Shown here: piece after piece, positions 1 to 59,024 of the stretch | Layout of the letters: each line of letters opens with the position of its first letter | Position numbering within the stretch: the first letter of the stretch is position 1 | Sequence record: KY014601.1 | Origin: Escherichia phage Utah | Reading direction: 5' to 3' (one strand) | DNA length: 59,024 nt | Notes under the pieces: model-generated | The model's input: the letters and a program-made list of their open reading frames with translations, nothing else | Databases searched by the model: none | Told to the model about the DNA's origin: nothing | Position numbers and translations under genes: made by a program

Positions 1-224
1 GGTGCGCAGAGCCGCTTTCTCGGAAAATGGGCCGGATCTGCCATAGCCCCGCTTTGCGAAATCAATAACTTAGCCGAAAAACCGAATTTCTCCCGTAGGG
101 AGTCTCCAAATCGCGGTGGTGACGGGGGTGCGGGCGGAACGGCGCTTTAGCCCCGCAATCGGTTGATTGTATTACTGTTTTACCCGGTGGGCGGGTGCTG
201 ACCAAGTCCACGGCAGCAGTATCA

Positions 225-504
225 GGTTACAAGTTACAGACGGGTTACAAGTTTTTCACTTTGTAACCTCTGACTATCTAACTGTTTTTACAACGTTTTT
301 CTTCTATAAAGTTACAAGTTACAAATAAAGTATAGTAATAGTCCAGAAATAGAGAAAACGAGGTAAAAATGTGAATTTTATATAGGGGGGAATTTTACCC
401 GGGCGCTAAACCACTTCGGTTTGTAACCTGAATACCCGGATCGCTGAGAGCCGCGCCGCCACTGGCCTGAACATGGTTACAAACGGCGAAAATGGTATGT
501 AACC
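225..504. repeat. Cluster of at least 8 GGTTACA/TGTAACC half-sites (direct and inverted) around an AT-rich stretch; candidate replication origin or operator array
   Basis: GGTTACAAGTTACA at 225-238 and 311-324; GGGTTACAAG 242-251 facing TTGTAACC 261-268; TTGTAACC 421-428; GGTTACAAA 475-483 facing TGTAACC 498-504; AT-rich 270-400; no convincing ORF in 1-613. Confidence 0.5.
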
Positions 505-545
505 TTTTGCCCGTTTTGGCCGTTTTCTTGCGTTTCAATAACAAA

Positions 546-593
546 TTTGTTATACGTCTTGACCTGAATCCTGCTATAATTTATTTGTTATAA
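546..593 (+). promoter_or_regulatory. Extended -10 promoter (TGCTATAAT, 572-580) for the HTH gene, bracketed by direct TTTGTTATA repeats (546-554, 584-592)
   Basis: TGnTATAAT match 34 nt upstream of ATG 614; RBS AAGAGG 602-607; nearby TTGACC (559-564) is only 10 nt from the -10, so not a canonical -35. Confidence 0.4.
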
Positions 594-613
594 ACAGCAA
601 AAAGAGGTCAAAA

Positions 614-901
614 ATGCAGCACGATGAATGCCGTGAAACGTTGATGGATTTCAAACGACAATTACAGACACATTTGAAGGCGATTTTACGTCGTCAGGGG
701 GTCACACAGAGCGCGCTTGCGACGATGATCGGCGTACACCAGTCAAGATTAAGTTTCATGCTTAACAGTGACGCAGACAGAGTTTCGATCGATAAACTCA
801 TTGAAGCGATAGTGAAACTGGATGGCGTGTTTATGGTGAAAATCGGAGATCAAACAGACATAAATCGAGTGCGGTACAAGGAGTGCGAAGACAACGTTTG
901 A
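614..901 (+). CDS. XRE-family helix-turn-helix transcriptional regulator (Cro/CI-like)
   Basis: 95 aa; HTH segment QSALATMIGVHQSRLSFMLN typical of XRE/HTH_3 regulators; own promoter and terminator. Confidence 0.6.
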   Translation: MQHDECRETLMDFKRQLQTHLKAILRRQGVTQSALATMIGVHQSRLSFMLNSDADRVSIDKLIEAIVKLDGVFMVKIGDQTDINRVRYKECEDNV

Positions 902-912
902 CAGACAAAAAC

Positions 913-937
913 AAGGCCGGATTTCCCGGCCTTTTTA
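913..937. terminator. Bidirectional rho-independent terminator between convergent genes
   Basis: GGCCGG(915-920)-ATTTC-CCGGCC(926-931) followed by TTTTT; reverse strand also has a T-run after the stem. Confidence 0.6.
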
Positions 938-941
938 TCGA

Positions 942-3527
942 CTAAACTTCGTCTTCATCGTCAAACGGGTCTGGCTTTTTGCCGACCAGTTTTTCGACTT
1001 CTGCGTCATGCCGTTTTAACGTAGTCTGCACCCATGACGAGTTAAGTTTCCCCGCGTCATCGAATGCCCCTTTGACCCGCTTACGGACATAAACGCGGCC
1101 AGATTCGCCGCCAAATTTGACCACGCCGCCCGGCTTGAAGCCCAATTCCATAAGCATGTTTTTCAGGCGGTTCGTCTTCGGCATTTCCACGTCTGTCATT
1201 TCGAGGAATGCGTTTTTCAGGGACGGCACGAAGATGACGTCGCGGTGTACGCCCGGCGTCGTTCCGTCACGAAGCATTTGTGCGATTGCGCCTTCCACGC
1301 CATCGTCAGACGCGTCGGCCATGACCGCGAATGCTTCGGTGTCCTGCGGTGCGTGTCCTTTGGCATCGAAATCCTTTCCGATCTCCCAATCGAGGAACCA
1401 CTTTTTGATAGCAGGTGCGTGGTTTTCGATTGCCCGGTACACGTTTTTGAAGAAGCGCGCGCGTTCAGTCTTCGACCCGTAAACCCGCTCCATGTCCAGA
1501 TGATTTTCTGCCTGCGTTGACACCACCAGATAACGACGCTGGTTTTCATCGAGTGGCAATGCGTTGAAGTGGTTGGTGAACATCATTTTGCTGCTGGTGT
1601 TCACTACTTCCTTCGGCTTGCGGCCCTTTGGCTCAATCTGGAAGCGGTCGTTTGTGATGAATTCCTTCTGGCGTTCCACCGCGCTGTACCTATCGCCTTT
1701 GTCGTAGATCTCTTCCACGATTTTCAGGATGTGGCCCTCGGCCCAATCGCTGAAACGGCCATTCATCACGGTGTTTGACACATAGCCCACGTTCGACGCG
1801 CCGAGCATCCGCGACATGATGATGCCGAGCGTCGTTTTACCAGAACCATGCGCACCACGGATCAGAAGCGAGTAGTTGATGCGTTTCGTTGGGTGCTGAA
1901 TAACCCACGCCATCCAGTCCAGAACATAGCGGCGTTCCTTCTCGTTCGGGAAAAGCACGATGAAGAAGTCTTTGATGATCTCCAGCGCCTTTTTGTCGTA
2001 CGGAGAAAGGTCAGTCGCGGCCTCCGGAATGGATTCAGGGTCAAAAGAGTTCAGCCACGTACGCCCACGGTCGTCAATAAAGAATTCCGGCCCGATCACC
2101 CCCTCTTTCGGCTTCCACACAGATTCCGGCATGTCACCGTGCATCGCCGGGTAGTACATCGCGTCCCAAACGATAGGAACCGGGCGGACTACCGACGCAT
2201 AGTGGACAGGCTTGAAGGCTTCTTCCTCAAACACGCATTTTTTCGCAAAAGCGACGTCGAAAGCGCCTTTTGTGATGTAATCGCCCGTGGTTTTTTCGAT
2301 AAAACTGTCATTTGCCTTCGAGAAAACGAAGTTTTTCAGCCACTGCGGAGTCTCTTTTGACCCGTAATCGAAGCCCAAAAGCTCCCTTTTGTCACCAGCA
2401 GTGAGGCGGAAGTTGTTGATCCTGCGGTATGCTTCGGCCGCAATCTGGACGATGGCCTTGCGGGTAAGCCCGAAAATCTGCGCTTTTTTGAATGATTCGG
2501 CCCACGCATTCCAGTCATTCGCCTCGGTACACTCGGCGAAAGCCTCGCGGTACTCGATGGCGCGTTCTTCCTGCTCGGCTTTCTCGATGTCCTGCACTTC
2601 TTTGATGATGGTGCCGAGCGTGATCAGTCGAGTCGAGTTGTGCGCGAAGCCCTTATCCCACTTGTATTCGAAATCACCTTCGTCGAAGTTGTGTGCCTGC
2701 ATGGCCCATTCGCGGGCAATGGCCTTCGCCTCGTCCTGATCGCGGCAGGAAATTTGCAGCGCGGCCAGTACGGTGATGTAGTTCTCGTAATCTTCCGGGT
2801 TCGGGTATTTCAGGACGATGTCGCGCAGTTCATCGTACGTGCCGTCCCACTTTTTGACGTCAGACAGCGCGGCCCAATCGTCATCGTCTGCCGAACCGAT
2901 AGACTCATAACCGTTCATTGGCCGTTTGACCATTGTCCAGCCCAAGTCCTTCGCGTATCGGTCGAATTCGGCGGCGATCTCGCGAGCGGTATCGAGGCTG
3001 ATCTCTTCGAGGTCAAGGTCGGCGGCGTTGTTCAGCGGATTCTCGCCATCAATCCAGTAATAGTCGCGCTTGGTGTCCGGGTGGATACCGTACGCAACGA
3101 ACTGCTGGCCGTCGGCGAGGATTTCAACTGCATGGCGCTGGCCGAAGTCGTCTTCCCACACGCCGGATTTCACTTTGGCGAACGGGTTTTCGGTTCGGTA
3201 CAGGTAGAGTTTCTTCGGCTCCCGGCCGATACGACATGGCGCTGCACCGACGTTCTCGGCGATCCAGTCTGCCATGTGCGCCACGGCGTCTTCATCGTAA
3301 ACGTCGATGTCAACCGCCGGGGTGTATTTGGTCAGAATCCCGATGCCGTTATTCGTATAGCGTTTCGCCCAACGCTGGATCTGCTCCTTATCATTGATTG
3401 TTCGTTCCCAATCTTCACCGATAGGGCGTTTGCCCGCACCCTTCTTATCGGCGTCCGGGGCGTAGATAGGTACGATGGTGTACCCATTCCCCCAAAGCGT
3501 TTCGCCGTACTCTTGCCAGTAGTTCAT
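942..3527 (-). CDS. Bifunctional primase-polymerase (PrimPol N-terminus) fused to D5/SF3-type helicase
   Basis: 861 aa; N-terminal PrimPol-like region (TIVPIYAPDADKKGAGKRPIG..., VDIDVYDED acidic motif); C-terminal Walker A GAHGSGKTT; acidic tail ...DDEDEV. Confidence 0.8.
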   Translation of the reverse strand: MNYWQEYGETLWGNGYTIVPIYAPDADKKGAGKRPIGEDWERTINDKEQIQRWAKRYTNNGIGILTKYTPAVDIDVYDEDAVAHMADWIAENVGAAPCRIGREPKKLYLYRTENPFAKVKSGVWEDDFGQRHAVEILADGQQFVAYGIHPDTKRDYYWIDGENPLNNAADLDLEEISLDTAREIAAEFDRYAKDLGWTMVKRPMNGYESIGSADDDDWAALSDVKKWDGTYDELRDIVLKYPNPEDYENYITVLAALQISCRDQDEAKAIAREWAMQAHNFDEGDFEYKWDKGFAHNSTRLITLGTIIKEVQDIEKAEQEERAIEYREAFAECTEANDWNAWAESFKKAQIFGLTRKAIVQIAAEAYRRINNFRLTAGDKRELLGFDYGSKETPQWLKNFVFSKANDSFIEKTTGDYITKGAFDVAFAKKCVFEEEAFKPVHYASVVRPVPIVWDAMYYPAMHGDMPESVWKPKEGVIGPEFFIDDRGRTWLNSFDPESIPEAATDLSPYDKKALEIIKDFFIVLFPNEKERRYVLDWMAWVIQHPTKRINYSLLIRGAHGSGKTTLGIIMSRMLGASNVGYVSNTVMNGRFSDWAEGHILKIVEEIYDKGDRYSAVERQKEFITNDRFQIEPKGRKPKEVVNTSSKMMFTNHFNALPLDENQRRYLVVSTQAENHLDMERVYGSKTERARFFKNVYRAIENHAPAIKKWFLDWEIGKDFDAKGHAPQDTEAFAVMADASDDGVEGAIAQMLRDGTTPGVHRDVIFVPSLKNAFLEMTDVEMPKTNRLKNMLMELGFKPGGVVKFGGESGRVYVRKRVKGAFDDAGKLNSSWVQTTLKRHDAEVEKLVGKKPDPFDDEDEV

Positions 3528-3805
3528 TCAAGGATTTCCCCTGTTTCGCTGTCCGTTTTGATCCATGAAGGGTTAGTCAGCCAATGCGGACGGATGCCGC
3601 AGTGAGGGACAGCTTTGCAAACTTTTTCGGCCACGCTGCTCGTTACGTTGTTCTGCACGGCCCATAACAATGTCGGGTAACTGATCTTCGCTGCCTTCGC
3701 CAGTTCGGCCATTCTGGCGTTCGGGTCTACCTCCAAAGCCGCTTGCATCATGAGAAATTTGACCCGCATCCGGTCGTCGTTTAAAGCCCAATCTGGAAAT
3801 CGCAT
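3524..3805 (-). CDS. Small putative DNA-binding protein (HTH-like), first gene of leftward primase operon
   Basis: 93 aa; segment MAELAKAAKISYPTLLWAVQNN resembles an HTH; 4-bp overlap with primase-helicase start; promoter immediately upstream. Confidence 0.4.
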   Translation of the reverse strand: MRFPDWALNDDRMRVKFLMMQAALEVDPNARMAELAKAAKISYPTLLWAVQNNVTSSVAEKVCKAVPHCGIRPHWLTNPSWIKTDSETGEILE

Positions 3806-3847
3806 AGTGATGCCCTCGCGTAATGTGCGCGTGTTATAGATTTGCGG

Positions 3848-3876
3848 ATATTATATCCGGGCTTGACATCTGTCAA
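3848..3876 (-). promoter_or_regulatory. Leftward sigma70-like promoter (TTGACA-17-TAATAT) embedded in two palindromes
   Basis: Minus strand: TTGACA (3871-3876), 17-nt spacer, TAATAT (3848-3853); plus-strand palindromes GGATAT-T-ATATCC (3846-3858) and TTGACA-TC-TGTCAA (3863-3876) overlap -10 and -35. Confidence 0.55.
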
Positions 3877-3890
3877 GTTGGCCAGTTATT

Positions 3891-3941
3891 CGGGTACCAA
3901 AGGCGCTTTATGTCCGGAAAACAAAGGGCTTGCGGTACCCG
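3891..3941. promoter_or_regulatory. 8-bp inverted repeat CGGGTACC ... GGTACCCG, candidate operator in divergent control region
   Basis: CGGGTACC at 3891-3898 and GGTACCCG at 3934-3941, 35 bp apart. Confidence 0.3.
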
Positions 3942-3965
3942 AATAAAAAATTTCTAAAAAAGTGT

Positions 3966-3995
3966 TTGACAGTGATTCGGCGTTTGGGCCATACT
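3966..3995 (+). promoter_or_regulatory. Candidate rightward promoter for the long plus-strand operon
   Basis: TTGACA 3966-3971, then weak -10 CATACT about 18 nt downstream; ATG 4048 with GGAG RBS. Confidence 0.3.
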
Positions 3996-4047
3996 TCATC
4001 CCGTCAACACGACACGACCTTTTAAACACTTAACGGAGTAGAAAATT

Positions 4048-4464
4048 ATGTCTGGTATCTTCGAACAACTGCTGGCTGAACAACAAAAAACCAACACCCT
4101 GCTGGAAGGCGTTCTGGCAGCACTGAAAGGCGGCGCGGTGAACACTTCCGCTGACGCTGGTAGCGAAACTACTGAAAAAACCACCACCACCAAAGGCGGT
4201 GCTAAGGGCGGCGCGAAAGGCGGTGCAGGTAAAACCGAAACTAAAGCGGTCAAGCCTAAACACACCAAAGACGAAGTAGTCGCGGCTGTCGTTGCGGTTA
4301 AAGACGCGTTCGGCGCGCCGGAAGCCAAGAAAATCACCGCACACTTCGGCCTCGCCAAAGTCGCGGAAGCGAAGGAAGAACACTTCGACGAAATCGTCGA
4401 AATGTGTGAAGCCAAACTGGCTGAAAAAGATGAAGGCGGTAACGGCGAAGAAGACGACGTTTAA
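4048..4464 (+). CDS. Hypothetical Ala/Lys/Gly-rich protein with acidic C-terminal tail
   Basis: 138 aa; KGGAKGGAKGGAGK low-complexity segment; ends ...GNGEEDDV; good RBS. Confidence 0.5.
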   Translation: MSGIFEQLLAEQQKTNTLLEGVLAALKGGAVNTSADAGSETTEKTTTTKGGAKGGAKGGAGKTETKAVKPKHTKDEVVAAVVAVKDAFGAPEAKKITAHFGLAKVAEAKEEHFDEIVEMCEAKLAEKDEGGNGEEDDV

Positions 4465-4525
4465 TCTTTCGCCCCGCATCGGCTCCCTTCGGGGGGCCGT
4501 TTTTCACACCAACGGAGAGGCAATT

Positions 4526-4855
4526 GTGACCAGCATTACTTTCACCAACGTAGCAACATCCGGCGGCGCAGTTCTCGCGCGCACTTGGGCGGAGTTTCGT
4601 TTTCAAATCGGTGATCGCGATGTGCTGTTCAGAGTTACTTCACCTGTTTCGAAACACGAAGCGCCGCTGCTCGTAACCCATGCTGCATCGGGCTATCGAG
4701 TGTGCGACGTCTGGTGGGACGACGTGGCGAAGACTCGCTTTAACGCAGGCCGCAATAATTACAGCGGGGCAGGCGCTAGGGCATTGGTAGCGACGATTGA
4801 GCGAGTCGGCGAACACCGATTCCTCAATGCGATAAAGGCGTATCCGAATGAGTAG
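4526..4855 (+). CDS. Hypothetical protein (GTG start)
   Basis: GTG at 4526 preceded by GGAGAGG RBS; longer ATG-initiated ORF (4292) would overlap previous gene by 170 nt and span a terminator-like hairpin. Confidence 0.4.
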   Translation: MTSITFTNVATSGGAVLARTWAEFRFQIGDRDVLFRVTSPVSKHEAPLLVTHAASGYRVCDVWWDDVAKTRFNAGRNNYSGAGARALVATIERVGEHRFLNAIKAYPNE

Positions 4856-6185
4856 TAAGTCACTGTTAGTCCGCATCATGCGGGAATTCGGCGGTGGCGG
4901 CCACTCAATCTTCGCGCCTTCTGCGTCAGCGCGTTGGATCGCATGTTCTGGAAGCCTGATAGCCGGGCTTTTCGAGCATGACGAAACCATCTACGAGGCG
5001 GCGGAAGGCACGGTGGCCCACGGAATCGCCGAACAATGGCTGCGAACGGATGTCCGGCCAACCCATTTAATCGGTACGGTCGAGACGATCACGGAAGGCG
5101 GTGTCAGCCATGACATCCCCATTACTCGGTCAATGCTCGACTCGGTTCAGGAGTACGTTGACTGGTGCCGATTTGAAGAGGGTGAAATGTTCACGGAAAT
5201 CCGGGTCTGGTTTACCGACCTGATGCCGCGAGCGAACCCGGATGAACCTGACGAAGACCCGATCGAGTTTGTCGCTCAGGGCGGAACGGCGGATAATATC
5301 ATCATCCGCGACCGAACCTTGATCGTGACCGACCTGAAATACGGGACTGGCGTTCAGGTTTTCGCGGAAGGGAACCCGCAGGCGCTACTTTACGCGTACG
5401 GTGCGTACCGCGCTTTCTCGGATGAATACGAGTTTGACCGTATTGTCATCCGGATCGCGCAGCCGAGGCTCGACCATTTCGATACGTGGGAAATCACGAT
5501 TGACGAATTGTTAGAGTTCGCGGAGTATGCCCGGGAGCGAATTGCAGCGGCATGGAGCCTTACCGCGCCGCGCCGCGCATCCCTGAAAGGGTGTCGTTTT
5601 TGCCGGGCAGCACATAACTGCGCAGCGATAGCGTACATGATGGAATGCGCAGTGGGCGGGGATGTGGAATTCCTTGAAGCTGAATTCGGGGAGGAAGAAA
5701 TGTCAGTATTGCGTGATGCGCTGGCGCAGGAGTATAAATTCCGGCGTGCGCAGTTCGGGAACCTGACAACCGAGCAGATGGCGAAGATCCTGCCATACCG
5801 CAAGGTGGTCGAAAACTGGTTCTCGCGCCTTGACTTCGAACTGGAACGCCGCGCAATGAACGGCGAGAAGGTACCGGGTCAAAAGCTGGTGGAGTCGCGG
5901 ACAAACCGCAAATTCGCCAACGAGAAAGATGCGATCGCGCTGTTCAAGTTCCTCGATATCGAAGAGGACAAGTACATCGAGCGCAAACTGCGTACCCCGG
6001 CGCAGATGGAAGAAGTGCTCAGGGATGAATTGGGCGTGTCCCGGGCTGGCGCGCCGAACATCATCGCGGGGATCGTCTACAAGCCGGAAGGCAAGCCTAC
6101 ACTGGCACCGCTTACCGATAAGCGGCCACCACTGGACGGCAAGTATTCCGGGGCGTGGGACGACGAAGATGATGACGAAGTGTAA
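4848..6185 (+). CDS. PD-(D/E)XK nuclease with Cas4/RecB-like Fe-S cysteine cluster (DUF2800-like)
   Basis: 445 aa; N-terminal Cys in WIACSGS plus C-terminal CRFCRAAHNC; DxK-type motif IVTDLKYG; acidic tail ...WDDEDDDEV; position next to SSB and PolA. Confidence 0.65.
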   Translation: MSSKSLLVRIMREFGGGGHSIFAPSASARWIACSGSLIAGLFEHDETIYEAAEGTVAHGIAEQWLRTDVRPTHLIGTVETITEGGVSHDIPITRSMLDSVQEYVDWCRFEEGEMFTEIRVWFTDLMPRANPDEPDEDPIEFVAQGGTADNIIIRDRTLIVTDLKYGTGVQVFAEGNPQALLYAYGAYRAFSDEYEFDRIVIRIAQPRLDHFDTWEITIDELLEFAEYARERIAAAWSLTAPRRASLKGCRFCRAAHNCAAIAYMMECAVGGDVEFLEAEFGEEEMSVLRDALAQEYKFRRAQFGNLTTEQMAKILPYRKVVENWFSRLDFELERRAMNGEKVPGQKLVESRTNRKFANEKDAIALFKFLDIEEDKYIERKLRTPAQMEEVLRDELGVSRAGAPNIIAGIVYKPEGKPTLAPLTDKRPPLDGKYSGAWDDEDDDEV

Positions 6186-6239
6186 ACCCGTAAAACCGTA
6201 GAAAGTAAACCCGTAAAACAGTAAACCGAGGATATTAAG

Positions 6240-6836
6240 ATGGCCGAGAAATTAGTCCCTGCGAAAAAAGTCAAGAATGGCGTGCTGTACAAATCTGGTC
6301 ACATCAAGATTTCTAACGTACGTGCTTCTTACCCGCACCTCGATAAGCCGTACGGCGGTGAAGACGGCGGCGAGCCGAAATACTCGCTGACGCTTTTGAT
6401 GCCGAAAGACAGCCACGGCGAGATCGAGAAAATCATCCGTGAGCAGATCGAAGTCACCAAGAAGAACCACAAGACAGGCGCGCTGAAAGTCGCCCCGTCC
6501 ATGTTGTTCATCAAAGACGGTGATACCGATTTTCCGGATAAGCCGGAATGCGAAGGGATGTGGGTTATCTCCGCACGCGAAAGCAAACGCCCGGATGTGT
6601 ATAACATCGAGCGCGAAGAGTTGACTACCTCTTCCGAAATTCTGGAAGAGATCTACGGTGGTTGTTGGGTGTCGGTTGTCATCCGTCCGTGGTCGCAGGA
6701 AAACAAATTCGGCAAACGCGTTAACGCCAACCTGATTTCCGTTCTGAAACGCAAAGACGACGAGCCGTTCGGTGAAGGTCGTGTGGACACGTCCGACGCG
6801 TGGGATGAAGACGAAGATTGGGAAGACGAAGTGTAA
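6240..6836 (+). CDS. Single-stranded DNA-binding protein-like (phage SSB, DUF2815-like)
   Basis: 198 aa; position between nuclease and DNA polymerase; long acidic C-terminal tail ...DTSDAWDEDEDWEDEV as in SSBs. Confidence 0.5.
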   Translation: MAEKLVPAKKVKNGVLYKSGHIKISNVRASYPHLDKPYGGEDGGEPKYSLTLLMPKDSHGEIEKIIREQIEVTKKNHKTGALKVAPSMLFIKDGDTDFPDKPECEGMWVISARESKRPDVYNIEREELTTSSEILEEIYGGCWVSVVIRPWSQENKFGKRVNANLISVLKRKDDEPFGEGRVDTSDAWDEDEDWEDEV

Positions 6837-6861
6837 TGTACGCCCTCGGGCGGTAATACAA

Positions 6862-6886
6862 GGCCCGCCGCGTGCGGGCTTTTTTC
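6862..6886 (+). terminator. Rho-independent terminator/attenuator after SSB-like gene
   Basis: GCCCGC-CGCGT-GCGGGC followed by TTTTTT (6880-6885). Confidence 0.55.
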
Positions 6887-6902
6887 ATACAGGAGCGTTA
6901 AC

Positions 6903-8942
6903 GTGACCGATTGCATTAATCTGGACTATGAATCCCGAAGCCGGGTGAACCTTAAAACGAACGGATTCGACCGATATTCGAACGACGAATCGACTAAAAT
7001 TCTGATGGGCGCATGGTCTATCAATGGCGGAGCGGTGCAGCACATCGACCTTCACCGAGGGAAGAAGTTGCCCGGCGAACTGCGTGAAGCGCTGGAAGAC
7101 CCGGCCGTCGAGAAGTGGGCCTTTAACGCGCAGTTCGAACGCGTAATGACCCGCCGGGTGCTCGGCATCAAGACGCCGTATAAATCGTGGCGCTGTACGA
7201 TGGCGCTGGCGTACATGCTCGGCTTTGCTGGCGACCTTCTGGCCGTCGGCACGCAGATCGGCTTGCCGGAAGAGAAACTGAAAGACCCGGAAGGCAAGCG
7301 CCTGATCGACCTGTTCAGCAAGCCGCAGCGTGTCACGAAGAAAAACCCGTTTGAGTGGCGCAATGAAGCGACCGACCCGGAAGACTGGTGGCACTTCTGC
7401 AAATATAACGTGCGGGACGTTGAAACCGAACTGGCGATTAAAGCCCGCCTGATGCGGTACCCGGTTCTGGATGCCGAATGGGACATGTACGCGCTGGATC
7501 AGTTCATCAACGATACAGGCGTGATGATTGACCGCGAATTCGCGTACTCGGCGCTGGCGCTCGCAGAGGCGCGCAAACCGCAGATTATCGAAGAAATGGC
7601 CGACATCACTGGCCTGAACAACCCCAATTCCCCGGCGCAGTTAACACCGTGGCTCAAAGAGCGCGGCTATCCGTTCAGCGACCTTCGCAGTGACACCGTC
7701 AACAAGGTCATTCGCGAAGCCGATGAAAACGGCGTTGACCCGGATGCGATCCGCGTGCTGCGGATGCGCCTGAATAGCGCGAAAAACTCCCTGTCAAAAT
7801 ATCAGACCATGATTGACGCGGCTGGCGAAGATGGCCGATTCCGCTTCTCGCTGCAATTCGCCGGGGCAAGCCGCACGAACCGTTGGGCTGGCCGCCGTAT
7901 TCAGACTCAAAACCTGCCGAGAACGCCGAAGCTGATCGAGGACGTGACCGACCTGTCCATCGTTAACAAGATGATCCACCAGCGCGACCTTGATGCGTTG
8001 ACGCTGTATGTGGGCGAGCCGATGGACGCGCTGGTGGGCTGCATTCGCTCCGCCTTCATCCCGACGCCGGGCCACAAGTTCATCGTTGCCGACCTGTCGT
8101 CCATCGAATCCGTGGTCATCGGGTGGCTGACAAACTGCAAATGGTTCATGGACACGCTGGCGGCCAAGCACGACCTTTACCGTTCATTCGCGGCTCACTG
8201 GCTGCACCTGCCGTACGAAGAAACGAAGCCACACCGCCCGAAAGCCAAACCTGCTACCCTCGGCGCGGGCTATCGCCTCGGCGGCGGCCACATGGACGAG
8301 AATGGCAAGAAGACCGGACTGTGGGGCTACGCCGAAAACATGGGCGTACACATGACGCAGAAAGAGGCAGAAGAGTCGGTACAGGCGTTCCGCGACCTTT
8401 GCCCGGAAATTGTGCGCGCATGGTATGACCTCGAAAACGCGGTATTCAAGGTTATCCGTACCCGTCAGGCCGTCGTATGGGGCTGTCTGATCATCGAATA
8501 CACAAAACCTTTCCTGACCATCCGTCTGCCGTCTGGCCGCAAAATGTATTACTTCCGTCCGCGTCTGGTCGAGCGCCAGATGACCGTTCAGAAAGGGCCG
8601 AAGAAGGGTGAGAAGTACACAAAGACCAACTTCCAGTACGAAGGCAAGGTGGAAGGAAGCGGCACCAAGTGGGGCAAGATTTACAGCCACGGCGGTAAGC
8701 TGGTGGAAAACATCGTTCAGGCGCTGGCGCGCGACGTGCTCGCCGAAGGTCTGAAAAAGGCGCACCGCATGGGCTTCCGGATCGTCATGCACATCCACGA
8801 TGAAATCGTAACCGAAGTGCCGGAAGACAGCCCGCTGACCGTGGACGACCTTATTTCCTGCATGGCGGCCGAACTACCGTGGGCCGAAGGGCTACCGCTT
8901 GGCGCTGCCGGGTGGGAAGGCTATTTCTACCGTAAGGATTAA
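6903..8942 (+). CDS. Family A DNA polymerase with 3'-5' exonuclease domain
   Basis: 679 aa; Exo I-like DYESRS near N-terminus; motif A-like DLSSIE; motif C HDE in MHIHDEIVTEV; GTG start. Confidence 0.85.
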   Translation: MTDCINLDYESRSRVNLKTNGFDRYSNDESTKILMGAWSINGGAVQHIDLHRGKKLPGELREALEDPAVEKWAFNAQFERVMTRRVLGIKTPYKSWRCTMALAYMLGFAGDLLAVGTQIGLPEEKLKDPEGKRLIDLFSKPQRVTKKNPFEWRNEATDPEDWWHFCKYNVRDVETELAIKARLMRYPVLDAEWDMYALDQFINDTGVMIDREFAYSALALAEARKPQIIEEMADITGLNNPNSPAQLTPWLKERGYPFSDLRSDTVNKVIREADENGVDPDAIRVLRMRLNSAKNSLSKYQTMIDAAGEDGRFRFSLQFAGASRTNRWAGRRIQTQNLPRTPKLIEDVTDLSIVNKMIHQRDLDALTLYVGEPMDALVGCIRSAFIPTPGHKFIVADLSSIESVVIGWLTNCKWFMDTLAAKHDLYRSFAAHWLHLPYEETKPHRPKAKPATLGAGYRLGGGHMDENGKKTGLWGYAENMGVHMTQKEAEESVQAFRDLCPEIVRAWYDLENAVFKVIRTRQAVVWGCLIIEYTKPFLTIRLPSGRKMYYFRPRLVERQMTVQKGPKKGEKYTKTNFQYEGKVEGSGTKWGKIYSHGGKLVENIVQALARDVLAEGLKKAHRMGFRIVMHIHDEIVTEVPEDSPLTVDDLISCMAAELPWAEGLPLGAAGWEGYFYRKD

Positions 8943-8943
8943 C

Positions 8944-9231
8944 ATGGCCGAGCCGATAATCAGAGAATCGAAGGTCGAAAAGCGCTGCTGCGAATACGCG
9001 CAGGGGCGCGGGTGGTGGGTGTCAAAATTCACCTCCCCCGGCAAAAAAGCCGTCCCGGATCGCGTGCTGATCCGTGGCGGCATTGTGCTTTTTATCGAAT
9101 TCAAACGCCCCGGCGAAGAACCAACGGCGCAGCAGTATCACCGCCACAAGGAAATGCGCAAGGCCGGGGCTAACGTGACATGGGTGGACAATTTTGCAGA
9201 CTTTAAAAACTACATTATCGCCTTTGAGTAG
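8944..9231 (+). CDS. VRR-NUC domain nuclease
   Basis: About 96 aa from ATG 8944 (MAEPIIRESKVEK...); conserved E/K pattern IVLFIEFKRPGEEPTAQQ typical of VRR-NUC. Confidence 0.6.
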   Translation: MAEPIIRESKVEKRCCEYAQGRGWWVSKFTSPGKKAVPDRVLIRGGIVLFIEFKRPGEEPTAQQYHRHKEMRKAGANVTWVDNFADFKNYIIAFE

Positions 9232-10753
9232 AGCGCTCGCGTACTGCCTGCGGACGGTTAAACTGAACCGCAGCGACATGCACGACTATCAGGACGAAGG
9301 CGTCCAGTTCATCAAAGACCATCCGTACTGCGGCATGTTCGTAGACCTCGGCTTGGGTAAGACTGTCATGACCGGGACGGCCATGCTCGACCTGATCGCG
9401 GACGGCGAAATCAACAAAGTCCTCGTCGTCGCGCCGAAGCGCGTGGCCCGTACCGGGTGGCCGACGGAATTCGACGAGTGGGGCCACCTGTGTTTCTACA
9501 AGATGTCGGTCATCGCCGGGAACGCCAAAGAGCGCGCAGCGGCCGCGAGTAAGGACTGCCATTTTTACACGATCAGCGTGGATAACATTGCGTGGCTGTG
9601 TGAGCACTTCAAGACGAAATGGCCGTTCGACGCCGTGGTGCTGGACGAGTCGAGCATGTTCAAATCCCACACCTCGCAGCGCTTCAAACTGCTGCGCCGG
9701 GTGCGGAAGTACATCAAACGGATCGTCGAGTTGACGGCCACGCCTGCGGCCGAAGGGTACATGGGTATCTTCTCGCAAATTTACCTGCTGGACGAAGGCG
9801 AGCGCTTTGGCTCCACCATCGGCGGTTATCAGGAAAACTACTTCACGCAGAACCGCTACAACTTCAAATGGAAACTTCGCCCCGGTGCGGAAGACGAGAT
9901 TATTCGGAAGATTTCTGATATATGTTTAGTCATGAAAGCGGAAGACTACCTTGACATGCACGAACCGAATTTCGTTCCTGTCCCGGTCGAGTTAGACGGG
10001 GAGACGGCGGAGCGGTACCGCATGATGGAGGAAGAGAGCCTCGTCGAGATTATGCCGGACGATTTCGATGAACATCTGGATGACCCAATCGTGATCGAAG
10101 CGGAGCAGGCCGCGTCTTTGCAGTCGAAGTTATTGCAGATGTGCTCAGGCTTCATCTACGACACGAAAATCGTTGGCATAACGCAAGACGACAAGGTCAT
10201 TAAGCAGAAGGACACGTACAGGCTGCACGACCTGAAATTCGATGCACTGGAAGAACTGCTGGAAACCACGCTGGCCGATAAAAACGTGCTGATCGCCTAT
10301 CACTTCAAGCCGACCCTCGAACGACTGAAAGAGCGGTTTAAAGATCTGGTGGTCATGGATGATGACGGTAAGTGCATCAAGAAGTGGAACGCCGGAAAGA
10401 TTCGACTGCTGGCCGCGCACCCTCAGTCAGCGGGACACGGTTTAAACCTCCAGCATGGGGGCCACGTCATCGTCTACATCGACAATCCGTGGTCGCTCGA
10501 ACGCTTCCTGCAATTCAACGGCAGACTTCACCGTCAGGGCCAGAAGTACCCGGTTACTATCTACCAGTTCAAAGCCATGCTGCGAACACCGAACGGGCTT
10601 CTGGCCGAGACAGCGGACGACGTCGTGATTCAGGCGCTGAACGACAAAGAGGACGTGCAGGACGCGTTCTTCGAACTGCTCGAACGCATCAAAGGGCGCA
10701 TCAAACGCCGCAAGAAATCGAAAAATAAAGGGGTATGGGATGACGAAGAGTAA
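9194..10753 (+). CDS. SNF2-family (SF2) ATP-dependent helicase
   Basis: Motif I DLGLGKT, motif II VVLDESSMFK, C-terminal helicase motifs HPQSAGHGLNLQ and NGRLHRQGQ; start ambiguous (ATG 9194 overlaps VRR-NUC; alternative ATG 9278). Confidence 0.8.
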   Translation: MQTLKTTLSPLSRALAYCLRTVKLNRSDMHDYQDEGVQFIKDHPYCGMFVDLGLGKTVMTGTAMLDLIADGEINKVLVVAPKRVARTGWPTEFDEWGHLCFYKMSVIAGNAKERAAAASKDCHFYTISVDNIAWLCEHFKTKWPFDAVVLDESSMFKSHTSQRFKLLRRVRKYIKRIVELTATPAAEGYMGIFSQIYLLDEGERFGSTIGGYQENYFTQNRYNFKWKLRPGAEDEIIRKISDICLVMKAEDYLDMHEPNFVPVPVELDGETAERYRMMEEESLVEIMPDDFDEHLDDPIVIEAEQAASLQSKLLQMCSGFIYDTKIVGITQDDKVIKQKDTYRLHDLKFDALEELLETTLADKNVLIAYHFKPTLERLKERFKDLVVMDDDGKCIKKWNAGKIRLLAAHPQSAGHGLNLQHGGHVIVYIDNPWSLERFLQFNGRLHRQGQKYPVTIYQFKAMLRTPNGLLAETADDVVIQALNDKEDVQDAFFELLERIKGRIKRRKKSKNKGVWDDEE

Positions 10754-11309
10754 TGCGCCACTGGCAACCCGGAATCGCCGCTCTAATGCGCCGGACGCCG
10801 ATACCGAAGCGATGATCTTTCAGGGCTGCAACATCACGCAACTGGCGAAGCTGTTTCGCATGGAGCGCCGGGACATCACGCCGAAAATCATGGATGTCCC
10901 GCCTGTCGGCGAGCGTGGCGGGTACCCGATCTACGCGGTTCACGAAGTGGCCCCGTACCTCGTTAAGCCGCTGTACGATGTCGAGACGTACCTGCGCCGC
11001 ATGAATTTCAAGGATCTGCCGAAGGAGTTGTCGAAAGAGTTTTGGGCCGGGCAGCGTGCAAAGCAGGACTTCGACATCAAAGCGGGAAACCTGTGGGAAA
11101 CCGAGAAGGTGATCGAGCACTTCGGCGAGGCGGTGAAGGTGCTGCGCATGTCGATGTTGCTCATTCCCGACACGCTGGCGCGTCAGGCCGGACTCAGCGA
11201 GCCGCAACGTCAGGTCATCACGTCATCCATTGACGCCATGCTGAACGACCTGTCGAGCGCGCTGATCGATAAGTTCAACGGCGACGAGGTGGATGACGAT
11301 GAAGTTTAA
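10740..11309 (+). CDS. Terminase small subunit (Nu1-like) with acidic C-terminus
   Basis: Immediately upstream of and overlapping TerL; HTH-like N-region ITQLAKLFRMERRDITPKI resembling lambda Nu1 N-terminus; ends ...DEVDDDEV; possible alternative start at 10812. Confidence 0.55.
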   Translation: MTKSNAPLATRNRRSNAPDADTEAMIFQGCNITQLAKLFRMERRDITPKIMDVPPVGERGGYPIYAVHEVAPYLVKPLYDVETYLRRMNFKDLPKELSKEFWAGQRAKQDFDIKAGNLWETEKVIEHFGEAVKVLRMSMLLIPDTLARQAGLSEPQRQVITSSIDAMLNDLSSALIDKFNGDEVDDDEV

Positions 11310-13374
11310 GAGCATCGGGCAGATTATCAGTTCGGTGGCCGAGCAGTTACGTCCGCCAATGCGCATGACGGTGGCCGACGCGGCCGCCAAGTATCGCTAC
11401 GTCAACCAACCCGGCGCATACGTCGGGGATTGGCTTAACTCGACGACGCCGTACATGGTCGAGCCGATGAACATGATGAACAGCCGGGCGTACGACAAGA
11501 TGGCCTTTGTCGGCCCGGCGCAGTCCGGTAAAACCGATGCGCTGATCCTGAATAGCATTGTCTATTCGGTGAAAGTTGACCCGATGGATCTGATGGTCTA
11601 CTGCCCGACGTCAACGGCCGCGCGCGACTTCTCGATGCGACGTGTAGACCGTCTTCACCGCCATAGCCCGAAGGTGGGCGAAATGCTGATGAAGAACCGC
11701 GACGCCGACAACAAATTCGACAAACACTACGTCACAGGCATCATCCTGACGTTGAGTTATCCGTCAGTAACCGAACTGGCCGGGCGTCCCGTTGGTCGCA
11801 TCATCATCACCGACTACGACCGTATTGACGACGACATCGGCGGCGACGGTAACGCCTTCGACCTCGCATCAAAACGTACGACGACCTTCGGGTCGTTTGC
11901 CATGTGTGCAGCCGAGTCATCGCCATCGCGCCCGATTAAAGACCCAAGCTGGATTAAGCGCACGCCCCACGAAGCCCCGCCGTGTGACGGGATTGTCGGC
12001 CTGTACAACCGTGGCGACCGCCGCCGCTGGAAATGGCCGTGTCCGCATTGCGACCAGTATTTCGAAGGTACCTTCCAGCTTTTGAAGTGGAACACGAAAG
12101 ACGCCGATGGCAACCCTCTAACCAACCTCGAAAAGTCGGAGACAGTGCGCATGGCCTGTCCACACTGCGGCTGCGAAATAGACCCGGTTGATAAGTATGA
12201 AATGAACCTGTGGGGGATGTGGGTGCCGGAAGGCTGTCATGTCAACGAGTTGGGCCAACTGGCCGGGGTACCGATGCGCTCGTCGTTCGCGTCCTTCTGG
12301 CTTCGCGGAACGGCGGCCGCATTCATCACATGGCAGAAACTGGTTCTGAACTACCTCGATGCGATGGATGACTACGAGCGTACGATGTCCGAAGAGTCCT
12401 TGAAGAAATTCTGGAACAACGACATGGGCGAACCGTACGTGCCGAAGGCGATCGAGACGGTACGCGTTCCGGAAGCGCTGAAAGCCCGCGCCGAGAAGTG
12501 GCCGGAACAGACGGTGCCGAAGAATGTGCGGTTCTTGGCGGCCACGGTGGACGTGCAGAAGCATAGCTTTGAAGTGTCGGTGCATGGTGTGGCCCCCGGC
12601 TACCCGTTCGACACCTATCTGATCGACCGCTTCAACATCACGAAATCGCGCCGACTCGATGACGATGGCGACCCGAAAATCCTGCACCCGGGCGCGTACC
12701 TCGAAGATTGGGATCTCATTGAAACCGAAGTGATGAACAAGACGTATCCGCTGTCCGATAATTCGGGCCGTTCGCTGCCGATCAAGATGACCGCGTGCGA
12801 CTCCGGTGGTGAAGCCGGGGTAACGGGCAACGCGTACGAATTCTTCCGGAAACTGCGGAAGGAAGGGAAAACCGGGCGCTTCTGTCTGGTGAAGGGCGAC
12901 CCGAAAGCGAACAACCCGCGCACCCGTGTAGCGCTACCGGACTCCAACCAGAAAGACAAGAAAGCCATCGCACGCGGCGACGTTCCGGTGCTGATGATTA
13001 ACTCGAACGTGATGAAAGACAGCCTGAACGGCCGACTGGACGTCGTGGAGCCGGGCAAAGGCATGTACCACATCCCGGACTGGATGGGCGACGCGGTATT
13101 CGCCGAACTGTGTACGGAGACGCGTGACGAGAAAGGCTGGCACAACCCATCCCACGCCCGAAACGAAACGTGGGACTTGGCATATTATTTATTGGGAATT
13201 TGCGTCAGTGGCCGCGTGCTCGGGATTGAGCAGATAGATTGGGATAACCCGCCATCATGGGCGGCCGAGTGGGACGATAACAGCATGGTTATTTTACCGC
13301 AGAGCGATGAACCTATTGATGCACCGAAAGATACCGAATACAGTTTCGAGAAACTCGCAATGGCGTTAGCATAG
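11293..13374 (+). CDS. Terminase large subunit (lambda gpA-like)
   Basis: 693 aa; Walker A-like GPAQSGKT; lambda gpA-like C-terminal segment NETWDLAYYLLG; gene order TerS-TerL-W-portal. Confidence 0.85.
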   Translation: MTMKFKSIGQIISSVAEQLRPPMRMTVADAAAKYRYVNQPGAYVGDWLNSTTPYMVEPMNMMNSRAYDKMAFVGPAQSGKTDALILNSIVYSVKVDPMDLMVYCPTSTAARDFSMRRVDRLHRHSPKVGEMLMKNRDADNKFDKHYVTGIILTLSYPSVTELAGRPVGRIIITDYDRIDDDIGGDGNAFDLASKRTTTFGSFAMCAAESSPSRPIKDPSWIKRTPHEAPPCDGIVGLYNRGDRRRWKWPCPHCDQYFEGTFQLLKWNTKDADGNPLTNLEKSETVRMACPHCGCEIDPVDKYEMNLWGMWVPEGCHVNELGQLAGVPMRSSFASFWLRGTAAAFITWQKLVLNYLDAMDDYERTMSEESLKKFWNNDMGEPYVPKAIETVRVPEALKARAEKWPEQTVPKNVRFLAATVDVQKHSFEVSVHGVAPGYPFDTYLIDRFNITKSRRLDDDGDPKILHPGAYLEDWDLIETEVMNKTYPLSDNSGRSLPIKMTACDSGGEAGVTGNAYEFFRKLRKEGKTGRFCLVKGDPKANNPRTRVALPDSNQKDKKAIARGDVPVLMINSNVMKDSLNGRLDVVEPGKGMYHIPDWMGDAVFAELCTETRDEKGWHNPSHARNETWDLAYYLLGICVSGRVLGIEQIDWDNPPSWAAEWDDNSMVILPQSDEPIDAPKDTEYSFEKLAMALA

Positions 13375-13384
13375 GAGAACCACC

Positions 13385-13639
13385 ATGACACCAGAAGAAT
13401 GCCGCGCGCAATATCGCCTCATGCTCAAAGAAGCGATGGATGCGTACCACCAATTAAACCTCGGCGGCTCGGTGCGCGTCGTGGTGGATCAGAACAGTGA
13501 ACGCGTGGAATATACCGCAGCGAACCGACAAAGCCTATGGGCCTACATCGTTCGACTGCAAAACGCGATTAATTCGGACAACCCTTGCGCGGCCTTCATG
13601 GGCCTACCAAGTTCACCAGCAGGATTCTTATTCCCATGA
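13385..13639 (+). CDS. Head-tail joining protein (lambda gpW-like)
   Basis: 84 aa; RVVVDQNSERVEYTAANRQSLWAYIVRLQ and C-terminal PAGF resemble lambda gpW; sits between TerL and portal. Confidence 0.6.
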   Translation: MTPEECRAQYRLMLKEAMDAYHQLNLGGSVRVVVDQNSERVEYTAANRQSLWAYIVRLQNAINSDNPCAAFMGLPSSPAGFLFP

Positions 13640-15315
13640 CCGAGAAAAAGAGAAGCACTACACAACGGGCGAAGAAAGCGGCAAAGACCGCCGACGTCGC
13701 TACGTTGGACGCCACGCCGCAGAATCCTTCGGCACTCGGTGGCGGCTTAGAGGGGGCTGAACGGAACACGCGTGAAATGTTCCGCTGGACGCCTGCCATC
13801 ATTTCACCAGACCAGCAGATCGCCCAAGACGGTACGCTGGCGCTTTCGCGTGCGCAGGACATCGTACAGAACGACGGCTACGCATTTGGCGCGGTGGCGA
13901 TTCACCGTGACAGCGTCGTCGGCTCGCAGTACAAACTCAACTCGAAACCGAATTCGCTGGTGCTCGGCGCGCCGGAAGGTTGGGCGGATGAATTTCAGGA
14001 GGTAGTCGAGGCGCGCTTCAACATGGTGGCCGAGTCTCCTGAAAACTGGTTCGATGCCCGCCGGATGAACACGCTGACCGGGCTTGTCCGTCTGGCCGTT
14101 GGCGGCTTCATCATGACCGGGGAAGTTCTGGCGTCATGCGAGTGGATGAAGCCGAAGGGAACCCGTATGCAGCGCCGTCCGTTCGGCACTGCGATCCAGA
14201 TGATTTCGCCGTACCGTCTGTCCAACCCGGACAACATCATGGACGACAAGTATCTGCGCTCCGGCGTCAAACTGGATGAAATGGGCGCTCCGATCGGCTA
14301 CTGGCTGCGTAAAGCGTTCCCGGGCGACCCGACTGACCTCGAACAATGGCGATGGGAATACCAGCCCGCTCGCTTCGATTGGGGCCGACGTCGGATGATC
14401 CACATCATCGAAGCGCTGCTGCCGGGCCAGACTCGCGGTATCAGTGAAATGGTCGCAGCGTTGAAGCAGATGAAGATGACCCGAAACTTTCAGGAAGTCA
14501 CGCTGCAAAACGCCATCGTCAACGCGACCTACGCGGCCGCCATCGAATCAGAATTGCCGTCTGACGTGGTCTTCAATCAGATGGGGATGGGACAGACGCC
14601 GTTCGGCGACATCCTGAAAACCTACATGGGGAGTCTGGCCGAGTACATCGCCGGATCGAAAAACATCGCAATCGACGGGGCGAAAATCCCGCACCTGTTC
14701 CCCGGTACGAAACTGAAAATGCAGCCCGCAGGAACGCCGGGCGGAGTCGGAACCGATTATGAAGAATCGTTGCTCAGGAACATCGCCGCATCACTCGGCC
14801 TTTCGTACGAGCAGTTCAGCCGCGACTATACGAAAACGAACTACTCTTCTGCCCGCGCTTCGATGGCTGAAACGTGGAAGTACATGGAAAGCCGTAAAAA
14901 GCTGGTAGCCGACCGTTTCGCGTCGATGATTTATACGTTGTGGTTGGAAGAAGAGGTTAACGCTGGTAATGTTCCACTGCCGCCGGGCTTCACTTGGCGC
15001 GACTTCTACGACCCGATGAAACGTGACGCGCTTTGCAACGCAGAATGGATCGGCGCGAGTCGCGGCCAGATCGACGAGAAGAAAGAAACCGAAGCCGCTA
15101 TCCTTCGCATCAAGAATGGCCTGTCAACGTACGAAGCAGAAATCGCCCGCCTCGGTGGGGACTTCCGCGAAGTATTCAAACAGCGCGCCCGCGAAGAAGG
15201 CATCATCAAAGATTTGGGCCTTGATTTCTCCGGCAAGATGGTCGAAGGGACGGAGGCAAGCGGTTCAACTGGCAGCACTGGCTCGGACAACAACGAAGAG
15301 GATACGAAGGAATGA
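13636..15315 (+). CDS. Portal protein (lambda gpB-like)
   Basis: ATG 13636 overlaps gpW stop (ATGA); about 560 aa; position between W and prohead protease. Confidence 0.8.
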   Translation: MTEKKRSTTQRAKKAAKTADVATLDATPQNPSALGGGLEGAERNTREMFRWTPAIISPDQQIAQDGTLALSRAQDIVQNDGYAFGAVAIHRDSVVGSQYKLNSKPNSLVLGAPEGWADEFQEVVEARFNMVAESPENWFDARRMNTLTGLVRLAVGGFIMTGEVLASCEWMKPKGTRMQRRPFGTAIQMISPYRLSNPDNIMDDKYLRSGVKLDEMGAPIGYWLRKAFPGDPTDLEQWRWEYQPARFDWGRRRMIHIIEALLPGQTRGISEMVAALKQMKMTRNFQEVTLQNAIVNATYAAAIESELPSDVVFNQMGMGQTPFGDILKTYMGSLAEYIAGSKNIAIDGAKIPHLFPGTKLKMQPAGTPGGVGTDYEESLLRNIAASLGLSYEQFSRDYTKTNYSSARASMAETWKYMESRKKLVADRFASMIYTLWLEEEVNAGNVPLPPGFTWRDFYDPMKRDALCNAEWIGASRGQIDEKKETEAAILRIKNGLSTYEAEIARLGGDFREVFKQRAREEGIIKDLGLDFSGKMVEGTEASGSTGSTGSDNNEEDTKE

Positions 15316-16628
15316 GCAACCACGTAAGAGCGAGCGTCTCAATGGCGCTCAGTCGAATGAACGGCCAGCCGATCGCCATTCGCGAGAATGACCCGACGCT
15401 GCTGACCAACATGCAGCAGATGATGTCCTGCGATGACGAAGATTTTCAGGAGCGCGCTGAACAGCAGATGCGCGAAAACCTGTGTGCAGCGTACGGCGTT
15501 GGCCGACCGTCTGCGGACAAGCCTTTCGCCTTCTCGAACGGCCTCGCCATCATCCCGATTCACGGCACCCTGATTAACCGCTATGGCGGGTATTACTACG
15601 GCTACGTGACGGGCTACAATTTTATCCGCAGTCAGCGTAATGCAGCGCTGGCCGACCCAGATGTCGAGGCTATCATCTACGACGTTAACTCGAACGGCGG
15701 GGAAGCAGCAGGCTGTTTCGAGCTGTCACAGGAAATGTTTGATACACGCGGCGAGAAACCTTCGCTGGCGGTTGTCGATTCAAACTGCTATTCTGCGGCA
15801 TATGCGTTGGCGAGCGCAGCGGATAAAATCGTTGTAACGCCGTCCGGCGGTGCCGGAAGCATCGGTGTTATCGCCCTCCACATCGACATGTCGAAGATGT
15901 TGGCGGACATCGGTATCACCGTGAATATCATCAAGTCCGGGGAGCACAAAGCCGACGGCAACCCGTACGAACCAATGAGCGATGAAGTACGAGCAGACTG
16001 GCAAGCGAGCGTAGATTCAATGCGTACCGACTTCGTCAATCTTGTCGCTCAAAACAGGGATTTAGATCCGAAAGTGGTGCGCGACACCGAAGCGATGTGC
16101 TATAACGCTGGTGAAGCGATGTCAATCGGTCTAATTGACGCGGTATCAACGCCTTCGAAGGCTGTTACCGAATTCCTCAACGGGCCGTCCGATAACAGCC
16201 CGGATCACTCAGGAGCGAACGCAATGAGCTTTACGCAAGAAGAAATGGACGCAGCCCGCGCAGAGGCGGCGACCAACGAACGAACCCGCATTGCCGGGAT
16301 CATGGGCTGTGATGCAGCGGCTAACCGTACCAAACTGGCAAACCACATCGCCTTCAACACGAATATGTCCGTTGAAGACGCGACTGCAATGCTGACCAAT
16401 TCCGCCGAAGAACCGAAAGCCGCTGTTACGACTACCGTCGTTGACGCTGCTGCGCCGGGTAAAACCGGAACCGAAGCGAAGGGTGACAGCCCGTTCGATT
16501 CAGTGATGGCAAGCGCGGAACATCCTAACGCTGGTGCCGATGCAGGCAACGAGCAGGAAGGCGCGAAAGAAACGGCTGGCCTGATGGCGGCAATGACCGC
16601 TGTCGCTGGCAACAACATGGCTAAGTAA
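15312..16628 (+). CDS. Prohead protease, S49/ClpP-class (lambda gpC-like), with Ala-rich C-terminal extension
   Basis: 438 aa; S49-like active-site region VVDSNCYSAAYALASAADKIVVTPSGGAGSIGVIA; C-terminal third is Ala/Thr-rich and scaffold-like. Confidence 0.75.
   Translation: MSNHVRASVSMALSRMNGQPIAIRENDPTLLTNMQQMMSCDDEDFQERAEQQMRENLCAAYGVGRPSADKPFAFSNGLAIIPIHGTLINRYGGYYYGYVTGYNFIRSQRNAALADPDVEAIIYDVNSNGGEAAGCFELSQEMFDTRGEKPSLAVVDSNCYSAAYALASAADKIVVTPSGGAGSIGVIALHIDMSKMLADIGITVNIIKSGEHKADGNPYEPMSDEVRADWQASVDSMRTDFVNLVAQNRDLDPKVVRDTEAMCYNAGEAMSIGLIDAVSTPSKAVTEFLNGPSDNSPDHSGANAMSFTQEEMDAARAEAATNERTRIAGIMGCDAAANRTKLANHIAFNTNMSVEDATAMLTNSAEEPKAAVTTTVVDAAAPGKTGTEAKGDSPFDSVMASAEHPNAGADAGNEQEGAKETAGLMAAMTAVAGNNMAK
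16224..16628 (+). CDS. Candidate nested scaffolding protein (Nu3-like), in-frame internal start within protease gene
   Basis: ATG 16224 is in frame with 15312 ORF and preceded by AGGAG (16211-16215); encodes the Ala-rich C-terminal 134 aa; mirrors lambda C/Nu3. Confidence 0.4.
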   Translation: MSFTQEEMDAARAEAATNERTRIAGIMGCDAAANRTKLANHIAFNTNMSVEDATAMLTNSAEEPKAAVTTTVVDAAAPGKTGTEAKGDSPFDSVMASAEHPNAGADAGNEQEGAKETAGLMAAMTAVAGNNMAK

Positions 16629-16642
16629 TAGGGGATCTTCGG

Positions 16643-17062
16643 ATGAATCTTTTGACTATGATGGCCGCCTCCAGCCTGCCTAACTATCTGGCTGGAAACG
16701 GCGACCTCGGCTCTTGGGAGCCAACCCAAATCTTCGCAGGTGAAGCGGATATTGTGACCGAAGGCGGTGCCGCTGGCGCTGACATCGAGATCTATCAGGT
16801 TATCGCGAAGAACGCCGCTGGCGCTATGGTGCCACATGACCCGACTGCGACCACTGGCACGTCTCCGGACGAAGTACCAGCACCGCAGTCTGTGGCTATC
16901 GGTATCGCAGCGCAGCCCGCGAAGTCCGGCCAGAACGTGCCGTACTACATCGGTGGTGTATTCAACCACGCTGCCCTCGGTTGGCACGCGTCGCTTGATA
17001 CGCTGGCAAAACGTCAGGCGGTCTTCGACCGTACTAACATCCACATCGGCAATCTGTACTAA
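16643..17062 (+). CDS. Head decoration protein (lambda gpD-like)
   Basis: 139 aa; between protease/scaffold and major capsid gene; Ala/Gly-rich like gpD. Confidence 0.55.
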   Translation: MNLLTMMAASSLPNYLAGNGDLGSWEPTQIFAGEADIVTEGGAAGADIEIYQVIAKNAAGAMVPHDPTATTGTSPDEVPAPQSVAIGIAAQPAKSGQNVPYYIGGVFNHAALGWHASLDTLAKRQAVFDRTNIHIGNLY

Positions 17063-17074
17063 GGAGCAGCGCAA

Positions 17075-18139
17075 ATGGCTGGACTTTACACTACTTACCA
17101 ACTGCTCGAAGTACAGCGCAAGCTGAAAACGCTGCCTGCGTTCTTCCTGCAATGGTTCCCGCGCCAGATTAACTTTCAGGAAGACATGATTGCCTTCGAT
17201 AAAGTTATTCAGGACGTAACCCGCGTCGCTCCGTTCGTTGCACCCAACGTACAGGGCCGCGTGATCAAAGAAAGCGGCTACAACACGAAGACTTTTAAAC
17301 CTGCCTACGTGAAGCCGAAACATGTCATCGACCCTAACATGATCATCCCGCGTCAGCCGGGTGAAGCGTTGGGTACTGGCACCCTGTCTATCGCGCAGCG
17401 CCGCGACCGTGTCATCGCATATCTGCTGATGAAACACCGCGCCATGCACGAAAATACGTGGGAATGGATGGCGGCGCAGGCTGCGCAATACGGTTACGTT
17501 GACGTTCAGGGTCAGGACTACCCGCTGGTGCGTGTAGACTTCGGCCGTGATGCAGCGCTGACCATGACAACCGACTGGACTGCCAGCGGCGTCACCCTGA
17601 TGGACATGATTGCTGACCTGCGTGACGGTCAACGTCTGGTGTCCGATAAGTCCATGTCCGGCACCGTGATCCGCGACTACGTCTTCGGCGGCGACGCTTG
17701 GGATCAGTTCGTCAAGGTCGGCGGTAAAGAACTGTGGGGCAAAGATGGCCTGATGGACTCAACCATCCGTGGGTCTGAAACCAACGTTACCCGCCTGTGG
17801 GACGACGTGGAAGGCGTTCAGTACATGGGCGAACTGGTAGGGGCTAACGGTGCTGGCCGTATGCGTATTTGGGTGAACACTCAGAAATACCGCGACCAGA
17901 ACGACCAAGAACAGTTCCTGATGAAGCAGAAGGCGGTAATGGGTATTTCCTCGGCGATCGAGGGCGTACGTTGCTTCGGCGCGATTCTGGACAAAGGTGC
18001 GGGCTATCAGGCGCTTGATTACTTCCCGAAAATGTGGGATCAGGAAGACCCGAGTGTGGAATACCTGATGTCTCAGGGCGCACCACTGATGGTTCCAGCA
18101 GACCCGAACGCGTCGTTCCTGCTGACCGTGATGTCCTAA
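17075..18139 (+). CDS. Major capsid protein (lambda gpE-like)
   Basis: 354 aa; N-terminal YTTYQLLEV and YVKPKH motif, C-terminal SQGAPLM resemble lambda gpE (YTTAQLLA, YVKPKH, SAPLM). Confidence 0.85.
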   Translation: MAGLYTTYQLLEVQRKLKTLPAFFLQWFPRQINFQEDMIAFDKVIQDVTRVAPFVAPNVQGRVIKESGYNTKTFKPAYVKPKHVIDPNMIIPRQPGEALGTGTLSIAQRRDRVIAYLLMKHRAMHENTWEWMAAQAAQYGYVDVQGQDYPLVRVDFGRDAALTMTTDWTASGVTLMDMIADLRDGQRLVSDKSMSGTVIRDYVFGGDAWDQFVKVGGKELWGKDGLMDSTIRGSETNVTRLWDDVEGVQYMGELVGANGAGRMRIWVNTQKYRDQNDQEQFLMKQKAVMGISSAIEGVRCFGAILDKGAGYQALDYFPKMWDQEDPSVEYLMSQGAPLMVPADPNASFLLTVMS

Positions 18140-18200
18140 TAACCCGTAATTCAAACCTACGATCCGCCTGTACCGGGCGGGTCGCTTTGAGGAAAGAGCC

Positions 18201-18494
18201 ATGCCAAAACGTAAAGTTCTCCAGACCGTCATCGTTTACCGCGACGGCGCGCGTATCAAACCGTCCATCGGCGAGATCTTCGATTTCAAACAAGCCGAAC
18301 TGGACAGCATCAACAAAATCAACCCGGATGCCATCGGCCGCCCGGTGATGGAAGTTGACATGGAAAATCAGGCAGCGCAGGAAGCCGCAGCGCAGCAGGC
18401 GAAAGCTGAAACGTCCAAAAAAGACGAGAAGGCTGACGGTGCTAAGAAAAACGCCAAAGACGATAAAAAGTCTGGCGCGGAAGACGAAGTCTAA
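18201..18494 (+). CDS. Hypothetical head-associated protein with Lys-rich region and acidic C-terminus (FI position)
   Basis: 97 aa; ends ...KKSGAEDEV; location equals lambda FI slot. Confidence 0.45.
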   Translation: MPKRKVLQTVIVYRDGARIKPSIGEIFDFKQAELDSINKINPDAIGRPVMEVDMENQAAQEAAAQQAKAETSKKDEKADGAKKNAKDDKKSGAEDEV

Positions 18495-18496
18495 TT

Positions 18497-18862
18497 ATGG
18501 CTTCTAACTTCGCAGCAATTAAAGCGAAGGCTCGCAGGGACGTACACGCGTCCCTGTCAGTACCTGCTCGCTACGAGAATTATTCGCAGGACGTCATCGT
18601 CGAAGGTCTTAGCGTCCGCTGGCACAACAAAATCGCTATCATGGGCGATCTTGAAAACGGCGGATACGCGAACATCGTTGAGGGCGTCGAGCGAATCATT
18701 TTCACGCGTGAAGAACTGGCCGTCAAAGGCGTGGTGCTGTCCGAAGGCGATAGCATCATAATGACGGCCGAGGGCTACGAGAACGCCCGTCTGGTTCTCA
18801 AAACGCAAGAACCCATCGTCGGGCCAGTGGAAGTCGTCTGGCAGGTGGCGAGGGCCGACTGA
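18497..18862 (+). CDS. Putative head-tail adaptor / head completion protein (FII position)
   Basis: 121 aa; position between capsid and tail completion genes; no motif recognised. Confidence 0.4.
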   Translation: MASNFAAIKAKARRDVHASLSVPARYENYSQDVIVEGLSVRWHNKIAIMGDLENGGYANIVEGVERIIFTREELAVKGVVLSEGDSIIMTAEGYENARLVLKTQEPIVGPVEVVWQVARAD

Positions 18863-19488
18863 TGCCTGTTAACGTGTTAGCGATTGGCTCCAACGAGTTG
18901 AAGGAGTATCTGGAACAGGTACCGGAAATCGCTAACAACTCGATCCGCATGGCGATTAATAGCGTGGCTGCTGGCAAGGGCATGACCCTTATCAAGAAGT
19001 CGATGACCGACGAGATCGCCTTTCCATCCGGCTATCTCAACGCAGACCGCCTAAAGCTAACTAAGCGCGCCACTCAGACCAACCTCGAAGCCGTCATTAC
19101 CGGGCGTAAACGCGCCACCAGCCTCGCCCGTTTCGTTACTGGCGGGGCGATGGTCGCTAATAGCAAACGGGGCGGCGGCGTACAAGTTCGCGTGAAGAAG
19201 GGTAAGACCACCTACCTGAAAAACGCGTTTCTGGTGCGCCTGAACAAAGGGGCCAGTCTTACCGAGGACAACTACAACATCGGTCTGGCCGTACGGCTTT
19301 CCGCCGGGGAATCCTTATCTAACAAACGCTCGCAGCACAAGTCATGGCTCGTACCGGGCCGCGTCGCATTGCTGTACGGGCCGTCGGTAGATCAGGTCTT
19401 CGCGGAAGTGTCCGAGACGGTCGCGCCGAAGATAGGTGACATGGTAGCGGCAGAATTCCATCGTAATTTCGCGAGGCTGTCTAAATGA
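18862..19488 (+). CDS. Tail completion protein (lambda gpZ-like)
   Basis: 208 aa; N-terminus IGSNELKEYLEQVPEIANNSIRMAINSVAAG resembles lambda gpZ (GLEQAVENL...AAMAINRVASS). Confidence 0.55.
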   Translation: MPVNVLAIGSNELKEYLEQVPEIANNSIRMAINSVAAGKGMTLIKKSMTDEIAFPSGYLNADRLKLTKRATQTNLEAVITGRKRATSLARFVTGGAMVANSKRGGGVQVRVKKGKTTYLKNAFLVRLNKGASLTEDNYNIGLAVRLSAGESLSNKRSQHKSWLVPGRVALLYGPSVDQVFAEVSETVAPKIGDMVAAEFHRNFARLSK

Positions 19489-19988
19489 GTCAAAGGCTTG
19501 ACATTCTTAAAGCATTGACAGCGCACCTTGAACAGATCACCATTGCAAACGGATACGCTTATGACCTGAAAGGTAAAGTGTATCGCGGGCGCGACCGATT
19601 TGGGGCGGACTTCACGGCCCGCCTGCCTATCGTGTCGATCCTCGAAGCGAAGGCCACCGACTACGGTAGCTTTGCCAACGAGGAACAGACCGTACGCATG
19701 GACGATTGGGTGCTGCTGGTACAGGGGTGGGTCAAAGATGACCCGCGAAACCCTACCGACCCGGCGTACGAACTGCTGGCCGAGGTGGAAAAAAGACTGG
19801 CTATGCTGGTGGCGAAGGACGAGCAGGGGCAACCGATGTATCCAGCCCTCTACCGCTTGGGTGGGAAGATTGCTAAACTCACACTCGCGCAGCCCGTTGT
19901 CAGACCACCAGAAGACGGCTTGTCCGATACGGCGTTTTTCTTCCTACCTGTTAGGGTAGGACTCAAAGTGGACATTAGGAATCCTTAA
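19485..19988 (+). CDS. Tail terminator protein (lambda gpU-like)
   Basis: 167 aa; position between Z-like and major tail genes. Confidence 0.45.
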   Translation: MSQRLDILKALTAHLEQITIANGYAYDLKGKVYRGRDRFGADFTARLPIVSILEAKATDYGSFANEEQTVRMDDWVLLVQGWVKDDPRNPTDPAYELLAEVEKRLAMLVAKDEQGQPMYPALYRLGGKIAKLTLAQPVVRPPEDGLSDTAFFFLPVRVGLKVDIRNP

Positions 19989-20001
19989 CAGGAGAAACAG
20001 A

Positions 20002-21141
20002 ATGAACGATAACTACCAGAATAACTACGTGGTAGGTCGCGGAACGGTCTACTTTGACCGATTCCAAGACGGCACTAACCGTAAGACAGGTGAAATGTAT
20101 TTCGGTAACACGCCGGAATTCACCATCAACACCGATTCCGAAACGCTGGATCACTACTCTTCTGATCACGGTATGCGCGTGATGGATGCGTCCGTCCTGC
20201 TGGAAGCGTCTCAGGGCGGTACCTTCACCTGTGACAACATCAACGCGGATAACCTCGCGCTGTGGTTCCTCGGTGAAGTATCGAACACCACTCAGACGCA
20301 GCAGACTGACGCGAAAGAAGTGTTCAACCCGATTATGCGCGGCCGTTACTATCAACTCGGCACCACTGACGATAACCCGACGGGTGTTCGCAGCGTGACT
20401 AACTTCCAGATGGTCAAGGCGGACGCGTCCATCGCGATTTCCGTTGGTTCAGGCGACATCACTTCTATCGTGGGTGCCACCGTCGTTAACCCGGCTGGTA
20501 ACTACGAAATTGATCTGGAAGCGGGCCGTATCTACATCGAGCCGGATTCAGCCGACCTCGCGGGCAACGTGCAGATCGCGGTTCAGTACGACGTTGATGC
20601 GCAGAAACGTACGCTGGTCATTGGCAAGTCCAACATGGTGTACGGCGCGCTGCGCATGATCTCCGATAACCCGGTGGGTCTGAACAAGAACTACTACTTC
20701 CCGAAAGTGTCCATCGCGCCGGACGGCGATTATGCACTGAAAGGCGACGACTGGCAGGTCATGTCCTTCACCTTCAAGGCCATGCAGCTTAACAACATCA
20801 CGCAGCGCGTCTACATCGACATCGTCGAAGCGGCCGCAGCGGTTGACCCGACCTCGCAACGCACCATCGAGATCTCGCCTGCATCGACCTCGGCCGCATC
20901 CGGTGGCGCAGGTGTCGTTTGTACGGTGACTGTCCGTGACGGCACTGGCACAGCCGTTCAGGGTGATGCAGTGACGTTTACCACCGTTTCCGGTGCGACC
21001 GTTACGCCTAACAGCGCGACGACCGGGGCTACCGGGACGGCGACCACCACCGTCAACCGTGCCGCCGCTGGTACCGCGACTGTCACCGCCACGCTGGCGA
21101 ATGGCAAAGCGGCCACGACGGGTACCATTACCTTCTCGTAA
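20002..21141 (+). CDS. Major tail tube protein (gpV-like) with C-terminal Ig-like domain
   Basis: 379 aa; C-terminal ~90 aa Thr/Ala/Gly-rich beta-rich segment (VVCTVTVRDGTGTAVQGDAVTFTTVSGATVTP...) typical of Big_2 Ig-like domains; strong terminator follows. Confidence 0.75.
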   Translation: MNDNYQNNYVVGRGTVYFDRFQDGTNRKTGEMYFGNTPEFTINTDSETLDHYSSDHGMRVMDASVLLEASQGGTFTCDNINADNLALWFLGEVSNTTQTQQTDAKEVFNPIMRGRYYQLGTTDDNPTGVRSVTNFQMVKADASIAISVGSGDITSIVGATVVNPAGNYEIDLEAGRIYIEPDSADLAGNVQIAVQYDVDAQKRTLVIGKSNMVYGALRMISDNPVGLNKNYYFPKVSIAPDGDYALKGDDWQVMSFTFKAMQLNNITQRVYIDIVEAAAAVDPTSQRTIEISPASTSAASGGAGVVCTVTVRDGTGTAVQGDAVTFTTVSGATVTPNSATTGATGTATTTVNRAAAGTATVTATLANGKAATTGTITFS

Positions 21142-21160
21142 TACATGCCAAACTGATAAA

Positions 21161-21184
21161 GCGCCTTCGGGCGCTTTTCTTTTA
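21161..21184 (+). terminator. Rho-independent terminator after major tail gene
   Basis: GCGCC-TTCG-GGCGC then TTTTCTTTT. Confidence 0.7.
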
Positions 21185-21237
21185 TCTGCAAGTATGTGCT
21201 ACATTAACGACGGATTAGCGCAAAGGAGATCCGTCAA

Positions 21238-21699
21238 ATGTCATTAGCAGATTACGCACCAGAAATCGAAGAAATCACCATCCCGGCCAGACACGGTAAA
21301 AAGGCTGGCTCGTTTAACGTCCGTGGGCTTTCCTTCCACGACATTTCCAAAATCATCCGCGTCCACTATCACGACCTTGATGGCCTGTTCGACCTGTACC
21401 AGAAGACTGCCGGGGAAGACCTGACGGCCATCGCTACGGGGCGTTTCGCCGTGTCGCTGGTATCGGACGCGCCGGGGCTGGTGGCACATGTCATCGCGCT
21501 GGCCGCCGACGAAGAAGCCGAACTGGAAAAGGTACAGACGCTGCCGCTTCTGGTGCAGTTCGACGCCTTGAAAAAGATTGCTGGTCTGACGTTCTCGGAC
21601 GTTGAAGAAGTAAAAAAGATGTTCGCTCAGGTAATGGAGCAGATCGGCAAGATGAAGGGCGAAGAGGCGGGGTCGAAACCCGGTCAAAGCGCGAAATAG
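21238..21699 (+). CDS. Tail assembly chaperone (gpG-like)
   Basis: 153 aa; directly upstream of tape measure; contains slippery site near 3' end. Confidence 0.6.
   Translation: MSLADYAPEIEEITIPARHGKKAGSFNVRGLSFHDISKIIRVHYHDLDGLFDLYQKTAGEDLTAIATGRFAVSLVSDAPGLVAHVIALAADEEAELEKVQTLPLLVQFDALKKIAGLTFSDVEEVKKMFAQVMEQIGKMKGEEAGSKPGQSAK
21612..21618 (+). other. Programmed -1 ribosomal frameshift slippery heptamer A_AAA_AAG
   Basis: In G frame codons are gta AAA AAG atg; the -1 frame is open from 21612 through 21941 with no stop. Confidence 0.6.
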
Positions 21700-21941
21700 T
21701 TCTCGACTTCCACAATAACCTTCGTGCCACGGTGTCCTTCCTCATGTCCGAGGGACACCCGGCCGCCCGGCATTACCCGTTAGGATATTTGTGGTCAGAA
21801 ACGAAAATCGCGAAGCGCCGGGTAAACGCGGGTTATGTCACCCAAAGTTTACTGATGCAGTCCTGTATCGGCGCTGTACTCAACGGCAAGAAAGGCGGGA
21901 AAGAGTATAAAAAACTAATCAAGGAATTATCTGATGGCTAA
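21612..21941 (+). CDS. -1 frame extension producing G-T fusion tail assembly chaperone (gpGT-like)
   Basis: Open -1 frame after slippery site ends 7 nt inside tape measure gene; ORF track shows only the 21732..21941 part from an internal GTG. Confidence 0.5.
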   Translation, partial: KKDVRSGNGADRQDEGRRGGVETRSKREIVLDFHNNLRATVSFLMSEGHPAARHYPLGYLWSETKIAKRRVNAGYVTQSLLMQSCIGAVLNGKKGGKEYKKLIKELSDG

Positions 21942-24900
21942 CAGTAAAGACGTCGAGCTACGAATCCGGGCGAGGGACTACAGCCAGAAGCCCCTAAAGG
22001 CTGTGACCAGCGCCATTGAGCATATGGCGAAGGCGCAGGACGAACAGCGTAAAGCAGCCGAGCGCGGTGAAATCTCGACGCGTGATCTGGAAGCCGCATA
22101 CAAAAAGCTGGAAAGTGCCGGGAACCAACTGCTTAAACTCAACTCGCTGATCGAGGTGTTCAAACGGCAGAATCAGGCCATGACGGAGGCGACGGCCAAG
22201 ACCGAAGCACTCCGCCAGAAACAGGCCGACCTCCAGAAGACCTACGATGCAACCGCGAATGTTACGCAGAAACAGGAACGGGCGCTGGCCCGGGTAACAC
22301 GTCAGGTCGAAGCCGCAACCCGCGCGGAAGCGAATCAGGCTGATCGCGTGAACCGGGCCGCCCGCGACCTCGAACGATACGGGATCGAGACGTCGAAAGT
22401 TGGGGCGGCCCAAGCGGGTATCATCACCAGCGTCGCGCAGGTTAACCGTGTCCTCGAACGTCAGGACGAAATCATTTCAACGTCTGCTGCTGCGGCCGCA
22501 CAAGCGAAGGTAATTCGTGGATTGCAGCAGCAGGCAGATCAGGCGATGGCGACGGCGCGAGGGTACCAAACCCTCGGCCGCGTGGTGCAGCAGGCAACCG
22601 GGCAACTCGGGCCGCTTGGCACGCAGATCCAGACCATCGTCAGTCCGGCAGAAGCGGCGCGCCGCACGCTGTCCGGCCTTGAGAAGCAGGTACACGGCGT
22701 TACTACCGAACTGGCCCGTAACAGTAAGGAAGTGGAAAACGTCGCTCAGAAAGTCCGAATGCTCAACGAGGCGAATAAAACAGTCTCGGCGCTGGCGCAG
22801 CAAATCGACCTGTACCGCCAGCAGGTGTCAACCCTTCGGAACGCCCGCACTGAATACCAACAAGCGCGACAAGACGTCATCAAGTTAGCACAGCAGATGC
22901 GCACCGCGACAACTGATACGGGCGCTTTAGGTATTCAGATGCAGGCCGCCCAACAACGGCTATCCGCAGCCGCGACGGCCATGCGAAACACGGCCACGGC
23001 CGCACGGTCTACACAAGCCGCATTACGTGCAGCACAGGTGGACACTCGCAACCTGTCCGATGCGGAAGCCCGGCTGATCTCCACCAGCCAACAATCGGCC
23101 GCAGCGCTTAACACGCTGTCCACCGCGACGAACCGGAACAGCCAAGCGGCGCGCGACGGCTCAAAGGCGTGGTCACTGTTCCGGGACGAGGGCCGTACCA
23201 CGTTGTCCTTCCTGCAACGTATTCGCGGTGAAGTGCTGGCGCTGACGACCACTTACATCGGTTTTCAGGGGGCTATCAATCTGGCGGGCGGCGCGATCGA
23301 CGCGTACAAGAACCGTCAGCAGGCGATGGTCAAGATTTCGAACGTGGTGGGTAACAGCCAAGCGGCCATCAACAAAGAGTGGGATTACATGCGCGATCTG
23401 GCGAACACGCTCGGGATCGACATCACCACCTTGTCGCAGTCGTACACGAAATTCGCCGTGTCCGCGAAGGCGGTTGGCCTGTCATTGCAGGACACAAAGT
23501 TCATCTTCGAAAGCGTAGCGAAAGCGGGCCGTGTCTTCCACTTGTCACAGGCCGACATGGAAGGCGTATTCCGTGCGCTGGAACAGATGCTGTCGAAGGG
23601 TCAGGTGTATGCGGAAGAATTGCGCGGCCAATTGGGTGAACGTCTCCCGGCGGCTTTCGCGCTGTTCGCAAAAGGCATGGACATGACCACCGCCGAATTG
23701 ATGAAGGCAATGCAAAACGGGGAAGTCACTGGCGAGGCGGTTATCAACTTCGCCCGCGAGCAGGCCAAAGCGATCGACGCGCAACTCGAAACAGCGCAGA
23801 AAGGCGTTGATGCAATGGAAGCGCGCGCCCGTAACGCCATGAACGCGTTCCAACTGGCATTGGCCGACGCAGGCTTTATCGAAGCGTACGTGCAGATGCT
23901 TAACAAGATCACCGACTTCCTGAACAGCGAGGATGGCCGGGCGGCCGCCGTTAAACTCGGCGAGGCGTTCGGCACGTTGGCCGACGCTGTGACGTGGTGC
24001 ATCGAGAACGTGGACACGCTGATCACCGCGTTAAGCATTCTGGCCGGGCTGAAAGTGGTGCAGTTCATCGGCGGCATGATTTCGGGCCTTAAAAACCTGC
24101 TGCCGCTGTTCAGCACGCTCGGTAAAATCGGCGATGGCATTATCACGGTGCTGGAAGGTGTCGCGGCCAGAATGATTGCGGCACAAGGGGCCGTAGGGCT
24201 TCTCGGCATCGCGTTGAAAGGGCTGACCCGGTTAATCCCGATTGTCGGGTGGGCGCTGCTGGCCTACGACATCGGTGCCATCATGTACGACCAGTCGCAG
24301 ACCTTCCGCGAGGCGGTCAACGCGGTCATCCGGGACTTCAAGAACCTCGGCAATCAACTGGCGGCCGTCGTCGATTCTATCCCGGCGCTGCTGTACGATC
24401 TGGCCGTGTCGGTGCTGCGCCCTATTACCACGATGTTCGCCGACACCACGCAGGCGATTATTAAGTGGATCGCGGATGTCCTGAAACTGATCCCGGGCGT
24501 TGGTCAAGGGCTGTCCGAGTGGGCCACATCCATCGGCGACGACCTGACGAAAGAGCAGCGCGGCTTCCTCGAATCGACTGGCCGTATTTGGGATAACGTC
24601 AATAAGCAGTGGGTGAAACTGAACGACGAAATGGTCGCGAAGAACGCCGATGCGACTGACAAGATTCGCGGGCAGGTCAACCAACTGGCCGCCGACATGG
24701 CCGCTATCACGAAGGGTGATGGCTTCCAGTTCACGCAAGACCCGGGAACAGGCGTCACGAAGCGCAGCCGTGAAATCGCGGGCCTGACGAAAGAACTGAA
24801 CAAGATGGAAGAGGCGGCCAAGAAGGCGGACGTTGCATCGCGTAAAGCCGAACAGCGGAAGAACCTGTCCGGCCGCCTCGCCATCATTGACGAGGAATTT

Positions 24901-26229
24901 GCGCCGCAGTACGCCCGCGCTAAGTCGATTGGCGGCTCGGAGGGTGACGCCCTTACCAAACGTCTTGACGCCGTCGTGGCCGCGCGCAAGAAGGCAGAAA
25001 CGACCCTCTTCAACTCGCAGCAACGTACGACGGGTGGTATCAAGAAACAGGAAAACGCATTACAGGCGCTGATCAACAAGTACAACGAGTTGAATGCTGC
25101 CGTCGGCGTGAAGGAAGTTAAGATTGACCCGAATGCCACGTTTGACGACCGTCTGGCCGCTAAACTGGCCGCCGTCAATACGCAGTACGATCAGCTGATC
25201 GCCAAGTCGAAGAAACTCGGGACTGGCGGGCAGAATCTGGCCGGGCAGTTCGAAGACCTGCGCAAACGCAATCTGGAATACGCGACCACGCAGGCCAAAC
25301 TCGAAGAACTGAAACGCATTGAGGATCAGTTAAACTCGCAGCAGGAGACGAAGAAAAACCTGCTGGACGAAATCAACGCCAAACAGCAGGCCGGGATTAT
25401 CTCCGAAAACGAAGCTGTCGCGCAGACGGTAGCCTTGTATCAGAACATGAATGCGGGCATCGCGTCGTCAGCCGAGCAGCTTGACGTCTTTGCGCAGAAG
25501 ATTAAAGACACGATGTCGCCGGAAGAATTCAGCCGCATCATGGCGCAGATTGCATCCATCAAAGCCGGGCTGGTGGACGTCACAGGCACCTTCACGACGA
25601 TGGACACGACTGTCGTTCAGGGTGTACTGGACGGAATGAGCACGGCGCTGTCATCCATCGTTGATGAAATGGCGTTGGTGGTGGCCGGGTCACAAAGCAT
25701 TGGCGATGCGTTCTCAAACCTCGGCGTGGCCGTGGCACGGTTCTTCGCAGACTTCTTGCAGAAGATCGCAATGGCAATCTTGCAGCAGATGGCGCTCAAC
25801 GCGTTGGCCTCTATGGGGGGTGGCATCGGTTCGGCGGCCGTTGCATTAGGCGGCACCGTGGCGAAACATAACGGCGGCACCGTCGGCAGTAAGACAACTG
25901 GTGGCACGCAGATGAAGGGCGGGATCAGCCCGGCCATGTTCGCGAATGCTCCGCGTTTCCATGACGGCGGCCTGCCGGGCTTGCGTTCTGACGAAGTCCC
26001 GACCATTCTGCAAAAAGGCGAACAGGTACTGTCGAAGGATGACCCGAACAACGTGCTTAACCAGTCGCGCGGCGGCGGCCAGACGGCGCAGTCGCCACAA
26101 GGTCTTCGCTTCGTGCTGGTGGATGACAGGTCGAAAGTGCCGGAAGCCATGAACACGCCGGAAGGAGAAAAGGCGGTGATGCAGATTCTTCAACGCAACG
26201 TACCGACGTTGAAAAACTTAGTGGGATAA
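21934..26229 (+). CDS. Tail tape measure protein
   Basis: 1431 aa; Ala/Gln-rich coiled-coil N-half, hydrophobic Gly/Ala-rich segments; follows G/GT. Confidence 0.85.
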   Translation: MANSKDVELRIRARDYSQKPLKAVTSAIEHMAKAQDEQRKAAERGEISTRDLEAAYKKLESAGNQLLKLNSLIEVFKRQNQAMTEATAKTEALRQKQADLQKTYDATANVTQKQERALARVTRQVEAATRAEANQADRVNRAARDLERYGIETSKVGAAQAGIITSVAQVNRVLERQDEIISTSAAAAAQAKVIRGLQQQADQAMATARGYQTLGRVVQQATGQLGPLGTQIQTIVSPAEAARRTLSGLEKQVHGVTTELARNSKEVENVAQKVRMLNEANKTVSALAQQIDLYRQQVSTLRNARTEYQQARQDVIKLAQQMRTATTDTGALGIQMQAAQQRLSAAATAMRNTATAARSTQAALRAAQVDTRNLSDAEARLISTSQQSAAALNTLSTATNRNSQAARDGSKAWSLFRDEGRTTLSFLQRIRGEVLALTTTYIGFQGAINLAGGAIDAYKNRQQAMVKISNVVGNSQAAINKEWDYMRDLANTLGIDITTLSQSYTKFAVSAKAVGLSLQDTKFIFESVAKAGRVFHLSQADMEGVFRALEQMLSKGQVYAEELRGQLGERLPAAFALFAKGMDMTTAELMKAMQNGEVTGEAVINFAREQAKAIDAQLETAQKGVDAMEARARNAMNAFQLALADAGFIEAYVQMLNKITDFLNSEDGRAAAVKLGEAFGTLADAVTWCIENVDTLITALSILAGLKVVQFIGGMISGLKNLLPLFSTLGKIGDGIITVLEGVAARMIAAQGAVGLLGIALKGLTRLIPIVGWALLAYDIGAIMYDQSQTFREAVNAVIRDFKNLGNQLAAVVDSIPALLYDLAVSVLRPITTMFADTTQAIIKWIADVLKLIPGVGQGLSEWATSIGDDLTKEQRGFLESTGRIWDNVNKQWVKLNDEMVAKNADATDKIRGQVNQLAADMAAITKGDGFQFTQDPGTGVTKRSREIAGLTKELNKMEEAAKKADVASRKAEQRKNLSGRLAIIDEEFAPQYARAKSIGGSEGDALTKRLDAVVAARKKAETTLFNSQQRTTGGIKKQENALQALINKYNELNAAVGVKEVKIDPNATFDDRLAAKLAAVNTQYDQLIAKSKKLGTGGQNLAGQFEDLRKRNLEYATTQAKLEELKRIEDQLNSQQETKKNLLDEINAKQQAGIISENEAVAQTVALYQNMNAGIASSAEQLDVFAQKIKDTMSPEEFSRIMAQIASIKAGLVDVTGTFTTMDTTVVQGVLDGMSTALSSIVDEMALVVAGSQSIGDAFSNLGVAVARFFADFLQKIAMAILQQMALNALASMGGGIGSAAVALGGTVAKHNGGTVGSKTTGGTQMKGGISPAMFANAPRFHDGGLPGLRSDEVPTILQKGEQVLSKDDPNNVLNQSRGGGQTAQSPQGLRFVLVDDRSKVPEAMNTPEGEKAVMQILQRNVPTLKNLVG

Positions 26230-26234
26230 TAACA

Positions 26235-27923
26235 ATGGCTTTGAGCGGACTGCGCCCCGCGCGCGAACAGTTTAACCAAGCAATCTACGACGCCCTTAAC
26301 GGGGCGTACCAGCTTTACGTTCAGGACGTCTTCGGGCAGGCGGCGGCCAACCAGACGTACTACATGGCGAAGTGGATGAAGTTGAAGGCCGGGTCATATA
26401 CGGCGGTCATGTATGTCGATGACTCCGGCACCCTGTCTATCGATCATGCCGTCGTCGCGACTGCGGCCATCGGCACCAATCCGAACAGCGGGGAGTTTAC
26501 GATCTCCGCCGACGGCGTGTACCGCTTTGACTGCATCTACTCCAACGTCCCGGCCGACACTCCGGCGTACATGGCATTCCAGCTAATCCTTGACGGCCAG
26601 ACCGTCGAGGTTAGCCGGGCCAACGACTTTATCGCGGACATCGTGCCGATCCCGGATAAGGCATTGGGGCCGAAGCCACCATACTCTGACGACGTCCGCC
26701 TGACATACCCGGTATTCCTGCCGCTGCCGAACTGGAAAGACGGCGTCACCGAGCGCATCGAGTGGCAAACTGACGTCATGATTTCCGAGTCCGGCGCAGA
26801 ACAGCGACGCCCGATCCGCCTGCACCCTCGCCGCTCATTCGAAGCGACGTTCCTGCGTTGGGAGGAAAAGCGTACGCTGCTCGACACGACCATCGCGGGC
26901 GTCGGCCAGTCTCCGTTACTCCTGCCTTTGTGGCACGACATGACAGCCACGGAAAACGACGCGCCAGCCGGGTCGGTGGACATCTTCGGCCAGTTCCGGG
27001 TGAAAGACTTCAACGTGGGTGACGTGGTCATGTTCAACCGTGGCACGACGTGGGACTATGAGACGAACATCATCGCCGGGCTGGACATTGACGCCGGGCA
27101 TATGACGCTGACGTTTGGCCTCCAGTCGGACACGCCGCGAGGCACGCGCCTGTATCCGGTTCGCGTTGCGCAGATCCGGGAGGCGATGAACGGCCAGCAG
27201 ATGACCGATAGCGTGTCACAGACCCAAGTCCGGTTCTTCTGCACAGAGAACTATGACCTGACGCCATCGTGGTCAGACTTCCCGGTCTACACCCGTACCG
27301 GGCTGCACATCTTCGTCCTGCCGGAAGATTGGGGATCATCCAATGAAATCACGTCTGACCGCCTGACCTACAATTTCGATAACCAGTCCGGCCCGGTGGT
27401 CATCGTTGACCCGGGCGGCCAGAACTACGGCACCGTGAAGAAGTCATACACCATTAACGGCCGCACAGCGGATCGGCAGTTCCGGCAGATCCTGTTCGCA
27501 CTCCGTGGCCGCACCAAGACTTTCCACCTACCGCTCGATACGAATGACTTCATTCTGTCCCGCGACATCAACCCGGCCGACGGCGCGCTCGTAGTCCGGC
27601 GCTGCGGTTATACTCAGTACATCGGCGGGACGCAGGAAACGAAACGTGACATCATGGTCGAACTGTACGACGGCACCAGAATCCCGACCACCATCATTTC
27701 GAGTCGTATCGTTGGGGATGAAGAGTGGCTATTCCTGTCACAGTCCATCCCGGCGACGTCCAGAAACGACGTCCGGCGCATCGGATATATCCCCGTAGCG
27801 CGATTAGATGTTGACGGAATCGAAATAAAACGGTTGACTGACTCGGCGGGCGTAAGTCAAGTTTCTCTGACCTTCAAGTTTTTCGACGATCGGAGGATTG
27901 CAACGCCCTTACCATTATCATAA
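26235..27923 (+). CDS. Minor tail protein (distal tail, gpM position)
   Basis: 562 aa; between tape measure and L-like gene; much larger than lambda gpM. Confidence 0.45.
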   Translation: MALSGLRPAREQFNQAIYDALNGAYQLYVQDVFGQAAANQTYYMAKWMKLKAGSYTAVMYVDDSGTLSIDHAVVATAAIGTNPNSGEFTISADGVYRFDCIYSNVPADTPAYMAFQLILDGQTVEVSRANDFIADIVPIPDKALGPKPPYSDDVRLTYPVFLPLPNWKDGVTERIEWQTDVMISESGAEQRRPIRLHPRRSFEATFLRWEEKRTLLDTTIAGVGQSPLLLPLWHDMTATENDAPAGSVDIFGQFRVKDFNVGDVVMFNRGTTWDYETNIIAGLDIDAGHMTLTFGLQSDTPRGTRLYPVRVAQIREAMNGQQMTDSVSQTQVRFFCTENYDLTPSWSDFPVYTRTGLHIFVLPEDWGSSNEITSDRLTYNFDNQSGPVVIVDPGGQNYGTVKKSYTINGRTADRQFRQILFALRGRTKTFHLPLDTNDFILSRDINPADGALVVRRCGYTQYIGGTQETKRDIMVELYDGTRIPTTIISSRIVGDEEWLFLSQSIPATSRNDVRRIGYIPVARLDVDGIEIKRLTDSAGVSQVSLTFKFFDDRRIATPLPLS

Positions 27924-27932
27924 GAGGGCATT

Positions 27933-28751
27933 ATGTCTTACAACATTATCGAGACGTCCAACGACAACGGCAGGCCCGTATTTATGTACGAGTTTCGCCT
28001 GCTGGATAAATACTGGCGTTATACCTCCGCAGACGCTAAAGTAAGTGCGCTGGGGAGCATTTGGGAACCGATGGGAGTGTCCGACGACGGGATTAAACAA
28101 ACGGGCGAGGCTAAGACGGATGCGCTAAATCTGACGCTGCCAAACTCGAATCCCGTCGTCGGCCTCTTCATCGGGACTCCCCCCGGCTCCCCCGTAACCC
28201 TGACTATCCGACGGATGCACCTTGACGATAACGACCCGGTGGTCTGTTATGTCGGCACCGTCGATAGCATCAATCAGGGCGAAAACCCTACCGTAGCAAC
28301 TGTCACCTGTTCAACCCTGTCGGCCACGATGGACAGAAATGGTCTGCGCCTGTCGTGGAGCCGTGGTTGTCCGCACGCGCTGTATGACGGCCAATGCCGC
28401 GTCAACAAAGAAGCCTTCCGCGTAGATGCCACCATCCTCACCGTCGGCGCGGGCACCGTTACAGCCGCTGCATACGCTACCCGGCCAGACGGGTACTTCG
28501 CGGGCGGCTTCATTGAGTGGATCGACCCGGTGTACGGCGTGGAACGGCGCGGCATCGAAACCCATACAGGGAACACCATCACCATCTTTGGTACCGTAGA
28601 CGGCTTGGCCGGGGGCTACATCCTCAAGACTTACCCGGGATGCCCGCGCACCAGTACGGCCTGTGATACCATCTTCAACAATCTGGCGAACTTCGGCGGT
28701 ATCCCGTCGCTGCCAGACCGTTCCCCGTTCGACGGCAACCCAATCTTTTAA
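27933..28751 (+). CDS. Minor tail protein L-like (Fe-S cluster cysteines)
   Basis: 272 aa; C-terminal NLANFGG and Cys pairs (GCPHALYDGQC, GCPRTSTAC) resemble lambda gpL C-terminus (NVGNFGG, Cys cluster). Confidence 0.65.
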   Translation: MSYNIIETSNDNGRPVFMYEFRLLDKYWRYTSADAKVSALGSIWEPMGVSDDGIKQTGEAKTDALNLTLPNSNPVVGLFIGTPPGSPVTLTIRRMHLDDNDPVVCYVGTVDSINQGENPTVATVTCSTLSATMDRNGLRLSWSRGCPHALYDGQCRVNKEAFRVDATILTVGAGTVTAAAYATRPDGYFAGGFIEWIDPVYGVERRGIETHTGNTITIFGTVDGLAGGYILKTYPGCPRTSTACDTIFNNLANFGGIPSLPDRSPFDGNPIF

Positions 28752-28762
28752 GGAGAATCGCT

Positions 28763-28993
28763 ATGTGGTGGGCGTTAGCAATGCTGGTGGCCTCGGTGCT
28801 GATCAACGCGGCCCTCGCGCCGAAGCCTGCATCGGCAAAACCAGCAACAATTCAAGATTTCGACATCCCGCAGGTGAAGGAAGGCACGCCGCAGTCGGTG
28901 GTATTCGGCGAGGTGTGGACAGCCGACTGGCAGGTATTGGGCTTCGGCAACTTCCGAACCAAAGCAGTTAAAGCGAAACAGGCGAAAAAATAA
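28763..28993 (+). CDS. Small hypothetical tail-region protein with N-terminal hydrophobic segment
   Basis: 76 aa; WWALAMLVASVLINAALA hydrophobic N-terminus. Confidence 0.35.
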   Translation: MWWALAMLVASVLINAALAPKPASAKPATIQDFDIPQVKEGTPQSVVFGEVWTADWQVLGFGNFRTKAVKAKQAKK

Positions 28994-29232
28994 TGAGCAG
29001 ACACGACGAGCCGCAGGATCAGCCGCGCATCTTTATGCGCCATGCCCGGAAACTCGGGTATTGCAAAAACGGGTCGGAGCGCTTGGCCGAGCGCTTCGGG
29101 ATCACCTTCGAACAATTCCTACGGGAAGGCTACCCGGTAGCGGAAGCCATGAAGTCCGCAAACCCGCTGCTGCGTAAGGCCGCAGCCGTGGCCCAACAAG
29201 AATGGGACGAGGCGCACGCACATGGGAAGTAA
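28993..29232 (+). CDS. Small hypothetical tail-region protein
   Basis: 79 aa; overlaps neighbours by 1 and 11 nt. Confidence 0.35.
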   Translation: MSRHDEPQDQPRIFMRHARKLGYCKNGSERLAERFGITFEQFLREGYPVAEAMKSANPLLRKAAAVAQQEWDEAHAHGK

Positions 29233-32200
29233 AGCCAAGAAGGTTACGGTTGGGTACAAATACTACATGGGCCTGTTTATGGGCCTTTTCCGTGGCCCGG
29301 TGAATGAGATTGTCGAGATCCGCGTGGGCGACCGTACCGCGTGGACAGGCTCAATCACTGGCAACACAACCATCCGGATCAACCGCGAAGACTTGTTCGG
29401 CGGCACGAAGGCGGAAGGCGGCATTGATGGCCCGCTCGAAGTTTACATGGGCGCGCCGACGCAGACCGTCAGCCAGAAGTTAAAGAACATGCTCGGTGGC
29501 CGTCAGCCGGAATTCCGTGGCGTCGTTACCGCATACTTCGACGGTCTTATCTGCGCCATGAATCCGTACCCGAAGCAGTGGAAATTCAAGGCCCGCCGCT
29601 CTACAGCCGGGTGGACTGGCGGCGTCTGGTATCCGGAAAAATGTCTGGTCAAGATGCAGGGGTACGACGGTCAGGGCAATCAGCACGAAATCCATGCCAT
29701 GAACCCGGCGCACATCCTGTATGAGTGCCAGTCGAACTACGAATGGGGCCGTGGCCTGTCACGCTCGCTTATCGACGATACGACGTTCCGCCTCGCGGCC
29801 GACACCCTGTTTAACGAAAACTTCGGCCTTTGCATCCGATGGAACCGTCAGGACACGCTCGAATCGTTCATGCAGCTTATCCTCGACCATATCGGCGGTG
29901 CGATGTACGTCAGCAAAGTGACGGGTAAACTGTCCCTGCGGTTGATCCGGAAGGACTACGACTTCGACACGCTGCCGATCTTCGACACGGATTCCGGGCT
30001 GCTGTCCATTCAGGAAGCGACCAACGCGTCTCCGGCCAATCTGGTTAACGAAGTGGTCGTGACCTACCACAACCCGATCATGGACGAAGACCAGCAGGTG
30101 CGTAGCCACAACCTCGCGCAGATCCAGAATCAGGGCTGTCTGAACAGCAATACGATTGAATACCTCGGCATCCCTACCGGGAAACTGGCGATGCAGGTGG
30201 CACAGCGTGACTTGCGCGCCGCGTCAACCAACGTCCGCCGTTTCACCGTGATCTGTGACCGCCGGGCATGGAACGTGCAACCGGGCGACGTGCTGAAAGT
30301 GCGTGACCCGAAACAGCGCGGCCTGACCGAAGTGGTTATCCGCGTCGGTACCGTAGAAGACGGCACGCTGCCGGACGGCAAGATCAAGGTTGTCGCGCTG
30401 CAAGACCAGTTCGCCTTCCAGTTAAACACGTTCAACCAAGTCGAGCCGCCAGCCGGGTATGAGCCAGACCTGATTCCTGCGATTGCCCGCCGCATCGTGT
30501 ACGAAATGCCGTACGTGGATTTGGTGCAGCAGTTACCGGACGGTGAACTGAATGCCGTTGGCCCTAACGATGCGTTTATCAACTCGCAGGCTGAGAAGCC
30601 GACCGACATGTCCGCCGCGTATGACATGGGTATCATGGCCGAAGGTGAATCCGGCTTCGACATCCGTGGCAACGGTGACTTCGGCGCGTTCGGATCACTG
30701 GCCGCCGACATCGACTACCTGTCAACGCAAATCATCCTGTCCGAAATGACCGACATGTGGGACGACGTTCAGCCCGGATTTGTGGCGCGCATCGCCAAGC
30801 CTGTTCTTGACGGCCAACGCACGCAGATGGAAATCGCCGAAGAGTTTGTCCGCATCGACGCCATCAATGGCAACGTGATTACCGTAGCGCGCGGCGTACT
30901 CGACACTATCCCATTCCGCCACCAGAAAAGCGAAATGCTTTGGGTGACGACGTACGACGGCGGTACTGACTGGCAGAAATACGCGGGCAACGAGTCCATC
31001 GACATCAAAATCCTGCCGTGGACATTGGGCGGCGGCCGCTTCCCGATTGAAGATGCGCCGATTGATCATCTGGACATGGACTTCCGCCAAATCCGCCCAT
31101 ACCCGCCGGGCAACGTGCAGCACTATCTCGCTTCGACGTCAACTCTGCAACGCTGGTATGTACCGTCCGCGCTGACCTACACGGCCAACGCCGGGGAAAC
31201 GCCTGACACGTACACCCTGACTTGGGCGCACCGCGACCGGATCCTGCAAGGCGATAAGCCTGTCCCGCACATCGACGGCGACATCGGGCCTGAACCGGGA
31301 ACCTCGTACACTATCCGCGTCTACAATCAGGAAGGAACGTTGGTTCGCACCGAGTCAGGTATCAACGGCACGACGTGGAATTGGCCGTACGCAACCGCAG
31401 CGGCTGACATGAATGTCGAAGCCAGCCTGTTTGACCCGGTGCTCGCGACGCTCCGCCTGACGTCTGTCCGCAATGGCCGTGAAAGTTGGGAATACTACGA
31501 AATGAAGGTCAGCGTTTATAAGAAGCCGCCGCAGTTCGTATATGACGCCAGCCTGATGCAGTTTGCTGCGCAGCCGTACAACGCCGCCAGTGATCCTAAC
31601 CCGCCAACGCCACCGATGGACGGCCCGTATGTTTCGTCCCTGATGCAGTTTGCCGCGCAGCCAGATGGTAGCGAGGACTTCGGCCCGGCGGAAAGCATGA
31701 ATGGCCCGAACGTGGCGCTACTGCCGCACCAAGTCACGCAGACGTCGTCAATCATTACGCCGCTCGATACGCTGCTGTACGAAACCCCGTACATCCAGTT
31801 ATCCCGCGACGGCCGTGACCTGAACACGTCGAAAGTCAGCGCATACGTGGCGCGTTCGTCCGACCGCACCGTCGATTCGTATACCCTGTTCACCAAGCAC
31901 GAAGCGGACGCAAACTACACGTCGGCCGGGACTCAGCCGTGGACACCGTGGGGCATGACCACCGTCGGCCTCGGCTTCTTCACGGACGAAGTGACCCTCG
32001 ACCCGACGTCGGATAAAGACGGCGTTCCTATCGCTGGCGCGCAGGTGGGCGACCTTCTGCTTATCGATCAGGAATTGATGTCCATCACCGCCATCAACGG
32101 CCGCACGTACAAGATTGGGCGTGGTGTGGCTGACACCATTCCGGCGCAGCACTACAGCCGCCGTCCGGTCTGGCTGATCTCCGTGGGCTTCGGCTACTCC

Positions 32201-33112
32201 GACATGGCATTCGGCGATAACGAAAAGGCGATGGTCATCATTCGCCCGGATACCTACGGCACCGACATCCCGCTGAACAAGCTGTACCCGCTCCAGTTGC
32301 AGATGCAGTACCGTCCGAAACGTCCATACCCGCCGGGTCTGATGATGATTGGCGGCCAACCGTTCTTCAACACCGCGAGCGGACTGGCAGACGATTTCAA
32401 CCCGTACAACAATCTGAAAGCGAAAGACGTGGTATGCACGTACGCACACCGCAACCGTGTATCACAATCCACCACGGCGCGCGACCACTTCGCCGTCGGC
32501 ATCACTCCGGAACCGGGCGTGAAGTACCGCGTGCGCATTGGTTATGCGTACTGGTCGCAGTCCGGAAGCGGCTTCTCGCTGCTGTCTCAGTTCGAAACGG
32601 AAGACGCGGGCTTCATCATGCGCGCGGCCGACCTTGAACGTTGGGGCCGTCAGGCGGGCTATGCGCAAGACGCTGGCGGCTACTCCACGTTAAACGTGAC
32701 CGTCAACGCGATTCGTGATGGAATGCTGAACTGGCAGGGATATACGATGACCGTGCGCGTGCCGTCCTTCCCGCTTCCTCCGGGACAGAAACCGGGCGGT
32801 GGCGATGGGCCGTGGAACCCGCCGGGCGGTGGCAATACTGGCGGTACTACTCCGCCGACGGAGCCGCCGGATCGTCCAGACCCGAGCGAGCCGGGCACCA
32901 CTGACCCATCCGAGCCGACGAAGCCGGACGAGCCGGAAGAACCGCAGCCACCAGTCGATCCGGAAGACCCGGATACTGACCCGCCGGAACCGCCGGAACC
33001 GCCCGTTGACCCGACCAACGTACCGGGATGGTCATTGAGTTGGGATCACGGTTGGGCGATGACACTGCCAGATTTCCGATATGTTCCACCAGCAGAAGAG
33101 GAACCTGAATAA
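29222..33112 (+). CDS. Host specificity / central tail fibre protein (lambda gpJ-like) with Pro/Asp/Glu-rich C-terminal region
   Basis: 1296 aa; N-terminus MGSKAKK... like gpJ MGKGSSKG...; internal duplication SLMQFAAQP x2; C-terminal PPGQKPGGGDG...PPEPPEPPVDP low-complexity stretch. Confidence 0.7.
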   Translation: MGSKAKKVTVGYKYYMGLFMGLFRGPVNEIVEIRVGDRTAWTGSITGNTTIRINREDLFGGTKAEGGIDGPLEVYMGAPTQTVSQKLKNMLGGRQPEFRGVVTAYFDGLICAMNPYPKQWKFKARRSTAGWTGGVWYPEKCLVKMQGYDGQGNQHEIHAMNPAHILYECQSNYEWGRGLSRSLIDDTTFRLAADTLFNENFGLCIRWNRQDTLESFMQLILDHIGGAMYVSKVTGKLSLRLIRKDYDFDTLPIFDTDSGLLSIQEATNASPANLVNEVVVTYHNPIMDEDQQVRSHNLAQIQNQGCLNSNTIEYLGIPTGKLAMQVAQRDLRAASTNVRRFTVICDRRAWNVQPGDVLKVRDPKQRGLTEVVIRVGTVEDGTLPDGKIKVVALQDQFAFQLNTFNQVEPPAGYEPDLIPAIARRIVYEMPYVDLVQQLPDGELNAVGPNDAFINSQAEKPTDMSAAYDMGIMAEGESGFDIRGNGDFGAFGSLAADIDYLSTQIILSEMTDMWDDVQPGFVARIAKPVLDGQRTQMEIAEEFVRIDAINGNVITVARGVLDTIPFRHQKSEMLWVTTYDGGTDWQKYAGNESIDIKILPWTLGGGRFPIEDAPIDHLDMDFRQIRPYPPGNVQHYLASTSTLQRWYVPSALTYTANAGETPDTYTLTWAHRDRILQGDKPVPHIDGDIGPEPGTSYTIRVYNQEGTLVRTESGINGTTWNWPYATAAADMNVEASLFDPVLATLRLTSVRNGRESWEYYEMKVSVYKKPPQFVYDASLMQFAAQPYNAASDPNPPTPPMDGPYVSSLMQFAAQPDGSEDFGPAESMNGPNVALLPHQVTQTSSIITPLDTLLYETPYIQLSRDGRDLNTSKVSAYVARSSDRTVDSYTLFTKHEADANYTSAGTQPWTPWGMTTVGLGFFTDEVTLDPTSDKDGVPIAGAQVGDLLLIDQELMSITAINGRTYKIGRGVADTIPAQHYSRRPVWLISVGFGYSDMAFGDNEKAMVIIRPDTYGTDIPLNKLYPLQLQMQYRPKRPYPPGLMMIGGQPFFNTASGLADDFNPYNNLKAKDVVCTYAHRNRVSQSTTARDHFAVGITPEPGVKYRVRIGYAYWSQSGSGFSLLSQFETEDAGFIMRAADLERWGRQAGYAQDAGGYSTLNVTVNAIRDGMLNWQGYTMTVRVPSFPLPPGQKPGGGDGPWNPPGGGNTGGTTPPTEPPDRPDPSEPGTTDPSEPTKPDEPEEPQPPVDPEDPDTDPPEPPEPPVDPTNVPGWSLSWDHGWAMTLPDFRYVPPAEEEPE

Positions 33113-33852
33113 TGCCGAAAAAGACAGCCCCGAATCAGGGGCTACCCTACGGGTGGATTCGCGGGGAAGACTATTGGGGTGGCCCGATGTCAGACTCGCA
33201 AATCTTCCTCGACACCACGCTATTCCTGACACTGGAATCGCTGACCTTCTCCGCTCCGCCGCCGGACGTGGTGGACGGGGCCACCTACGTCGTCGCGGCT
33301 AACCCGACGGGGGCGTGGGCCGGACATGAAGGCGATGTGGCCGTGTACGTGGAAAAGGTCTGGACGTTTTACAAGCCTCGTTACGGATGGCGCGCTCGCG
33401 TCCGTTCGTACGAGAAATTCTTGTGGTTTAACGGCACGACGTGGCTTGACGAGGCGACCGGGGAAGACCCGGTCAACCCTGACCCCGACCCAAGCGTTAA
33501 GCCGAAATGGTACGACATCGGCGTGACAGTGTCGGACAGCATGTACGCGAATGAACCCGTCGTGCATCTGCCGATCCTTGACCCGATGTATCTGCCTGCC
33601 AATATGGTTGGCTCACAGTTCGACATGGCCGACGGCGCAAGCCCGGCCTATTACCAATTCCGCGTGCAGCGCAACGGCCAGAACGTCGCAACGATGACCG
33701 TGGAAATCGGAAACTTCAACGCATCGTTTACCACTGCCGGGGGCAACCCGATTTCCTTCGCCGCCGGGGATCGCATGACGGTTCGCGCGCAGCAGGAAGC
33801 CGTCGCCGGGATGAAAAACTTTGGCTTCGTAATTCGCATGGGACTGGTCTAA
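33112..33852 (+). CDS. Hypothetical tail-associated protein
   Basis: 246 aa; start overlaps J-like stop. Confidence 0.4.
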   Translation: MPKKTAPNQGLPYGWIRGEDYWGGPMSDSQIFLDTTLFLTLESLTFSAPPPDVVDGATYVVAANPTGAWAGHEGDVAVYVEKVWTFYKPRYGWRARVRSYEKFLWFNGTTWLDEATGEDPVNPDPDPSVKPKWYDIGVTVSDSMYANEPVVHLPILDPMYLPANMVGSQFDMADGASPAYYQFRVQRNGQNVATMTVEIGNFNASFTTAGGNPISFAAGDRMTVRAQQEAVAGMKNFGFVIRMGLV

Positions 33853-33861
33853 GGGGATCAC

Positions 33862-34869
33862 ATGGCAAGTTATTTTGATGGATATGAGCAGTTCCGTTCG
33901 ACGGACACGTCTAACCCGGGAACCTTTATGCGGCTCGCCGGGTACACGGTTCGAGGCGCGATTTCGGCGGGTCTTGGCCGCCTCCCGGCGAGCATCGGAC
34001 TGTACACGCTGAACAGCGCCTACGAGCGCGACTGGACATGGGGTGGCGACACCCTCACCATCGGCTTTGCGTGCAAGCAGCAGGCGCGTGGCGCGCTATT
34101 TGGGCTAAAGGTCGGTGACGCCACTGGCCGCGATGTTCCGCATGTCGTTGTCTACACTGACCCGGTGTCGGCGCTCGTCACCATCCAGACCGGGCCAGAC
34201 CAGTCGGAAGTCGGGTATGTCACGCCGATCCCGACACGCTGGTATTACTATGAAGTCGTGATGAACCGCGCCACGAAGGTTATCGAGGTGTTTGTCAACG
34301 GGAAATCGGACGTAGCCTATACACTGCCGGACGTCATTGCGGCGTCGGCCGTCGTGCGCATGGTCTTCAACCCGTTCGACATGCTGCCATCGTTCCCTGC
34401 CGATGCGAACTACAAGGAAGACACGAAGGTATTCGACGACATGTACGCGCAGGACGGCGGCCGCTTAGGGGCCATCCAGATCAGCGGACGTCTGCCGGAC
34501 GGCGACCGTGATACCGAATGGGGCGTGGCCGGGCCTAACCCGACGGCAGCGCATAACCAGATGGTCGGCCGACTGCCGCCAGACATGGCAAACATGTACA
34601 TCTACACTGGTACGAATGACCGTCACGACTCGTTTATCTCGACGGCGAAGTTACCGGATAACGGGGCCATTCTGGCGCAGGGACTGATCGCATTAGTCCG
34701 GAAGGCCACGGCCGACCCGGTGTCGATTATCGCGAACATTGACAGTCACACCGTTACCCTGTCGAATATCGGCCGTAATTGGGAATATCGTTACGCGCAA
34801 TTCACCACAAGCGGTTATGATCGAGCCGCCATTGAAGCCGCCGAATTCGGTGTGCGTTCAGTAATTTAA
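33862..34869 (+). CDS. Lectin-like (LamG/ConA-like signature) putative receptor-binding protein, paralog 1
   Basis: 335 aa; shares MxxFxDGYD N-terminus, WYYYEVV...IEVFVNG, IQISGRLP, YIYTGTND motifs with the two following genes. Confidence 0.5.
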   Translation: MASYFDGYEQFRSTDTSNPGTFMRLAGYTVRGAISAGLGRLPASIGLYTLNSAYERDWTWGGDTLTIGFACKQQARGALFGLKVGDATGRDVPHVVVYTDPVSALVTIQTGPDQSEVGYVTPIPTRWYYYEVVMNRATKVIEVFVNGKSDVAYTLPDVIAASAVVRMVFNPFDMLPSFPADANYKEDTKVFDDMYAQDGGRLGAIQISGRLPDGDRDTEWGVAGPNPTAAHNQMVGRLPPDMANMYIYTGTNDRHDSFISTAKLPDNGAILAQGLIALVRKATADPVSIIANIDSHTVTLSNIGRNWEYRYAQFTTSGYDRAAIEAAEFGVRSVI

Positions 34870-34879
34870 AGGGGTTACT

Positions 34880-35842
34880 ATGCTGAAATTTATGGACGGT
34901 TTTGACCAGCTACGCGGCTGGTCTGACGTTACGGATGGGCTGACCAAATGCGGGTACACCGTGTCTGGCACGCCTACGTTAGAAGAAGGACGCGTGGCTA
35001 CGCAGATGGCGGTATCACTGCCGGACACGGCCAGCCTGAAACGCGTGTTCACCTCCGGGGCCACGAAGGTCGTGTTTGGCTTTGCCTTCCGCGCTATCGG
35101 TCTGCGCCACACCCTGATCACCATCAAAGATGTCGCGACGATTACGTGGAACGAGACTGACGGGAAGATCACGGCCGCTGGCGGTACCGGAACGGCGGTG
35201 CTGCTGCTGGACTTGTGGTACTACATCGAAGTGGTTCTGGACAAGACTACCAGCACGATCGAGGTGTACGTGAACAACGGGCTGGACATCACCGCTCCTT
35301 CGCCGTCGAGCGCTAACCCGGTCACTAACTATGAAGTCACATGGGCGGGCGTTGCCACGGCGCAGTTCCTTCTCGACGACATCCAGTTCATCGACAACCA
35401 GCCGGGTAAGTATACCGGGCGCATCGGGCCTATCCAGATCACCAGCCGCTTGCCGATGGTGGACGTGGACAAAGAATGGTCGCCGTCATCCGGCAATGAT
35501 CACTACCCGCTCGTCTACAATCAGCCGCCCGTCGAGGGGTCGTACATCCAGTCGAACACGTCCGGCGCGACCGACACGTTTCTATCAAACACCGTCATCC
35601 CTGATACGCAAAACATTCTGGCCGTCGGCATGACCGTGCTGAACAAAAAGTCAGACGTGGACAACCGTCAGTTAGGCATGGTCATCGGCCAAAAAGGCGA
35701 CACGCAAAAAGAAGTTATCGACGCGGCGCTATCCACGACTGAAAAGTATAGTTATGCTGTGTTCGAGACGAACGCGGCCGGGCAAGACTGGAATGACGAA
35801 CGACTCAGCGAAGCGCCGTTCGGCGTCATCGTAAGACCATAA
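34880..35842 (+). CDS. Lectin-like putative receptor-binding protein, paralog 2
   Basis: 320 aa; WYYIEVV...IEVYVNNG, IQITSRLP, YIQSNTSGATD. Confidence 0.5.
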   Translation: MLKFMDGFDQLRGWSDVTDGLTKCGYTVSGTPTLEEGRVATQMAVSLPDTASLKRVFTSGATKVVFGFAFRAIGLRHTLITIKDVATITWNETDGKITAAGGTGTAVLLLDLWYYIEVVLDKTTSTIEVYVNNGLDITAPSPSSANPVTNYEVTWAGVATAQFLLDDIQFIDNQPGKYTGRIGPIQITSRLPMVDVDKEWSPSSGNDHYPLVYNQPPVEGSYIQSNTSGATDTFLSNTVIPDTQNILAVGMTVLNKKSDVDNRQLGMVIGQKGDTQKEVIDAALSTTEKYSYAVFETNAAGQDWNDERLSEAPFGVIVRP

Positions 35843-35855
35843 GGAGCATACCGAA

Positions 35856-36875
35856 ATGTTTAAATTCTGTGACGGGTACGACCACTATGCCGAAATCGGC
35901 GCGAAGGGTACGGCCCTACAAAGTTATCTGGAAGCCGCCGGGTACGTGGTGCGTAATGCCAGCGATTCCACGTTTTCCGTTGTCGAGGGCCGCCGGACAG
36001 GTGCGCGTGCGCTGAAATTCACCGTGGCCGCCAGTTCATCTGTCAACGCCTCACTGTCATGGGGATTCACCACGACGGCCTCGTCAGTCGTCTTCGGATT
36101 TGCCATGAAAGCCGGGCTATCCCGTATGCGTATCGCGCGTATCGAGAACATCGTGGACATCGAGTGGGACACCACGACCGGGAAAATCCGCGTAGGCGAG
36201 CAGTTAGGCGTCAACCCGCTGATCCTGAACGCATGGTACTACTTCGAAATCGAGATCGATAAGACGGCCAACACCGTCAAGGTCTACGCGAATAACGAAT
36301 TGCAGTTAACCGTTACGCCATCGAGTGCGCCGACCACCACGTACACAATCGTTTGGGGGCAGACGGGTACCGCACCTAATGCTGGCGAACAGACACTGGA
36401 TGACTTCTACGTGATCGACGGTTCCGGTAGCCGCAACAACGCGCGCCTGACTCCGGTCGAAGTGACCAGTCGTATGCCAACGGCCGACGTTTCTACGCAG
36501 TGGGAAGTCGTGAACGCCTCGTCTGCCACGCCGCACTATCAGATCGTGTCACAGCTTTCCCCGGGCGGCGAGTCGAAGCCATACCTGCAATCGAACACCG
36601 CAGGGGCGACCGATATGTACCGTTCGAACGTGACGCTGCCGAACAATAACCAGATCTTCGCCGTGTCCGTCATCGCGTACGCCCGTAAAGGCGACCTTGA
36701 TGATCGTAAACTCGGGCTGGTGGTCAACACGGAAGGCGGTACGCCGACTGAAATTCAGGTGCCGCTCACCGAGTCGTACAAGTATTATCAGGCATCGTTC
36801 GAGCAAGCGCCGGGCGGAAGTGACTGGAACCAGAACAACGTCGAATCTTTGCAATTCGGCATCATCACTCGATAA
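35856..36875 (+). CDS. Lectin-like putative receptor-binding protein, paralog 3
   Basis: 339 aa; WYYFEIE...VKVYANN, VEVTSRMP, YLQSNTAGATD. Confidence 0.5.
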   Translation: MFKFCDGYDHYAEIGAKGTALQSYLEAAGYVVRNASDSTFSVVEGRRTGARALKFTVAASSSVNASLSWGFTTTASSVVFGFAMKAGLSRMRIARIENIVDIEWDTTTGKIRVGEQLGVNPLILNAWYYFEIEIDKTANTVKVYANNELQLTVTPSSAPTTTYTIVWGQTGTAPNAGEQTLDDFYVIDGSGSRNNARLTPVEVTSRMPTADVSTQWEVVNASSATPHYQIVSQLSPGGESKPYLQSNTAGATDMYRSNVTLPNNNQIFAVSVIAYARKGDLDDRKLGLVVNTEGGTPTEIQVPLTESYKYYQASFEQAPGGSDWNQNNVESLQFGIITR

Positions 36876-36889
36876 GGGAGGGACTCACT

Positions 36890-38116
36890 ATGCCTGTAGT
36901 ATGGCACTGCGGTTTTAATGGTTTTATCAACAATGCGTCGGGGCAGGGTCAGTCTAACCTGTTTATCAACACAAACGATAACGTGGCGGGAGGCCATGCC
37001 CTCTCCACCGACAATTTAATTAATAACGTTTTTGGTCGTGGAAACGGCAACCAAAACGGCGGCTTTCTCCCTCTGATCACTTACTACGGATGTAAATGGA
37101 CGGCATCCGGGTCGTACGGGTCGTCTTATGTTTTTGGTCGTGTTAAGCCGTCTTTCTTTGATAATTCCGTGCCATGCCTAAGCACCGAACAATACCAACC
37201 TGCTAACCAATCTGACTGGTGGGCCGGGTGGCAGTTCCGAATTGATTTGTGCTGGCCTTCGGCGGAACGCCTGACGACGTCGTGGCGCATGGGCTTCCGT
37301 ATTGGCCGCGCAACACACCCCACATACAATATTGGTTATCAAGTCTATATCTGCCCGGCAGGTATTAACGGCGCAGAAGGCCGAGACTTATATCGTATCC
37401 CGATCACTGCGGGTCAGGACGAGAAGTATATGGAGGTGGAATGGTTGGCGGGTACCAAGACCCTTAACATCTATCTGAACGACGAACTTGTCTCGACCCG
37501 CACCAACTACACCGCCTACGATATGTCGTACGGCCTTATTTTGGTGTGCGAACATTACGCTAGCAATAGCACTAGCTCCACACCGTTCTTCGGTTTTGAA
37601 CTGCGGGACATGTATGTCCAGAAAATCGTTTCAGATGCAGATCAACGCCTCGGGTCTTCGACGAAAGTATATGCGTTCAATCCCGTTAATGACGATGTTG
37701 TACAGTTCTCTCGGCCAGACGCATATTCGTCAAACGCCGCCGTCGCGGCAACGCCGATCGCTCCCGGTGGTATCACCCCGACGCCGTCGCAATCTACTGC
37801 AATTCTCGGGGCGGACGTGGTCGGACAGCAAGACCTGTATAACATTGACATTTCCAAAGTCAGCACACGTCTGGCGTCGATTGAAGCGGTTAACGTCCGG
37901 ACGATGGCCCGAAATCCGTTGCTTGGAAATAGACAATCTGCCGCGATCGCCAAGTCCGGGGCCACTCAAACCCAAAGCGAGAACACATCGACGCTCGAAC
38001 AAGGCGGCCTGTGGCGTTTCAACACGTTGCAGATGGTGTCTGACCCGGCGGATGGCTCGCGCTGGAACCTTACAAAACTGGCCGGGCTTAAAGTCGGTAC
38101 CAAATTCGTCGCGTAA
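36890..38116 (+). CDS. Hypothetical tail-region protein, possibly divergent fourth paralog
   Basis: 408 aa; MEVEWLAGTKTLNIYLNDEL loosely resembles the WYY..E...VYVNN core. Confidence 0.4.
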   Translation: MPVVWHCGFNGFINNASGQGQSNLFINTNDNVAGGHALSTDNLINNVFGRGNGNQNGGFLPLITYYGCKWTASGSYGSSYVFGRVKPSFFDNSVPCLSTEQYQPANQSDWWAGWQFRIDLCWPSAERLTTSWRMGFRIGRATHPTYNIGYQVYICPAGINGAEGRDLYRIPITAGQDEKYMEVEWLAGTKTLNIYLNDELVSTRTNYTAYDMSYGLILVCEHYASNSTSSTPFFGFELRDMYVQKIVSDADQRLGSSTKVYAFNPVNDDVVQFSRPDAYSSNAAVAATPIAPGGITPTPSQSTAILGADVVGQQDLYNIDISKVSTRLASIEAVNVRTMARNPLLGNRQSAAIAKSGATQTQSENTSTLEQGGLWRFNTLQMVSDPADGSRWNLTKLAGLKVGTKFVA

Positions 38117-38125
38117 GGGGGCCAT

Positions 38126-40321
38126 GTGGCGGATGAAGACGTAGGTATCAGCGCGGCCAAACTGGTCGGCGAAGCCTTGCAGTGGAATGGCGCGAAGCCC
38201 AAACTCACATACCTGTCCCGGTGTGTGGGCGAAGCGTTAGCCATTTCCGCATTGAACATCGACGCGGCGAAAAACTTCGGGGAGGTTTTGCAGTGGGACG
38301 GTAAATTGCCGTCCATCTTCCGCGCGGCCGAGTTGGTCGGCGAAGTGCTGGCGATTCAGAAGATGGAGATCCGCGCGTCAACGATGGTCTGTGAAGCACT
38401 GGTCAAAGAGCCGCAATTTATGGCGGCCGAAATGATCTGCGAGGCTATCGGTCAGGCGGCCACGGAACGGCCACCGCTTTACGCAGATGCGGTTTATCAG
38501 TACGTCACGCAGCACGATGTCGTACCGCCGTTGTCGGATGTCATTTCGCCGGAAAGTCTGTACACGTTGTGGAATTACGCCATTGTCCAGCGGCCGATCG
38601 ATGCCCCGATTTCCTACAACATCGTGAAGCAGGCGGTGACGCTGTCCGTTCTGGCGTCGCCTATCGTGACTATTTCGTACGACAAGGTGAAGACCGCGTG
38701 GTCGTATGCCGTGGTGTCCGCGACGCTCGGTGACTTCCCGCTGCCGGATGAAATGTGGTCGAAGATCAGCACGAAACAGGCGTGGAATCTGGTATTGCAG
38801 TCGATCGACATCCCGTACGTCCCGACGTCTGGTGTGTTCGTTCGCCATGAATCGACGCTGGTGGTTCAGGCCCATCCGCTGCCGATGTACACGACGCCTG
38901 CGTCCGTGAAGTCGAACGTGGTTCTGGCCGCGCAGAAGCGCCCGGTTGAACGACTCCCGCGCTCAAGGACTCGCGTGGCGCAGGCATTATCGCAGGCCGT
39001 TACCGCGTTGCCGATCCCGATGCCCCGGTCAAACGTGTTCGCCGCGCAGACGCTGTCACAGGCGGTCATCCCGGCGGACTTCGTTGACCCGACTGTCGGT
39101 GTCGAGCACGCGGCCGCAGTGACGTCGTATGCTGTTTGCGAGTATCAGGTGTCGCTTCCTATCAGTTACACGCGCGCGAAGACCCTGACGCCGCTGGTGC
39201 TGCAATTTAGCGATAACCAACGAACCATCCCGCTGTCCACGATGCGCACCAAACACGTTTCGTCTCAGTTCTTGGTCAAGTCTGACTTGCGCCCGGTGCT
39301 GTCTCGGATGCGCACCAAACACGTTTCGTCTCAGTTCTTGGTCAAGTCTGACTTGCGCCCGGTGCTGTCTCGGACGCGCGTTAAACAGGTACGCGGCTAT
39401 GCGGTGCGGGCGGAAGAGTACACGCCTCCGATTAACCTGCTGGTATGGTCGCGCGCTGACGCTGTTCGCATGTCGGTGGTGCAGCAGGCAACGGACTACC
39501 CTGACCCGGGAATACCTACAACGTCGGCCATCGTTAGTGCGGCCACGGCGTACCACGTCATGAAAGCGCTGGACTACGAAGACCCGAACGATATGTGGGA
39601 GGCGAGCAAGGTTCAGACCGTGCCGCAGTTATTAGAGAAGGTGGTGAAAGCCCAACCGCTCCGGCTCCCGATCTCGTACGCTCCGCTGGCGCAATTTGTT
39701 GAACTGGTGACGCGGTACCAATACATGCCGCCTCCGGGTGAAGTTGCCGAGTCCGGTATCCATGTTCGTCAGGTAATGCAGCCAGTGGCGTTCCGCGCGA
39801 CGTACCCTGACCCGACTGTCCCGGTATCCTACCTGACGGTCAATCAGGTACTGGAGCACATCGCGACCCCGGCCGACTACCCGGACGCCCACCTGCCGAC
39901 GTCGGACGCGATTGTAAATCAGGTATTGGAACACGTTGCGCAGATTGACGATTTCCCTGATCCCGGTACCATGTTCCGGCCGCTTATTGTCAGCCAGATC
40001 ATTCAGCAGGCGGCACAGGATGCGTCTTACCCGGATTGGAGCACACTGCATAAACCGCTTGCGGTTCAGCAGGTAATTCAGCATGTATCAATGACGGCGG
40101 AATACCCTGACAAGGACGTCCCGCAATCATTTGCAAAGGTGTCTCAAGTTTTGCAGCACTATGCCGATAAAGCTAATTACCCAGACAAAGATGCTCCCCA
40201 ATCCACGCTACGAGTCCGTCAGGTACTTGAGCAGGTAATGATGCGCGACAAGTCGATGTACGAAATGCCGCAGCCACCACGGAAACATCGGGTGCAAATC
40301 ACTTGCCGCTTTGTGTACTGA
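38126..40321 (+). CDS. Highly repetitive protein (N-terminal VGEALQW repeats, tandem 22-aa duplication, C-terminal YPD repeats); possible fibre
   Basis: 731 aa; GTG start after AAGGGGG RBS; repeats LVGEALQWNG / FGEVLQWDG / LVGEVLAI; six or more YPDx units with VNQVLEH / VSQVLQH. Confidence 0.5.
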   Translation: MADEDVGISAAKLVGEALQWNGAKPKLTYLSRCVGEALAISALNIDAAKNFGEVLQWDGKLPSIFRAAELVGEVLAIQKMEIRASTMVCEALVKEPQFMAAEMICEAIGQAATERPPLYADAVYQYVTQHDVVPPLSDVISPESLYTLWNYAIVQRPIDAPISYNIVKQAVTLSVLASPIVTISYDKVKTAWSYAVVSATLGDFPLPDEMWSKISTKQAWNLVLQSIDIPYVPTSGVFVRHESTLVVQAHPLPMYTTPASVKSNVVLAAQKRPVERLPRSRTRVAQALSQAVTALPIPMPRSNVFAAQTLSQAVIPADFVDPTVGVEHAAAVTSYAVCEYQVSLPISYTRAKTLTPLVLQFSDNQRTIPLSTMRTKHVSSQFLVKSDLRPVLSRMRTKHVSSQFLVKSDLRPVLSRTRVKQVRGYAVRAEEYTPPINLLVWSRADAVRMSVVQQATDYPDPGIPTTSAIVSAATAYHVMKALDYEDPNDMWEASKVQTVPQLLEKVVKAQPLRLPISYAPLAQFVELVTRYQYMPPPGEVAESGIHVRQVMQPVAFRATYPDPTVPVSYLTVNQVLEHIATPADYPDAHLPTSDAIVNQVLEHVAQIDDFPDPGTMFRPLIVSQIIQQAAQDASYPDWSTLHKPLAVQQVIQHVSMTAEYPDKDVPQSFAKVSQVLQHYADKANYPDKDAPQSTLRVRQVLEQVMMRDKSMYEMPQPPRKHRVQITCRFVY
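39241..39372 (+). repeat. Perfect 66-bp tandem duplication inside the repeat-protein gene
   Basis: 39241-39306 is identical to 39307-39372 (GATGCGCACCAAACACGTTTCG...GTGCTGTCTCG), encoding MRTKHVSSQFLVKSDLRPVLSR twice. Confidence 0.9.
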
Positions 40322-40339
40322 CAATTGACGGGTTAATAT
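40311..40339 (+). promoter_or_regulatory. Candidate promoter for lysis cassette (TTGTGT-17-TAATAT) directly abutting a terminator hairpin
   Basis: TTGTGT 40311-40316, TAATAT 40334-40339; predicted start would fall inside the 5' arm of the 40344-40370 hairpin. Confidence 0.35.
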
Positions 40340-40343
40340 TCTT

Positions 40344-40370
40344 AGCGGGCTTGTCCCGCTAATTTTTTTT
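40344..40370 (+). terminator. Rho-independent terminator after repeat-protein gene
   Basis: AGCGGG-CTTGT-CCCGCT followed by TTTTTTTT (40363-40370). Confidence 0.7.
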
Positions 40371-40385
40371 GTGAGGAAGCACCCA

Positions 40386-40724
40386 ATGAGCGAAATGGAA
40401 CGGGAACGGCCGGGGGATACCTCCGGCGGCATCAAGTTAGACTTGTCTGTCAATCTCCCCACGATTCTGACGATGGCTTCGATGCTGGTGGCGGCGGTAC
40501 TGTACGTCAATAACCGCTTCGCCGACCTATCAAATCAGAACACGCAGACGGACACCCGGCTTACCAACGTAGAGAAACGTCAGGACTCCACTGAAGCGGC
40601 GTTCACGGTTCTCCGGGCCGAAACCGTCTCGCAAAACTCCGCCCTTCGATCAGACCTTCGCGCCGACATGCGCGACCTGAAACAAAGCGTGGATACCCTA
40701 TCTTCCCAAATGATGAGGAAATAA
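40386..40724 (+). CDS. Putative holin-like membrane protein with C-terminal coiled-coil
   Basis: 112 aa from ATG 40386 (RBS GAGGAAG); single TM-like segment LPTILTMASMLVAAVLYV; directly upstream of lysin-like gene. Confidence 0.4.
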   Translation: MSEMERERPGDTSGGIKLDLSVNLPTILTMASMLVAAVLYVNNRFADLSNQNTQTDTRLTNVEKRQDSTEAAFTVLRAETVSQNSALRSDLRADMRDLKQSVDTLSSQMMRK

Positions 40725-40727
40725 CCG

Positions 40728-41441
40728 ATGGCTAAACAGAAGCCGCGCGGGATTCGCAATAACAACCCGGGCAACATCGAGTGGGGGTCGCCGTGGCAAG
40801 GGCTGATCCCGCGTAACGAGGCGACGGACAGCCGCTTCGCGCAGTTCAAAGACCCGGCATCCGGCATCCGCGCCATTGCTGTCACCCTGACCACCTACTA
40901 CGACAAGCGCAAGGCCAACGACGGCAGCAAAATCGACTCGGTTCGCGAAGTGATCGAGCGGTGGGCACCCGCCGTTGAGAACAACGTATCTGCATACGCT
41001 AAACAGGTGGCCGCCGTTCTGGCCGTTGACCCGAATAGCGAAACGCTGAATCTCCACGACTACGACACCATGCGCGGTCTGGTGGAAGGCATCATCCGCC
41101 ACGAAAACGGGAACCCGGAAGCGTTCGGCCTGACGCCGTACAGCAACGCGAATATGTGGTACTCGGACGAAGTGATCGAGGAGGGTCTGCGCCGGGCGGG
41201 CATCGTTAAGGCGGCCAAGCCTGTTAACCGTACCACCGTGGCCGCGACAAGCGTGGCAGGACTCGGCGCGGCGCAACTGGTTGACATGGTACAGCCCGTC
41301 AAGGCTGCGATGGACAGCGCCCACGGTGATATTTCTTCCGGTGATTGGGTACGCATCGCATTCGGCGCGGCCACAATCGCGATTGGCCTGTACATGGGAT
41401 GGGTCGCGTACCGGAAGCATCGGGCCGGGGCCGCTGCATGA
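40728..41441 (+). CDS. Putative peptidoglycan hydrolase (endolysin-like) with C-terminal transmembrane segment
   Basis: 237 aa; N-terminal GIRNNNPGNIEW motif that I recall from phage muramidase-type proteins (family uncertain); C-terminal hydrophobic WVRIAFGAATIAIGLYMGWVAY; followed by spanins. Confidence 0.45.
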   Translation: MAKQKPRGIRNNNPGNIEWGSPWQGLIPRNEATDSRFAQFKDPASGIRAIAVTLTTYYDKRKANDGSKIDSVREVIERWAPAVENNVSAYAKQVAAVLAVDPNSETLNLHDYDTMRGLVEGIIRHENGNPEAFGLTPYSNANMWYSDEVIEEGLRRAGIVKAAKPVNRTTVAATSVAGLGAAQLVDMVQPVKAAMDSAHGDISSGDWVRIAFGAATIAIGLYMGWVAYRKHRAGAAA

Positions 41442-41692
41442 CGGGGCTACTCGCCCGGATTAAGACGGGCGTCCTTGCGGCGCTCGTTTTCGTTGTGGCC
41501 CTCTTCGGCGTCTGGCGGGCAGGACGCGCGAAGGGCAAACAGGATCAGATTAATAACCAGAACTACGACACGTTGCGGGAACAGGCAAACGCGGATAAAA
41601 ATGTGGCCGAGGTGCATAATGAAATCAATAAACTCCCTGATGGTGGCGCTAACGATCTGCTTCGCCGTAAGTGGATGCGTCGAAAGGATTAA
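41438..41692 (+). CDS. Inner-membrane spanin (Rz-like)
   Basis: 84 aa from ATG 41438 (ATGA overlap with previous stop); N-terminal TM GVLAALVFVVALFGVW, then charged coiled-coil region. Confidence 0.5.
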   Translation: MTGLLARIKTGVLAALVFVVALFGVWRAGRAKGKQDQINNQNYDTLREQANADKNVAEVHNEINKLPDGGANDLLRRKWMRRKD

Positions 41693-41822
41693 CCCTGCGC
41701 CGTCTTTCTGTTCTGTCGCGCGCGCCATCTACATCGGCGAGGAAGACGTGCTGACAGATGAAACCGCACGGCAGATCGCCACCCACGATGAAATCGGCGA
41801 ACGGCTATGCGGCTGGAAATAG
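41619..41822 (+). CDS. Outer-membrane lipoprotein spanin (Rz1-like), overlapping i-spanin in another frame
   Basis: 67 aa from ATG 41619; signal peptide with lipobox LTICFAVSGC. Confidence 0.5.
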   Translation: MKSINSLMVALTICFAVSGCVERINPAPSFCSVARAIYIGEEDVLTDETARQIATHDEIGERLCGWK

Positions 41823-42284
41823 TTAAATGGTCGGGTGGGTAATAATCACAGTACGTTCACCCTCGATTGTCTGGTGGTACCGCAGTGAGGACACCAGATG
41901 ATCGAGGTTATTGAAGACCGGGATATTCAGCCGCTTCGCCTCTTCCACCTCAGCGCGGGTACCGGAACTGCGCATCGCATCTTCGCCAATCAGCAGAACC
42001 GCGTCACAACGGCGCATCAATTCCATCGTGCATTCCAGCCAATATTCGTCCGGTATCTCGCCCTCTGTCTTGTGCTCGAAGTGGGCCGTGTTCAGGTGCG
42101 GAGTAACCGGGAACATCTTGTGGACGTAAAGTTGATCGACAACCGACACGGCCGTCTCTTCGGCTTTCAGGATGTTGACCGTCGTCGGAACGGTGCAGCC
42201 CGAACCGATGATGTACGGGCGGTACGGCCCGGCCAGATAGATCATGACGGGCTTGGCCGCCGGGTTACACATATTCACGTTCAT
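41823..42284 (-). CDS. Nucleoside 2'-deoxyribosyltransferase / DNPH1-like protein
   Basis: 153 aa; VMIYLAGPY N-terminal motif and LLIGEDAMRSSGTRAEVEEA resembling the catalytic-Glu region of deoxyribosyltransferase-fold enzymes. Confidence 0.5.
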   Translation of the reverse strand: MNVNMCNPAAKPVMIYLAGPYRPYIIGSGCTVPTTVNILKAEETAVSVVDQLYVHKMFPVTPHLNTAHFEHKTEGEIPDEYWLECTMELMRRCDAVLLIGEDAMRSSGTRAEVEEAKRLNIPVFNNLDHLVSSLRYHQTIEGERTVIITHPTI

Positions 42285-42565
42285 ATTAAGCCTCGGTTAT
42301 ATTCGTCCACGTATTTTTCATTTTCAGGAGATCGGTCTACCTGATTAATCTCGCTGAACTCGCAGGAAATAATATCCCCACTAGGCAGGCGCACCCGCCA
42401 AAAAACATCCTCTTCACGCGGCCCGGTGCGTTCCCATTCGAGCACGGTTCCGTAGTATTTATGCCCGTTGAATCGGTCAGTGAAATGCACGGAGTCGCCT
42501 TTAATCGGCCAGCCCGGTTTTATCTTGGCACGGTATTTCCGTTTTATAGCCTCAACGTCGATCAT
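42281..42565 (-). CDS. Hypothetical protein
   Basis: 94 aa; operon context, 4-nt overlap with downstream gene. Confidence 0.45.
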   Translation of the reverse strand: MIDVEAIKRKYRAKIKPGWPIKGDSVHFTDRFNGHKYYGTVLEWERTGPREEDVFWRVRLPSGDIISCEFSEINQVDRSPENEKYVDEYNRGLI

Positions 42566-42640
42566 ACTTCATCCTCCTCAAAGTCTTCGTCAAAAAGGTC
42601 GGACTGGCCGCCGGAAAAGCTGACGACAAGCGGCGCTTTG

Positions 42641-43354
42641 TTAGTTGGCATCGGTTGAGTCCTCGCATAATGGTATGAAGTCCTTCGGGCCGTCGCCTGA
42701 ACCGGGGAAGCGCCGGAAGACCATTTCGTCTTCAATGGTCAGTTTATCCTTGCTGTTCCCGCGACGATAGAAGTCGGCCATGCCGCTCCCGTACGAACGG
42801 TCAATCCCGGCACCGTACGGATCTTGCGGGCAAAGTTCCAGCGCCAGCACTTCTCGCCAGTCAGGACGATCGATGCGGCTGACGATGCGATGGTTATTCG
42901 ACACCCGGCAGTACCCCGAGGCTATCAGCGTTTCCGCCAGCCGGGCCTGTTCCTTGCCGCGCATCGTTTTCGCGCGCTTGACATCCTCTTTCCTTGCCCG
43001 GGCGAAATACTCCCGCGAGAAGCGGCTACCGACGTTCTCCGCGAAGATGCGCTGGTCTTTGATGACCATGCCCCATTTCCGTCGGCTACCTTCTTCCACG
43101 TAGCGAATGGCCCCGGCGTAGCGCAGCAGCATGGCATCGGTCAGGCGGGCATTCTTCGGGTCTTTGGCTTTCCACCAGCCGTACACCTCCACCATGCGGG
43201 CCATCGCCTTGTCGCAGTACCACAACTCGGCGTGGCTGGTGGGCGAGTATGTTGGGTAAGACTTTGCGCCGCCGTCAAACGCCCGGTAGCAGTACCAGAC
43301 CCCGCCGCTGTACTGGAAGTGCGGTATCTTGTGATGCTCTTTCATCGTAGCCAT
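42641..43354 (-). CDS. Hypothetical protein
   Basis: 237 aa; Trp/Tyr-rich N-region; no motif recognised. Confidence 0.5.
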   Translation of the reverse strand: MATMKEHHKIPHFQYSGGVWYCYRAFDGGAKSYPTYSPTSHAELWYCDKAMARMVEVYGWWKAKDPKNARLTDAMLLRYAGAIRYVEEGSRRKWGMVIKDQRIFAENVGSRFSREYFARARKEDVKRAKTMRGKEQARLAETLIASGYCRVSNNHRIVSRIDRPDWREVLALELCPQDPYGAGIDRSYGSGMADFYRRGNSKDKLTIEDEMVFRRFPGSGDGPKDFIPLCEDSTDAN

Positions 43355-43355
43355 G

Positions 43356-43808
43356 TCAGTCCTCGGCCAGTTCAGGATTAATGGTAAACCGCAGCCCGTA
43401 CTTAAAATCGTTTACGGACAGCAGATGGATGATGTCGTCCGAGTTTTCTATCTTGATTCCCTTCGCGGCCAGCGCATCCCTCGGCGAAAGCCACGGATCG
43501 ATAGTTAACTGGCGGTATACCGGATCCATGTGTATCGGCGAGCCTTCGCGCACGATGAACGGCAGCGGGTACGGACGGCCAGACCGGGCGTGGATACGGC
43601 GTGGCCCGGGCGAACGGGTAATACCGTAGAACGATGCCATAACGTCGGGCAGCCCTTTCCCGTACATCGAGCGTACGACTTCTTCGTCGCCGCGCAGGAG
43701 CCGCTTAACGATATGCCGGACAAACGGGTACAGATCCCACTTCGCGCGTTGGCGGATGACCGAAGCCTGTCGGCGGGCCTCCTGCTGGAATAATGATCCG
43801 CGTTTCAT
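43356..43808 (-). CDS. Hypothetical protein
   Basis: 150 aa; tightly packed in leftward operon. Confidence 0.5.
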   Translation of the reverse strand: MKRGSLFQQEARRQASVIRQRAKWDLYPFVRHIVKRLLRGDEEVVRSMYGKGLPDVMASFYGITRSPGPRRIHARSGRPYPLPFIVREGSPIHMDPVYRQLTIDPWLSPRDALAAKGIKIENSDDIIHLLSVNDFKYGLRFTINPELAED

Positions 43809-44152
43809 TTTTTATATTTATCCTCTTCGTTGAAATTACGGACAGGCACGCCGTCCCAAATGCGTACGATGCCCGGGTGCGCCTCGCGCCACGATCCGAG
43901 CAGGTGGTCAGCCCACTCCTTCAAGTCTTCGCTGTATGCGGCCAGAAGTCGGTCTTCAATGGACTGGCGTTCCGCTGCGGACATCGGCCCGACCTGATGG
44001 ATGATGTCAAACCAGATCTCGTCGTGGACACCGTTGACGGCCACCAGATAGCCTTTTGCTTCCAGATCTGCGATGACGGCGTGGGTGCGGTCGGCTTTCA
44101 TGCGCATGTAGTTCATGCGGCGGCCCTCCCCCATAAGATTTGCAATGTGCAT
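43805..44152 (-). CDS. Hypothetical protein
   Basis: 115 aa; start uncertain (internal Met at 44116 would give a 2-nt overlap instead of 40 nt). Confidence 0.45.
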   Translation of the reverse strand: MHIANLMGEGRRMNYMRMKADRTHAVIADLEAKGYLVAVNGVHDEIWFDIIHQVGPMSAAERQSIEDRLLAAYSEDLKEWADHLLGSWREAHPGIVRIWDGVPVRNFNEEDKYKK

Positions 44153-44394
44153 GGCGGCTCGTCAGGATCGGAATAGATTTCGAACCCGGCGTCCTTTATC
44201 CAGCCGATCAGCATGGCGCGGGATTTATCGGACAGCGGGTGGTCGTTGTGTAACAGCGCGACCGTAGTGGTTGTCAGCCCGGCCGATGCGGCCCGGCGGA
44301 TAAGATGCTCCACCTCGCCACGCACTTCAATCGCTTCGGCAGTGTGGTGGTCAGTTGCGGCTTGATACATTTCTTCGGCGGTGATAGTCAGCAT
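44113..44394 (-). CDS. Hypothetical protein, first gene of leftward unit 4
   Basis: 93 aa; ATG 44394 preceded by GGGGG RBS and promoter at 44438-44467. Confidence 0.5.
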   Translation of the reverse strand: MLTITAEEMYQAATDHHTAEAIEVRGEVEHLIRRAASAGLTTTTVALLHNDHPLSDKSRAMLIGWIKDAGFEIYSDPDEPPCTLQILWGRAAA

Positions 44395-44415
44395 GTTGCC
44401 CCCTAAAGTAAAAAT

Positions 44416-44435
44416 CCCCGTTGTTGCCTTCGGGG
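44416..44435 (-). terminator. Terminator-like hairpin overlapping the start region of promoter 44438-44467
   Basis: Minus strand: CCCCG-AAGGCAACAA-CGGGG followed by AUUUU; lies between -10 and RBS. Confidence 0.45.
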
Positions 44436-44437
44436 AT

Positions 44438-44467
44438 AATATAGGTTATACACGCGACGTATGTCAA
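44438..44467 (-). promoter_or_regulatory. Leftward promoter with conserved spacer element (TTGACA-TACGTCGCGTGTATAAC-CTATAT)
   Basis: Minus strand -35 TTGACA (44462-44467); spacer contains ACGTCGCGTGTA core shared with promoters at 46494, 49756, 53083. Confidence 0.6.
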
Positions 44468-44474
44468 ACGGTTT

Positions 44475-44987
44475 CTAAGACTTTCTTTTCCGGGCGTGCT
44501 CCAGTCGATCACCGTGGCCCTTCTCGACCATGAAATCGCGGGTCTGTTTGTGCAGGTTGGCGATCGTTTCCTTCGTTTTCCACCAGCGCGCCACTATCCC
44601 TTCGCGCACTTCCCGTTCGCGGAACAGGACGGCCAAGTCATTCGCGGTGATGTCATACCCTTCGCACGCGGCCAAAACTCCGGCCTTGAATTCGTAGAAC
44701 AGGCTTTGGATCTCCCGGAATTCGGCCTCGGTTACGATCTCGATATTGACCGTTTTCCCTTCACCGATGTCGTCCTCGGTAAACAGGCACCCGGCTTCGC
44801 CAATGGCGCGGCCATCGTCCTTCCGGTAGCGCGTATTCCCTACGATGATCTGCGTCGGCGTGGTGCGCTCTACGCGTCGTTTCACGGCGAAGGTTACTTC
44901 CGGGCTGTACCCGATACGGATGCTGTTACGCTCCAGTGTCATGTCGCCAGTTTCGAGGTGTCCGAATCTCAATTTTTTATCGGCCAT
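44475..44987 (-). CDS. Hypothetical protein
   Basis: 170 aa; last gene of leftward unit 3. Confidence 0.5.
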   Translation of the reverse strand: MADKKLRFGHLETGDMTLERNSIRIGYSPEVTFAVKRRVERTTPTQIIVGNTRYRKDDGRAIGEAGCLFTEDDIGEGKTVNIEIVTEAEFREIQSLFYEFKAGVLAACEGYDITANDLAVLFREREVREGIVARWWKTKETIANLHKQTRDFMVEKGHGDRLEHARKRKS

Positions 44988-45223
44988 TCTGCGTATTCTC
45001 CCTTCGGTAATTCGTCAGTCACGTCGCGCTCGGCCCATTTCAGGAACGCTTCGCGGGTACAACTCGGGTAGTGTCGGCCGAAGCCTACGACCGGGCCGTC
45101 GTACTGGATGTGCGTGGCCCCGATGTACAGGATAGTGCGGTCGTTCACCAGTCCGTTTCGGTTCTGCGGCCGTTTACCGCGATAGGTGCGGCCGACTTTA
45201 AGTTTTAACTCTTCATCGGCCAT
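44969..45223 (-). CDS. Hypothetical protein
   Basis: 84 aa; overlapping neighbours. Confidence 0.45.
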   Translation of the reverse strand: MADEELKLKVGRTYRGKRPQNRNGLVNDRTILYIGATHIQYDGPVVGFGRHYPSCTREAFLKWAERDVTDELPKGEYAEWPIKN

Positions 45224-45458
45224 CGGTGTCCACCTCGACTTCGAACGTGCGCGGAACGGTCATGGTCAGCACGTCATTCTCGGTGAACGGTGACAGCGGT
45301 TCGTCGCCCGGCTGGAAGCGCAGCGTGACGCTGCCAACGTTGTGATACGTGATATAGCGAAGGCGGAACTGCTCGCCAAATATGGTAGCGAGTACGCCCG
45401 GCTTAACGTCTCCTGCGGGAATTTTCATGGTCATAGTCTCCAGTCTAACGGCTCCCAT
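45213..45458 (-). CDS. Hypothetical protein
   Basis: 81 aa. Confidence 0.45.
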   Translation of the reverse strand: MGAVRLETMTMKIPAGDVKPGVLATIFGEQFRLRYITYHNVGSVTLRFQPGDEPLSPFTENDVLTMTVPRTFEVEVDTDGR

Positions 45459-45625
45459 TGGCCGTCTCGTTTGATGTAGCAGCCGCTTAACGGGCTGTAT
45501 TTGGTTGGTAGTTCGGTCTGGACGCTGACGTCGTTACACCCGATCGCCGCGCCCACACGGCCAATGACAAACAGCACACCGCAGATAATCAATACAAACA
45601 GCGTTAGCGCAGCGATCTTCTTCAT
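45431..45625 (-). CDS. Small secreted or membrane protein (possible lipoprotein)
   Basis: 64 aa; N-terminal signal-like KKIAALTLFVLIICGVLFVIG with Cys. Confidence 0.45.
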   Translation of the reverse strand: MKKIAALTLFVLIICGVLFVIGRVGAAIGCNDVSVQTELPTKYSPLSGCYIKRDGQWEPLDWRL

Positions 45626-45635
45626 GGTGGCCCCT

Positions 45636-46454
45636 TTATTCCTTCGGTGGATTTGATTGGTGGCGATTTAGCCAGATGACAATCCCGGCAGTATAATTGA
45701 TCACGCCGAGCAACTCCCTAACCCTTTGGTCATGCGTTGGCAGGTTGACGCCTTCTACGACCTTCTTGCACACCTGATAGACCAATCCAAGCGGGCTATC
45801 GATCAGATCAGAAATGGCGTTCATCGGCTGCTGGCTGAACGGCAGGTCATTGGCGTGTCGCTCCCGCCCTTTACCATACGCGGCTTGCGTCAGCGCATCA
45901 TGCAGCACTTTGACTAATTCGGAATAATCGTTACTGTCTTTGATGTTCCGGAATTCGTACCGCCATGACCGGGAGGCCGACGGTGCAACGGCTTCCGGCG
46001 CGACGAGGGATTCGTTAAGCGGCCAGCCCTGCGCGAAGGCGAACATGATGTAATTCATCGCGTCGATGTACTGATTCTCTTCGAGACAACGACGAATGGC
46101 GTCGGAACATTGCTTCGGCCAGTCCGGCTGCATCCATCCCAATTCCAGCCCCGGGTTTTTGCGCTCGAACTGCACCAGACGGTCAAGCATGTAGCCGAAC
46201 GTCTTCTCGGCCTGTTCAACCGTTGGCGCGCTCAGTTTAGGGCGGCGCAGCACGATGACCGTCTCGGCGTCGGCGGCTTTCGGGATGGCGATCTCATTGT
46301 CCTTCATGGAATTGAGAAGGCCGAGCACGTAGTCGGTCGCGTCGTCGTCCGTTTCAAAGTCGTCCATGTCGAGGTTTAACGCGTTCATCACTGCGTTGCG
46401 GAAACGCTGCGCGGATGGCTTGCCAGCGTGCTTTTGTTTCTGTACGTCTACCAT
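45636..46454 (-). CDS. Hypothetical protein
   Basis: 272 aa; ATG 46454 lies right after hairpin T-run without clear SD, so true start may be internal (Met 46388). Confidence 0.5.
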   Translation of the reverse strand: MVDVQKQKHAGKPSAQRFRNAVMNALNLDMDDFETDDDATDYVLGLLNSMKDNEIAIPKAADAETVIVLRRPKLSAPTVEQAEKTFGYMLDRLVQFERKNPGLELGWMQPDWPKQCSDAIRRCLEENQYIDAMNYIMFAFAQGWPLNESLVAPEAVAPSASRSWRYEFRNIKDSNDYSELVKVLHDALTQAAYGKGRERHANDLPFSQQPMNAISDLIDSPLGLVYQVCKKVVEGVNLPTHDQRVRELLGVINYTAGIVIWLNRHQSNPPKE

Positions 46455-46463
46455 AATAAAAAA

Positions 46464-46491
46464 CTCCCGTTGGTGGATTAACCTTCGGGAG
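46464..46491 (-). terminator. Intrinsic terminator hairpin overlapping promoter 46494-46522
   Basis: Minus strand: CUCCCG-(16 nt loop)-CGGGAG followed by UUUUUU (plus A-run 46458-46463). Confidence 0.6.
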
Positions 46492-46493
46492 TA

Positions 46494-46522
46494 ATATTAA
46501 TTACACATGTCGCGTATGTCAA
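46494..46522 (-). promoter_or_regulatory. Leftward promoter (TTGACA-17-TAATAT) with conserved spacer element
   Basis: -35 TTGACA 46517-46522, spacer TACGCGACATGTGTAAT, -10 TAATAT 46494-46499. Confidence 0.6.
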
Positions 46523-46531
46523 ACGCTTTCT

Positions 46532-47218
46532 TTAAATCTCGTCCCACATCTTGATCCAGCGGTTCCGGATCTTGGCCGATACGTTAGCCAGTGGTGCGCC
46601 GATTTCCAGTAGCGTTTCACGGTCGATATACTCGTTGGGGAAGATGCGGTCAGTCGCCGGGTCGAAGATGTGGATGGCTGCGCCGAACCCGGCCGACGTG
46701 ATTTCGCTGCTGCCTTCCTTCGGCCGGAACCAGACTGGCGGTTCGAACCCGATGCGCCCTTTGATGAAGATGGTGCGCGTGGCGATAGCGTCCGGCCACC
46801 AGCTTTCCGACGTCGCCGCTTTGGTCAGCCAGATGGTGCCAGCGCCTTTTGCCCGTTCCTCGTCGGCCTTGCGCATGATGTGGGTCATCCCGGTAAGCGG
46901 TTCTTTCCCGGCGCGCTTCTGACTGTACGGCGGGTTAGCGTAGGCCCAAACTCGGGTCTTGGCGTCGAATTCGTCGCTGGCGTGGATCTCGGCCAGACGC
47001 TTCGCCCAATCCTGCCGCAGCGCGTTATCTTCGGCCGTAAAGAATCGCTCGCATTTGGCGTTCTGGCCGTCGGTGAACAGGTCGAGCACGATTGGCCCGT
47101 ACAGCTTGTTAATCGCTTGGAACAGCCACTCCGGCGTACGCCATTGGTCGCCTATCCACTTCGGTTCATGCTCGTCTAAACCTTTCAGCGCGTTCAGCGC
47201 ATCAACGTACTGACTCAT
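46532..47218 (-). CDS. DNA N6-adenine methyltransferase (phage Dam-type)
   Basis: 228 aa; N-terminal WRTPEWLF motif and catalytic ANPPY motif IV characteristic of phage N6-adenine MTases. Confidence 0.7.
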   Translation of the reverse strand: MSQYVDALNALKGLDEHEPKWIGDQWRTPEWLFQAINKLYGPIVLDLFTDGQNAKCERFFTAEDNALRQDWAKRLAEIHASDEFDAKTRVWAYANPPYSQKRAGKEPLTGMTHIMRKADEERAKGAGTIWLTKAATSESWWPDAIATRTIFIKGRIGFEPPVWFRPKEGSSEITSAGFGAAIHIFDPATDRIFPNEYIDRETLLEIGAPLANVSAKIRNRWIKMWDEI

Positions 47219-48318
47219 TAAAAAGTTTCTCCGTTCAGCAGGTCTTCGGCCTCAATGTAGAAGGCTTCGTATTTGTCAGCCGCCATCATGGACAGCGGGT
47301 GGGCGCCGGAATATTTACGGATCAGATCGCTGAACGTGGATGCGCTCATTGACGCGTGGATGCGGTTTATCATGTCCTTGACCATCTGCTGCGTGACTGG
47401 TTTTGGCGGAGGTGACAGCAGCAGGTTATCGCACATCGCATGGATGTACGTGACGATCGGTGCTGGCAGGTTCGCCACCAGATTCGCGTCAAGGCGGTAA
47501 TGCGGCGTGTCGAGGTACTCGGCGGCATGGTCAGGGTACGCCCGAAAGCCGGACAGGATCACCATGCGGGCCGTGGTCAGGTCGATGGCCGCCAGTTCTT
47601 CCCACGCGGCGCGGACTGACGCGGACTGTCGGGTGTACCGTACGTTATTCTGCATCGACTTAACCGTGGCGCGCAGCTTTGTGATCTCCCTGTCGTGCTC
47701 GGTGTTATCGTCAGCGTGTCGGCGATGGGCTTCGGCCAACTGGATTTGCAGACTGGTGACAGCGCTTTCCGCCGTATCGAGGCTGCGGGTCTTGGTATCC
47801 AGCGCTTCGCGTAGTGCGGCCAGTTCGCCCGGCGTGATGTTGGCGAGGCGCAGCGGTTCGAAGTCTTTCAGCGTCAGCGGGCCATCGCTGGTCATCTGTC
47901 CGGTCAGGCGCTGTATGTCCTGCATAGCGAGGCTTCCAGCCAGACCGATGCTGGTGGTGCCTGCAATCTTCGCGTATTTAGCGCTGGCACGTACCGTTTC
48001 GAGGATGGTGCTCAGGATCTGCTGGCACTGCTCGCGCTCCCACTCGGTCACTTCTGCGGCCGTTGGCGTAACCGCCGATGGGCGTTTAACTCGCGTCCAG
48101 TGAATGCGGATTTCCCGGGGCATTGCGTCGCCGTCCACCTCGACTTCATCGACTGACTGGATGTTCCCTTCCGGAACGCCGCAGTTATCGAGAAGGTATT
48201 TATGCGCCACGCACAGGATATGATTTGGGGATATGCCGCCTTCCTGCTCGATAGCCATGACGAGGATGTCTTTCAGGCTTTTGTCGTCGGTGATGTAAGT
48301 GACTTTTGGTTCGCTCAT
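47218..48318 (-). CDS. Hypothetical protein
   Basis: 366 aa; central coiled-coil-like region; no motif recognised. Confidence 0.5.
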   Translation of the reverse strand: MSEPKVTYITDDKSLKDILVMAIEQEGGISPNHILCVAHKYLLDNCGVPEGNIQSVDEVEVDGDAMPREIRIHWTRVKRPSAVTPTAAEVTEWEREQCQQILSTILETVRASAKYAKIAGTTSIGLAGSLAMQDIQRLTGQMTSDGPLTLKDFEPLRLANITPGELAALREALDTKTRSLDTAESAVTSLQIQLAEAHRRHADDNTEHDREITKLRATVKSMQNNVRYTRQSASVRAAWEELAAIDLTTARMVILSGFRAYPDHAAEYLDTPHYRLDANLVANLPAPIVTYIHAMCDNLLLSPPPKPVTQQMVKDMINRIHASMSASTFSDLIRKYSGAHPLSMMAADKYEAFYIEAEDLLNGETF

Positions 48319-48989
48319 TTGGATGCCTTTAAGATGTTAGAGAATTCAACGATGTTAACGATTTTGTGCTGGCGGCCGCTGTTCGATCTGGCGAGGCTGG
48401 CCGACTCCATCACGCGAGGATTCATTTCAACGCGCGGCGTGCGCCCGGTACCGTATTGATCCATGCTGCTCATGCGGTCAACGCTGATGCTGTACATCTG
48501 GCTGGCCGTCATCCAGTTACCCATCGTATTGATGAAAAATTCCATCGCCTGCAATGCGTCGAGTGCATAGACCAACGTGGACGCGTTGTCCGTGTACAGC
48601 ACGTACGCGCCGACGGACGGAACAACCTTATCGACGCCGCTCATGTATTCGGCGATCCACTCCGGCGGCACTGGCGGTACCGCTCGACATTCTCCGGACG
48701 CCGGGGTGCCGTACGGATAGGCGAAAGCCGGGCTGGCCGAAACGCGACGTCCGGTGGGCGTGGTCGTAACAGTTGCTTTCGGCTCGTCTTTCGGAAGGTT
48801 CTGGAGACAGGCCGGGCCGCCTTGCCAGCGTTTCCAGATCGTTTTCTTCGGCTCGTCTGACTCCGGAGCGGTACATGGCGGCGGGTCGATGTCATTCGCG
48901 TCCCATGTCTTCTGGCAGTCGCGACAATAAAACTGGTCGCTATGCTGCACGACGGATAAATGACTTCCGCCATTGGCTTCGATTCTCAT
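48315..48989 (-). CDS. Hypothetical protein with N-terminal Cys-rich (zinc-ribbon-like) segment
   Basis: 224 aa; FYCRDCQKTW...PPPC near N-terminus. Confidence 0.5.
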   Translation of the reverse strand: MRIEANGGSHLSVVQHSDQFYCRDCQKTWDANDIDPPPCTAPESDEPKKTIWKRWQGGPACLQNLPKDEPKATVTTTPTGRRVSASPAFAYPYGTPASGECRAVPPVPPEWIAEYMSGVDKVVPSVGAYVLYTDNASTLVYALDALQAMEFFINTMGNWMTASQMYSISVDRMSSMDQYGTGRTPRVEMNPRVMESASLARSNSGRQHKIVNIVEFSNILKASK

Positions 48990-49732
48990 ATCTCAACGTC
49001 CTCTTCTTTCAAAATGCGGAATGCGCCACCGCCGACTTTCCAGCCCTGCCATACGTCGGCCAGAAGCGCCGCCCGGTACTTCCGGCGAAACACGTTGTAG
49101 ATCATGTCCCAATTCTCGGATGGCAGGTCTGACGCGATACCGCCGCTCTCCCAAGCCCAATCGCGAGGCGACTGCGTCAGCCATTTCAGCGGGGGCCGGG
49201 GGTAGACGTACGGATTCGCCAGACCGCAGGCCACCAGCCCGCGTTTAATCCATGCACGTTGCCACCATAAATCGTGAACCGTCTTCCCGGCGATGAATTC
49301 TTCGTCCAGCATCGCGCACAGGATCGTCATGGCGGCCTTTTCTGCGTTCATGGGTACGCCAATGTCGTCCCAATCTTCCAGCGCGGCCCTGACGCCGTCA
49401 GCGCTGCCGTCGTCGTTGCTGGAGGCTGAACGGTCATGCAGGATGACGTCGAAAACCATGAACGGGAACACGACCTGTTCGCCGTTCCGCGTGTATTTCG
49501 GGTTAGGCTCGCTGAACATAGCCGAGTACAGGCGGCGGACGTGGTCTTCGAGATCCGGGACGAAGCCCGTCAGGTTGTCGGTTGTATCGGCGTTAACGAC
49601 TTCAATGTCGGTTCCGTTGGTGCGGATCAGGCAGCGCGGCCCGTATGGCAGGGGGAAAACGTACAGCACTTCTTTCCCGATCAACGCTTGGTTGAAAGGT
49701 ACGAATTTCATTACGTGGGTCTTCATCGGCAT
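48986..49732 (-). CDS. Hypothetical protein, first gene of leftward unit 2
   Basis: 248 aa; ATG 49732 with AAGGAG RBS downstream of promoter 49756-49784. Confidence 0.5.
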   Translation of the reverse strand: MPMKTHVMKFVPFNQALIGKEVLYVFPLPYGPRCLIRTNGTDIEVVNADTTDNLTGFVPDLEDHVRRLYSAMFSEPNPKYTRNGEQVVFPFMVFDVILHDRSASSNDDGSADGVRAALEDWDDIGVPMNAEKAAMTILCAMLDEEFIAGKTVHDLWWQRAWIKRGLVACGLANPYVYPRPPLKWLTQSPRDWAWESGGIASDLPSENWDMIYNVFRRKYRAALLADVWQGWKVGGGAFRILKEEDVEI

Positions 49733-49755
49733 GACTCCTTTGTTATGGTACGGGA

Positions 49756-49784
49756 ATATTAGTCGTACACGCGACGTACGTCAA
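49756..49784 (-). promoter_or_regulatory. Leftward promoter (TTGACG-17-TAATAT) with conserved spacer element
   Basis: -35 TTGACG 49779-49784, spacer TACGTCGCGTGTACGAC, -10 TAATAT 49756-49761. Confidence 0.6.
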
Positions 49785-49808
49785 TAACTTTATTCGGGGC
49801 AAAAGAAA

Positions 49809-49835
49809 GCCCGCGTAAAGGGATTGCGGGCTTTT
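49809..49835 (-). terminator. Bidirectional rho-independent terminator ending leftward unit 1
   Basis: GCCCGC (49809-49814)-loop-GCGGGC (49826-49831) with TTTT on plus side and AAAAGAAA (U-run on minus transcript) on the other. Confidence 0.65.
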
Positions 49836-49921
49836 GGAAGGTGGCATCCGAAGATTACCACTGGCTTAAAGCGGACAACGCAGGAGCCGATAAGGAAGCA
49901 CTATGCCGAGTCCGCAGTTAA

Positions 49922-50197
49922 TCATATGTCGGGGTTACTGTAAATAAGATTCCAGTATTTGTACTCCTTCAAGTCCAGTTCGATGACGCATGGGTCATCC
50001 AGCGCGCTCAGGCAGGTGCCGTAGTCCTCGACAAAGACGCAGGAGGATTCCGGGTGATGCAGCAGTCGCACCCGTCGGTAGTTCAGGTGCCATTCCGGAC
50101 TGAACACATGGTTCTCCGGCTGGCGTATCAGCATGATCTGGCCTGTCGTTCTGACCTGCCAGTATTGGTCTACTTGGGGCGTGGCATAGGCTCCCAT
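49922..50197 (-). CDS. Hypothetical protein
   Basis: Start placed at internal ATG 50197 (RBS AAGGAG) rather than 50329 to avoid 128-nt overlap with upstream gene. Confidence 0.4.
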   Translation of the reverse strand: MGAYATPQVDQYWQVRTTGQIMLIRQPENHVFSPEWHLNYRRVRLLHHPESSCVFVEDYGTCLSALDDPCVIELDLKEYKYWNLIYSNPDI

Positions 50198-50201
50198 TTC
50201 G

Positions 50202-50435
50202 TTACTCCTTTTTGTCCGCTCTGTCCCGGTAAACGCGGGTACCCATCTTCCCGTAGATCTGGTCTTGCAACGTGAACCGGATGGACAGGCGGATGTTAAG
50301 CCGATAGCCCATTCGACGCAGATAGCCAAGATCCTGCGGCTTCACGCCTTCGATAAAGAACGAATCGCCGTCCTTCATCCCGAGCAGAAGTTTTTCGTGA
50401 GTTTCACGCACGCTTTTGTCGGTAGTCGCGGCCAT
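50202..50435 (-). CDS. Hypothetical protein
   Basis: 77 aa; immediately downstream of RdgC-like gene. Confidence 0.45.
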   Translation of the reverse strand: MAATTDKSVRETHEKLLLGMKDGDSFFIEGVKPQDLGYLRRMGYRLNIRLSIRFTLQDQIYGKMGTRVYRDRADKKE

Positions 50436-50437
50436 TG

Positions 50438-51526
50438 TTAAACCTCGTCGTCGTCTTCTTCGTCGTCTTCTTCGTCGTTCAGCGTTCCGGTGTACTCGAC
50501 TACCTGCCCGGCCTCGTCCAGCACGCTGATCACCGCACGCAGGGACTTATCGAGTTGGAACAGGTTAGCCATCATGGTCAGGAACTGGCCGCCGTCGGTG
50601 CCGTAGCGTTCGAGCGTGGCGTCGTAGTTCGCATCAACGTCGGCCTCGCCGATGTGGATACCGGACAGGATGGCTTTGTCGGACAGGCGGAAGTACACGG
50701 TGTCGATGCCCGGGCATTGCGTATCGACTTCGAGATCCAGCGCGCGGACAGTCCAGTGACGTGACAGCAGGTCAACCACCGACTCGTCTTTGAAGATGTC
50801 CGTGTCCTTCATCTTGACGTCGTCGCCATCGTCGTGTTTCAGGTGGATAAACGCATCGCCCTTGATGCCGTCCTGCTGGCCGAGAACCGCGCGCTGCATT
50901 AACTGGCGCAGCTCATACTCGCTCGGCAGGAGGTGTTCGACGGGCCATGTGCCGAGCGCGGTACGGATCAGCGCGCTGCACTCTTCTGCCGTCTTCGCGC
51001 TCGACGTGAACACGTACACGAACGGGGCGGACAGGATGACGTTGACGCGGGAAGGGCGGATAGGCGCGTGTTTCAGCATTTCCGCTTCCACGTCGTCCTT
51101 CATCTGCGCCCAATCCTTGCGGTTCGGCTCCCAACCCTCGATCTCTTTCTCCCGCAACGCGGCCATGCGCTTCACGACTTCATTTCGTACGCTGACGCCG
51201 GGCAACACACGTTCGCGTTTCTCGATCTGGAAGACGATGGCGTTTGTCCCGGGGATGGCGAGGGCGAATTTGCTGTCAACCTCTTCGCCGTACGCTGCAA
51301 AGCCCATTGTCTTGTAAGACGCCTCCGGCGGATCTGACACTTCATGCTTTTCGAGTGCATCGCTTAACGCTCCTTTAGCGAAAGACGTCACCGCCTCTTC
51401 GTCAACGTTCGGCAGATTCAGGATCAGGCGGTGCAGCGGCTTGACCTTCTCGTTACCGTCGTTGGCCGCGTCATACAGCGCGCCGAGGTGCAGGATAATG
51501 GCTTTCTCATAACCCTTGATTTTCAT
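50438..51526 (-). CDS. RdgC-like recombination-associated protein with long acidic C-terminal tail
   Basis: 362 aa; region SALIRTALGTWPVEHLLPSE resembles E. coli RdgC (LALLRKSLGSLPVVPLS); ends ...NDEEDDEEDDDEV. Confidence 0.55.
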   Translation of the reverse strand: MKIKGYEKAIILHLGALYDAANDGNEKVKPLHRLILNLPNVDEEAVTSFAKGALSDALEKHEVSDPPEASYKTMGFAAYGEEVDSKFALAIPGTNAIVFQIEKRERVLPGVSVRNEVVKRMAALREKEIEGWEPNRKDWAQMKDDVEAEMLKHAPIRPSRVNVILSAPFVYVFTSSAKTAEECSALIRTALGTWPVEHLLPSEYELRQLMQRAVLGQQDGIKGDAFIHLKHDDGDDVKMKDTDIFKDESVVDLLSRHWTVRALDLEVDTQCPGIDTVYFRLSDKAILSGIHIGEADVDANYDATLERYGTDGGQFLTMMANLFQLDKSLRAVISVLDEAGQVVEYTGTLNDEEDDEEDDDEV

Positions 51527-51869
51527 TCTCTATGGCTCCCAAGTTGATTAGATTGGCTGGTGCTCCGTGGTACATGGATTGCGCTGCATGGAACATCGCG
51601 GCGCGTAGTGCTTCTTTGGCCGCCCGAAGGCCCGCCATTGATTCAGCGTACTGGTCGCTGACCGTGTTATACGCCGCCTCGTCGTTGTCCAGCGTGGCGA
51701 GGTCGAGCATTTTGGTACTATGGGCCTGCACGTCGTCTTCCATGTCCTTGAAAAACGTCTCAAGGGCAGACAGTTTGCAGGTGATTTGGTCTAACCGGAC
51801 TTTGCGCAGTTCTTGGTACTGCACGCGAACGAATTCAATGCCTTCCACCAGCCACCTCCACGACGACAT
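51507..51869 (-). CDS. Hypothetical protein
   Basis: 120 aa. Confidence 0.45.
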   Translation of the reverse strand: MSSWRWLVEGIEFVRVQYQELRKVRLDQITCKLSALETFFKDMEDDVQAHSTKMLDLATLDNDEAAYNTVSDQYAESMAGLRAAKEALRAAMFHAAQSMYHGAPANLINLGAIENENQGL

Positions 51870-52170
51870 TCTGCACTTCCGGGCATGGCATATTCGTCAT
51901 GGCCCAATCCAGAAACTTCACGATGTACATGCGCATGGCCGCACATTCGTCCGCGCCACGGGCCTTGCCGTGCTTCGCGATGGCCGGGTCGCCGGACTGA
52001 TAGAAGGTCACGCGGTGATTCGTGGCCGACGACACCTTGATCCCGGTGTGCGTGGCATGGATGGTCACGCTGTAGATCCGCTCGATAGCGCGGAACGCCG
52101 GGACGACGTCGATGCGGCCTTTCGGGTGAATAGCGTTGTTCACCATCAACGCGGTATTAGTCGGCTGCAT
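51835..52170 (-). CDS. Hypothetical protein
   Basis: 111 aa. Confidence 0.45.
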   Translation of the reverse strand: MQPTNTALMVNNAIHPKGRIDVVPAFRAIERIYSVTIHATHTGIKVSSATNHRVTFYQSGDPAIAKHGKARGADECAAMRMYIVKFLDWAMTNMPCPEVQNVVVEVAGGRH

Positions 52171-52597
52171 TGAGCGGATCCTCTTTCAGACGGTAGGTGA
52201 TGGTGTCCGGGCGAGTCGCGTCGATTTCCAGTTCAGGCATCTGCCCGGTGATCAGGCGGGACGGCGTAAGAACTGCGGTGCGCAGGCCGTTCTCGAACAT
52301 GATGTTGGCCGCCGTGACCAGCGAAATACTTTCGATGTGGTCTTGGGTCTGGTCGAGGCGGCGCTGTAACAGTTCGACCTTCTCGGCGTTCTCGTCCGGA
52401 ATGTCGAAGGCAGACCGCAATCCGGCGATCAATGCGATGGCGTCCGCGCGGGTCAGGGGGGTGGCGATCTCGGTGTCACCGTTGTCCTTCTCGATGTAGA
52501 TCTCGCCCTCTTTTTGGCCGGGCTTCTTATAGATAAAGGCCGTACGGGCAATGTCTCGTACCGGACTCAGTTCAATAGGGTGGTGCGTTGTTTTCAT
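52157..52597 (-). CDS. Hypothetical protein
   Basis: 146 aa. Confidence 0.45.
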   Translation of the reverse strand: MKTTHHPIELSPVRDIARTAFIYKKPGQKEGEIYIEKDNGDTEIATPLTRADAIALIAGLRSAFDIPDENAEKVELLQRRLDQTQDHIESISLVTAANIMFENGLRTAVLTPSRLITGQMPELEIDATRPDTITYRLKEDPLNAAD

Positions 52598-52668
52598 CGG
52601 TGTGCGTCCTATAGGGTGTCAGGTCAAAAGGGTGGTACGCCATTTTTCAGGCGTGCCGTCCTACGTTT

Positions 52669-53040
52669 TTAAACTTCGTCGTCGTCCGCGACGTCGGTGG
52701 CCGTACAGGTTACGACGGCCTGAATGAACATGCGGCCAGACGGGTAAGTCACCAGTGCGGATTCCATACTGAACCGTTGGCCGTGGTGTTTCATGGCGTT
52801 CCGGATGGAAGAATTAAGGCTGGCCCGCATCTTCGCTTTGAGGGCATTGGCCTCGTCCTGTACCTGCGAAAGCGTACGGTCAAGCGGGAGTTCTTGGGAC
52901 AGGGTGTACACGCCACCGACTTCCAGCGCAATGAGGTTCCCCACGACGCTGTACACGCGCACGCGTGACGGCAGTTCAACATCCGGCTCGGTCGTCATCA
53001 TTGCGCCAGTCAGTTCGGCCGGGCTTAGTTCTTTGCTCAT
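52669..53040 (-). CDS. Hypothetical early protein with acidic C-terminus, first gene of leftward unit 1
   Basis: 123 aa; ends ...TDVADDDEV; promoter 53083-53111 upstream. Confidence 0.5.
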   Translation of the reverse strand: MSKELSPAELTGAMMTTEPDVELPSRVRVYSVVGNLIALEVGGVYTLSQELPLDRTLSQVQDEANALKAKMRASLNSSIRNAMKHHGQRFSMESALVTYPSGRMFIQAVVTCTATDVADDDEV

Positions 53041-53082
53041 TGGGATGGCTCCAGTTGGTTCGTTAAATGTTACGTTCGGAGA

Positions 53083-53111
53083 ACAATAGTTCTACACGCG
53101 ACGTATGTCAA
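53083..53111 (-). promoter_or_regulatory. Leftward early promoter (TTGACA-17-TATTGT) with conserved spacer element
   Basis: -35 TTGACA 53106-53111, spacer TACGTCGCGTGTAGAAC, -10 TATTGT 53083-53088. Confidence 0.55.
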
Positions 53112-53164
53112 TTCATTTCATCCAGTAATTATGATGACCGGGTGACGCTCCAGTTTAGTTTCAG

Positions 53165-53409
53165 CCGGATGACGTTTTGAAGTAAGGCGGGTGGCCGGGC
53201 CGCCGGGCTTCAACCGGGTAACTTTTTCAAGTAAGCGCGGAACGTCGCAACGACAACCGGACAGGTTTTTCAAGTAAGCCCGTCGGCCGGGTGAAATTGC
53301 CCCGACGCTGGTGGACAAAACCGTCAGCCGGGTAGGTTTTTGAAGTAAGGACTGGCCGCGTTGTTCAAAATTTTTCAACCGGGTAACTTTTTCAAGTAAG
53401 CCCGTCGGG
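53165..53409. repeat. Five direct iteron-like repeats, consensus CCGG(G/A)NA(A/G)NNTTTT(C/G)AAGTAAG
   Basis: Copies start at 53165, 53214, 53257, 53328, 53379 (spacing 43-71 bp); followed by AT-rich patch and a GC-rich block 53440-53700; no ORF. Confidence 0.6.
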
Positions 53410-53706
53410 AATTTTTATAGAGAAAGTCAGGCCCGGCGCGGTCTGCCGTTGTGGGCGGTTGTCGTTTTTGGCGGAATTTCGTACAAATCGTTATAAATCA
53501 ATGGTTTAACCTATGCGCCGATCGGCCTGTTTTGGCCCGGTTGGCGTCGGTTTTTCATATAGAATTCAAGGGTTTAGGACGTGGCGCCGCGTGCCGTTTG
53601 GCGGTGTGCCGGGGCGGGGGCCGTGGGGCGCGGCGGTGCAATGCGGCCCGGCGTGGCGATCGGTGGCGCTTTTATGTGCGGTTACTCAAATAATATGAAA
53701 AAAGAT

Positions 53707-53753
53707 TTGACGCACGCCGCGTATATCATCTACATTTGAATTCCCTTCGGGGG
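53707..53753 (+). promoter_or_regulatory. Rightward promoter unit with conserved core and 5' UUCG stem-loop
   Basis: TTGACGCACGCCGCGTATATCAT-CTACAT then CCCTTCGGGGG; about 47-nt unit nearly identical to 56484-56530. Confidence 0.55.
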
Positions 53754-53800
53754 ACGGGGCAAAAAGTCCAGGCGATAAACTAACTTTATGAGGTATCACG

Positions 53801-54058
53801 ATGGAAAAGGTATATAACGCGATCAAGGGTCAGACGTTGCAACATTGGTTAACTATTGCCATCAAGCGCGACGAAAACGGAGACGCGACGGTCGAACTAC
53901 GCAGCACGATCCACGTTAACCGGGTGAGCACGCTTTCTTTTTCATGGGGGAAGGAATTCACCGACGCCGATATTTTGAATGACGCCGATTTATTACGCGT
54001 CATTTATCAGAAGTATGGGCGCGAAATTTTCACCGCTGATTTTACACGTAACATCTAA
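53801..54058 (+). CDS. Hypothetical protein (AT-richer right-arm operon)
   Basis: 85 aa; RBS GAGGT; A/T-rich codon third positions by eye. Confidence 0.5.
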   Translation: MEKVYNAIKGQTLQHWLTIAIKRDENGDATVELRSTIHVNRVSTLSFSWGKEFTDADILNDADLLRVIYQKYGREIFTADFTRNI

Positions 54059-54076
54059 TTTAATAAGGGGATCACT

Positions 54077-54616
54077 ATGCAAACCATTAACACCAAATAC
54101 CATAACGGGAAAATCGTTGCGACGTCGTGGAATGGCTGGACGCGTTCAGAATATGACGCGGCGTTATCCAGTGAGCAAAATCACCGCGCCGCCGCTGAAA
54201 AGCTAATCATTAAACTGAATAAAGGCCGCTCGATGGAATGGGGGATCGTGAATAGTGCGCCATCCGTGCCGGGCGTGCGTGGTAAAGATAACGGCTGGAC
54301 GTTTATTATTGGTTATGTGCCGGAGGTTGCGCCGCTGGATATGTCAATCACTGTTAAATTCTGCCCGGCAACAAATAAAGGCCCGGCGTTTATGCGCGCT
54401 TATTCGTGGTTAGTGCCGCGCGGGATCAAGGTTAACTATTCGCCACGCGTCGCCGACGGGTCAGATATTCAGGCAAACGCACGTTATGCGGCGGGAATCA
54501 TGTTAGACCGCATTAATGAAATATGCCGCGAGGGGGGCGATCTCTTAGGCTGGAAAATCGCGGACTATGTGCAACTTTACGACGGCGATCGCCTGTTCAC
54601 ACTGAAATCTAATTAA
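54077..54616 (+). CDS. Hypothetical protein
   Basis: 179 aa. Confidence 0.5.
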   Translation: MQTINTKYHNGKIVATSWNGWTRSEYDAALSSEQNHRAAAEKLIIKLNKGRSMEWGIVNSAPSVPGVRGKDNGWTFIIGYVPEVAPLDMSITVKFCPATNKGPAFMRAYSWLVPRGIKVNYSPRVADGSDIQANARYAAGIMLDRINEICREGGDLLGWKIADYVQLYDGDRLFTLKSN

Positions 54617-54630
54617 TCCGGGGGCGCGTC

Positions 54631-54831
54631 ATGTTAATGGCTATTATCTTGATCGGTTATTCAATAATTGCGGCTGTTATATATCACGACGCGCGGGCGG
54701 TGTGGCGTCGCTGTAAGGTTGAGCGCCGTTATTCTTTCGGGCGCAAAACGTTTTATTTACGCGAGCGTAAAACGGGCCGTTTGATCGGCTGTTCAAATAA
54801 TTTTTTCACTCTTCTGTTACAAGGGGCGTAA
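54631..54831 (+). CDS. Small hypothetical membrane protein
   Basis: 66 aa; N-terminal hydrophobic MLMAIILIGYSIIAAVIY. Confidence 0.4.
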   Translation: MLMAIILIGYSIIAAVIYHDARAVWRRCKVERRYSFGRKTFYLRERKTGRLIGCSNNFFTLLLQGA

Positions 54832-54833
54832 CC

Positions 54834-55457
54834 ATGCGTACTATTTCACTTTATACTTTTAATGAACTGTCAGACGTCGCGAAAGCAAAAGCGATCGAAA
54901 ATTACCGCGAATATAAGAGCGGCGATCAATTCGACTTTTCAGAATACAAAGAAAGCCTACGTGAATTTTGTGATGATCTATGCGTCGAGGTGCGCGACTG
55001 GTCATACGGTCTGGGCGGTTGCGATGTTCGCTACGAAATTAATCATAGTTCAGATGTGGAAGATTTATCCGGCGTACGTGCGTACAAATGGATCATTAAT
55101 AATGTTAATGCGTTTAATATGCGTCGCCGCGTTTATCGTGAATACCGTGAAGTCAATAACCACGGTTTTAAACAAAAGGCGTCTTTCGTTAAATGGGTTA
55201 GCGGGGTGTTCAACGCGTCCGACGATTGCCCATATACAGGCGTATGCTATGACGAATCATTATTGAAGCCTTTTCGTGACTTCCTGAAAAAGCCGGATAA
55301 CCGCACGATCGCGGAACTGATACGCGAATCTATAGACGGGTATTGTTCGGATATGCTCGACGAACTGGAAGGCCGCGAAAGTGACGAATATTTACGGGAT
55401 GAACTGGAAAACGGCGACACGCCTGAATTTTTTGAAAACGGCGCTATTTATAACTAA
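54834..55457 (+). CDS. Hypothetical acidic protein
   Basis: 207 aa; D/E-rich throughout (e.g. DELEGRESDEYLRDELENGDTPEFFENG). Confidence 0.5.
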   Translation: MRTISLYTFNELSDVAKAKAIENYREYKSGDQFDFSEYKESLREFCDDLCVEVRDWSYGLGGCDVRYEINHSSDVEDLSGVRAYKWIINNVNAFNMRRRVYREYREVNNHGFKQKASFVKWVSGVFNASDDCPYTGVCYDESLLKPFRDFLKKPDNRTIAELIRESIDGYCSDMLDELEGRESDEYLRDELENGDTPEFFENGAIYN

Positions 55458-55468
55458 TCGGGGGATCT

Positions 55469-55672
55469 ATGGGTCATATGTATGGCGTTATCTTGTCAAA
55501 TGGTACGCATTGCGACACGTCAACCACGGAAAAGGGCGCGAAAAATTACGCCACGCGCCACGGGTACAAGGAAGTAAGCCGCCGCCTGAATTGCGGCTAT
55601 AGCGTCGAAATCGTAGCACATCGCGCCGGGTCGAAATGGATCGCCGGGCCTGCTGACCACTCAACCAAATAA
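55469..55672 (+). CDS. Hypothetical protein
   Basis: 67 aa. Confidence 0.4.
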   Translation: MGHMYGVILSNGTHCDTSTTEKGAKNYATRHGYKEVSRRLNCGYSVEIVAHRAGSKWIAGPADHSTK

Positions 55673-55682
55673 GGGGATCACC

Positions 55683-56231
55683 ATGAAACTGAATATTACC
55701 GCGCCGGGCCTTTTCTTTAATCGTAGCGGCGACCGCGTCACCGTGGATCAAATCGTTTTAGAGAATAGCGCCGGGGCCGTCGTGTCATTCCCGGTTAAGG
55801 GGCGGATCTGGAAAATGTACCGGGGCGCATATCGTCCGCGTGAGTTTAAGATCTGGACGGCGTCGGGCAAGTTTTACGCGGGCGAACAATCCCGATCACC
55901 GTGGGATATTGTCGGCGAGGTTGTCGCGGACGATGTGCGCCCGGTCTACTGGCAAGATCTGACCGATGACCAGAAAGCGCAAGCCGCCGCCAAATATCAC
56001 AACGGTGAAGGCACGCCGGGCGATTATTTCACCTATACGCCGGATCAATTCATTGTAATTAATGGTGACGTGTACGATCTGGACGCCGACGCGTCAGTCT
56101 ATGAGGTCGAAGGGTTAAAAGGTCATGTGCGCATACTGGAAAGCTCAAAGGCGGACGGGGCCGCGCTGGCGGTGCAATGTGTGGACGGCTGGCGGGTAAT
56201 AAGCGTTTACCGCGTACAGGTGACATCATGA
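55683..56231 (+). CDS. Hypothetical protein
   Basis: 182 aa. Confidence 0.5.
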   Translation: MKLNITAPGLFFNRSGDRVTVDQIVLENSAGAVVSFPVKGRIWKMYRGAYRPREFKIWTASGKFYAGEQSRSPWDIVGEVVADDVRPVYWQDLTDDQKAQAAAKYHNGEGTPGDYFTYTPDQFIVINGDVYDLDADASVYEVEGLKGHVRILESSKADGAALAVQCVDGWRVISVYRVQVTS

Positions 56232-56449
56232 ATAAAACCGGATTTTCGGGGAACGCCGCTAGGGCCGCGATCAAGTTTACCGCGTGCGGCGCGATCGTGG
56301 TGTTTATCGGGGCGGCGGTTATTTTCGGCGACAACGTCGGGCCGTATAAAGTGTTTTTGTATACCGTCGCCGGGGGCGTATGTGTGCGCCTGATTTGGCC
56401 TACACAAGACGAAGGCGACGCACTTATAAAACGGGATGACGGGCCGTAA
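56228..56449 (+). CDS. Small hypothetical membrane protein
   Basis: ATG 56228 overlapping previous stop (ATGA); hydrophobic AAIKFTACGAIVVFIGAAVIF; 5' end contains 27-bp repeat also found at 58480. Confidence 0.4.
   Translation: MNKTGFSGNAARAAIKFTACGAIVVFIGAAVIFGDNVGPYKVFLYTVAGGVCVRLIWPTQDEGDALIKRDDGP
56233..56259 (+). repeat. 27-bp perfect direct repeat, copy 1 (TAAAACCGGATTTTCGGGGAACGCCGC)
   Basis: Identical to 58480-58506; together they flank a ~2.2 kb block containing a promoter copy and four genes. Confidence 0.85.
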
Positions 56450-56483
56450 AGGTGACGCGGCCGACGATTAAAGAGAAAAGTTA

Positions 56484-56530
56484 TTGACGCACGCCGCGTA
56501 TATCATTTATATTTAAATTCCCTTCGGGGG
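56484..56530 (+). promoter_or_regulatory. Second rightward promoter unit (TTGACG-17-TTATAT) with conserved core and UUCG stem-loop
   Basis: TTGACGCACGCCGCGTATATCAT-TTATAT then CCCTTCGGGGG; gene ATG 56575. Confidence 0.6.
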
Positions 56531-56574
56531 CCGGGGGCAATGGGGCCGACGGTTAGCAAAACAGGTGCTACAAA

Positions 56575-57735
56575 ATGACACATGATCAAATCGTTGCAAT
56601 GGTTGGAAAATATAACATCAAGGCCGATCGCGCCGTGTCTTACAACTTTGATAAATACGGTTCAACGCAAGTCGAGATCCGCGAGGTGGACGGCGGATCA
56701 TTAATCTGGCGTGCGTGGTCTTATGAAAGCAATTTCGAAAACGTGTTAGAAAGCGCGCTTGATCATTCCGGTGTGCTGAAAACCGCCGACGAAATCGCCG
56801 AACAGGAAGCCGCCGCACGCGCTCAACGCTTGCGCACTGACGCAATTTTCTTCGATGTTCACGGGTTCGAAGATGATTTCATCCTCAACCTTTCCGACTT
56901 TACCCGCGCTGAAATCGAAGCGGAGATCATCGCGATGAATGCAGAATTAAACGCGGCAAGCGCCAACGCCGACGCCGACGCGGTTGATCACGTTTTACGC
57001 TCAACAAATCCGGCGGGGGAATACGTTTATTTAAAGCGCGGTTACTGGATGTTAGATCTTGATGACGCGGAGATCCTCAACGCCCGCCCGGATATTCACT
57101 GGACAAGCCTTTACGACACGCCGATCGAATATGTGACCGTTGAGCAGGCCCGCAAGGATGACCCGGAAAGCGATTTCATCAAACAACTTAAAGCGGGCTA
57201 CGTGACCGCCCCGACCGACTACGTCGATCGCGCGTGCGCCGCCGTTGAGCGGGGAAACGTTAACGCATCGGGGATCGTGCTGCATACCTTGCGCGACAAA
57301 ATCGACGGCGAATTTTACGAAATCGCGACACGTATTAGCCCGGCGGAATATCAGCTTTATCGTGTGCGCGTTGTCGTGTCCTGCTGCATTGATGGCGCAT
57401 TTCATAATGTCATTGAACTGGATCGCGATGTGAACACGGTTGAGCACGTCCGCGACGTGGTGCGCGTCGGCTGCATGAAACAATATATCAAGCAAGCCCG
57501 CGCGACGTATACCGCGACCGGGGCCGCCACGCTCAACAATGACAAGACGGCGACCCGCATCAAGATTAAAACCGTTGCGGGAATGACGTTGATCGCTAAA
57601 ACCGAAGACGTGATTTTTTCAGATAGCGGCCTGTTTTGCTCCGCGTGGTTGATGCGTCTTGATTTGCTGGAAAACAAGACTTACGCGCAAGCCGTCACGA
57701 CGTCGCAGATCAAAACCATCGAATTCATCAAATAA
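56575..57735 (+). CDS. Hypothetical protein
   Basis: 386 aa; no motif recognised. Confidence 0.5.
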   Translation: MTHDQIVAMVGKYNIKADRAVSYNFDKYGSTQVEIREVDGGSLIWRAWSYESNFENVLESALDHSGVLKTADEIAEQEAAARAQRLRTDAIFFDVHGFEDDFILNLSDFTRAEIEAEIIAMNAELNAASANADADAVDHVLRSTNPAGEYVYLKRGYWMLDLDDAEILNARPDIHWTSLYDTPIEYVTVEQARKDDPESDFIKQLKAGYVTAPTDYVDRACAAVERGNVNASGIVLHTLRDKIDGEFYEIATRISPAEYQLYRVRVVVSCCIDGAFHNVIELDRDVNTVEHVRDVVRVGCMKQYIKQARATYTATGAATLNNDKTATRIKIKTVAGMTLIAKTEDVIFSDSGLFCSAWLMRLDLLENKTYAQAVTTSQIKTIEFIK

Positions 57736-57778
57736 GGATCATCACAATGGGTATTAACATCATTAAACTGGATCGAGG

Positions 57779-57994
57779 TTGGTAATTATGGCGGGATTAT
57801 GGTTTTTCGTTGTGACGATGTGCGGCGCGGTTGGTGCTGATAATAAGGCGGCGGATTGTCATGATTATGTGATTGACGCGGGGATCTCGTTTGACGATTG
57901 CCGCGCGTCCGTGGCGGCTTATCCGGGCCGCATTGGCTTATATTCCGCACGTTGTGACCGGGGCGAGGCGGTAGAAGGGGGCAACGATGAATAA
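57779..57994 (+). CDS. Small hypothetical Cys-containing protein
   Basis: 71 aa; hydrophobic N-terminus, four Cys. Confidence 0.4.
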   Translation: MVIMAGLWFFVVTMCGAVGADNKAADCHDYVIDAGISFDDCRASVAAYPGRIGLYSARCDRGEAVEGGNDE

Positions 57995-58238
57995 AGGCCA
58001 ATACCGCGCCGCGCGTCGCCTGATACGTGATAACGGGATCTATGCGTTGCGATGGCTGGACGATGACACCGCGCCGATCATGGACGTGTTAGCAAGCCAG
58101 CATGATGACCAGTTAAAGACAAGGGCGGCGATCGTGGCGTACAGCGCCCGCGCCGGGCTTCCCTGTAATGTGCGTAAAACGGCGTCACTTGATCTTTTAG
58201 CGCGGTACAATGACCGCAAGGCGGCCCACAATGGATAA
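57987..58238 (+). CDS. Hypothetical protein
   Basis: 83 aa. Confidence 0.45.
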   Translation: MNKGQYRAARRLIRDNGIYALRWLDDDTAPIMDVLASQHDDQLKTRAAIVAYSARAGLPCNVRKTASLDLLARYNDRKAAHNG

Positions 58239-58482
58239 GGCGCAACGCTTAACGGCTGCACGTATGGCGGCGGATCGGTATGCCGGGATCGCACGGGCAA
58301 AAGGTTTTAAGCGTCATATTGATGGCGTGACGTTTACCCGGGCTGATGCGGATCTAACGTGGGATGACCGGGCGCGCGCTTTCCGTGTGACGCTGTACAA
58401 AATGGACGGGGCCGCACGTCTTTCCGTTGCCACTGTACGCGCGAATGCGATGCTTAACGTGCTGTTAAAAGCGTTTATCTAA
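58231..58482 (+). CDS. Hypothetical protein
   Basis: Start placed at ATG 58231 (overlap with previous stop) instead of 58210. Confidence 0.4.
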   Translation: MDKAQRLTAARMAADRYAGIARAKGFKRHIDGVTFTRADADLTWDDRARAFRVTLYKMDGAARLSVATVRANAMLNVLLKAFI

Positions 58483-58506
58483 AACCGGATTTTCGGGGAA
58501 CGCCGC
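58480..58506 (+). repeat. 27-bp perfect direct repeat, copy 2
   Basis: TAAAACCGGATTTTCGGGGAACGCCGC immediately after the stop of the last right-arm gene. Confidence 0.85.
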
Positions 58507-58551
58507 ACGATCCCTTTTAACCTGTTTTGACATATTCCCCATGTATCAAAG

Positions 58552-58575
58552 GCCGCCTATCCGGGCGGCTTTTTT
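58552..58575 (+). terminator. Rho-independent terminator ending the right-arm operon
   Basis: GCCGCC-TATCCG-GGCGGC followed by TTTTTT (58570-58575). Confidence 0.7.
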
Positions 58576-58585
58576 ATTGCCTTTC

Positions 58586-58783
58586 TGATATACGCGGCGT
58601 GCGTTGCGGTGCCGTGTAGCGGGCCTATGGTGTGCCGTGTGCGATGATATACGCGGCGTGCGCATGGCGGCCCGTCCTGATTTCTTCCTTCCTGATATAC
58701 ACGACGTGCATCAAAGCGGCCTTATGTGCGCGCTATGCCGTATGGCGGCCCGCTATGGTGCTGCATGATATACGCGGCGTGCG
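58586..58783. repeat. Four direct repeats of TGATATACGCGGCGTGCG (reverse complement of the rightward promoter core), lacking a good -35
   Basis: Copies at 58586, 58645, 58693 (variant TGATATACACGACGTGCA), 58766; spacing 48-73 bp; copy 4 reverse complement matches 53710-53729 over 20 nt. Confidence 0.75.
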
Positions 58784-59024
58784 TTGGCGTTATGCGGCTG
58801 CATATGGCTATCTATTCCCCTTTCTATGGTATCCCCTGCTATATGGTGTGACGGGGCGTTATTGTATGCCCTTATTTCGACCGCTACGGGGGGTAGACGG
58901 GGCGATCGTGGTGTAAGGTATGACTACCTATTACGATCTATCTTGCGTGGCGTGGCGGGCGGCTGAGGAAGAATTACGGTCATGCTTTCAAAAAGGTACT
59001 TACCCGGCGATCGGTCGGCCCGGG

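Follow-up and report, generated by a model that had tools for sequence, protein, structure and literature searches.

Four promoters, a conserved half and a variable half in the leftward gene cluster of Escherichia phage Utah

We found that the 22-23 minus-strand genes between positions 41823 and 53040 of the window (the whole stretch of DNA analysed, 59,024 nucleotides) are arranged in four operons behind near-identical promoters, and that one half of the cluster is conserved among related genera, whereas the promoter-distal half varies. With moderate confidence, we read the region as a Chi-like early cluster with four promoters, a conserved replication and recombination half and a variable cargo half, in a phage that would depend on restriction-site avoidance and not on hypermodified DNA.

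The source is Escherichia phage Utah (100% protein match), a Chi-like, flagellum-targeting siphovirus of the genus Chivirus, Casjensviridae, for which a virulent lifestyle is plausible. Because the region is 94-98% identical in nucleotide sequence to more than 60 Chivirus genomes, the cluster is a real feature and not a product of chance. Gene set and order are identical in the Chi-like genomes (Chi KM458633, iEPS5, Siskin, Utah; 94-100% identity), and we found no sequence difference that separates the cluster from the published ones. The same gene block is carried by more than 100 sequenced phages, and the three functional calls (Dam, NDT-like, RdgC-like) had been made identically by Hendrix et al. 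2015 for Salmonella phage Chi (KM458633); the gene-block finding is therefore already known.

Gene map and transcription

All ORFs of the initial annotation are present at their coordinates on the minus strand (Table 1), and profile matches bore out the Dam-type methyltransferase, the deoxyribosyltransferase-fold protein and the RdgC-like protein that it had named. The many unknowns it had listed correspond to about 19 genes without an assignable function, the products of which fall into no functionally characterised family of Pfam or NCBIfam. For the gene at 49922-50329, a start at 50197 rather than 50329 is most likely.

Table 1 Features of the leftward cluster, in order of transcription (window positions)
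Feature	Position	Strand	Remarks
Promoter PL1	53083-53111	-	TTGACA-17-TATTGT, conserved spacer TACGTCGCGTGTA
DUF7609 protein (Pfam), 123 aa	52669-53040	-	First cluster gene; ends -VADDDEV; conserved in Soft, JC01, Redjac
Hairpin 3' of first gene	52629-52662	-	-14.9 kcal/mol, weak U tract
146-aa protein, no assigned function	52157-52597	-	phrog_7942; conserved in Soft, Redjac
111-aa protein, no assigned function	51835-52170	-	Kept in all three compared genera
120-aa protein, no assigned function	51507-51869	-	Kept in all three compared genera
RdgC-like protein, 362 aa	50438-51526	-	Extra acidic tail -EEDDDEV
77-aa protein, no assigned function	50202-50435	-	Conserved core gene
91-aa protein, no assigned function	49922-50197	-	Conserved core gene
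Intrinsic terminator, PL1 operon	49806-49834	-	-14.8 kcal/mol, then UUUCUUUU
Promoter PL2	49756-49784	-	
Protein D, 248 aa	48986-49732	-	Ends -EEDVEI; 38-52% identity across compared Casjensviridae genera
Cys-rich protein C, 224 aa	48315-48989	-	
Protein B, 366 aa	47218-48318	-	Essentially Chivirus-only, at least 76% identity there
Dam-family N6-adenine methyltransferase (ANPPY)	46532-47218	-	Last gene, PL2 operon
Promoter PL3	46494-46522	-	
Terminator hairpin at PL3	46462-46492	-	-14.2 kcal/mol, then U6; starts 2 nt past PL3 -10
Protein E, 272 aa	45636-46454	-	C-terminal GKGxERHA domain
Small membrane protein, 64 aa	45431-45625	-	
81-aa protein, no assigned function	45213-45458	-	Weak match, Redjac only
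84-aa accessory protein, no assigned function	44969-45223	-	
170-aa protein, no assigned function	44475-44987	-	
Promoter PL4	44438-44467	-	
Terminator hairpin at PL4	44414-44435	-	-10.4 kcal/mol, then U5; overlaps PL4 transcript start
Four accessory genes, no assigned function	44113-44394, 43805-44152, 43356-43808, 42641-43354	-	Span 42641-44394
29-aa ORF	42562-42651	-	Mostly acidic tail (...SDLFDEDFEEDEV); in Phraden, absent from Siskin
94-aa accessory protein, no assigned function	42281-42565	-	
DUF7768 protein, NDT-superfamily fold	41823-42284	-	Y16, D94, E112 invariant; last gene, PL4 operon

The division into four transcription units, proposed earlier, was confirmed by four sigma-70-like promoters lying exactly in the intergenic gaps. 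Their common sequence, TTGAC-RTACGYSRCRTGT, has 6 matches in the whole window against 0.06 expected, and terminator hairpins are located at the operon boundaries. The hairpin behind the first gene is a possible attenuator.

Host sigma-70 RNA polymerase would read the cluster from PL1-PL4, with an intrinsic terminator at each boundary giving four operons. The conserved 13-bp promoter spacer is probably a common operator; a promoter-strength element is an alternative. Located just past the -10 elements, the hairpins at PL3 and PL4 are predicted to stop read-through RNA from upstream (PL2 into PL3) and to spare RNA started at these promoters, which would continue because the hairpin's 5' arm is missing from it. 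Since the promoters are of the host-RNA-polymerase type, the cluster is probably early, so the label "leftward early region" is supported, its timing as a probability drawn from promoter type.

Conserved half and acidic tails

Conservation was assessed by tblastn against Soft, JC01 and Redjac, which represent three other Casjensviridae genera, together with their annotations. In this comparison, the PL1 operon, the first PL2 genes and Dam make up the core that the phage family has in common, a half that would serve replication and recombination. In protein C, the N-terminal H10, C22, C25 and C39 are invariant (zinc-ribbon-like) and a C-terminal PRVE-NP motif is conserved. Outside Chivirus, protein B has relatives of 36-38% identity and, in Redjac, a weak match to its C-terminal part. 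No fold could be assigned to protein D.

The RdgC-like protein resembles bacterial RdgC, a ring-shaped dsDNA-binding RecA modulator, in a near-full Pfam match (PF04381, E 6.6e-19; model positions 19-292 of 298). It differs in being phage-encoded and in carrying a 12-residue acidic tail ending DDDEV, a tail kept by its orthologues in Soft, Redjac and JC01. Tails of this acidic -[DE]DEV type occur on 10 ORFs of the whole window, four of them within the cluster, and eight terminate in exactly [DE]DEV. Bearers outside the cluster include an SSB (gp2.5-type), a primase-helicase, a PD-(D/E)XK nuclease and the small terminase; the last of these and a DUF7443 protein of the structural module bear the tail, yet are not replication proteins. 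The tails are kept in orthologues of Soft, Redjac and Phraden, and those of JC01 change jointly to -DDDF, -DDEI and -DDDI. No such tail was found at seven unrelated phage loci. The tail codons differ, and selection therefore acts on the protein.

In phage T7, gp2.5 and gp4 each have an acidic tail that ends in Phe, and these tails bind the gp5 polymerase as well as the DNA groove of gp2.5. Utah likewise encodes an SSB of the gp2.5 type alongside a primase-helicase and a family-A polymerase, and its SSB and primase-helicase tails are likewise acidic with a hydrophobic last residue (-DDDF in the JC01 SSB). In contrast to T7, the terminal residue in Utah is Val, and the tail is common to at least 10 proteins, among them the nuclease, the small terminase, the RdgC-like protein and several of no assigned function. 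Because the core proteins share their tail with the SSB, primase-helicase, nuclease and terminase, there is probably one docking surface. By analogy, this suggests a T7-like docking hub, to which the bearers would be recruited by tails that bind the polymerase or occupy the SSB groove.

In the crystal of the Enc34 SSB, the tail enters the DNA groove of an adjacent SSB molecule, and tail deletion altered DNA-binding specificity (PMC5686142). The latter effect would also be compatible with tails that arose independently by convergence, each shielding the DNA-binding surface of its own protein with no common partner, and most bearers (SSB, RdgC-like protein, primase-helicase, nuclease, small terminase) do bind DNA. 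We consider such auto-regulation unlikely. A joint change of the terminal residue, as in the JC01 switch to F or I, is predicted by co-evolution with one receptor, whereas charge shielding needs none; the eight exact [DE]DEV ends and a 29-aa ORF that is little but tail also speak against auto-regulation.

Variable half and the anti-defence reading

The promoter-distal half, which comprises the PL3 and PL4 operons (41823-46454), varies among the related genera, and accessory, host-interaction genes would be expected there. It would represent lineage-variable cargo, including the DUF7768 enzyme and protein E. The C-terminal ~95 aa of protein E (45639-45959) form a helical GKGxERHA domain that is widespread and uncharacterised and is in no domain library. 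The 64-aa product had been described as lipoprotein-like, a description that did not hold: there is no canonical lipobox, as LIIC has Ile at -1 and Arg precedes AAIGC, and a single-pass membrane protein, its annotation in phage Siskin, is the better reading. An apparent gap in the gene map is filled by the 29-aa ORF. The RefSeq/PHROG label "thymidylate synthase complementing protein" (ThyX) for 44475-44987 is an annotation-transfer error.

The differences among genera in the PL3 and PL4 operons, and the extra methyltransferases swapped into the same place in related genera, could mean that the cluster serves mainly anti-defence and host takeover, its acidic-tailed proteins and most others of no assigned function being inhibitors of host systems (Ocr- or ArdA-type DNA mimics, RecA/RecBCD inhibitors or decoys of defence sensors). 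RdgC is a RecA antagonist, acidic peptides can mimic DNA, and the nearly tail-only 29-aa ORF could be a decoy. However, the half that bears the tails and contains RdgC is conserved across genera with differing hosts, and genuine proteins of replication and packaging carry the same tail. Furthermore, Pfam, NCBIfam, PHROGs and PDB gave no searched protein an anti-defence assignment, and Chivirus LuPh5 is sensitive to both EcoRI and AbiK. This explanation therefore seems doubtful to us, if somewhat less so than auto-regulatory tails, and we favour a replication and recombination core beside variable cargo.

Methyltransferase, DUF7768 protein and restriction sites

The Dam protein, whose translation includes WAYANPPYSQ, matches Pfam PF05869 (E 2.9e-30, 105.6 bits, cutoff 28.1). 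It shares 46-47% identity with the Dam proteins found in Stx2 phages and ST64B and is conserved throughout the four Casjensviridae genera that were compared. Phage orphan Dams of this family (phage T1, VT2/Stx2 type) are, by published accounts, GATC-specific, and the Utah protein resembles them in its strong HMM match, NPPY catalytic motif and lack of a cognate endonuclease. It is probably an orphan, GATC-specific methyltransferase that would give m6A self-protection and no more exotic modification; GATC is not depleted (304 observed, 349 expected). Many lambdoid phages have Dam fused to a PAPS-reductase (NinC-like) domain, whereas Utah Dam stands alone, and the RefSeq label "PAPS reductase" is an annotation-transfer error that stems from these fusions.

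The last gene of the PL4 operon matches Pfam DUF7768 (33.2 bits, cutoff 26) and PHROG 355 (E 1.7e-31), and scores below threshold with PF05014 (17.7, cutoff 28.8). Its AlphaFold model (pLDDT 85.9) has NDTs, MilB and DNPH1 as top Foldseek matches (probability 0.9-1.0), with TM-scores to solved NDTs of 0.45-0.53. The protein shares the fold of this superfamily, and its YxAGP, CDA and SxG(T/A)xxE motifs, with invariant Tyr, Asp and Glu, resemble the catalytic constellation; Y16, G19, D94, S106, G108 and E112 show no variation among 34 homologues with identities as low as ~31%. It differs in belonging to DUF7768/DUF4406, with 13-20% identity to solved members, and in having an additional beta-hairpin and a C-terminal extension. 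With its Tyr/Asp/Glu constellation intact, it probably acts on small molecules, as an N-glycosidase of nucleotides or nucleosides. Among the three compared genera, the gene is present in Redjac only. By eye, the helical domains to which some DUF7768 homologues are fused look nucleotide-pyrophosphatase-like.

The initial annotation had taken a methyltransferase together with a deoxyribosyltransferase-fold enzyme as a hint of base modification. Its observation stood and part of its interpretation did too, but not this hint. If the two enzymes, possibly with neighbours, modified nucleotide pools or bases, the virion would contain a non-canonical base. Both are encoded here and seem capable of catalysis, translation of Dam is coupled to that of three proteins of no assigned function, true NDTs have recently been linked to diaminopurine phages, and the pyrophosphatase-like fusions would fit as well. 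We nevertheless regard this as very improbable. The two genes lie in separate operons (PL2 and PL4), 4 kb apart, with differing phyletic distributions, and homologues of the DUF7768 protein lie in replication modules of unrelated phages without a constant modification partner. The profile searches matched none of the 22 cluster proteins to a base-modification enzyme, and no PurZ, DatZ, hydroxymethylase, DpdA or Mom-like protein was found among these or among 18 proteins from elsewhere in the window that were scanned against Pfam. Furthermore, CCWGG occurs once in the genome against 124 expected and 15 palindromic hexamers are absent from it, whereas GAATTC (EcoRI) and GATC are not avoided; a phage with hypermodified DNA would have no need of such extreme site avoidance. 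LuPh5, a Chivirus other than Utah, is restricted in vivo by EcoRI, an enzyme that certain base modifications fail to block. Shotgun cloning and Sanger sequencing of Chi DNA posed no problems. Dam and the NDT-like enzyme thus appear to be unrelated passengers, not a DNA-modification pathway.

To the known gene block our analysis adds a promoter and terminator map, the split into core and accessory halves, a tail motif, a domain family and corrected annotations; the proteins with acidic tails, the GKGxERHA domain and the errors in RefSeq labels are new points. For the biology of the phage, these data suggest that it would escape restriction mainly through site avoidance and Dam methylation, without hypermodification of its bases.

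Gene content and transcriptional layout of the leftward, probably early region

We found that the block at 41823-53040 matches 129 phage records, almost all of them from Chi-like phages (Chivirus, Casjensviridae), with 91 reaching a query coverage of 80% or more. Salmonella phage TS13 aligns to the block from end to end at 97.6% identity. The initial annotation is correct but not new, the gene block being already present in databases and in the literature; that annotation represents the existing state of knowledge and, as originally stated, adds nothing to the published picture of Chi-like phages. We also observed that dozens of Salmonella enterica (also Citrobacter and Serratia) assemblies hold separate 58-60 kb Chi-like contigs, suggesting that the phage often travels with clinical isolates, whether by a carrier state, pseudolysogeny or contamination.

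The block comprises 22 clear minus-strand genes and one 29-aa ORF. About 20 of its proteins had been described as lacking a recognisable motif, and this agreed with Pfam, NCBIfam and PHROGs. Beyond Dam, RdgC, DUF7768 and DUF7609 (the first gene), the genes had no Pfam or NCBIfam family, the NCBIfam scan covering six region proteins and four GKGxERHA domain homologues with zero matches, and fell into lineage-specific PHROGs without function. The RdgC-like protein was confirmed by PF04381 (68.8 bits against a threshold of 25, model positions 19-292 of 298). We then compared all 22 proteins by tblastn with the homologous regions of Soft, JC01 and Redjac, phages from three other Casjensviridae genera. 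The genes conserved across genera are marked in the table, and all genes within 41823-46454 were variable or missing in the other genera. The region is most likely an early replication and recombination core with variable cargo.

Within the core, the Cys-rich protein C has a zinc-ribbon-like N-terminus that is also conserved, with the cross-genus invariant pattern H-x11-C-x2-C-x13-C (H10, C22, C25, C39). Its C-terminal motif R...MD.Y..G..PRvE.NP is kept across genera as well, and its middle is Pro-rich and variable. The Soft orthologue is annotated as "metallochaperone". For protein D, a degenerate ligase or nucleotidyltransferase was considered by reading PYGPR as KxDGxR-like, and no supporting match was found. 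The 366-aa protein B is 100% identical to hypothetical protein Utah_053 of Escherichia phage Utah. For this protein, a word-indexed search gave no relatives beyond Chi-like phages, and an exhaustive search added only homologues of 36-38% identity. Four queries, namely the sequences of the NDT-like and "ThyX" proteins and the profiles of the GKGxERHA domain and of protein D, were searched against PDB sequences, and all four gave noise only (E of at least 0.24).

The predicted four transcription units were recovered, as four sigma-70-like promoters (PL1-PL4) fill the four intergenic gaps. They share the motif TTGAC(A/G)TACG(T/C)(C/G)(G/A)C(G/A)TGT, with the conserved spacer TACGTCGCGTGTA. This pattern occurs 6 times against 0.06 expected, the rightward pair at 53707 and 56484 included, and is kept in the related phages Siskin and Phraden. 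The rightward promoters carry the -35 element of the leftward ones with the spacer variant TTGACGCACGCCGCGTAT, and an identical leader hairpin, AATTCCCTTCGGGGG, follows both. These features suggest that the six early promoters form one regulon. The window also encodes two HTH proteins, at 614-901 and 3524-3805. At PL3 and PL4, the terminator hairpins start 2-3 nt past the -10 hexamer, in a compact terminator-inside-promoter layout. Read-through RNA from upstream would be stopped there, and RNA started at the promoter would lack the 5' arm of the hairpin and so continue. PL1 and the first rightward promoter flank a divergent control region, in which we found five 31-nt direct repeats (consensus beginning TTCAACCGGGTAACTTTTTCAAGTAAG), spaced 43-71 bp, that could be replication-origin iterons or regulator binding sites. 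An 86-aa ORF spanning the repeats had no PHROG match.

Features of the leftward early region and of the tail-bearing proteins in the window
Feature	Coordinates	Strand	Remark
PL1	53083-53111	-	promoter
PL2	49756-49784	-	promoter
PL3	46494-46522	-	promoter
PL4	44438-44467	-	promoter
Rightward promoters	53707-53736, 56484-56513	+	-35 element and spacer variant
Stable hairpins, then U-run	49806-49834, 46462-46492 (PL3), 44414-44435 (PL4)	-	terminators
Weaker hairpin	52629-52662	-	after first gene
Direct repeats	53160-53404		control region
86-aa ORF	53118-53378		spans repeats
DUF7609 protein	52669-53040	-	cross-genus; tail ...VADDDEV
Gene	52157-52597	-	in two of three other genera
Gene	51835-52170	-	cross-genus
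Gene	51507-51869	-	cross-genus
RdgC-like	50438-51526	-	cross-genus; tail ...EEDDDEV
Gene	50202-50435	-	cross-genus
Gene	49922-50197	-	cross-genus
Protein D	48986-49732	-	cross-genus; tail ...EEDVEI
Protein C	48315-48989	-	N-terminus cross-genus
Protein B	47218-48318	-	
Dam	46532-47218	-	cross-genus
GKGxERHA carrier	45636-46454	-	
GKGxERHA domain	45639-45959	-	~95 aa, helical; C-terminal part of carrier (residues 166-272)
Lipoprotein candidate	45431-45625	-	
"ThyX"	44475-44987	-	
29-aa ORF	42562-42651	-	tail ...FEEDEV
NDT-like	41823-42284	-	
Prim-Pol/helicase (primase-helicase)	942-3527	-	tail ...FDDEDEV
138-aa unknown protein	4048-4464	+	tail ...EEDDV
DUF2800/PD-(D/E)XK nuclease	4848-6185	+	tail ...DDDEV
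Enc34-type gp2.5-like SSB	6240-6836	+	tail ...DEDWEDEV
Small terminase	10740-11309	+	tail ...DDDEV
DUF7443	18201-18494	+	tail ...AEDEV

A small protein had been described as lipoprotein-like. It contains LIIC, with Ile at -1, and AAIGC after Arg23, and it appears to have no canonical lipobox [LVI][ASTVI][GAS]C following an uncharged h-region. The lipoprotein call is weak, and the Siskin orthologue is annotated as a transmembrane protein. The label "thymidylate synthase complementing protein" (ThyX) on another cargo gene had a lineage-specific family, phrog_9072, as its sole source, and the protein had no Pfam match (E<=0.01), no PDB match and no RHRxxS motif. Annotation-transfer errors sit in the public records of Siskin, JC01, NC_025442 and others; SEP13 mislabels the orthologue of the GKGxERHA carrier "tail tape measure protein". 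Possible further mislabels are "pre-neck appendage-like", "viral integrase" and "tail fiber", which Phraden gives to orthologues of genes that have no other assignment. RefSeq is spreading wrong labels for this phage family, PAPS reductase, ThyX and tape measure among them.

Orphan methylation, site avoidance and the base-modification question

The Dam-type N6-adenine methyltransferase proposed from an ANPPY motif was verified. The protein scored 105.6 bits against PF05869 (gathering threshold 28.1; residues 18-207 on model positions 4-166 of 169), and its translation contains catalytic motif IV, (D/N)PP(Y/F), as WAYANPPYSQ. It is 46-47% identical to the Dam of Stx2 phages, and tblastn detected orthologues of 50-63% identity in Soft, JC01 and Redjac. 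The identity to the Stx2 Dam, and a GATC count that is not depleted when many other palindromes are, point only indirectly to GATC as its possible target. It is most likely an ordinary orphan methylase. RefSeq labels the gene "phosphoadenosine phosphosulfate reductase" (PAPS reductase/NinC), and Dam was the sole domain that we found in it. The match to phrog_33262 was confined to the C-terminal Dam part of that family (positions 283-478); this fusion family is the source of the label. At the equivalent place, Soft (10179-12255) encodes Dam and a C5 methyltransferase, and JC01 (10138-15526) encodes three methyltransferases and a gene labelled as a true PAPS reductase. The locus looks like a hot spot at which methyltransferases are exchanged.

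The second enzyme of interest had been called a deoxyribosyltransferase or DNPH1-like protein. The superfamily fold was upheld by AlphaFold and Foldseek, and membership of PF05014 (Nuc_deoxyrib_tr) was not, at 17.7 bits against a gathering threshold of 28.8, with DUF4406 also below threshold. Instead, the protein belongs to DUF7768 (33.2 bits, cutoff 26), and nearly all of its homologues carry PF24963. Its AlphaFold model (pLDDT 85.9, pTM 0.83) gave 2a0k, 6evs, 8rh3, MilB (4jem) and DNPH1 (9da4) as best Foldseek matches, with probabilities of 0.9-1.0 and TM-scores of 0.39-0.53. The closest solved structures are nucleoside 2'-deoxyribosyltransferases, the CMP N-glycosidase MilB and DNPH1, at probabilities of about 1 but TM-scores of only 0.45-0.53. 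Among 34 homologues, down to about 31% identity, Y16, A18, G19, A41, P62, C93, D94, S106, G108 and E112 were invariant. Judged by motif position, Y16, D94 and E112 would be equivalent to the catalytic Tyr, Asp and Glu of deoxyribosyltransferases. The protein has the superfamily fold and, with these residues, a plausible catalytic set, and we favour, as an inference, a small-molecule N-glycosidase.

A methyltransferase together with a deoxyribosyltransferase-fold enzyme had been read as a hint of nucleotide-pool or DNA-base modification. Operon structure, phyletic patterns, gene partners, site avoidance and EcoRI sensitivity did not bear this out. Dam and the NDT-like gene close different operons, PL2 and PL4 respectively, 4 kb apart; by tblastn, the latter gene was found in Redjac only, whereas Dam occurs in all three phages. 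On unrelated phage contigs, DUF7768 homologues have replication genes such as primases and helicases as neighbours, and no modification partner recurs there. We also checked the dZ, 7-deazaguanine, hm-pyrimidine and Mom pathways. No PurZ/DatZ, DpdA/QueCDE, dNMP hydroxymethylase, glycosyltransferase or aminotransferase was detected among the 22 region proteins, and a Pfam scan of 18 other window proteins found no modification pathway enzymes either.

Furthermore, the window itself is extremely depleted of type II restriction sites. Of the 52 palindromic hexamers with an expectation of 5 or more, fifteen have zero occurrences in the whole window (1-59024), compared with only 24 of 3,333 non-palindromic hexamers. 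The missing palindromes include CCGCGG (33 expected), GCCGGC (32), GTCGAC (25), CCATGG (22) and CTGCAG (22). CCWGG occurs once against 124 expected, GGWCC not at all against 96 and AGCT 39 times against 126, whereas GATC (304 against 349) and GAATTC (28 against 28) are unavoided. The absent non-palindromic hexamers also resemble restriction sites (RCCGGY, CCTTGG, CACGAG, GGGCTC, C-N-N-CAG). Selection against sites would be pointless unless the enzymes could cut the DNA, which counts against a modification system. The chivirus LuPh5, another isolate than Utah, is restricted by EcoRI in vivo. Avoidance and LuPh5 together indicate, indirectly for the Utah isolate, that the DNA is not broadly resistant to type II enzymes.

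Collectively, a DNA-modification system in the region is not supported, the evidence being against it, and the region is no lead worth pursuing for base modification. The extra orphan methyltransferases of Soft and JC01, taken with the avoidance, indicate that the anti-restriction strategy of the family is methylation combined with site avoidance. Chiviruses are a clear case in which an orphan Dam and site avoidance serve anti-restriction without hypermodification, and this strategy matters when they are employed in phage therapy or to probe defence systems.

A shared acidic C-terminal tail and the GKGxERHA domain

In a scan of all window ORFs, we found that ten proteins of unrelated families end in a similar acidic peptide (see table). 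Eight of the ten end exactly in [DE]DEV, one in -EEDDV and one in -EEDVEI. The tails are kept in orthologues from Soft, Redjac and Phraden, and those of JC01 shift in concert: the SSB and gp04 end in -DDDF, the small terminase in -DDEI and RdgC in -DDDI. Seven unrelated phage loci that we examined had no such tails. The codons of the tail and the stop codons differ from protein to protein, which indicates that selection acts on the peptide. A literature search for the tail peptide strings returned nothing relevant.

In phage T7, gp2.5 and gp4 bind the DNA polymerase through acidic tails that end in Phe. As in T7, an acidic tail with a hydrophobic last residue is present here both on the SSB and on the Prim-Pol/helicase. 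In the crystal of the Enc34 SSB, the tail occupies the DNA groove of a neighbouring molecule (PMC5686142). By analogy, the tail-bearing early proteins may be clients of one docking site, and such a common site would imply that the conserved half of the region acts in replication and recombination. All tails would then contend for a single receptor, which could be the family-A polymerase of the phage (PolA, 6903-8942) or the SSB groove, and the 29-aa ORF would serve as a free competitor peptide.

The other feature came from an exhaustive HMMER search with an unorthodox query, four unknown proteins concatenated, in which the position of the best-matching stretch decided to which protein a match was allotted. 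Most of the 2,170 cluster representatives (E<=0.001) were due to the last ~95 residues of the carrier gene product. The signature of this domain, with 17 invariant residues, is Y..L..VL..A..QAA.GKG.ERHA..LPF..Q.M..IS......G...Q..KK..E.........ELLGAINY.AGI.I.L, and the invariants include K, R, H, Q, K, K, E, E and Y. A domain profile run against 5.8 billion proteins gave 1,984 matches, with PF07603 as the only recurrent, and uninformative, partner domain. Many phage groups have the domain, which is present in some 2,000 protein clusters; its carriers measure 111-750 aa, and it is N-terminal, C-terminal or internal in them. It had no Pfam or NCBIfam match and no significant PDB relative; a Pfam scan of ten multidomain carriers, a 750-aa protein included, gave zero matches, and the names of cluster members, looked up for ten carriers, were only "hypothetical protein". 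Elsewhere in phages the domain sits in replication modules, near a DNA polymerase (phiR18), an SSB and a helicase (Arya) or a pyrophosphatase two genes upstream (AH2). It may represent a family of these modules that is new, with an enzymatic or ligand-binding role.

Of everything described here, only the tail motif and the GKGxERHA domain deserve further work, the latter as a very widespread phage domain without a Pfam, NCBIfam or PDB match. Our proposals, a Chi-like "tail code" in which at least ten proteins address one receptor and, separately, GKGxERHA as a new family of enzymes or ligand-binding proteins, are tentative. The shared C-terminal peptide may tie four unknown early proteins to the replisome and offers a testable handle on them. 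With a shared receptor, early gene products would be tied in with recombination, replication and packaging in these phages.

Follow-up and report, generated by a model that had tools for sequence, protein, structure and literature searches.

A conserved array of direct repeats between predicted divergent early promoters of Escherichia phage Utah and other Chi-like phages, a possible replication origin

Iteron origins such as R6K gamma ori and pSC101 are built to a common order, in which a repeat array is followed by a promoter and a first gene that is transcribed outward, while an IHF site lies on the far side of the array. Classical iterons are contiguous units of about 22 bp, presented on the same face of the DNA helix. 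Repeats are also used by satellite phage P4, whose alpha primase-helicase recognises short, repeated and irregularly spaced sites; these are octamers, oriented either way and grouped at two separate loci (ori and crr). Multiple protein-binding sites need not serve replication, and the p4/p6 region of phi29 and the operator of Mu with IHF are nucleoprotein switches that act between divergent phage promoters. The origin of lactococcal phage c2 is non-coding and AT-rich, depends on a transcript, and is located between divergent early and late promoters. Here, we describe an array of direct repeats in the largest non-coding gap of Escherichia phage Utah, and compare it with these systems and with the corresponding region of other Chi-like phages.

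The window is the complete 59,024-bp Utah genome (KY014601.1), the first 12 bases of which, GGTGCGCAGAGC, agree with the genome paper (PMC5374247). The array lies in a gap, about 760 bp long in annotated relatives, between a leftward and a rightward operon. Its core, TTTTSAAGTAAG, occurs five times and on the plus strand only (at 53175, 53224, 53267, 53338 and 53389). For the core pattern TTTT[CG]AAGTAAG, 0.22 occurrences would be expected by chance against the five observed, none of 100 shuffled sequences reaches five, and no other copy exists in the window even when one mismatch is allowed. A longer repeat pattern recovers the identical five sites and nothing more, and the only xAAGTAAG octamer outside the array is a single intragenic GAAGTAAG.

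A preliminary description of this DNA had reported five direct repeats of about 23 bp. The copy number and the core are confirmed, but the unit is longer, at about 27–31 nt. Repeat finding on the Utah sequence yields a 31-nt family, and alignment of 57 units from 12 lineages gives the consensus AAAcktCAACCkGCtAGGTTTTTCAAGTAAG, which carries about 36 bits; the unit can be represented by the 31-mer AATTTTTCAACCGGGTAACTTTTTCAAGTAAG. Information per position is near 2 bits throughout AAGTAAG and strong in the T tract, and is weaker but real in the left half (C..CC.G..AG). The spacings of units 1–5 are 49, 43, 71 and 51 bp, and unit 5 has an A/T-rich left extension inside the conserved sequence GTTCAAAATTTTTCAACC (53363–53380). 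The units and their companion elements are listed in table 1.

Table 1. Features of the gap between the leftward and rightward operons of phage Utah, with positions in the 59,024-bp window.
Feature	Position	Strand	Description
DUF7609 protein gene (Chi gp62 homologue)	52669–53040	−	123 aa, acidic ...DDDEV tail; Pfam PF24582, E 3e-35
Predicted leftward promoter, PL	53111–53083	−	TTGACA-17-TATTGT, sigma-70-type; consensus scan, 10/12 matches
Repeat unit 1	53156–53186	+	core GTTTTGAAGTAAG, most degenerate copy
Repeat unit 2	53205–53235	+	CAACCGGGTAAC-TTTTTC-AAGTAAG
Repeat unit 3	53248–53278	+	kept in FSL SP-030
Repeat unit 4	53319–53349	+	71 bp after unit 3
Repeat unit 5	53370–53400	+	51 bp after unit 4
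TATAGAG motif, AATTTTTATAGAGAAAG	53410–53426	+	begins 19 nt past TTCAAG of last repeat
IHF consensus site, AATCAATGGTTTA (WATCAANNNNTTR)	53496–53508	+	perfect match, preceded by A/T tract; about 100 bp right of array
Second IHF-like site, ATTCAAGGGTTTA	53564–53576	+	1 mismatch; equivalents in Enc34, L144 (perfect there)
G-rich block	53581–53680	+	77% GC, GC skew +0.32; upstream of PR
Predicted rightward promoter, PR	53707–53736	+	TTGACG-18-TACATT; consensus scan

The repeats had been placed between the leftward and rightward early promoters, and the predicted promoters PL and PR do flank the array. PL is found upstream of the DUF7609 gene and is the predicted driver of the leftward operon. In annotated relatives, the homologue of Chi gp62 comes first in this operon and is followed by genes for an RdgC-like protein and a Dam methylase, and the rightward operon consists of small genes without known function. 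PL is conserved in all genera compared, and only 1 of its 29 columns varies within Chivirus. The spacer of PR contains the 18-mer CGCACGCCGCGTATATCA (53711–53728), which recurs at 56488 on the plus strand and in four minus-strand copies at 58586–58783. PL and PR share a conserved spacer element (CGCACGCCGCGTATATCA and a variant of it) that is separate from the array and looks like a true operator.

On the right-hand side, the array is accompanied by two further types of element, the order of which is likewise conserved. The TATAGAG motif AATTTTTATAGAGAAAG follows the last repeat in Utah, PIN2, XAP3, PatoteraRojo, Redjac and Kokobel1, its 19-nt offset from TTCAAG is kept in five genera, and 4 of the 30 columns of this region are variable within Chivirus; Utah has a second copy, TTTTTCATATAGAATTC, at 53551–53567, and array-less Proteus phage Saba still has TTTATAGAGGA. 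The IHF site is one of only four perfect matches in the Utah genome, and two of the remaining three lie at the left cos end. An IHF site, either perfect or with one mismatch, is located 74–126 bp past the last repeat in Smarc5, XAP3, Enc34, Kokobel1, PIN2, L144 and L150. Depending on the genus, PL lies about 5 to 75 bp from the first unit, and it is the distances to the TATAGAG motif and the IHF site that are conserved; the array therefore seems to be coupled to these right-hand elements rather than to PL.

The base composition of the gap is less marked than had been suggested. An AT-rich patch at 53405–53430 exists, but it is only 26 bp long, has an A+T content of 65% and does not rank with the least stable duplexes of the genome. 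A GC-rich block had been drawn at 53440–53700; overall this interval has 57% GC, equal to the genome mean, and only the shorter G-rich block of table 1 is GC-rich. This block includes three G runs of 4–5 and no canonical G-quadruplex motif, and it is well conserved in Chivirus (20% variable columns). Analogous G-rich stretches are present in the gaps of Klebsiella phages and of SS2019XI, and are absent from AT-richer genera.

Conservation of the repeats among relatives had been proposed as a check on their importance, and the array is indeed retained. The 751 bases around it are 99.9% identical to Salmonella phage iEPS5 and 86–98% identical to about 90 other Chi-like phages. More distant relatives were found via a protein search with gp62, and their gaps were then compared. 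The motif recurs, with orientation and location unchanged and in 3–6 copies, in at least 10 further lineages besides Utah: there are five copies in Hafnia phage Enc34, Providencia phages Redjac and PatoteraRojo and Serratia phage Smarc5, four in XAP3 and the Klebsiella phages, three in Kokobel1 and, by collection scans, four or five in the GC-rich, temperate Pseudomonas phage SS2019XI. The array-bearing gap is the largest non-coding gap, and measures 460–760 bp in most genera. The DUF7609 gene adjoins the array in every array lineage compared, SS2019XI included, the orientation of the motif relative to this gp62-type gene is constant, and equivalent promoters flank the array in relatives. Several uncultured contigs of 57–62 kb and one 58.9-kb contig binned into a MAG also carry it. 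Bacterial genomes yielded one phage-sized contig with the array, the remaining matches being unrelated tandem repeats, and the array is absent from the plasmid database; we therefore regard the array as characteristic of Casjensviridae and, as far as the collections searched extend, exclusive to them.

Within Chivirus, variability is distributed unevenly over the array. Variable columns number 1 of 35 in AAGTAAG and 9 of 65 in the 13-mer core, compared with 33 of 60 in the left half of the unit, and they make up 34–64% of the spacers; purifying selection thus acts on the repeat sites rather than on the intervening spacers. The segment 53163–53395 is heavily substituted in SEP13 and ECO111 5-P between nearly identical flanks, and despite the substitutions all cores and spacings are kept, with zero indels; unit 2 is degenerate in ECO111 5-P. 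The spacing is partly retained over longer distances. The full series 49/43/71/51 is common to Chivirus and Smarc5, the gap of which can be aligned to that of Utah over about half its length at 69.5% identity, while 71/51 is found in Redjac, PatoteraRojo and FSL SP-030, 73/51 in XAP3 and a final 51 in Enc34; the 71 + 51 bp spacing is held across five genera. Over all lineages, spacings range from 31 to 168 bp, the minimum being equal to the length of the unit. Some copies in SEP13, FSL SP-030, Redjac, XAP3 and a Klebsiella-type contig belong to a variant class that has ...TAGATCnnCCAAGTAAG in place of the T tract.

Two relatives show natural losses. In FSL SP-030, a gene for an HNH endonuclease stands in place of units 1 and 2 and leaves three units spaced by 71 + 51 bp, so the first two copies are dispensable. 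In Saba, the gap measures only 246 bp and not one CAAGTAAG occurs within 60 kb, while homologues of the PrimPol-helicase (gp2), gp3, gp4, gp62 and the whole replication module are kept. Two AGTTTTTA sequences located 50 bp apart in the Saba gap were considered as vestigial sites, and are too degenerate to call.

Since the motif recurs across the whole Chi-like family, the repeats are functional DNA sites rather than chance or coding sequence, and very probably docking sites for a protein, and the array is very likely the assembly site of a sequence-specific nucleoprotein. As to the role of that complex, the layout of the region makes initiation of replication at an iteron-type origin the most likely function, ranking above control of early transcription, and we put it forward tentatively. 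Under this model, the five repeats would be bound by one sequence-specific protein at asymmetric sites of about 31 bp, the essential part of which would be T5-(C/G)-AAGTAAG, all facing away from the DUF7609 gene. The bound repeats, together with IHF some 100 bp to the right, would form a large nucleoprotein complex within the 760-bp gap between PL and PR. The bound protein would mark the site and recruit the PrimPol-SF3 helicase (gp2) and other replication proteins, and the negative supercoiling that opens the DNA would come from transcription in the two directions at PL and PR.

Several features favour such an origin. The asymmetric direct repeats, five in number against a minimum of three, are confined to one non-coding locus; the order runs from the array to a promoter and a first gene that is read outward, IHF being located on the far side; and a conserved IHF site, a location between divergent promoters and the replication context of the neighbouring genes complete the picture. 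The theta origins R6K gamma ori, pSC101 ori, RK2 oriV, P1 oriR and lambda ori likewise have asymmetric direct repeats in one non-coding region, an adjacent IHF site, a gene transcribed outward from its promoter and a copy number that varies among relatives, and RK2 oriV also has a GC-rich segment on the far side. The lytic siphophage c2, which has cos ends, resembles Utah in that its origin occupies a non-coding region between divergent transcription units, but in Utah no promoter was found for a transcript across the array.

The region had been likened to the classic layout of a replication origin, but that layout is incomplete here. The units of Utah, at about 31 bp, are longer than iterons, and they are 31–168 bp apart and unphased: tests for 10–11 bp periodicity of the spacings gave no significant helical phasing (Rayleigh, p 0.12–0.92). 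Comparison of duplex stability over the whole genome revealed no substantial AT-rich unwinding element beside the array, and nothing like the AT-rich 13-mer region of iteron origins; within the gap, the least stable duplex is the UP-like region of PR. No DnaA box (TTWTNCACA) is present in the gap. Searches of the flanking genes with Pfam, PHROGs and NCBIfam found no initiator of the Rep_3, RepA, TrfA or lambda-O type, and returned only DUF7609, DUF7300 and unknown families; in the place of a Rep gene, the neighbour of the array encodes a 123-aa DUF7609 protein that has no recognisable DNA-binding fold. Because it fails the phasing, unwinding-element and Rep-gene tests, the array is not filed as a member of the iteron-origin family. 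Saba, which has the same replication genes and no array, also argues against an origin at this site.

GC skew was considered as an origin locator and rejected. The detrended cumulative skew reaches its minimum 0.4–1.2 kb from the gap in each of Utah, SS2019XI and Saba; in the raw cumulative skew, the minimum near the gap is confounded with the reversal of transcription. When skew was regressed on gene orientation and a bidirectional-origin term in these three genomes, the best bidirectional origin fell at 41–43 kb in Utah, 43–44.5 kb in SS2019XI and about 20–25 kb in Saba, and the array was not selected. Skew is not used as evidence here because the minimum is also near the gap in array-less Saba and the best fit of the regression lies elsewhere.

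The least stable duplex of the whole genome is at 285–400. Around this interval, the left end of the genome contains a second origin-like region, with five perfect and three near copies of GGTTACAA in both orientations and two IHF sites nearby. This region could just as well be cosB, or serve as operator for the HTH gene beside it.

Among the Utah proteins examined as candidates, no reader of the motif was identified. A parallel is offered by P4 alpha, which has the same domain order as gp2 (primase/PrimPol, SF3 helicase and C-terminal winged helix). The domains of gp2 are PrimPol, PriCT_2, a D5/SF3-type helicase and the winged helix; its last 180 or so residues are modelled with a pLDDT of 89.5, and the top structural matches of this part are all winged-helix domains. 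The Utah array differs from the P4 sites in occupying one locus in one orientation, about 6–9 kb from the gp2 gene. Moreover, the putative recognition helix of gp2 is not conserved between lineages with an identical motif (2 of 10 residues are identical between Utah and SS2019XI, though the DNA core is the same), and the Saba homologue retains the winged-helix domain, yet its genome lacks the motif. The lack of conservation of this helix weakens the case for binding of the array by gp2, whose winged-helix tail appears to be a poor candidate.

Other candidates fared no better. The gp62/DUF7609 protein, the constant neighbour of the array, was considered as the binder, but it is also present in array-less Saba and its model has no match to a DNA-binding fold; the AF2 model (pLDDT 75) gave no informative fold match and no winged-helix pair. 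A BLAST search for Utah proteins that are shared with SS2019XI and missing from Saba yielded no candidate and two weak partial matches only. Homologues of gp3, a small HTH protein encoded upstream of the primase, occur in Utah, SS2019XI and Saba alike. A link to ParB was dropped, as gp51 of SS2019XI, a ParB-HTH protein, has no counterpart in Utah. To our knowledge, and judged by eye, the motif does not fit the consensus of sigma-32, sigma-E, sigma-28, sigma-54, Fis, boxA or various Escherichia coli regulators. Acidic C-terminal tails of the form D(D/E)EV are found in gp62, the PrimPol-helicase, gp4, the DUF2800 exonuclease, the gp2.5-like SSB, the RdgC-like protein and TerS; this shared tail is a clue that may tie gp62, the neighbour of the array, to the replication and packaging machinery.

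The strongest rival to an origin is a complex that controls early transcription and has no role in replication, in which sites for a phage or host regulator and bending by IHF would form a looped structure that times or balances PL and PR. We consider this possible but doubtful. The array sits exactly between the two promoters, with the IHF site between it and PR, as in the phi29 p4/p6 region and the Mu operator, where multiple sites for one protein are combined with a DNA-bending protein between divergent early promoters (in Utah, a predicted arrangement). The first unit directly adjoins the −35 element of PL in Redjac, PatoteraRojo and PIN2, the hallmarks of an origin beyond repeats and IHF are missing, and a copy number that ranges from three to six, with two copies that can be lost, suits this explanation. 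It is also favoured by Saba, since loss of the array while PL, PR and the replication genes are kept is expected of an accessory regulatory layer. However, the Utah sites overlap neither promoter, the first unit being about 45 bp beyond the −35 element of PL and the last ending about 300 bp from PR, and the distance to PL is not fixed between genera. The promoter spacers already share a separate element that resembles a real operator, which is a further difference from the phi29 and Mu switches; no regulator gene co-occurs with the array; and asymmetric sites in direct orientation are atypical of phage operators.

Next, the repeats might not be iterons in the classical sense but a family-wide signal that a conserved machine reads. 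They could form a row of sites at which the PrimPol-helicase is loaded or primes one-directional, Rep-free synthesis, or a site that arrests or anchors the incoming genome after the first 5.8 kb or so, as in first-step transfer of T5. This proposal, which we hold improbable, would explain why 13 nt are identical across Salmonella, Klebsiella, Providencia and Pseudomonas phages when the small DNA-binding proteins have all diverged, why the units share a single orientation and why there is no initiator gene.

A narrower form, in which a conserved machine reads the motif directly, as a template or loading signal for the PrimPol-helicase or as an element for the host RNA polymerase, is slightly less probable again. 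It would account for 13 nt being identical in phages of Enterobacterales and Pseudomonas, as well as fitting a core that is invariant across hosts when small DNA-binding candidates are undetectable or highly diverged between lineages, and copies that all point one way. Against direct reading, Saba keeps the PrimPol-helicase without the motif, no promoter was found that would transcribe across the array, and the idea has no verifiable precedent.

We give a similarly low rank to a centromere-like or anchoring role, in which the array and IHF would form a parS-type site inherited from temperate ancestors or, more speculatively, halt and anchor the entering genome in a T5-type first-step transfer. 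Arrays of direct repeats in variable copy number with an IHF site recall P1 parS and F sopC, temperate SS2019XI encodes an integrase and has its ParB-HTH protein three genes from the array, and the array is 5.6–5.9 kb from the right cos end. In Utah and Chi, however, no ParA or ParB was detectable among 20 proteins searched by Pfam (from the replication module at the left end, the leftward operon and the first part of the rightward one) and 20 searched by PHROGs, and the IHF site lies outside the repeats rather than between them. These phages are, moreover, described as lytic (PMC4342425, PMC5374247).

The gap had been described as lacking a convincing open reading frame, which is borne out: in ten Chivirus genomes, variable sites are not enriched at third codon positions in any of the candidate frames, and the stop-free stretches change from genus to genus. 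The proposed check of the GC-rich block for structured RNA was negative. Folding of the G-rich half, calculated for each strand, and of the array gave z-scores of −0.61, +0.83 and −1.67, within the range of shuffled controls, and an Rfam scan of the gap found no match at E ≤ 0.1, the best match of a scan at E ≤ 1 being a spurious IRES (E 0.12; 17 bits, where the threshold is 100). It is therefore very improbable that the region gives rise to a structured RNA, or a sponge RNA with repeated motifs, or that the hypothetical proteins annotated in the gap by some GenBank records (86 aa, minus strand, 53118–53378; 80 aa, plus strand, 53451–53693) are products of real genes, given also that the distances between repeats are not divisible by 3, that the reading frames differ between genera and that a consensus scan finds no promoter preceding the array.

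The array appears to be previously undescribed. The repeats are not mentioned in the Utah genome paper (PMC5374247), the Chi genome paper (PMC4342425) or the other papers on the family that were searched, a full-text literature search for the motif itself returned nothing relevant, and no description of a replication origin or of early-gene control in Chi-like phages was found in the literature searched. Members of the Chi-like group (Casjensviridae) have been isolated widely and are candidate agents for phage therapy, and the array, their most conserved non-coding element, provides a 31-base handle on the family. Natural variants are at hand for comparison, in the three copies of FSL SP-030, the swapped array of SEP13 and the complete absence of the array from Saba. 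The identity of the protein that reads the array would reveal either the missing initiator of a widespread PrimPol-helicase/PolA replication module or a master switch of early transcription.

Several records carry natural variants of the array, the five direct repeat units of about 31 nt between the leftward (PL) and rightward (PR) early promoters. At 382–906 of FSL SP-030, the gap carries an inserted HNH endonuclease gene that takes the place of units 1 and 2 and of the sequence between them and PL; Ariobarzanes and the Staphylococcus phage SA1 record show the same replacement. When the array segment of SEP13 and ECO111 5-P is aligned to window positions 53163–53395, strong divergence from other Chivirus genomes is confined to this segment and the flanks on either side are near-identical to theirs, a pattern that looks like the swapping of the array as a module by mosaic exchange. 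The same comparison places a GATC-containing variant, TAGATCTCCCAAGTAAG, in one repeat unit.

The spacer of PR is filled by an 18-mer, CGCACGCCGCGTATATCA, for which the chance expectation is 0.1, and the spacer of a second PR-like promoter is filled likewise (positions of this and other features are listed in the table); the surrounding DNA at 53697–53759 is 89% identical to a 64-bp segment at 56473–56536. The four minus-strand copies lie beyond a terminator-like hairpin and are associated with no promoter. A variant of the 18-mer occupies the PL spacer, and equivalent promoter spacers are conserved in other genera. An early regulator probably uses the 18-mer as its operator.

Features of the window outside the repeat units
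Feature	Position	Strand	Remark
CGCACGCCGCGTATATCA	53711–53728	+	PR spacer
CGCACGCCGCGTATATCA	56488–56505	+	spacer of second PR-like promoter
CGCACGCCGCGTATATCA	58586–58603, 58645–58662, 58693–58710, 58766–58783	-	non-coding right end
GGTTACAA cluster	225–504	both	5 perfect, 3 near copies
Least stable duplex of genome	285–400		surrounded by GGTTACAA copies
IHF consensus sites	60, 168		both perfect
HTH gene	614–901		adjacent to GGTTACAA cluster
PrimPol-helicase	942–3527	-	D(D/E)EV tail
gp4	4048–4464	+	D(D/E)EV tail
DUF2800 exonuclease	4848–6185	+	D(D/E)EV tail
gp2.5-like SSB	6240–6836	+	D(D/E)EV tail
TerS	10740–11309	+	D(D/E)EV tail
RdgC-like protein	50438–51526	-	D(D/E)EV tail
gp62 (DUF7609)	52669–53040	-	D(D/E)EV tail

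A separate repeat cluster, built of GGTTACAA, lies near the left cohesive end, which adjoins it together with the two IHF sites. This cluster could be a set of cosB/terminase sites, could act as operators of the HTH gene beside it, or could compete with the array as a candidate origin. In the window, the octamer GCTGGTGG, the Chi site of RecBCD, is found at 23 sites, against 1.5 expected from dinucleotide shuffles that were not codon-matched, a genome-wide density of about one per 2.6 kb (for example at 5885, 8030 and 53307). Fourteen copies are on the plus strand and nine on the minus strand, mostly matching gene orientation, and one is inside the array, in the spacer separating repeats 3 and 4.

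Seven window proteins end in a near-alike acidic C-terminal tail, D(D/E)EV, which looks like a common docking peptide for one hub protein. Among the gp62 homologues compared, the tail is retained in Enc34, Redjac, XAP3 and PIN2; those of Saba, Kokobel1 and SS2019XI are without it. Acidic C-termini also occur in several distant PrimPol-helicase homologues.

Chi-like sequence with 86–100% identity to the array region is also present in GenBank records filed under Staphylococcus phage SA1 (147 kb), Listeria phage LM 4-14-1, Enterococcus phage Efm 3-10 and Staphylococcus phage SA 1298 Kay (search matches H70–H72, H78–H81 and H121–H122). Contamination or wrong assignment of these records is the probable cause. 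The Pseudomonas phage SS2019XI, a member of the Casjensviridae that has the array, carries genes for an integrase, an excisionase, a CI-like HTH regulator and a ParB-HTH protein. Temperate phages thus also belong to this family, and they have their early-region architecture in common with the lytic Chi-like phages.

Follow-up and report, generated by a model that had tools for sequence, protein, structure and literature searches.

The genomes of tailed phages are mosaics whose joints fall at gene boundaries, as the modular theory of tailed phages has it for lambdoid phages and mycobacteriophages. Chi-like phages are flagellotropic and are used as candidates for Salmonella biocontrol, and to our knowledge their right arm, in which each of the roughly 11 genes has no known function, has so far gone unstudied. 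The window, by which we mean the whole 59,024-nt stretch of DNA analysed here, is the complete genome of a Chi-like Salmonella phage of the genus Chivirus (Casjensviridae), running from cos to cos over about 59 kb and collinear with phage Chi. Its right arm is 98% identical to those of iEPS5 and TS13 and 91-92% identical to that of Chi, and its first letters are the same 12-nt cohesive end, GGTGCGCAGAGC, that has been published for phage Chi (PMC4342425).

A first-pass annotation had drawn attention to a perfect 27-bp repeat in this arm, and had read the bracketed block of about 2.2 kb as a module inserted or exchanged by recombination between short boundary sequences. The closest described parallels are the PeSL mobile regulatory cassettes of T4-type phages (Arbiol et al. 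2010, PMC2839356), in which a promoter and a terminator stem-loop recur together in many copies and the joints between exchanged segments lie in the repeats. As in that system, short repeats lie here in an early-expressed, accessory and compositionally distinct region, bracketing small genes of unknown function, and the region has been reshaped by recombination between short repeats; furthermore, the 53-nt P1 and P2 units of the arm, each a promoter with a stem-loop, are similar to PeSLs in make-up. However, the P1/P2 hairpin is a leader that follows the promoter, whereas the PeSL hairpin is a terminator that precedes it, and the 27-mer itself has two copies only, is neither promoter nor terminator, and matches no gain, loss or replacement between relatives; nor are mini-circles known for this arm.

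Layout and composition of the right arm

The arm consists of two early-type operons, P1 and P2, with a single strong terminator at the end (Table 1). The equivalents of Chi genes 64-69 fall into PHROG families with function unknown, the first of them carrying DUF7300. The start codon of gene 70 (ATG at 56228) overlaps the stop of gene 69 (ATGA), and its membrane protein is conserved across the family, the homologues in Enc34 and SAKp11 (54% and 53% identical, aligning from residue 6) likewise lying just upstream of P2. Gene 71 has an N-terminal small beta-barrel domain in common with SAKp11.

Table 1. Features of the right arm, in window coordinates
Feature	Position	Strand	Details
P1 promoter unit	53707..53759	+	TTGACG, 18-nt spacer with conserved CGCACGCCGCGTATATCA motif, TACATT
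P1 leader start	within 53707..53759	+	CCCTTCGGGGG (UUCG-loop) hairpin, 3' of TACATT
First right-arm operon, Chi genes 64-69 equivalents	53801..56231	+	ORFs; gene order as in Chi annotation
Genes 64-69 equivalents, individual ORFs	53801-54058, 54077-54616, 54631-54831, 54834-55457, 55469-55672, 55683-56231	+	
Intergenic stop-RBS-start linker	54064..54079	+	TAAGGGGATCACTATG; exact second copy at 55670-55685
Second linker copy	55670..55685	+	TAAGGGGATCACCATG; right joint of gene 68 presence/absence polymorphism
Gene 70 equivalent	56228..56449	+	73-aa small membrane protein, phrog_8635
Repeat copy 1, coding	56233..56259	+	gene 70 codons 2-11 (N K T G F S G N A A)
P2 promoter unit	56484..56536	+	TTGACG, 18 nt, TATATT, then leader hairpin as in P1
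Gene 71 equivalent	56575..57735	+	386 aa, function unknown
Gene 72 remnant	57747..57785	+	12 codons; in-frame 234-bp deletion between two ATTAAC hexamers
Genes 73, 74, 75 equivalents	57788..58482	+	57788-57994, 57987-58238, 58231-58482
Repeat copy 2, non-coding	58480..58506	+	begins at gene 75 TAA stop (gene end 58482)
Intrinsic terminator closing right arm	58548..58578	+	GCCGCC / GGCGGC stem, then TTTTTTATT
Four inverted copies of promoter-spacer motif	58586..58786	-	TGATATACGCGGCGTGCG; without usable promoter hexamers

P1 and P2 are predicted to be two strong host-type promoters driving the arm rightward, as a sigma-70-like scan for hexamers 16-18 nt apart scored TTGACG-18-TACATT at 9/12 and TTGACG-18-TATATT at 10/12. 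The two units form a 53-nt repeat of 92% identity, which bears out the earlier claim that the bracketed block carries its own copy of the promoter unit; both belong to an 11-site motif family, the phage having its standard promoter in about 11 copies, of which P2 is a single one. Both the minimum-free-energy and the centroid fold of the terminator give a long hairpin followed by the U run UUUUUUAUU, and the element is nearly invariant across 27 relatives; a simple consensus scan did not list it. The four inverted TGATATACGCGGCGTGCG copies are probably binding sites for the same regulator as the promoter spacers, and this operator-only cluster adjoins cos. In outline, the arm has two standard promoters, alike in their operator-like spacer and their leader hairpin, one terminator, and an operator-only cluster by cos.

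The first-pass annotation had further described the genes of the arm as AT-richer by eye, with A/T-ending codons, and had suggested separate ancestry or very early expression. The arm is indeed AT-richer than the rest, with a GC fraction of 0.517 (53801-58482) vs 0.571 (1001-53000) and a gene-wise GC3 of 0.58 (11 genes) vs 0.71 (40 genes; Mann-Whitney p = 1e-5). The description of the codons holds in relative terms but not in absolute ones, more than half of the third positions still being G or C. The same lower right-arm GC is found in Chi, SAKp11 and one metagenome relative, which argues against recent separate ancestry and makes the AT-richness an old property of the arm instead of a recent import. 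The arm is an ancient stretch of accessory genes with a raised AT content.

Gene turnover and the bracketed block

Gene gains and losses in the arm fall at short ribosome-binding-site linkers and 6-bp repeats, away from the 27-mer. Gene 68 is gained or lost between two GGGGATC ribosome-binding-site linkers, and relatives without it have GGGGATC joined straight to ACCATG; extra genes, present or absent among relatives, occur at 53774 and 57744; and the deletion within gene 72 is read from an alignment with Chi, BP12C, YSD1 and STP-3. As in the mosaic joints of other tailed phages, the gene-sized differences (gene 68, 53774, 57744) join exactly at stop-RBS-start linkers, whereas the 27-mer coincides with no joint and has one side inside coding sequence. 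The proposed recombination between short boundary sequences does act in the arm, at the GGGGATC linkers and the ATTAAC hexamers, but not at the 27-mer. Turnover at such tiny linkers and hexamer repeats is useful for predicting or engineering deletions.

The bracketed block itself is neither lost nor duplicated in any of about 107 phage records, and no indel boundary falls at either repeat copy among 15 aligned relatives. Neither a query made to mimic the deletion junction nor its reciprocal brought up a genuine recombinant among the roughly 107 Chi-like records, and the predicted fusion ORF is likewise not on record. Furthermore, Enc34 and SAKp11, which lack the repeat, have gene 70, P2 and the genes from 71 onwards in the same order, so the P2 operon is ancestral. 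Given these observations, we regard it as very improbable that the repeat is an active recombination boundary, at which crossing-over would delete, duplicate or circularise the 2.2-kb P2 operon as a PeSL-like exchangeable cassette, even though a promoter-bearing block does lie between direct repeats, far shorter repeats in the arm have already given deletions, the sequences of one clade suggest exchange between the copies, and shuffling mediated by PeSLs, as well as mini-circles, has been documented for T4-type phages (PMC2839356). The one apparent reciprocal junction, in ST-118, lends such a boundary no support, as it lies at the very end of a record that has adapter sequence at its start and lacks the right end and cos, and is an assembler artefact. 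What stands of the module reading is that the second operon lies between the copies of a direct repeat that is not random; the block is nevertheless invariant and ancestral, with no joints at the repeat.

The 27-mer can mislead assemblers, then, as it has in at least one GenBank record. The PK5 record is without window positions 56277-59024 and the first 8 nt of cos, which would leave the genome unpackageable, and it was treated as an incomplete assembly and not as a true deletant. Since 6-7 bp repeats in the arm have undergone deletion, deletion at a 27-bp direct repeat is to be expected at some rate, and the 27-mer is a potential deletion hotspot during propagation or engineering of these phages. 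The absence of deletants indicates that the block is needed; it says nothing on whether the repeat is inert.

Another reading takes the two copies as attL/attR-like cores left by the site-specific integration of a small element carrying P2 and genes 71-75. The copies do resemble the ends of integrated elements in being exact, sharp-edged direct repeats around a discrete block. However, no recombinase turned up when every protein of the right arm was scanned against Pfam and PHROG, there being no integrase or other such enzyme within the block or adjoining it, none of the relatives has an empty site, and the same gene order occurs in genera without the repeat, the block being ancestral; this reading is effectively refuted. 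Gene 71 was considered as a candidate recombinase and rejected: Foldseek gave no recombinase-like or informative fold match for its model (mean pLDDT 49.8), which is confident in residues 1-125 only, the small beta-barrel.

The 27-nt repeat and its probable origin

The repeat reported by the first-pass annotation was confirmed in full: the 27-mer TAAAACCGGATTTTCGGGGAACGCCGC occurs at exactly two sites, both on the + strand, with no third site even at 3 mismatches and no match in 100 shuffles (0/100). It is the third longest exact repeat of the 59-kb genome, and similarity between the copies ends sharply at its edges. Copy 1, which begins 5 nt into gene 70, is native, because the gene 70 homologues of Enc34 and SAKp11 hold the same place upstream of P2. 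Copy 2 is non-coding, as the TAAAA and TGAATC lineages carry it in different frames with respect to gene 75 and it has no start codon ahead of it. That gene 75 might extend into copy 2 by readthrough or frameshifting was rejected on the same differing frames, and a decayed gene 70 paralogue 3' of copy 2 was set aside, similarity ending after about 12 residues.

Among relatives, both copies are present in 28/28 Chivirus right arms, the sample being those that reached both repeat positions, and both flanks were matched separately in about 94 of the 107 phage records. The length of identity between the copies differs by lineage (28, 27, 24, 23 or 16 nt), and the repeat was not found in Enc34, SAKp11 or L151, although the first two, which belong to other genera, have the two-promoter architecture. 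A copy 2 of the form TGAATC + core + A gives 23 nt of identity and one of the form TAAAA + core gives 27-28 nt, while in three genomes copy 2 is reduced to the 16 nt of TAAAACCGGATTTTCG, beyond which a different allele begins. A small deletion in each case suffices to obtain the TGAATC and TAAAA forms from a putative 32-nt ancestor, TGAATAAAA + core + A. In SAKp11, the match AAAATCCGGTTTTACCGG was considered as a copy 2 and dismissed as coincidental, being coding, at the end of the gene 75 homologue, and aligning 20 nt upstream of the copy 2 position.

An exact 22-mer scan of IMG/VR returned Chi, BP12C and phage 35 only. The 22-mer core was absent from 100,044 bacterial species genomes but for one phage-contaminant contig and one chance match inside a Desulfovibrio gene, and a host origin was rejected on this account. 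A metagenome scan with the degenerate, loose pattern CCGGNTTTNCNGGGAACGCC gave 120 loci, nearly all by chance; one contig alone (L028) was Chi-like, and it ended before copy 2.

We infer, as a probable though by no means secure reading, that the 27-mer is a decaying and probably functionless vestige of a single ancient ectopic duplication in the Chivirus ancestor, and not the border of a mobile cassette. About 32 nt, comprising gene 69's TGA stop, AT, and approximately the first 10 codons of gene 70, would have been duplicated and would have landed immediately after the final sense codon of gene 75, either through an unequal crossover that duplicated the gene 70-75 block, the second copy of which was then lost, or through a short patch insertion. 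Copy 1 would since have been kept by selection on the gene 70 protein, while copy 2, non-coding, would drift by lineage and might now and then be made to match copy 1 again through gene conversion. The T at position -1 and the G11>C change found in both copies of STP-3, SP-030 and PST-D32 may be such a conversion. The origin scenario is beyond reconstruction from existing genomes. The arrangement resembles vestigial duplication junctions and concerted short dispersed repeats in that a 5' gene fragment has a copy at an ectopic non-coding site, decay is lineage-specific, and matched changes occur in both copies in one clade; it differs in that the repeat is only 22-32 nt long and the evidence for conversion comes from a single clade. 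Lengths of 22-32 nt are near the lower limit for homologous exchange. The 27-mer finding is unlikely to alter the understanding of phage genome evolution.

Several observations bear against the vestige. The non-coding sequence in which copy 2 sits is well conserved throughout the genus, such that purifying selection on copy 2 is conceivable, and the concerted T(-1) and G11>C changes would also fit co-selection of two sites binding one factor. It might be proposed that the 22-27-mer is a functional cis-element for one factor (a phage or host protein, or an RNA), placed at the translation-initiation region of gene 70 and in the untranslated 3' end of the P2 operon; on this view copy 2 might be a decoy or mimic titrating a gene 70 regulator, or both copies might be polar sites at the ends of two operons. 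Copy 1 of Siskin, BPS4 and PK5 has A>T and T>A as a paired change that leaves a small CCGGA...TCGGG dyad intact, hinting at structural constraint, the STP-3 variant forms a perfect CCGGA-TTT-TCCGG palindrome, and copy 2 is kept in every Chivirus read. Nevertheless, we consider a cis-element unlikely, as the core of copy 2 is conserved no better than the non-coding region that flanks it, copy 2 is down to 16 nt in three genomes, copy 1 and copy 2 alleles assort independently in L148, L149, L159, Siskin and phage 35, and the repeat is absent from other genera despite their conserved gene 70.

Nor do folding and motif searches favour it. The 27-mer holds no promoter hexamers in the sigma-70 scan and no stable hairpin on folding (z-scores of -1.8 and +1.1, copy 1 folding worse than shuffles), and Rfam had no match reaching its gathering score (best 17-25 bits vs thresholds of 50-100). 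A conserved RNA hairpin at copy 2 was rejected, the predicted fold being broken in STP-3 and SP-030 and altered between the TAAAA and TGAATC forms; an antisense or small-RNA role was likewise rejected, with no leftward promoter to the right of copy 2 and no complementary partner of at least 13 nt in the genome.

There is a slim chance, slighter than that of a cis-element at large, that copy 2 is a deliberate mimic of the gene 70 start, acting either within the P2-operon transcript, at its 3' end, or as DNA to titrate or share the factor that controls gene 70. If so, the two sites would co-evolve, explaining both the matched changes of the STP-3 clade and the dyad-preserving double change of the Siskin type, and the two early operons would be linked by a phage-encoded target-mimic arrangement. 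A further point in favour of function, and against the vestige, is that the remaining long repeats of this genome are all regulatory, being iterons, promoters and operators.

Composition and identity of the right arm

The window opens with GGTGCGCAGAGC, the same 12-base cohesive end that Hendrix et al. determined for phage Chi (PMC4342425), and at its 5.6-kb right end about 120 phage records give a match, almost all of them Salmonella Chi-like phages (iEPS5 and TS13 at 98% identity over the full length). The window is thus the entire genome of a Chivirus (Casjensviridae), spanning cos to cos. The region under study comprises the equivalents of Chi genes 64-75, and the arm proteins are all without an assigned function. 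The first-pass annotation had judged the arm by eye to be AT-richer than the remainder, with codon usage to match, and measurement bears this out: GC is 0.517 across 53801-58482 versus 0.571 in the genome bulk, and GC3 per gene is 0.58 versus 0.71 (Mann-Whitney p = 1e-5), with GC lowest in the first operon (0.50) and intermediate in the second (0.54-0.55). A separate ancestry, also suggested there, finds no support as a recent event, since a deficit of about 5 points is likewise present in Chi, in Klebsiella phage SAKp11 and in L151, a Yonseivirus-like metagenome contig, which argues that low GC is an old regional property with no sign of recent import.

Coordinates of features in the window
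Feature	Position	Strand	Remark
GTTACAA/TTGTAAC cluster	226-482		just inside left cos end
Tandem duplication, 66 bp	39241-39379		
TTGACRYACGYSGCGTRTA promoter family site	44449-44467	-	exact match, 44467
TTGACRYACGYSGCGTRTA promoter family site	49766-49784	-	exact match, 49784
TTGACRYACGYSGCGTRTA promoter family site	53093-53111	-	exact match, 53111
TTTTTCAAGTAAG direct repeats	53160-53404		
P1 (53-nt unit, TTGACRYACGYSGCGTRTA family)	53707-53759	+	drives seven tightly packed genes, gene 70 last
AATTCCCTTCGGGGG, first copy	53739-53753		
Indel site	53774		extra gene in relatives
TAAGGGGATCACYATG linker	54064; 55670		two exact copies
GGGGATC linkers flanking gene 68	55451-55685		
Gene 68	55469-55672		
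27-mer, copy 1	56233-56259	+	start of gene 70
P2 (53-nt unit, TTGACRYACGYSGCGTRTA family)	56484-56536	+	drives gene 71 (386 aa), 12-codon gene 72 remnant, genes 73-75
AATTCCCTTCGGGGG, second copy	56516-56530		
Indel site	57744		extra gene in relatives
Gene 72 remnant	57747-57785		
27-mer, copy 2	58480-58506	+	after gene 75
Predicted terminator	~58548-58578		strong hairpin + U-run (fold prediction), downstream of P2 operon
Four inverted promoter-spacer motif copies (TTGACRYACGYSGCGTRTA family)	58586-58786		without usable promoter hexamers

The repeat and the block between its copies

The 27-mer does occur exactly twice, on the same strand, with no third site in the genome even at three mismatches and none expected by chance. 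Only two exact repeats of the genome are longer, the longest being the tandem duplication (2.1 copies, 98% identical) within the large ORF at 38126-40321, and similarity between the 27-mer copies breaks off sharply at both edges. Copy 1 codes for residues 2-11 (N K T G F S G N A A) of gene 70, which encodes a 73-aa membrane protein and has an ATG overlapping the gene 69 stop codon. Homologues of gene 70 occupy the place directly before P2 in Hafnia phage Enc34 (54% identity) and in SAKp11 (53%), the alignment with both beginning at residue 6, and given this conservation in sequence and position, copy 1 is most probably coding sequence native to this site. Copy 2 sits immediately 3' of the gene 75 stop codon with no start codon ahead of it, and since its frame relative to gene 75 changes between lineages, it has no conserved translation. 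In most relatives the similarity reaches left to the stop codon (copy 1, TGAAT-AAAA-CCGG…GCCGCA; copy 2, TGAAT-C-CCGG…GCCGCA), so that each copy starts from the preceding gene's TGA.

The first-pass annotation had regarded the bracketed ~2.2 kb as a module inserted or exchanged by recombination between short boundary sequences. The block does carry its own copy of the promoter unit; its variable presence is contradicted by an alignment of 15 relatives, in which all indels of 8 bp or more lie away from the repeat. These comprise extra genes at two sites (Table), alternative alleles of genes 64/65, 67 and 74, the presence or absence of genes 68 and 72, and deletions within genes 69 and 71. A synthetic query for the joint that a deletion between the copies would leave (…ATGAATAAAACCGGATTTTCGGGGAACGCCGC|ACGATCCC…) found no record spanning it in one piece, and the 37-aa fusion ORF predicted from such a deletion is not on record. 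The reciprocal joint expected of a circle or duplication (…TTTATCTAAAACCGG…GCCGC|TAGGGCCGCG…) has its sole occurrence at the extreme end of the ST-118 record (KX765863.1; retrieved as L144 and L145), which runs from copy 2 into the sequence downstream of copy 1. We rejected ST-118 as a recombinant, as the record has adapter sequence at its start and is missing its right end, pointing to an assembler walk across the repeat. The PK5 record (PV567558.1; L001 in our set) jumps from 17 nt past copy 1 to left-end position 9, with cos and 2.7 kb missing; the anomalies of both records look like assembly problems. The window shares the order gene 66, gene 70, P2, gene 71, genes 73-75 with Enc34 and SAKp11, which are without the repeat, and thus the P2 operon is older than the repeat. 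By these comparisons the bracketed block is not a cassette, and on the best-supported reading the repeat plays no part as a border.

Recombination between short boundary sequences is nonetheless real in this arm, although at sequences other than the 27-mer. Gene 68 is missing from 7 of the 15 aligned relatives, its gain and loss joints falling exactly at the two flanking GGGGATC ribosome-binding-site linkers, and relatives lacking it read TAATCGGGGGATC|ACCATG; the longer linker, TAAGGGGATCACYATG, is also duplicated. In gene 72 of the window, 234 bp between two ATTAAC hexamers have been deleted in frame, leaving a 12-codon ORF. The same deletion is present in SPN19 and ECO111; in relatives the gene gives a Phage_Mu_gp6 Pfam match, and one record annotates a 7-kDa RNA polymerase subunit-like protein. 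Given the deletions at these shorter repeats, the 27-bp repeat should be deletion-prone, yet none of more than 100 genomes shows its deletion product, suggesting that genes 70-75 are of importance to the phage.

Distribution and origin of the repeat

Both copies are present in 28 of 28 Chivirus right arms that reach both positions (drawn from GenBank phages, Salmonella assemblies and Logan contigs), and a search of relatives matched the two flanks separately in about 94 of the 107 matching phage records. Enc34, SAKp11 and L151 have two promoter units each, the former two also carrying upstream iterons and the right-end operator cluster, and in all three the two equivalent positions hold no repeat. 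The 22-mer core was found in no bacterial genome bar one contaminant contig and one chance match, and the repeat is specific to the genus Chivirus. A 580-bp contig of the Anaerosalibacter sp. ND1 assembly (CCEZ01000055.1; L147), 97% identical to window positions 58104-58679, is evidently Chi-like phage contamination.

The identity between copies extends over 28 nt in BP12C, 27 nt in the window and its closest relatives (TAAAA + core), 24 nt in STP-3, SP-030 and PST-D32, 23 nt in Chi, YSD1 and most others, and 16 nt in three genomes with a different allele after TAAAACCGGATTTTCG. One small deletion in a 32-nt ancestor (TGAATAAAA + core + A) is enough to give either the TAAAA or the TGAATC form with a gene 75 stop codon preserved. 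On the reading with the best support, the repeat is the decaying scar of an ancient ectopic duplication, a single event that would have placed a copy of the gene 69/70 junction after gene 75; low divergence, and perhaps occasional conversion, would keep it long in this lineage.

Such gene conversion between the copies is suggested by the clade of STP-3, SP-030 and PST-D32, in which each copy has G11>C and is directly preceded by a T; in other genomes that preceding position is A and C in the two copies. The simplest explanation for a pair of linked derived states found in both copies is a single conversion tract. The matched change is confined to this clade; two retrieved relatives, L148 and L149, have the variant in copy 1 only, and the copies vary independently in phage 35, Siskin, BPS4, ECO111 and two further relatives (L157, L159).

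Functional alternatives to a scar, in which the repeat would serve as a shared binding site or a mimic, are possible at low probability. A paired A>T / T>A change in the Siskin-type copy 1 preserves a small dyad (CCGGA…TCGGG to CCGGT…ACGGG) and the STP-3 variant renders the dyad perfect, a weak hint of structural constraint that further checks did not bear out. RNA folds around the copies are no better than shuffles, relatives do not conserve the hairpin around copy 2, no Rfam family gave a match, and there is neither a complementary partner of the repeat in the genome nor a leftward promoter near it. The closest described system in spirit is that of the PeSL regulatory cassettes of T4-type phages (PMC2839356), but the 27-mer lacks their defining features, and the P1/P2 units with the ribosome-binding-site linkers are better analogues.

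Promoters and flanking arrays

A consensus scan of the + strand of the arm gives P1 and P2 as the only two good sigma-70-like sites. No terminator-like hairpin with a T run is visible in the 34-nt gap between gene 70 and P2, and as such transcription from P1 likely reads into the P2 operon. Both units finish with a CCCTTCGGGGG hairpin, which would fall at the 5' end of the transcripts; the AATTCCCTTCGGGGG element downstream of each promoter forms a CCC-UUCG-GGG tetraloop hairpin, and this leader hairpin may be an mRNA-stabilising element. The TTGACRYACGYSGCGTRTA motif occurs at 11 genomic sites against 0.4 expected, with three exact matches on the - strand (the one at 53111 scoring as a leftward promoter in the scan), so P2 is another copy of the phage's standard promoter, not private to a cassette. 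The four hexamer-less copies adjoining the right cos end may be operator-only sites for a putative regulator. The spacer of this promoter family holds the near-palindrome ACGCSGCGT, and in Enc34 the core of the family is present in reversed orientation.

Five direct repeats of ~31 nt with the core TTTTTCAAGTAAG, 43-71 nt apart, lie in the interval from the leftward promoter at 53111 to P1 and look like iterons, either of an origin or of a regulator array; Enc34 has 5 equivalent copies and SAKp11 has 4. At the opposite end of the genome, 7 of the 9 GTTACAA/TTGTAAC heptamers cluster upstream of an AT-rich helix-turn-helix gene (614-901; GC 0.455), and these may be terminase or regulator binding sites.

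What the first reader, a model, noticed from the sequence alone, without database searches (positions are those of the whole stretch)
58586..58783. Right-end cluster of four promoter-core repeats in reverse orientation without functional -35 boxes
TGATATACGCGGCGTGCG occurs four times at 48-73 bp spacing just after the right-arm terminator; its reverse complement matches the core of the rightward promoters (20/20 nt for copy 4) but the TTGACG -35 is replaced by CAACG/ATGCG-like sequence. A tandem array of regulator sites without promoters could be a titration sink, a terminase small-subunit binding array (cosB-like R sites), a partition-like site, or part of the replication origin if the genome ends join the 1-613 repeat region.
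Basis: partly seen in the sequence, partly recalled or inferred. Interest (0 to 1): 0.65.

Follow-up and report, generated by a model that had tools for sequence, protein, structure and literature searches.

The report
Promoterless operator cluster beside phage cos
Four copies of the regulator-binding sequence found in this Chi-like phage's accessory-gene promoters sit, without any promoter, between the last terminator and the cohesive genome end; related phage genera keep them, so they probably hold a phage regulator there, but their purpose is untested.

Summary
The window is the complete genome of E. coli phage Utah, a Chi-like phage with experimentally mapped cos ends. There are three exact copies and one 3-mismatch copy of TGATATACGCGGCGTGCG at 58586, 58645, 58693 and 58766. 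They start 10 nt after a strong terminator and lie 241-438 bp from the right cos end.

The repeat is a 17-bp dyad, AYRYACRY-S-RYGTRYRT. It occurs exactly ten times in 59 kb: over the -35/spacer of six sigma70-type promoters of the two accessory operons, and at these four promoter-less sites.

- The array is under purifying selection within Chivirus.
- It is present at the same place in at least five other lineages.
- It tracks each genome's own promoter operators, including a variant in Klebsiella phage Seifer.
- It could not be recognised in Proteus phage Inception.

A lambda-like cosB candidate lies at the opposite (left) end, and the TerS DNA-binding region is invariant while operators change. 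That argues against a TerS array. An iteron-like, AT-rich region at 220-520 is the better origin candidate.

Best reading: auxiliary or decoy operators for a phage HTH regulator, with Cro/CI-like gp3 as candidate. Whether they loop, block, titrate or help packaging is unresolved. This is a new variant of a known kind, of moderate interest.

The parts
58548..58581 (+). Intrinsic terminator of the right operon (11-bp GC-rich stem, then a T-run)
   Evidence: Inverted repeat (I2). Folds at -17.4 kcal/mol, z = -2.9. Almost invariant in 13 Chivirus genomes and conserved across genera.
58586..58604 (.). Array site A1: promoter-less operator (dyad core 58588-58604, ATATACGCGGCGTGCGT)
   Evidence: Forms a conserved island in the inter-genus alignment A1.
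58645..58663 (.). Array site A2 (core 58647-58663, ATATACGCGGCGTGCGC)
58693..58711 (.). Array site A3, the variant copy (core 58695-58711, ATATACACGACGTGCAT). It is canonical in FSL SP-088 and SP-099.
58766..58784 (.). Array site A4 (core 58768-58784, ATATACGCGGCGTGCGT). With its flanks it is the 20/20 reverse complement of the rightward promoters.
53707..53736 (+). Rightward promoter TTGACG-N18-TACATT, with the operator at 53710-53726
56484..56513 (+). Rightward promoter TTGACG-N18-TATATT, with the operator at 56487-56503
53083..53111 (-). Leftward promoter TTGACA-N17-TATTGT, with the operator at 53092-53108
49756..49784 (-). Leftward promoter TTGACG-N17-TAATAT, with the operator at 49765-49781
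   Evidence: The hexamers were read from the sequence context.
46494..46522 (-). Leftward promoter TTGACA-N17-TAATAT, with the operator at 46503-46519
44438..44467 (-). Leftward promoter TTGACA-N18-TATATT, with the operator at 44448-44464
58626..58846 (+). Second direct-repeat family, (C)TATGG(TG), six copies at 58626, 58741, 58754, 58803, 58825 and 58842. The copies are interleaved with the operator sites and continue towards cos.
   Evidence: 6 observed against 0.15 expected, Poisson P = 1.6e-8. One inverted copy lies at 41-45. Related motifs occur in relatives.
58866..59024 (.). Cos-proximal block conserved across genera, including TTTCAAAAAGGTACTT at 58986
   Evidence: It is also conserved in Inception.
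1..12 (+). 12-nt 5' cohesive end GGTGCGCAGAGC (cosN)
   Evidence: Determined experimentally for phage Utah (PMC5374247).
41..168 (.). Candidate lambda-like cosB: TAGCCCCGC at 44-52 and 148-156, each followed by an IHF consensus (60-72 on +, 156-168 on -)
   Evidence: The first motif and the IHF-like site are conserved in five genera.
3524..3805 (-). gp3, a 93-aa Cro/CI-type HTH protein and the candidate operator binder. Its stop overlaps the primase start.

Best explanation
The four repeats are promoter-less copies of the 17-bp dyad operator (AYRYACRY-S-RYGTRYRT). That operator overlaps the -35 hexamer and spacer of the six sigma70-type promoters that drive the two accessory operons (genes 41-58 leftward, 59-74 rightward).

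They are most likely bound by the same phage-encoded dimeric HTH regulator that acts at those promoters. The best candidate is the Cro/CI-like gp3 (3524-3805). At promoters, a site in that position would occlude RNA polymerase.

The array then serves as a cluster of auxiliary or decoy operators at the boundary between the right operon's terminator and the cos region. It would keep a block of regulator there. That block could (i) loop to the identical operators of the rightward promoters 2.1 and 4.9 kb away, (ii) back up the terminator as a roadblock that keeps transcription out of cos and the origin-like region, and/or (iii) buffer free regulator.

Shown here: the sequence family, its restriction to ten sites, the absence of promoter elements, purifying selection, conservation across genera, and agreement with each genome's own promoter operators.

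Inferred, not shown: protein binding, the identity of the binder, repression rather than activation, early timing of these operons, and which of (i) to (iii) applies.
For: - The dyad pattern with up to 1 mismatch hits exactly 10 places in 59 kb against 0.43 expected: six promoters and four array sites.
- The promoters have near-consensus hexamers with the operator spanning -35 and spacer.
- The array has no promoter on either strand and no unusual RNA fold. Frame-breaking indels among close relatives exclude coding.
- Among 13 Chivirus genomes, operator columns vary in 8 of 68 positions against 58 of 156 for interstitial DNA (Fisher p = 1e-4).
- Array-like clusters follow the last terminator in Smarc5, Redjacvirus, Enc34 and XAP3, in Seifer and in AVP3. 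Positions are partly conserved: 58-59 bp between the first two sites in four lineages, and the last site 195-216 bp from a cos-proximal anchor.
- Seifer carries a variant operator (TGCACnCG-NNN-CGnGTGCA) at 4 leftward and 2 rightward promoters, and matching TTGCACTC sites in its right end.
- Array sites are closer to their own genome's promoter operators than to other genomes' (3.15 against 4.73 mismatches; 3 of 720 permutations do as well).
- gp3 models confidently (pLDDT 94) as a helical HTH whose best PDB matches are all Cro/CI/XRE-type DNA binders.
- The putative gp3 recognition helix TLLWAxxNN is kept in the six ACG-operator phages. It differs in AVP3 and Inception, whose operators differ.
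Against: - No binding data exist. The gp3 assignment rests on a correlation confounded by overall divergence. The Foldseek E-values are weak (0.075 or higher).
- No operator lies near gp3's own promoter.
- The array stays next to cos rather than next to the terminator in AVP3, where an HNH gene separates them.
- The array is interleaved with a second, cos-directed repeat family. This hints at a cos-related rather than purely transcriptional role.
- Orientation relative to the rightward promoters is not conserved: opposite in Utah, the same in Seifer.
- No such array was recognised in Inception, although its genome architecture is the same.
- Other small proteins of the accessory operons could be the binder. 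Family searches on 25 of them, plus one XAP3 homologue, found nothing informative, and the rest were not screened.
Confidence: 0.5

Rival explanations
1. A cos accessory element. The operator-like sites, together with the interleaved TATGG repeats, form a nucleoprotein complex on the side of cos that is packaged last under lambda-like polarity. The complex would assist terminal cos recognition and cleavage, or protect or handle the DNA end during ejection and circularisation. The regulator would be reused as an architectural protein.
For: - The array always lies in the cos-flanking non-coding DNA. It stays next to cos in AVP3 although an HNH gene separates it from the terminator.
- Spacing and distance to the cos-proximal anchor are partly conserved across genera.
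- It is interleaved with six direct TATGG repeats that continue to cos, with one inverted copy at 41-45.
Against: - The same operator sits in six internal promoters, through which terminase must translocate anyway.
- The cos-proximal block is conserved in Inception while the array is not, so packaging there does not need it.
- No satellite or plasmid carrying this cos was found that could define a minimal cos.
Confidence: 0.2
2. A TerS-binding array, cosB-like. Small terminase would bind the four repeats to position TerL at cosN.
For: - Multiple sites at about 50-70 bp spacing resemble the spacing of lambda R sites (my own knowledge of lambda cosB).
- They lie near cos.
Against: - TerL, gpW, portal, protease, gpD and gpE are lambda-family, so cosB is expected on the other side of cosN.
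- That other side carries TAGCCCCGC twice, each followed by an IHF consensus. The first motif and an IHF-like site are conserved in five genera.
- The TerS N-terminal ~100 aa are nearly invariant in Utah, Seifer, Enc34, XAP3 and Inception, while the operator differs in Seifer and Inception.
- TerS sites would not be expected inside six promoters.
- The array is 241-438 bp from the end.
Confidence: 0.07
3. Part of the replication origin. An initiator would bind direct-repeat sites here and dyad versions at promoters, as in the iteron/operator duality of plasmid Rep proteins. gp3 is translationally coupled to the primase-helicase gp2.
For: - The copies are direct within the array and dyad at promoters.
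- In Utah the gp3 stop overlaps the gp2 start.
- After cos joining, the array lies about 0.5 kb from an AT-rich region.
Against: - The array is 60.5% GC with irregular 48-73 bp spacing and no DnaA box.
- A much better origin candidate exists at 220-520. It has nine GGTTACAA-type repeats around a 28% GC stretch. The repeat changes by genus (GTTACAA, ATTACAA, GTAACAA), and the region is present in Enc34, which lacks gp1.
- The gp3 homologue is not adjacent to the primase in AVP3.
Confidence: 0.08
4. Non-functional relics of duplicated promoter fragments, kept similar by gene conversion with the rightward promoters.
For: - The 17-20 nt identity to the rightward promoters within Chivirus.
- Site A3 toggles between variant and canonical forms.
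- No recognisable array in Inception.
Against: - Only the operator is retained, never the -10 or leader sequence.
- Operator columns are significantly less variable than neighbouring DNA.
- Clusters of 3-4 sites persist at the same place in at least six lineages whose intervening sequence has diverged.
Confidence: 0.07

Closest known systems
Lambdoid Cro/CI operators (lambda OR/OL, 434, P22); from my own knowledge
   Same: Pseudo-palindromic sites of about 17 bp with a central base pair. They overlap promoter elements, occur in several copies with slightly different half-sites, and are bound by dimeric HTH proteins. gp3 models as this fold class.
   Different: Here the operators sit singly at six dispersed promoters rather than in tripartite clusters. 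The only cluster has no promoter and lies next to cos. The phage is described as lytic.
Distal auxiliary operators that act by DNA looping (lambda OL-OR, coliphage 186 FL/FR flanking sites, lac O2/O3); from my own knowledge
   Same: Promoter-less copies of an operator placed hundreds to thousands of bp from the regulated promoter.
   Different: There are four sites with partly conserved ~59 bp steps, placed after a terminator and beside cos. Looping was not tested.
Dispersed phage repressor sites: mycobacteriophage L5 gp71 'stoperators', the 17-bp conserved inverted repeats of phiC31, P1 C1 operators; from my own knowledge
   Same: One regulator has many sites genome-wide, some at promoters and some not. 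Copies keep a uniform orientation within a region.
   Different: Stoperators are asymmetric 13-mers inside transcribed intergenic gaps and act in lysogeny. Here the non-promoter sites are dyads confined to one cluster downstream of a terminator.
Lambda cosB (R3-I1-R2-R1 sites bound by gpNu1 and IHF); from my own knowledge
   Same: Several short protein sites about 50 bp apart, flanking cosN of a phage with gpA-type terminase.
   Different: The array is on the opposite side of cosN and 241 bp or more away. It shares its sequence with promoters and does not track TerS conservation. A better cosB candidate lies at 41-168.
Iteron plasmid Rep systems (direct repeats at ori, inverted repeat at the rep promoter); from my own knowledge
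   Same: The same recognition sequence is used as direct repeats in one locus and as a dyad at promoters.
   Different: The array is GC-rich, irregularly spaced and not adjacent to an AT-rich unwinding element. A separate iteron-like region exists.

Membership tests
Sigma70-type promoter | -35 and -10 hexamers at 16-18 bp spacing | tested here: not met
   The scan of 53000-59024 finds the three neighbouring promoters but nothing in 58576-58800 on either strand. The -35 positions read CAACGC, ATGCGC, TTGATG and CAACGC.
Dimeric HTH repressor operator (Cro/CI type) | Dyad-symmetric site of about 14-21 bp | tested here: met
   The 17-bp pattern AYRYACRY-S-RYGTRYRT is its own reverse complement. 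All four array sites match it with 0-1 mismatch.
Dimeric HTH repressor operator (Cro/CI type) | The same site overlaps core promoter elements of the regulated genes | tested here: met
   Six promoters carry it across the -35 3' half and the spacer. The array copies themselves are promoter-less.
Dimeric HTH repressor operator (Cro/CI type) | Sequence constraint on the site relative to flanking DNA, and co-variation with the regulon's other sites | tested here: met
   8 of 68 against 58 of 156 variable columns, p = 1e-4. Own-genome promoters are nearest in 5 of 6 genomes, and 3 of 720 permutations do as well. Seifer carries a variant.
Dimeric HTH repressor operator (Cro/CI type) | Specific binding by the cognate protein | not testable with these tools
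   Candidate gp3 rests on fold class and helix/operator correlation only.
Lambda-type cosB (TerS R sites) | Lies next to cosN on the side packaged first, with IHF site(s) between R sites | tested here: not met
   The array is 241-438 bp left of the right end. The R-like motifs with IHF consensus are at 41-168 of the left end. Packaging polarity itself is inferred from lambda homology, not measured.
Lambda-type cosB (TerS R sites) | Site sequence tracks the TerS DNA-binding domain | tested here: not met
   The TerS N-terminal ~100 aa are nearly invariant across five genera, while the operator differs in Seifer and Inception.
Iteron-type replication origin | Closely and regularly spaced direct repeats abutting an AT-rich unwinding region | tested here: not met
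   Spacing is 59, 48 and 73 bp. The array is 60.5% GC, with no DnaA-box-like sequence within 1 kb of either genome end. That architecture is instead present at 220-520.
Partition site (parS/sopC type) | Clustered sites accompanied by ParA/ParB-type genes | tested here: not met
   No partition genes appear among the first 55 annotated genes of Chi. Family searches on 25 of the accessory-operon proteins also found none; the rest were not searched.
Stoperator-like elongation blocks (L5 type) | Asymmetric sites in one orientation within transcribed intergenic regions | tested here: inconclusive
   Orientation is uniform within the array. However, the sites are dyads, lie after a strong terminator, and occur nowhere else outside promoters.

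The most novel reading that the evidence does not exclude
The regulator that shuts the accessory-operon promoters, possibly gp3 (co-translated with the primase-helicase in most genera), also has a second role. Together with the factor that reads the interleaved TATGG repeats, it would build a fixed-geometry nucleoprotein complex on the last-packaged side of cos. Gene shut-off would then be physically coupled to cos cleavage, packaging termination or DNA-end handling. This would be a dual-use operator array not described for lambda-type cos phages.
Probability: 0.15. Interest if true: 0.75.

Novelty: new variant of a known kind. Interest (0 to 1): 0.5.

Why it matters
Chi-like phages (Casjensviridae) are widely isolated and are proposed for biocontrol. 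Yet in the papers I could search, their regulation is not described.

This analysis defines a compact regulon: six operator-bearing promoters plus a conserved four-site promoter-less cluster. It also names a candidate regulator, a candidate cosB and a candidate origin. All are directly testable with gel shifts, reporter fusions and small deletions.

If the array proves to be more than a decoy, it would show how a lytic cos phage ties its transcription programme to the genome end.

Tried and rejected
- Utah's own GenBank record is not in the phage collection, so Chi's annotation was used instead.
- The first k-mer script timed out.
- An IMG/VR scan with the cos-proximal 16-mer returned mostly chance hits. 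Only known isolates carried arrays.
- A scan with the operator 15-mer found multi-copy patterns only in Chivirus genomes.
- Rfam gave no family anywhere in the genome. The array has no unusual RNA fold on either strand, so a structured RNA is rejected.
- No copy of the cos region was found in E. coli genomes or plasmids, so no satellite helps define a minimal cos.
- Pfam, PHROG and NCBIfam scans of 25 accessory-operon proteins gave no DNA-binding candidate.
- The XAP3 gene annotated 'DNA binding protein' is homologous to Utah 56228-56449 and, by inspection of its sequence, looks like a small two-transmembrane-helix protein.
- PDB sequence searches with TerS and gp3 found nothing.
- gp1 (XRE HTH) is rejected as the binder. 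It is missing from Enc34 and Inception and is not homologous in Seifer and XAP3, although Enc34, XAP3 and Seifer keep the operator system.
- GC skew follows transcription direction and gives no origin signal.
- Small ORFs annotated over the array in some records are rejected because close relatives differ by frame-breaking indels.

Full report
**Identity of the window**

The 59,024-bp window is the complete genome of Escherichia coli phage Utah, a Chi-like siphovirus (Casjensviridae, Chivirus). Its length and left-end sequence match the genome announcement. That paper reports run-off sequencing showing 12-nt 5' cohesive ends, GGTGCGCAGAGC at the left (PMC5374247). Phage Chi has the same ends (PMC4342425).

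The right-end 625 bp matches 111 phage records. Of these, 87 match over at least 80% of its length, and nearly all are Salmonella or Escherichia Chi-like phages. The array lies 241-438 bp from the right cos end.

**Check of the observation**

TGATATACGCGGCGTGCG occurs exactly at 58586, 58645 and 58766 on the plus strand. It occurs with three mismatches at 58693. Two more exact copies lie on the minus strand at 53711 and 56488. That is six matches against 0.15 expected. Spacing is 59, 48 and 73 bp.

The two minus-strand copies lie inside TTGACG-N18-TACATT and TTGACG-N18-TATATT promoters. Copy 4 with its flanks is a 20/20 reverse complement of both.

The array begins 10 nt after a strong hairpin plus T-run at 58548-58581 (-17.4 kcal/mol). 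No sigma70-like promoter is detected in the array on either strand.

**What the repeat is**

Relaxed searches showed that the 18-mer belongs to a larger family. Its core is a 17-bp dyad, AYRYACRY-S-RYGTRYRT. With at most one mismatch, this pattern hits exactly ten places in the genome, against 0.43 expected.

Those ten places are:
- the four array sites;
- the two rightward promoters;
- four leftward promoters at about 44.45, 46.5, 49.8 and 53.1 kb.

Each promoter is a near-consensus TTGAC(A/G)-N17/18-TAnAnT promoter upstream of a gene block. In each, the dyad covers the 3' half of the -35 hexamer and most of the spacer.

The six promoters drive only the two accessory operons: genes 41-58 leftward and 59-74 rightward. 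Their proteins are almost all of unknown function. A dyad in that position is the classical signature of an operator for a dimeric DNA-binding protein that occludes RNA polymerase. That last step is inference from general knowledge.

**The array is not RNA or protein coding**

Rfam finds nothing in the genome. The array folds no better than shuffled sequence on either strand (z = -0.54 and 0.05). Close relatives differ by 1-nt and 3-nt indels inside the small ORFs that some records annotate there.

**Conservation**

I aligned 13 Chivirus genomes that are 86-99% identical in this region. All keep four sites. Operator columns are variable in 8 of 68 cases, against 58 of 156 for the DNA between and around them (Fisher p = 1e-4). 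This test does not correct for shared ancestry. Site A3 changes between the variant and the canonical sequence, but always stays within the dyad pattern.

Beyond the genus, three or four operator-like sites follow the last terminator in:
- Serratia phage Smarc5;
- Providencia phages PibeRecoleta and Redjac;
- Hafnia phage Enc34, where the first of the three sites lies just before the first terminator hairpin;
- Xanthomonas phage XAP3.

In the inter-genus alignment, sites 1, 2 and 4 stand out as conserved islands. Geometry is partly kept. The first two sites are 58-59 bp apart in four lineages. Spans are about 180 or about 239 bp. The last site lies 195-216 bp upstream of a conserved TTTCAAAAAGGTACTT near the end.

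**Co-variation with promoters**

Klebsiella phage Seifer (Yonseivirus) has a major capsid protein 87% identical to Utah's. It has no match to the Utah pattern in the last 8.2 kb examined. Instead it has a variant dyad, TGCACnCG-NNN-CGnGTGCA.

A whole-genome scan finds this variant at four leftward promoters, two rightward promoters, and three to four sites in the right-end non-coding DNA. That is the same layout as Utah. The half-site TTGCACTC is specific to Seifer's rightward promoters and its array.

Across six genomes, array sites are closer to their own promoters' operators than to those of other genomes. The means are 3.15 against 4.73 mismatches of 17, and 3 of 720 permutations do as well.

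- Aeromonas phage AVP3 has another operator variant and a cluster of direct TGATACG repeats next to its right end.
- Proteus phage Inception has a quite different promoter dyad, ACACC-N7-GGTGT. I could not recognise an operator array in it, only GGTGT-type direct repeats.

So the array is widespread in the family but not universal.

**Orientation**

Within a genome, all array copies point the same way. Relative to the rightward promoters they are inverted in Utah and co-oriented in Seifer. A symmetric binder would not care about this.

**Arguments against a TerS array**

TerL has the lambda gpA ATPase and nuclease domains. It is followed by gpW, a lambda-family portal, an S49 protease, gpD and gpE homologues. 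The cohesive end is a 12-nt 5' overhang, as in lambda.

By homology, cosB should lie to the right of cosN, that is, at the left genome end. That end carries the only two exact copies of TAGCCCCGC in the genome, at 44-52 and 148-156. Each is followed by one of only four IHF-consensus matches in the genome, at 60-72 and 156-168. The first motif and an IHF-like site recur at the same place in Seifer, Enc34, XAP3 and Inception.

The N-terminal ~100 residues of TerS (Pfam DUF1441) are almost invariant in all five genera. The operator is not. TerS would also have no obvious reason to bind inside six promoters. I therefore rate the cosB-like reading low.

**Arguments against an origin**

The array is 60.5% GC, is irregularly spaced, and has no DnaA-box-like sequence nearby. 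The left end holds nine GGTTACAA-type repeats in both orientations around a 27.6% GC stretch.

The equivalent repeats change by genus: GTTACAA in Utah and Seifer, ATTACAA in Enc34, GTAACAA in XAP3. They are present in Enc34, which lacks gene 1. That region is the better origin candidate.

**Who binds the operators**

gp1, the annotated XRE HTH, is absent from Enc34 and Inception. It has no detectable homologue in Seifer and XAP3. It therefore cannot be the conserved binder.

gp3 (93 aa) is present in all genomes examined. It models with pLDDT 94 as a helical bundle. Its best PDB matches are all Cro/CI/XRE-type HTH proteins, including ClgR, SinR, HipB, HigA, the 434 and lambda repressors and C.AhdI. 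The scores are weak, with E of 0.075 or higher.

Its putative recognition helix, TLLWAxxNN, is kept in the six phages with ACG-type operators. It reads TLLDSIKRG in AVP3 and GVSQAIDRG in Inception, whose operators differ. This fits gp3 as the binder but is confounded by overall divergence. I treat it as a candidate only. Family searches on 25 of the other accessory-operon proteins found no DNA-binding domain; the rest were not screened.

**A complication**

The right-end non-coding DNA contains a second direct-repeat family, (C)TATGG(TG). Six copies lie on the plus strand between 58626 and 58846, against 0.15 expected (P = 1.6e-8). They are interleaved with the operator sites and continue towards cos. 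One inverted copy lies at 41-45, inside the left-end R-like motif. Related motifs occur in the relatives.

In AVP3 the array stays next to cos, although an HNH gene separates it from the terminator. These facts keep a cos-related role alive.

**Conclusion**

The best-supported statement is that the four repeats are promoter-less auxiliary or decoy operators for the regulator of the accessory-operon promoters. They sit at the terminator/cos boundary.

The data cannot say which function applies:
- looping to the identical rightward-promoter operators;
- acting as a roadblock behind the terminator;
- buffering free regulator;
- serving as an architectural element for cos.

The element is not described in the papers I could search, which are genome announcements and characterisation papers without promoter analysis. 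It is a new variant of a known kind and is readily testable.

Noticed in passing
window 220-520: Nine GGTTACAA/TTGTAACC repeats in both orientations flank a 27.6% GC stretch (285-400). The repeat sequence changes by genus (ATTACAA in Enc34, GTAACAA in XAP3), and the region is present where gene 1 is absent. This is a likely replication origin.
   Followed up: partly
window 41-168: The only two exact TAGCCCCGC copies in the genome (44-52, 148-156) are each followed by an IHF consensus (60-72 on +, 156-168 on -). The first motif and an IHF-like site are conserved in five genera. This is a lambda-like cosB candidate.
   Followed up: partly
window 58626-58846 (and 41-45, inverted): Six direct (C)TATGG(TG) repeats are interleaved with the operator sites and run towards cos (expected 0.15). 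Similar motifs occur in relatives. The binder is unknown.
   Followed up: partly
window 538-592: The gene-1 promoter TTGACC-N17-TATAAT is bracketed by the palindrome ATAACAAATTTGTTAT (538-553) and a related TTATTTGTTATAA (about 580-592). This looks like a separate operator system for the variable HTH protein gp1.
   Followed up: no
window 56233-56259 and 58480-58506: An identical 27-nt sequence, TAAAACCGGATTTTCGGGGAACGCCGC, starts at the stop codon of gene 74 (58480-58482) and just after the stop of the 55683-56231 gene. Its function is unknown.
   Followed up: no
window 53743-53752, 56520-56529; leftward promoters near 44425, 46480, 53070: Transcripts from the operator promoters begin with a conserved small hairpin: CCCTTCGGG on the rightward ones, CCCGAAGG/CCGAACG on the leftward ones. 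This may be a 5' stabilising stem-loop.
   Followed up: no
window 3848-3946: In the divergent gp3/gp4 control region, a palindrome TTGACATCTGTCAA (3863-3876) provides a consensus leftward promoter (TTGACA-N17-TAATAT) for gp3-gp2. There is also a 13-bp inverted repeat, TTATTCGGGTACC...GGTACCCGAATAA (3886-3898 and 3934-3946).
   Followed up: no
window 3524-3527: The gp3 stop overlaps the start of the primase-helicase gp2 (ATGA), which suggests translational coupling. The adjacency holds in most genera but not in Aeromonas phage AVP3. There, an AlpA-like HTH precedes the primase and the gp3 homologue lies elsewhere.
   Followed up: partly
window 53496-53508: One of only four IHF-consensus matches in the genome lies in the divergent control region between the leftward and rightward accessory operons.
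   Followed up: no
window 58604-58966: Several GenBank records of close relatives annotate small 'hypothetical protein' ORFs over the array (for example SeF6b and PMBT21). Frame-breaking indels among relatives indicate that these are not genes.
   Followed up: yes
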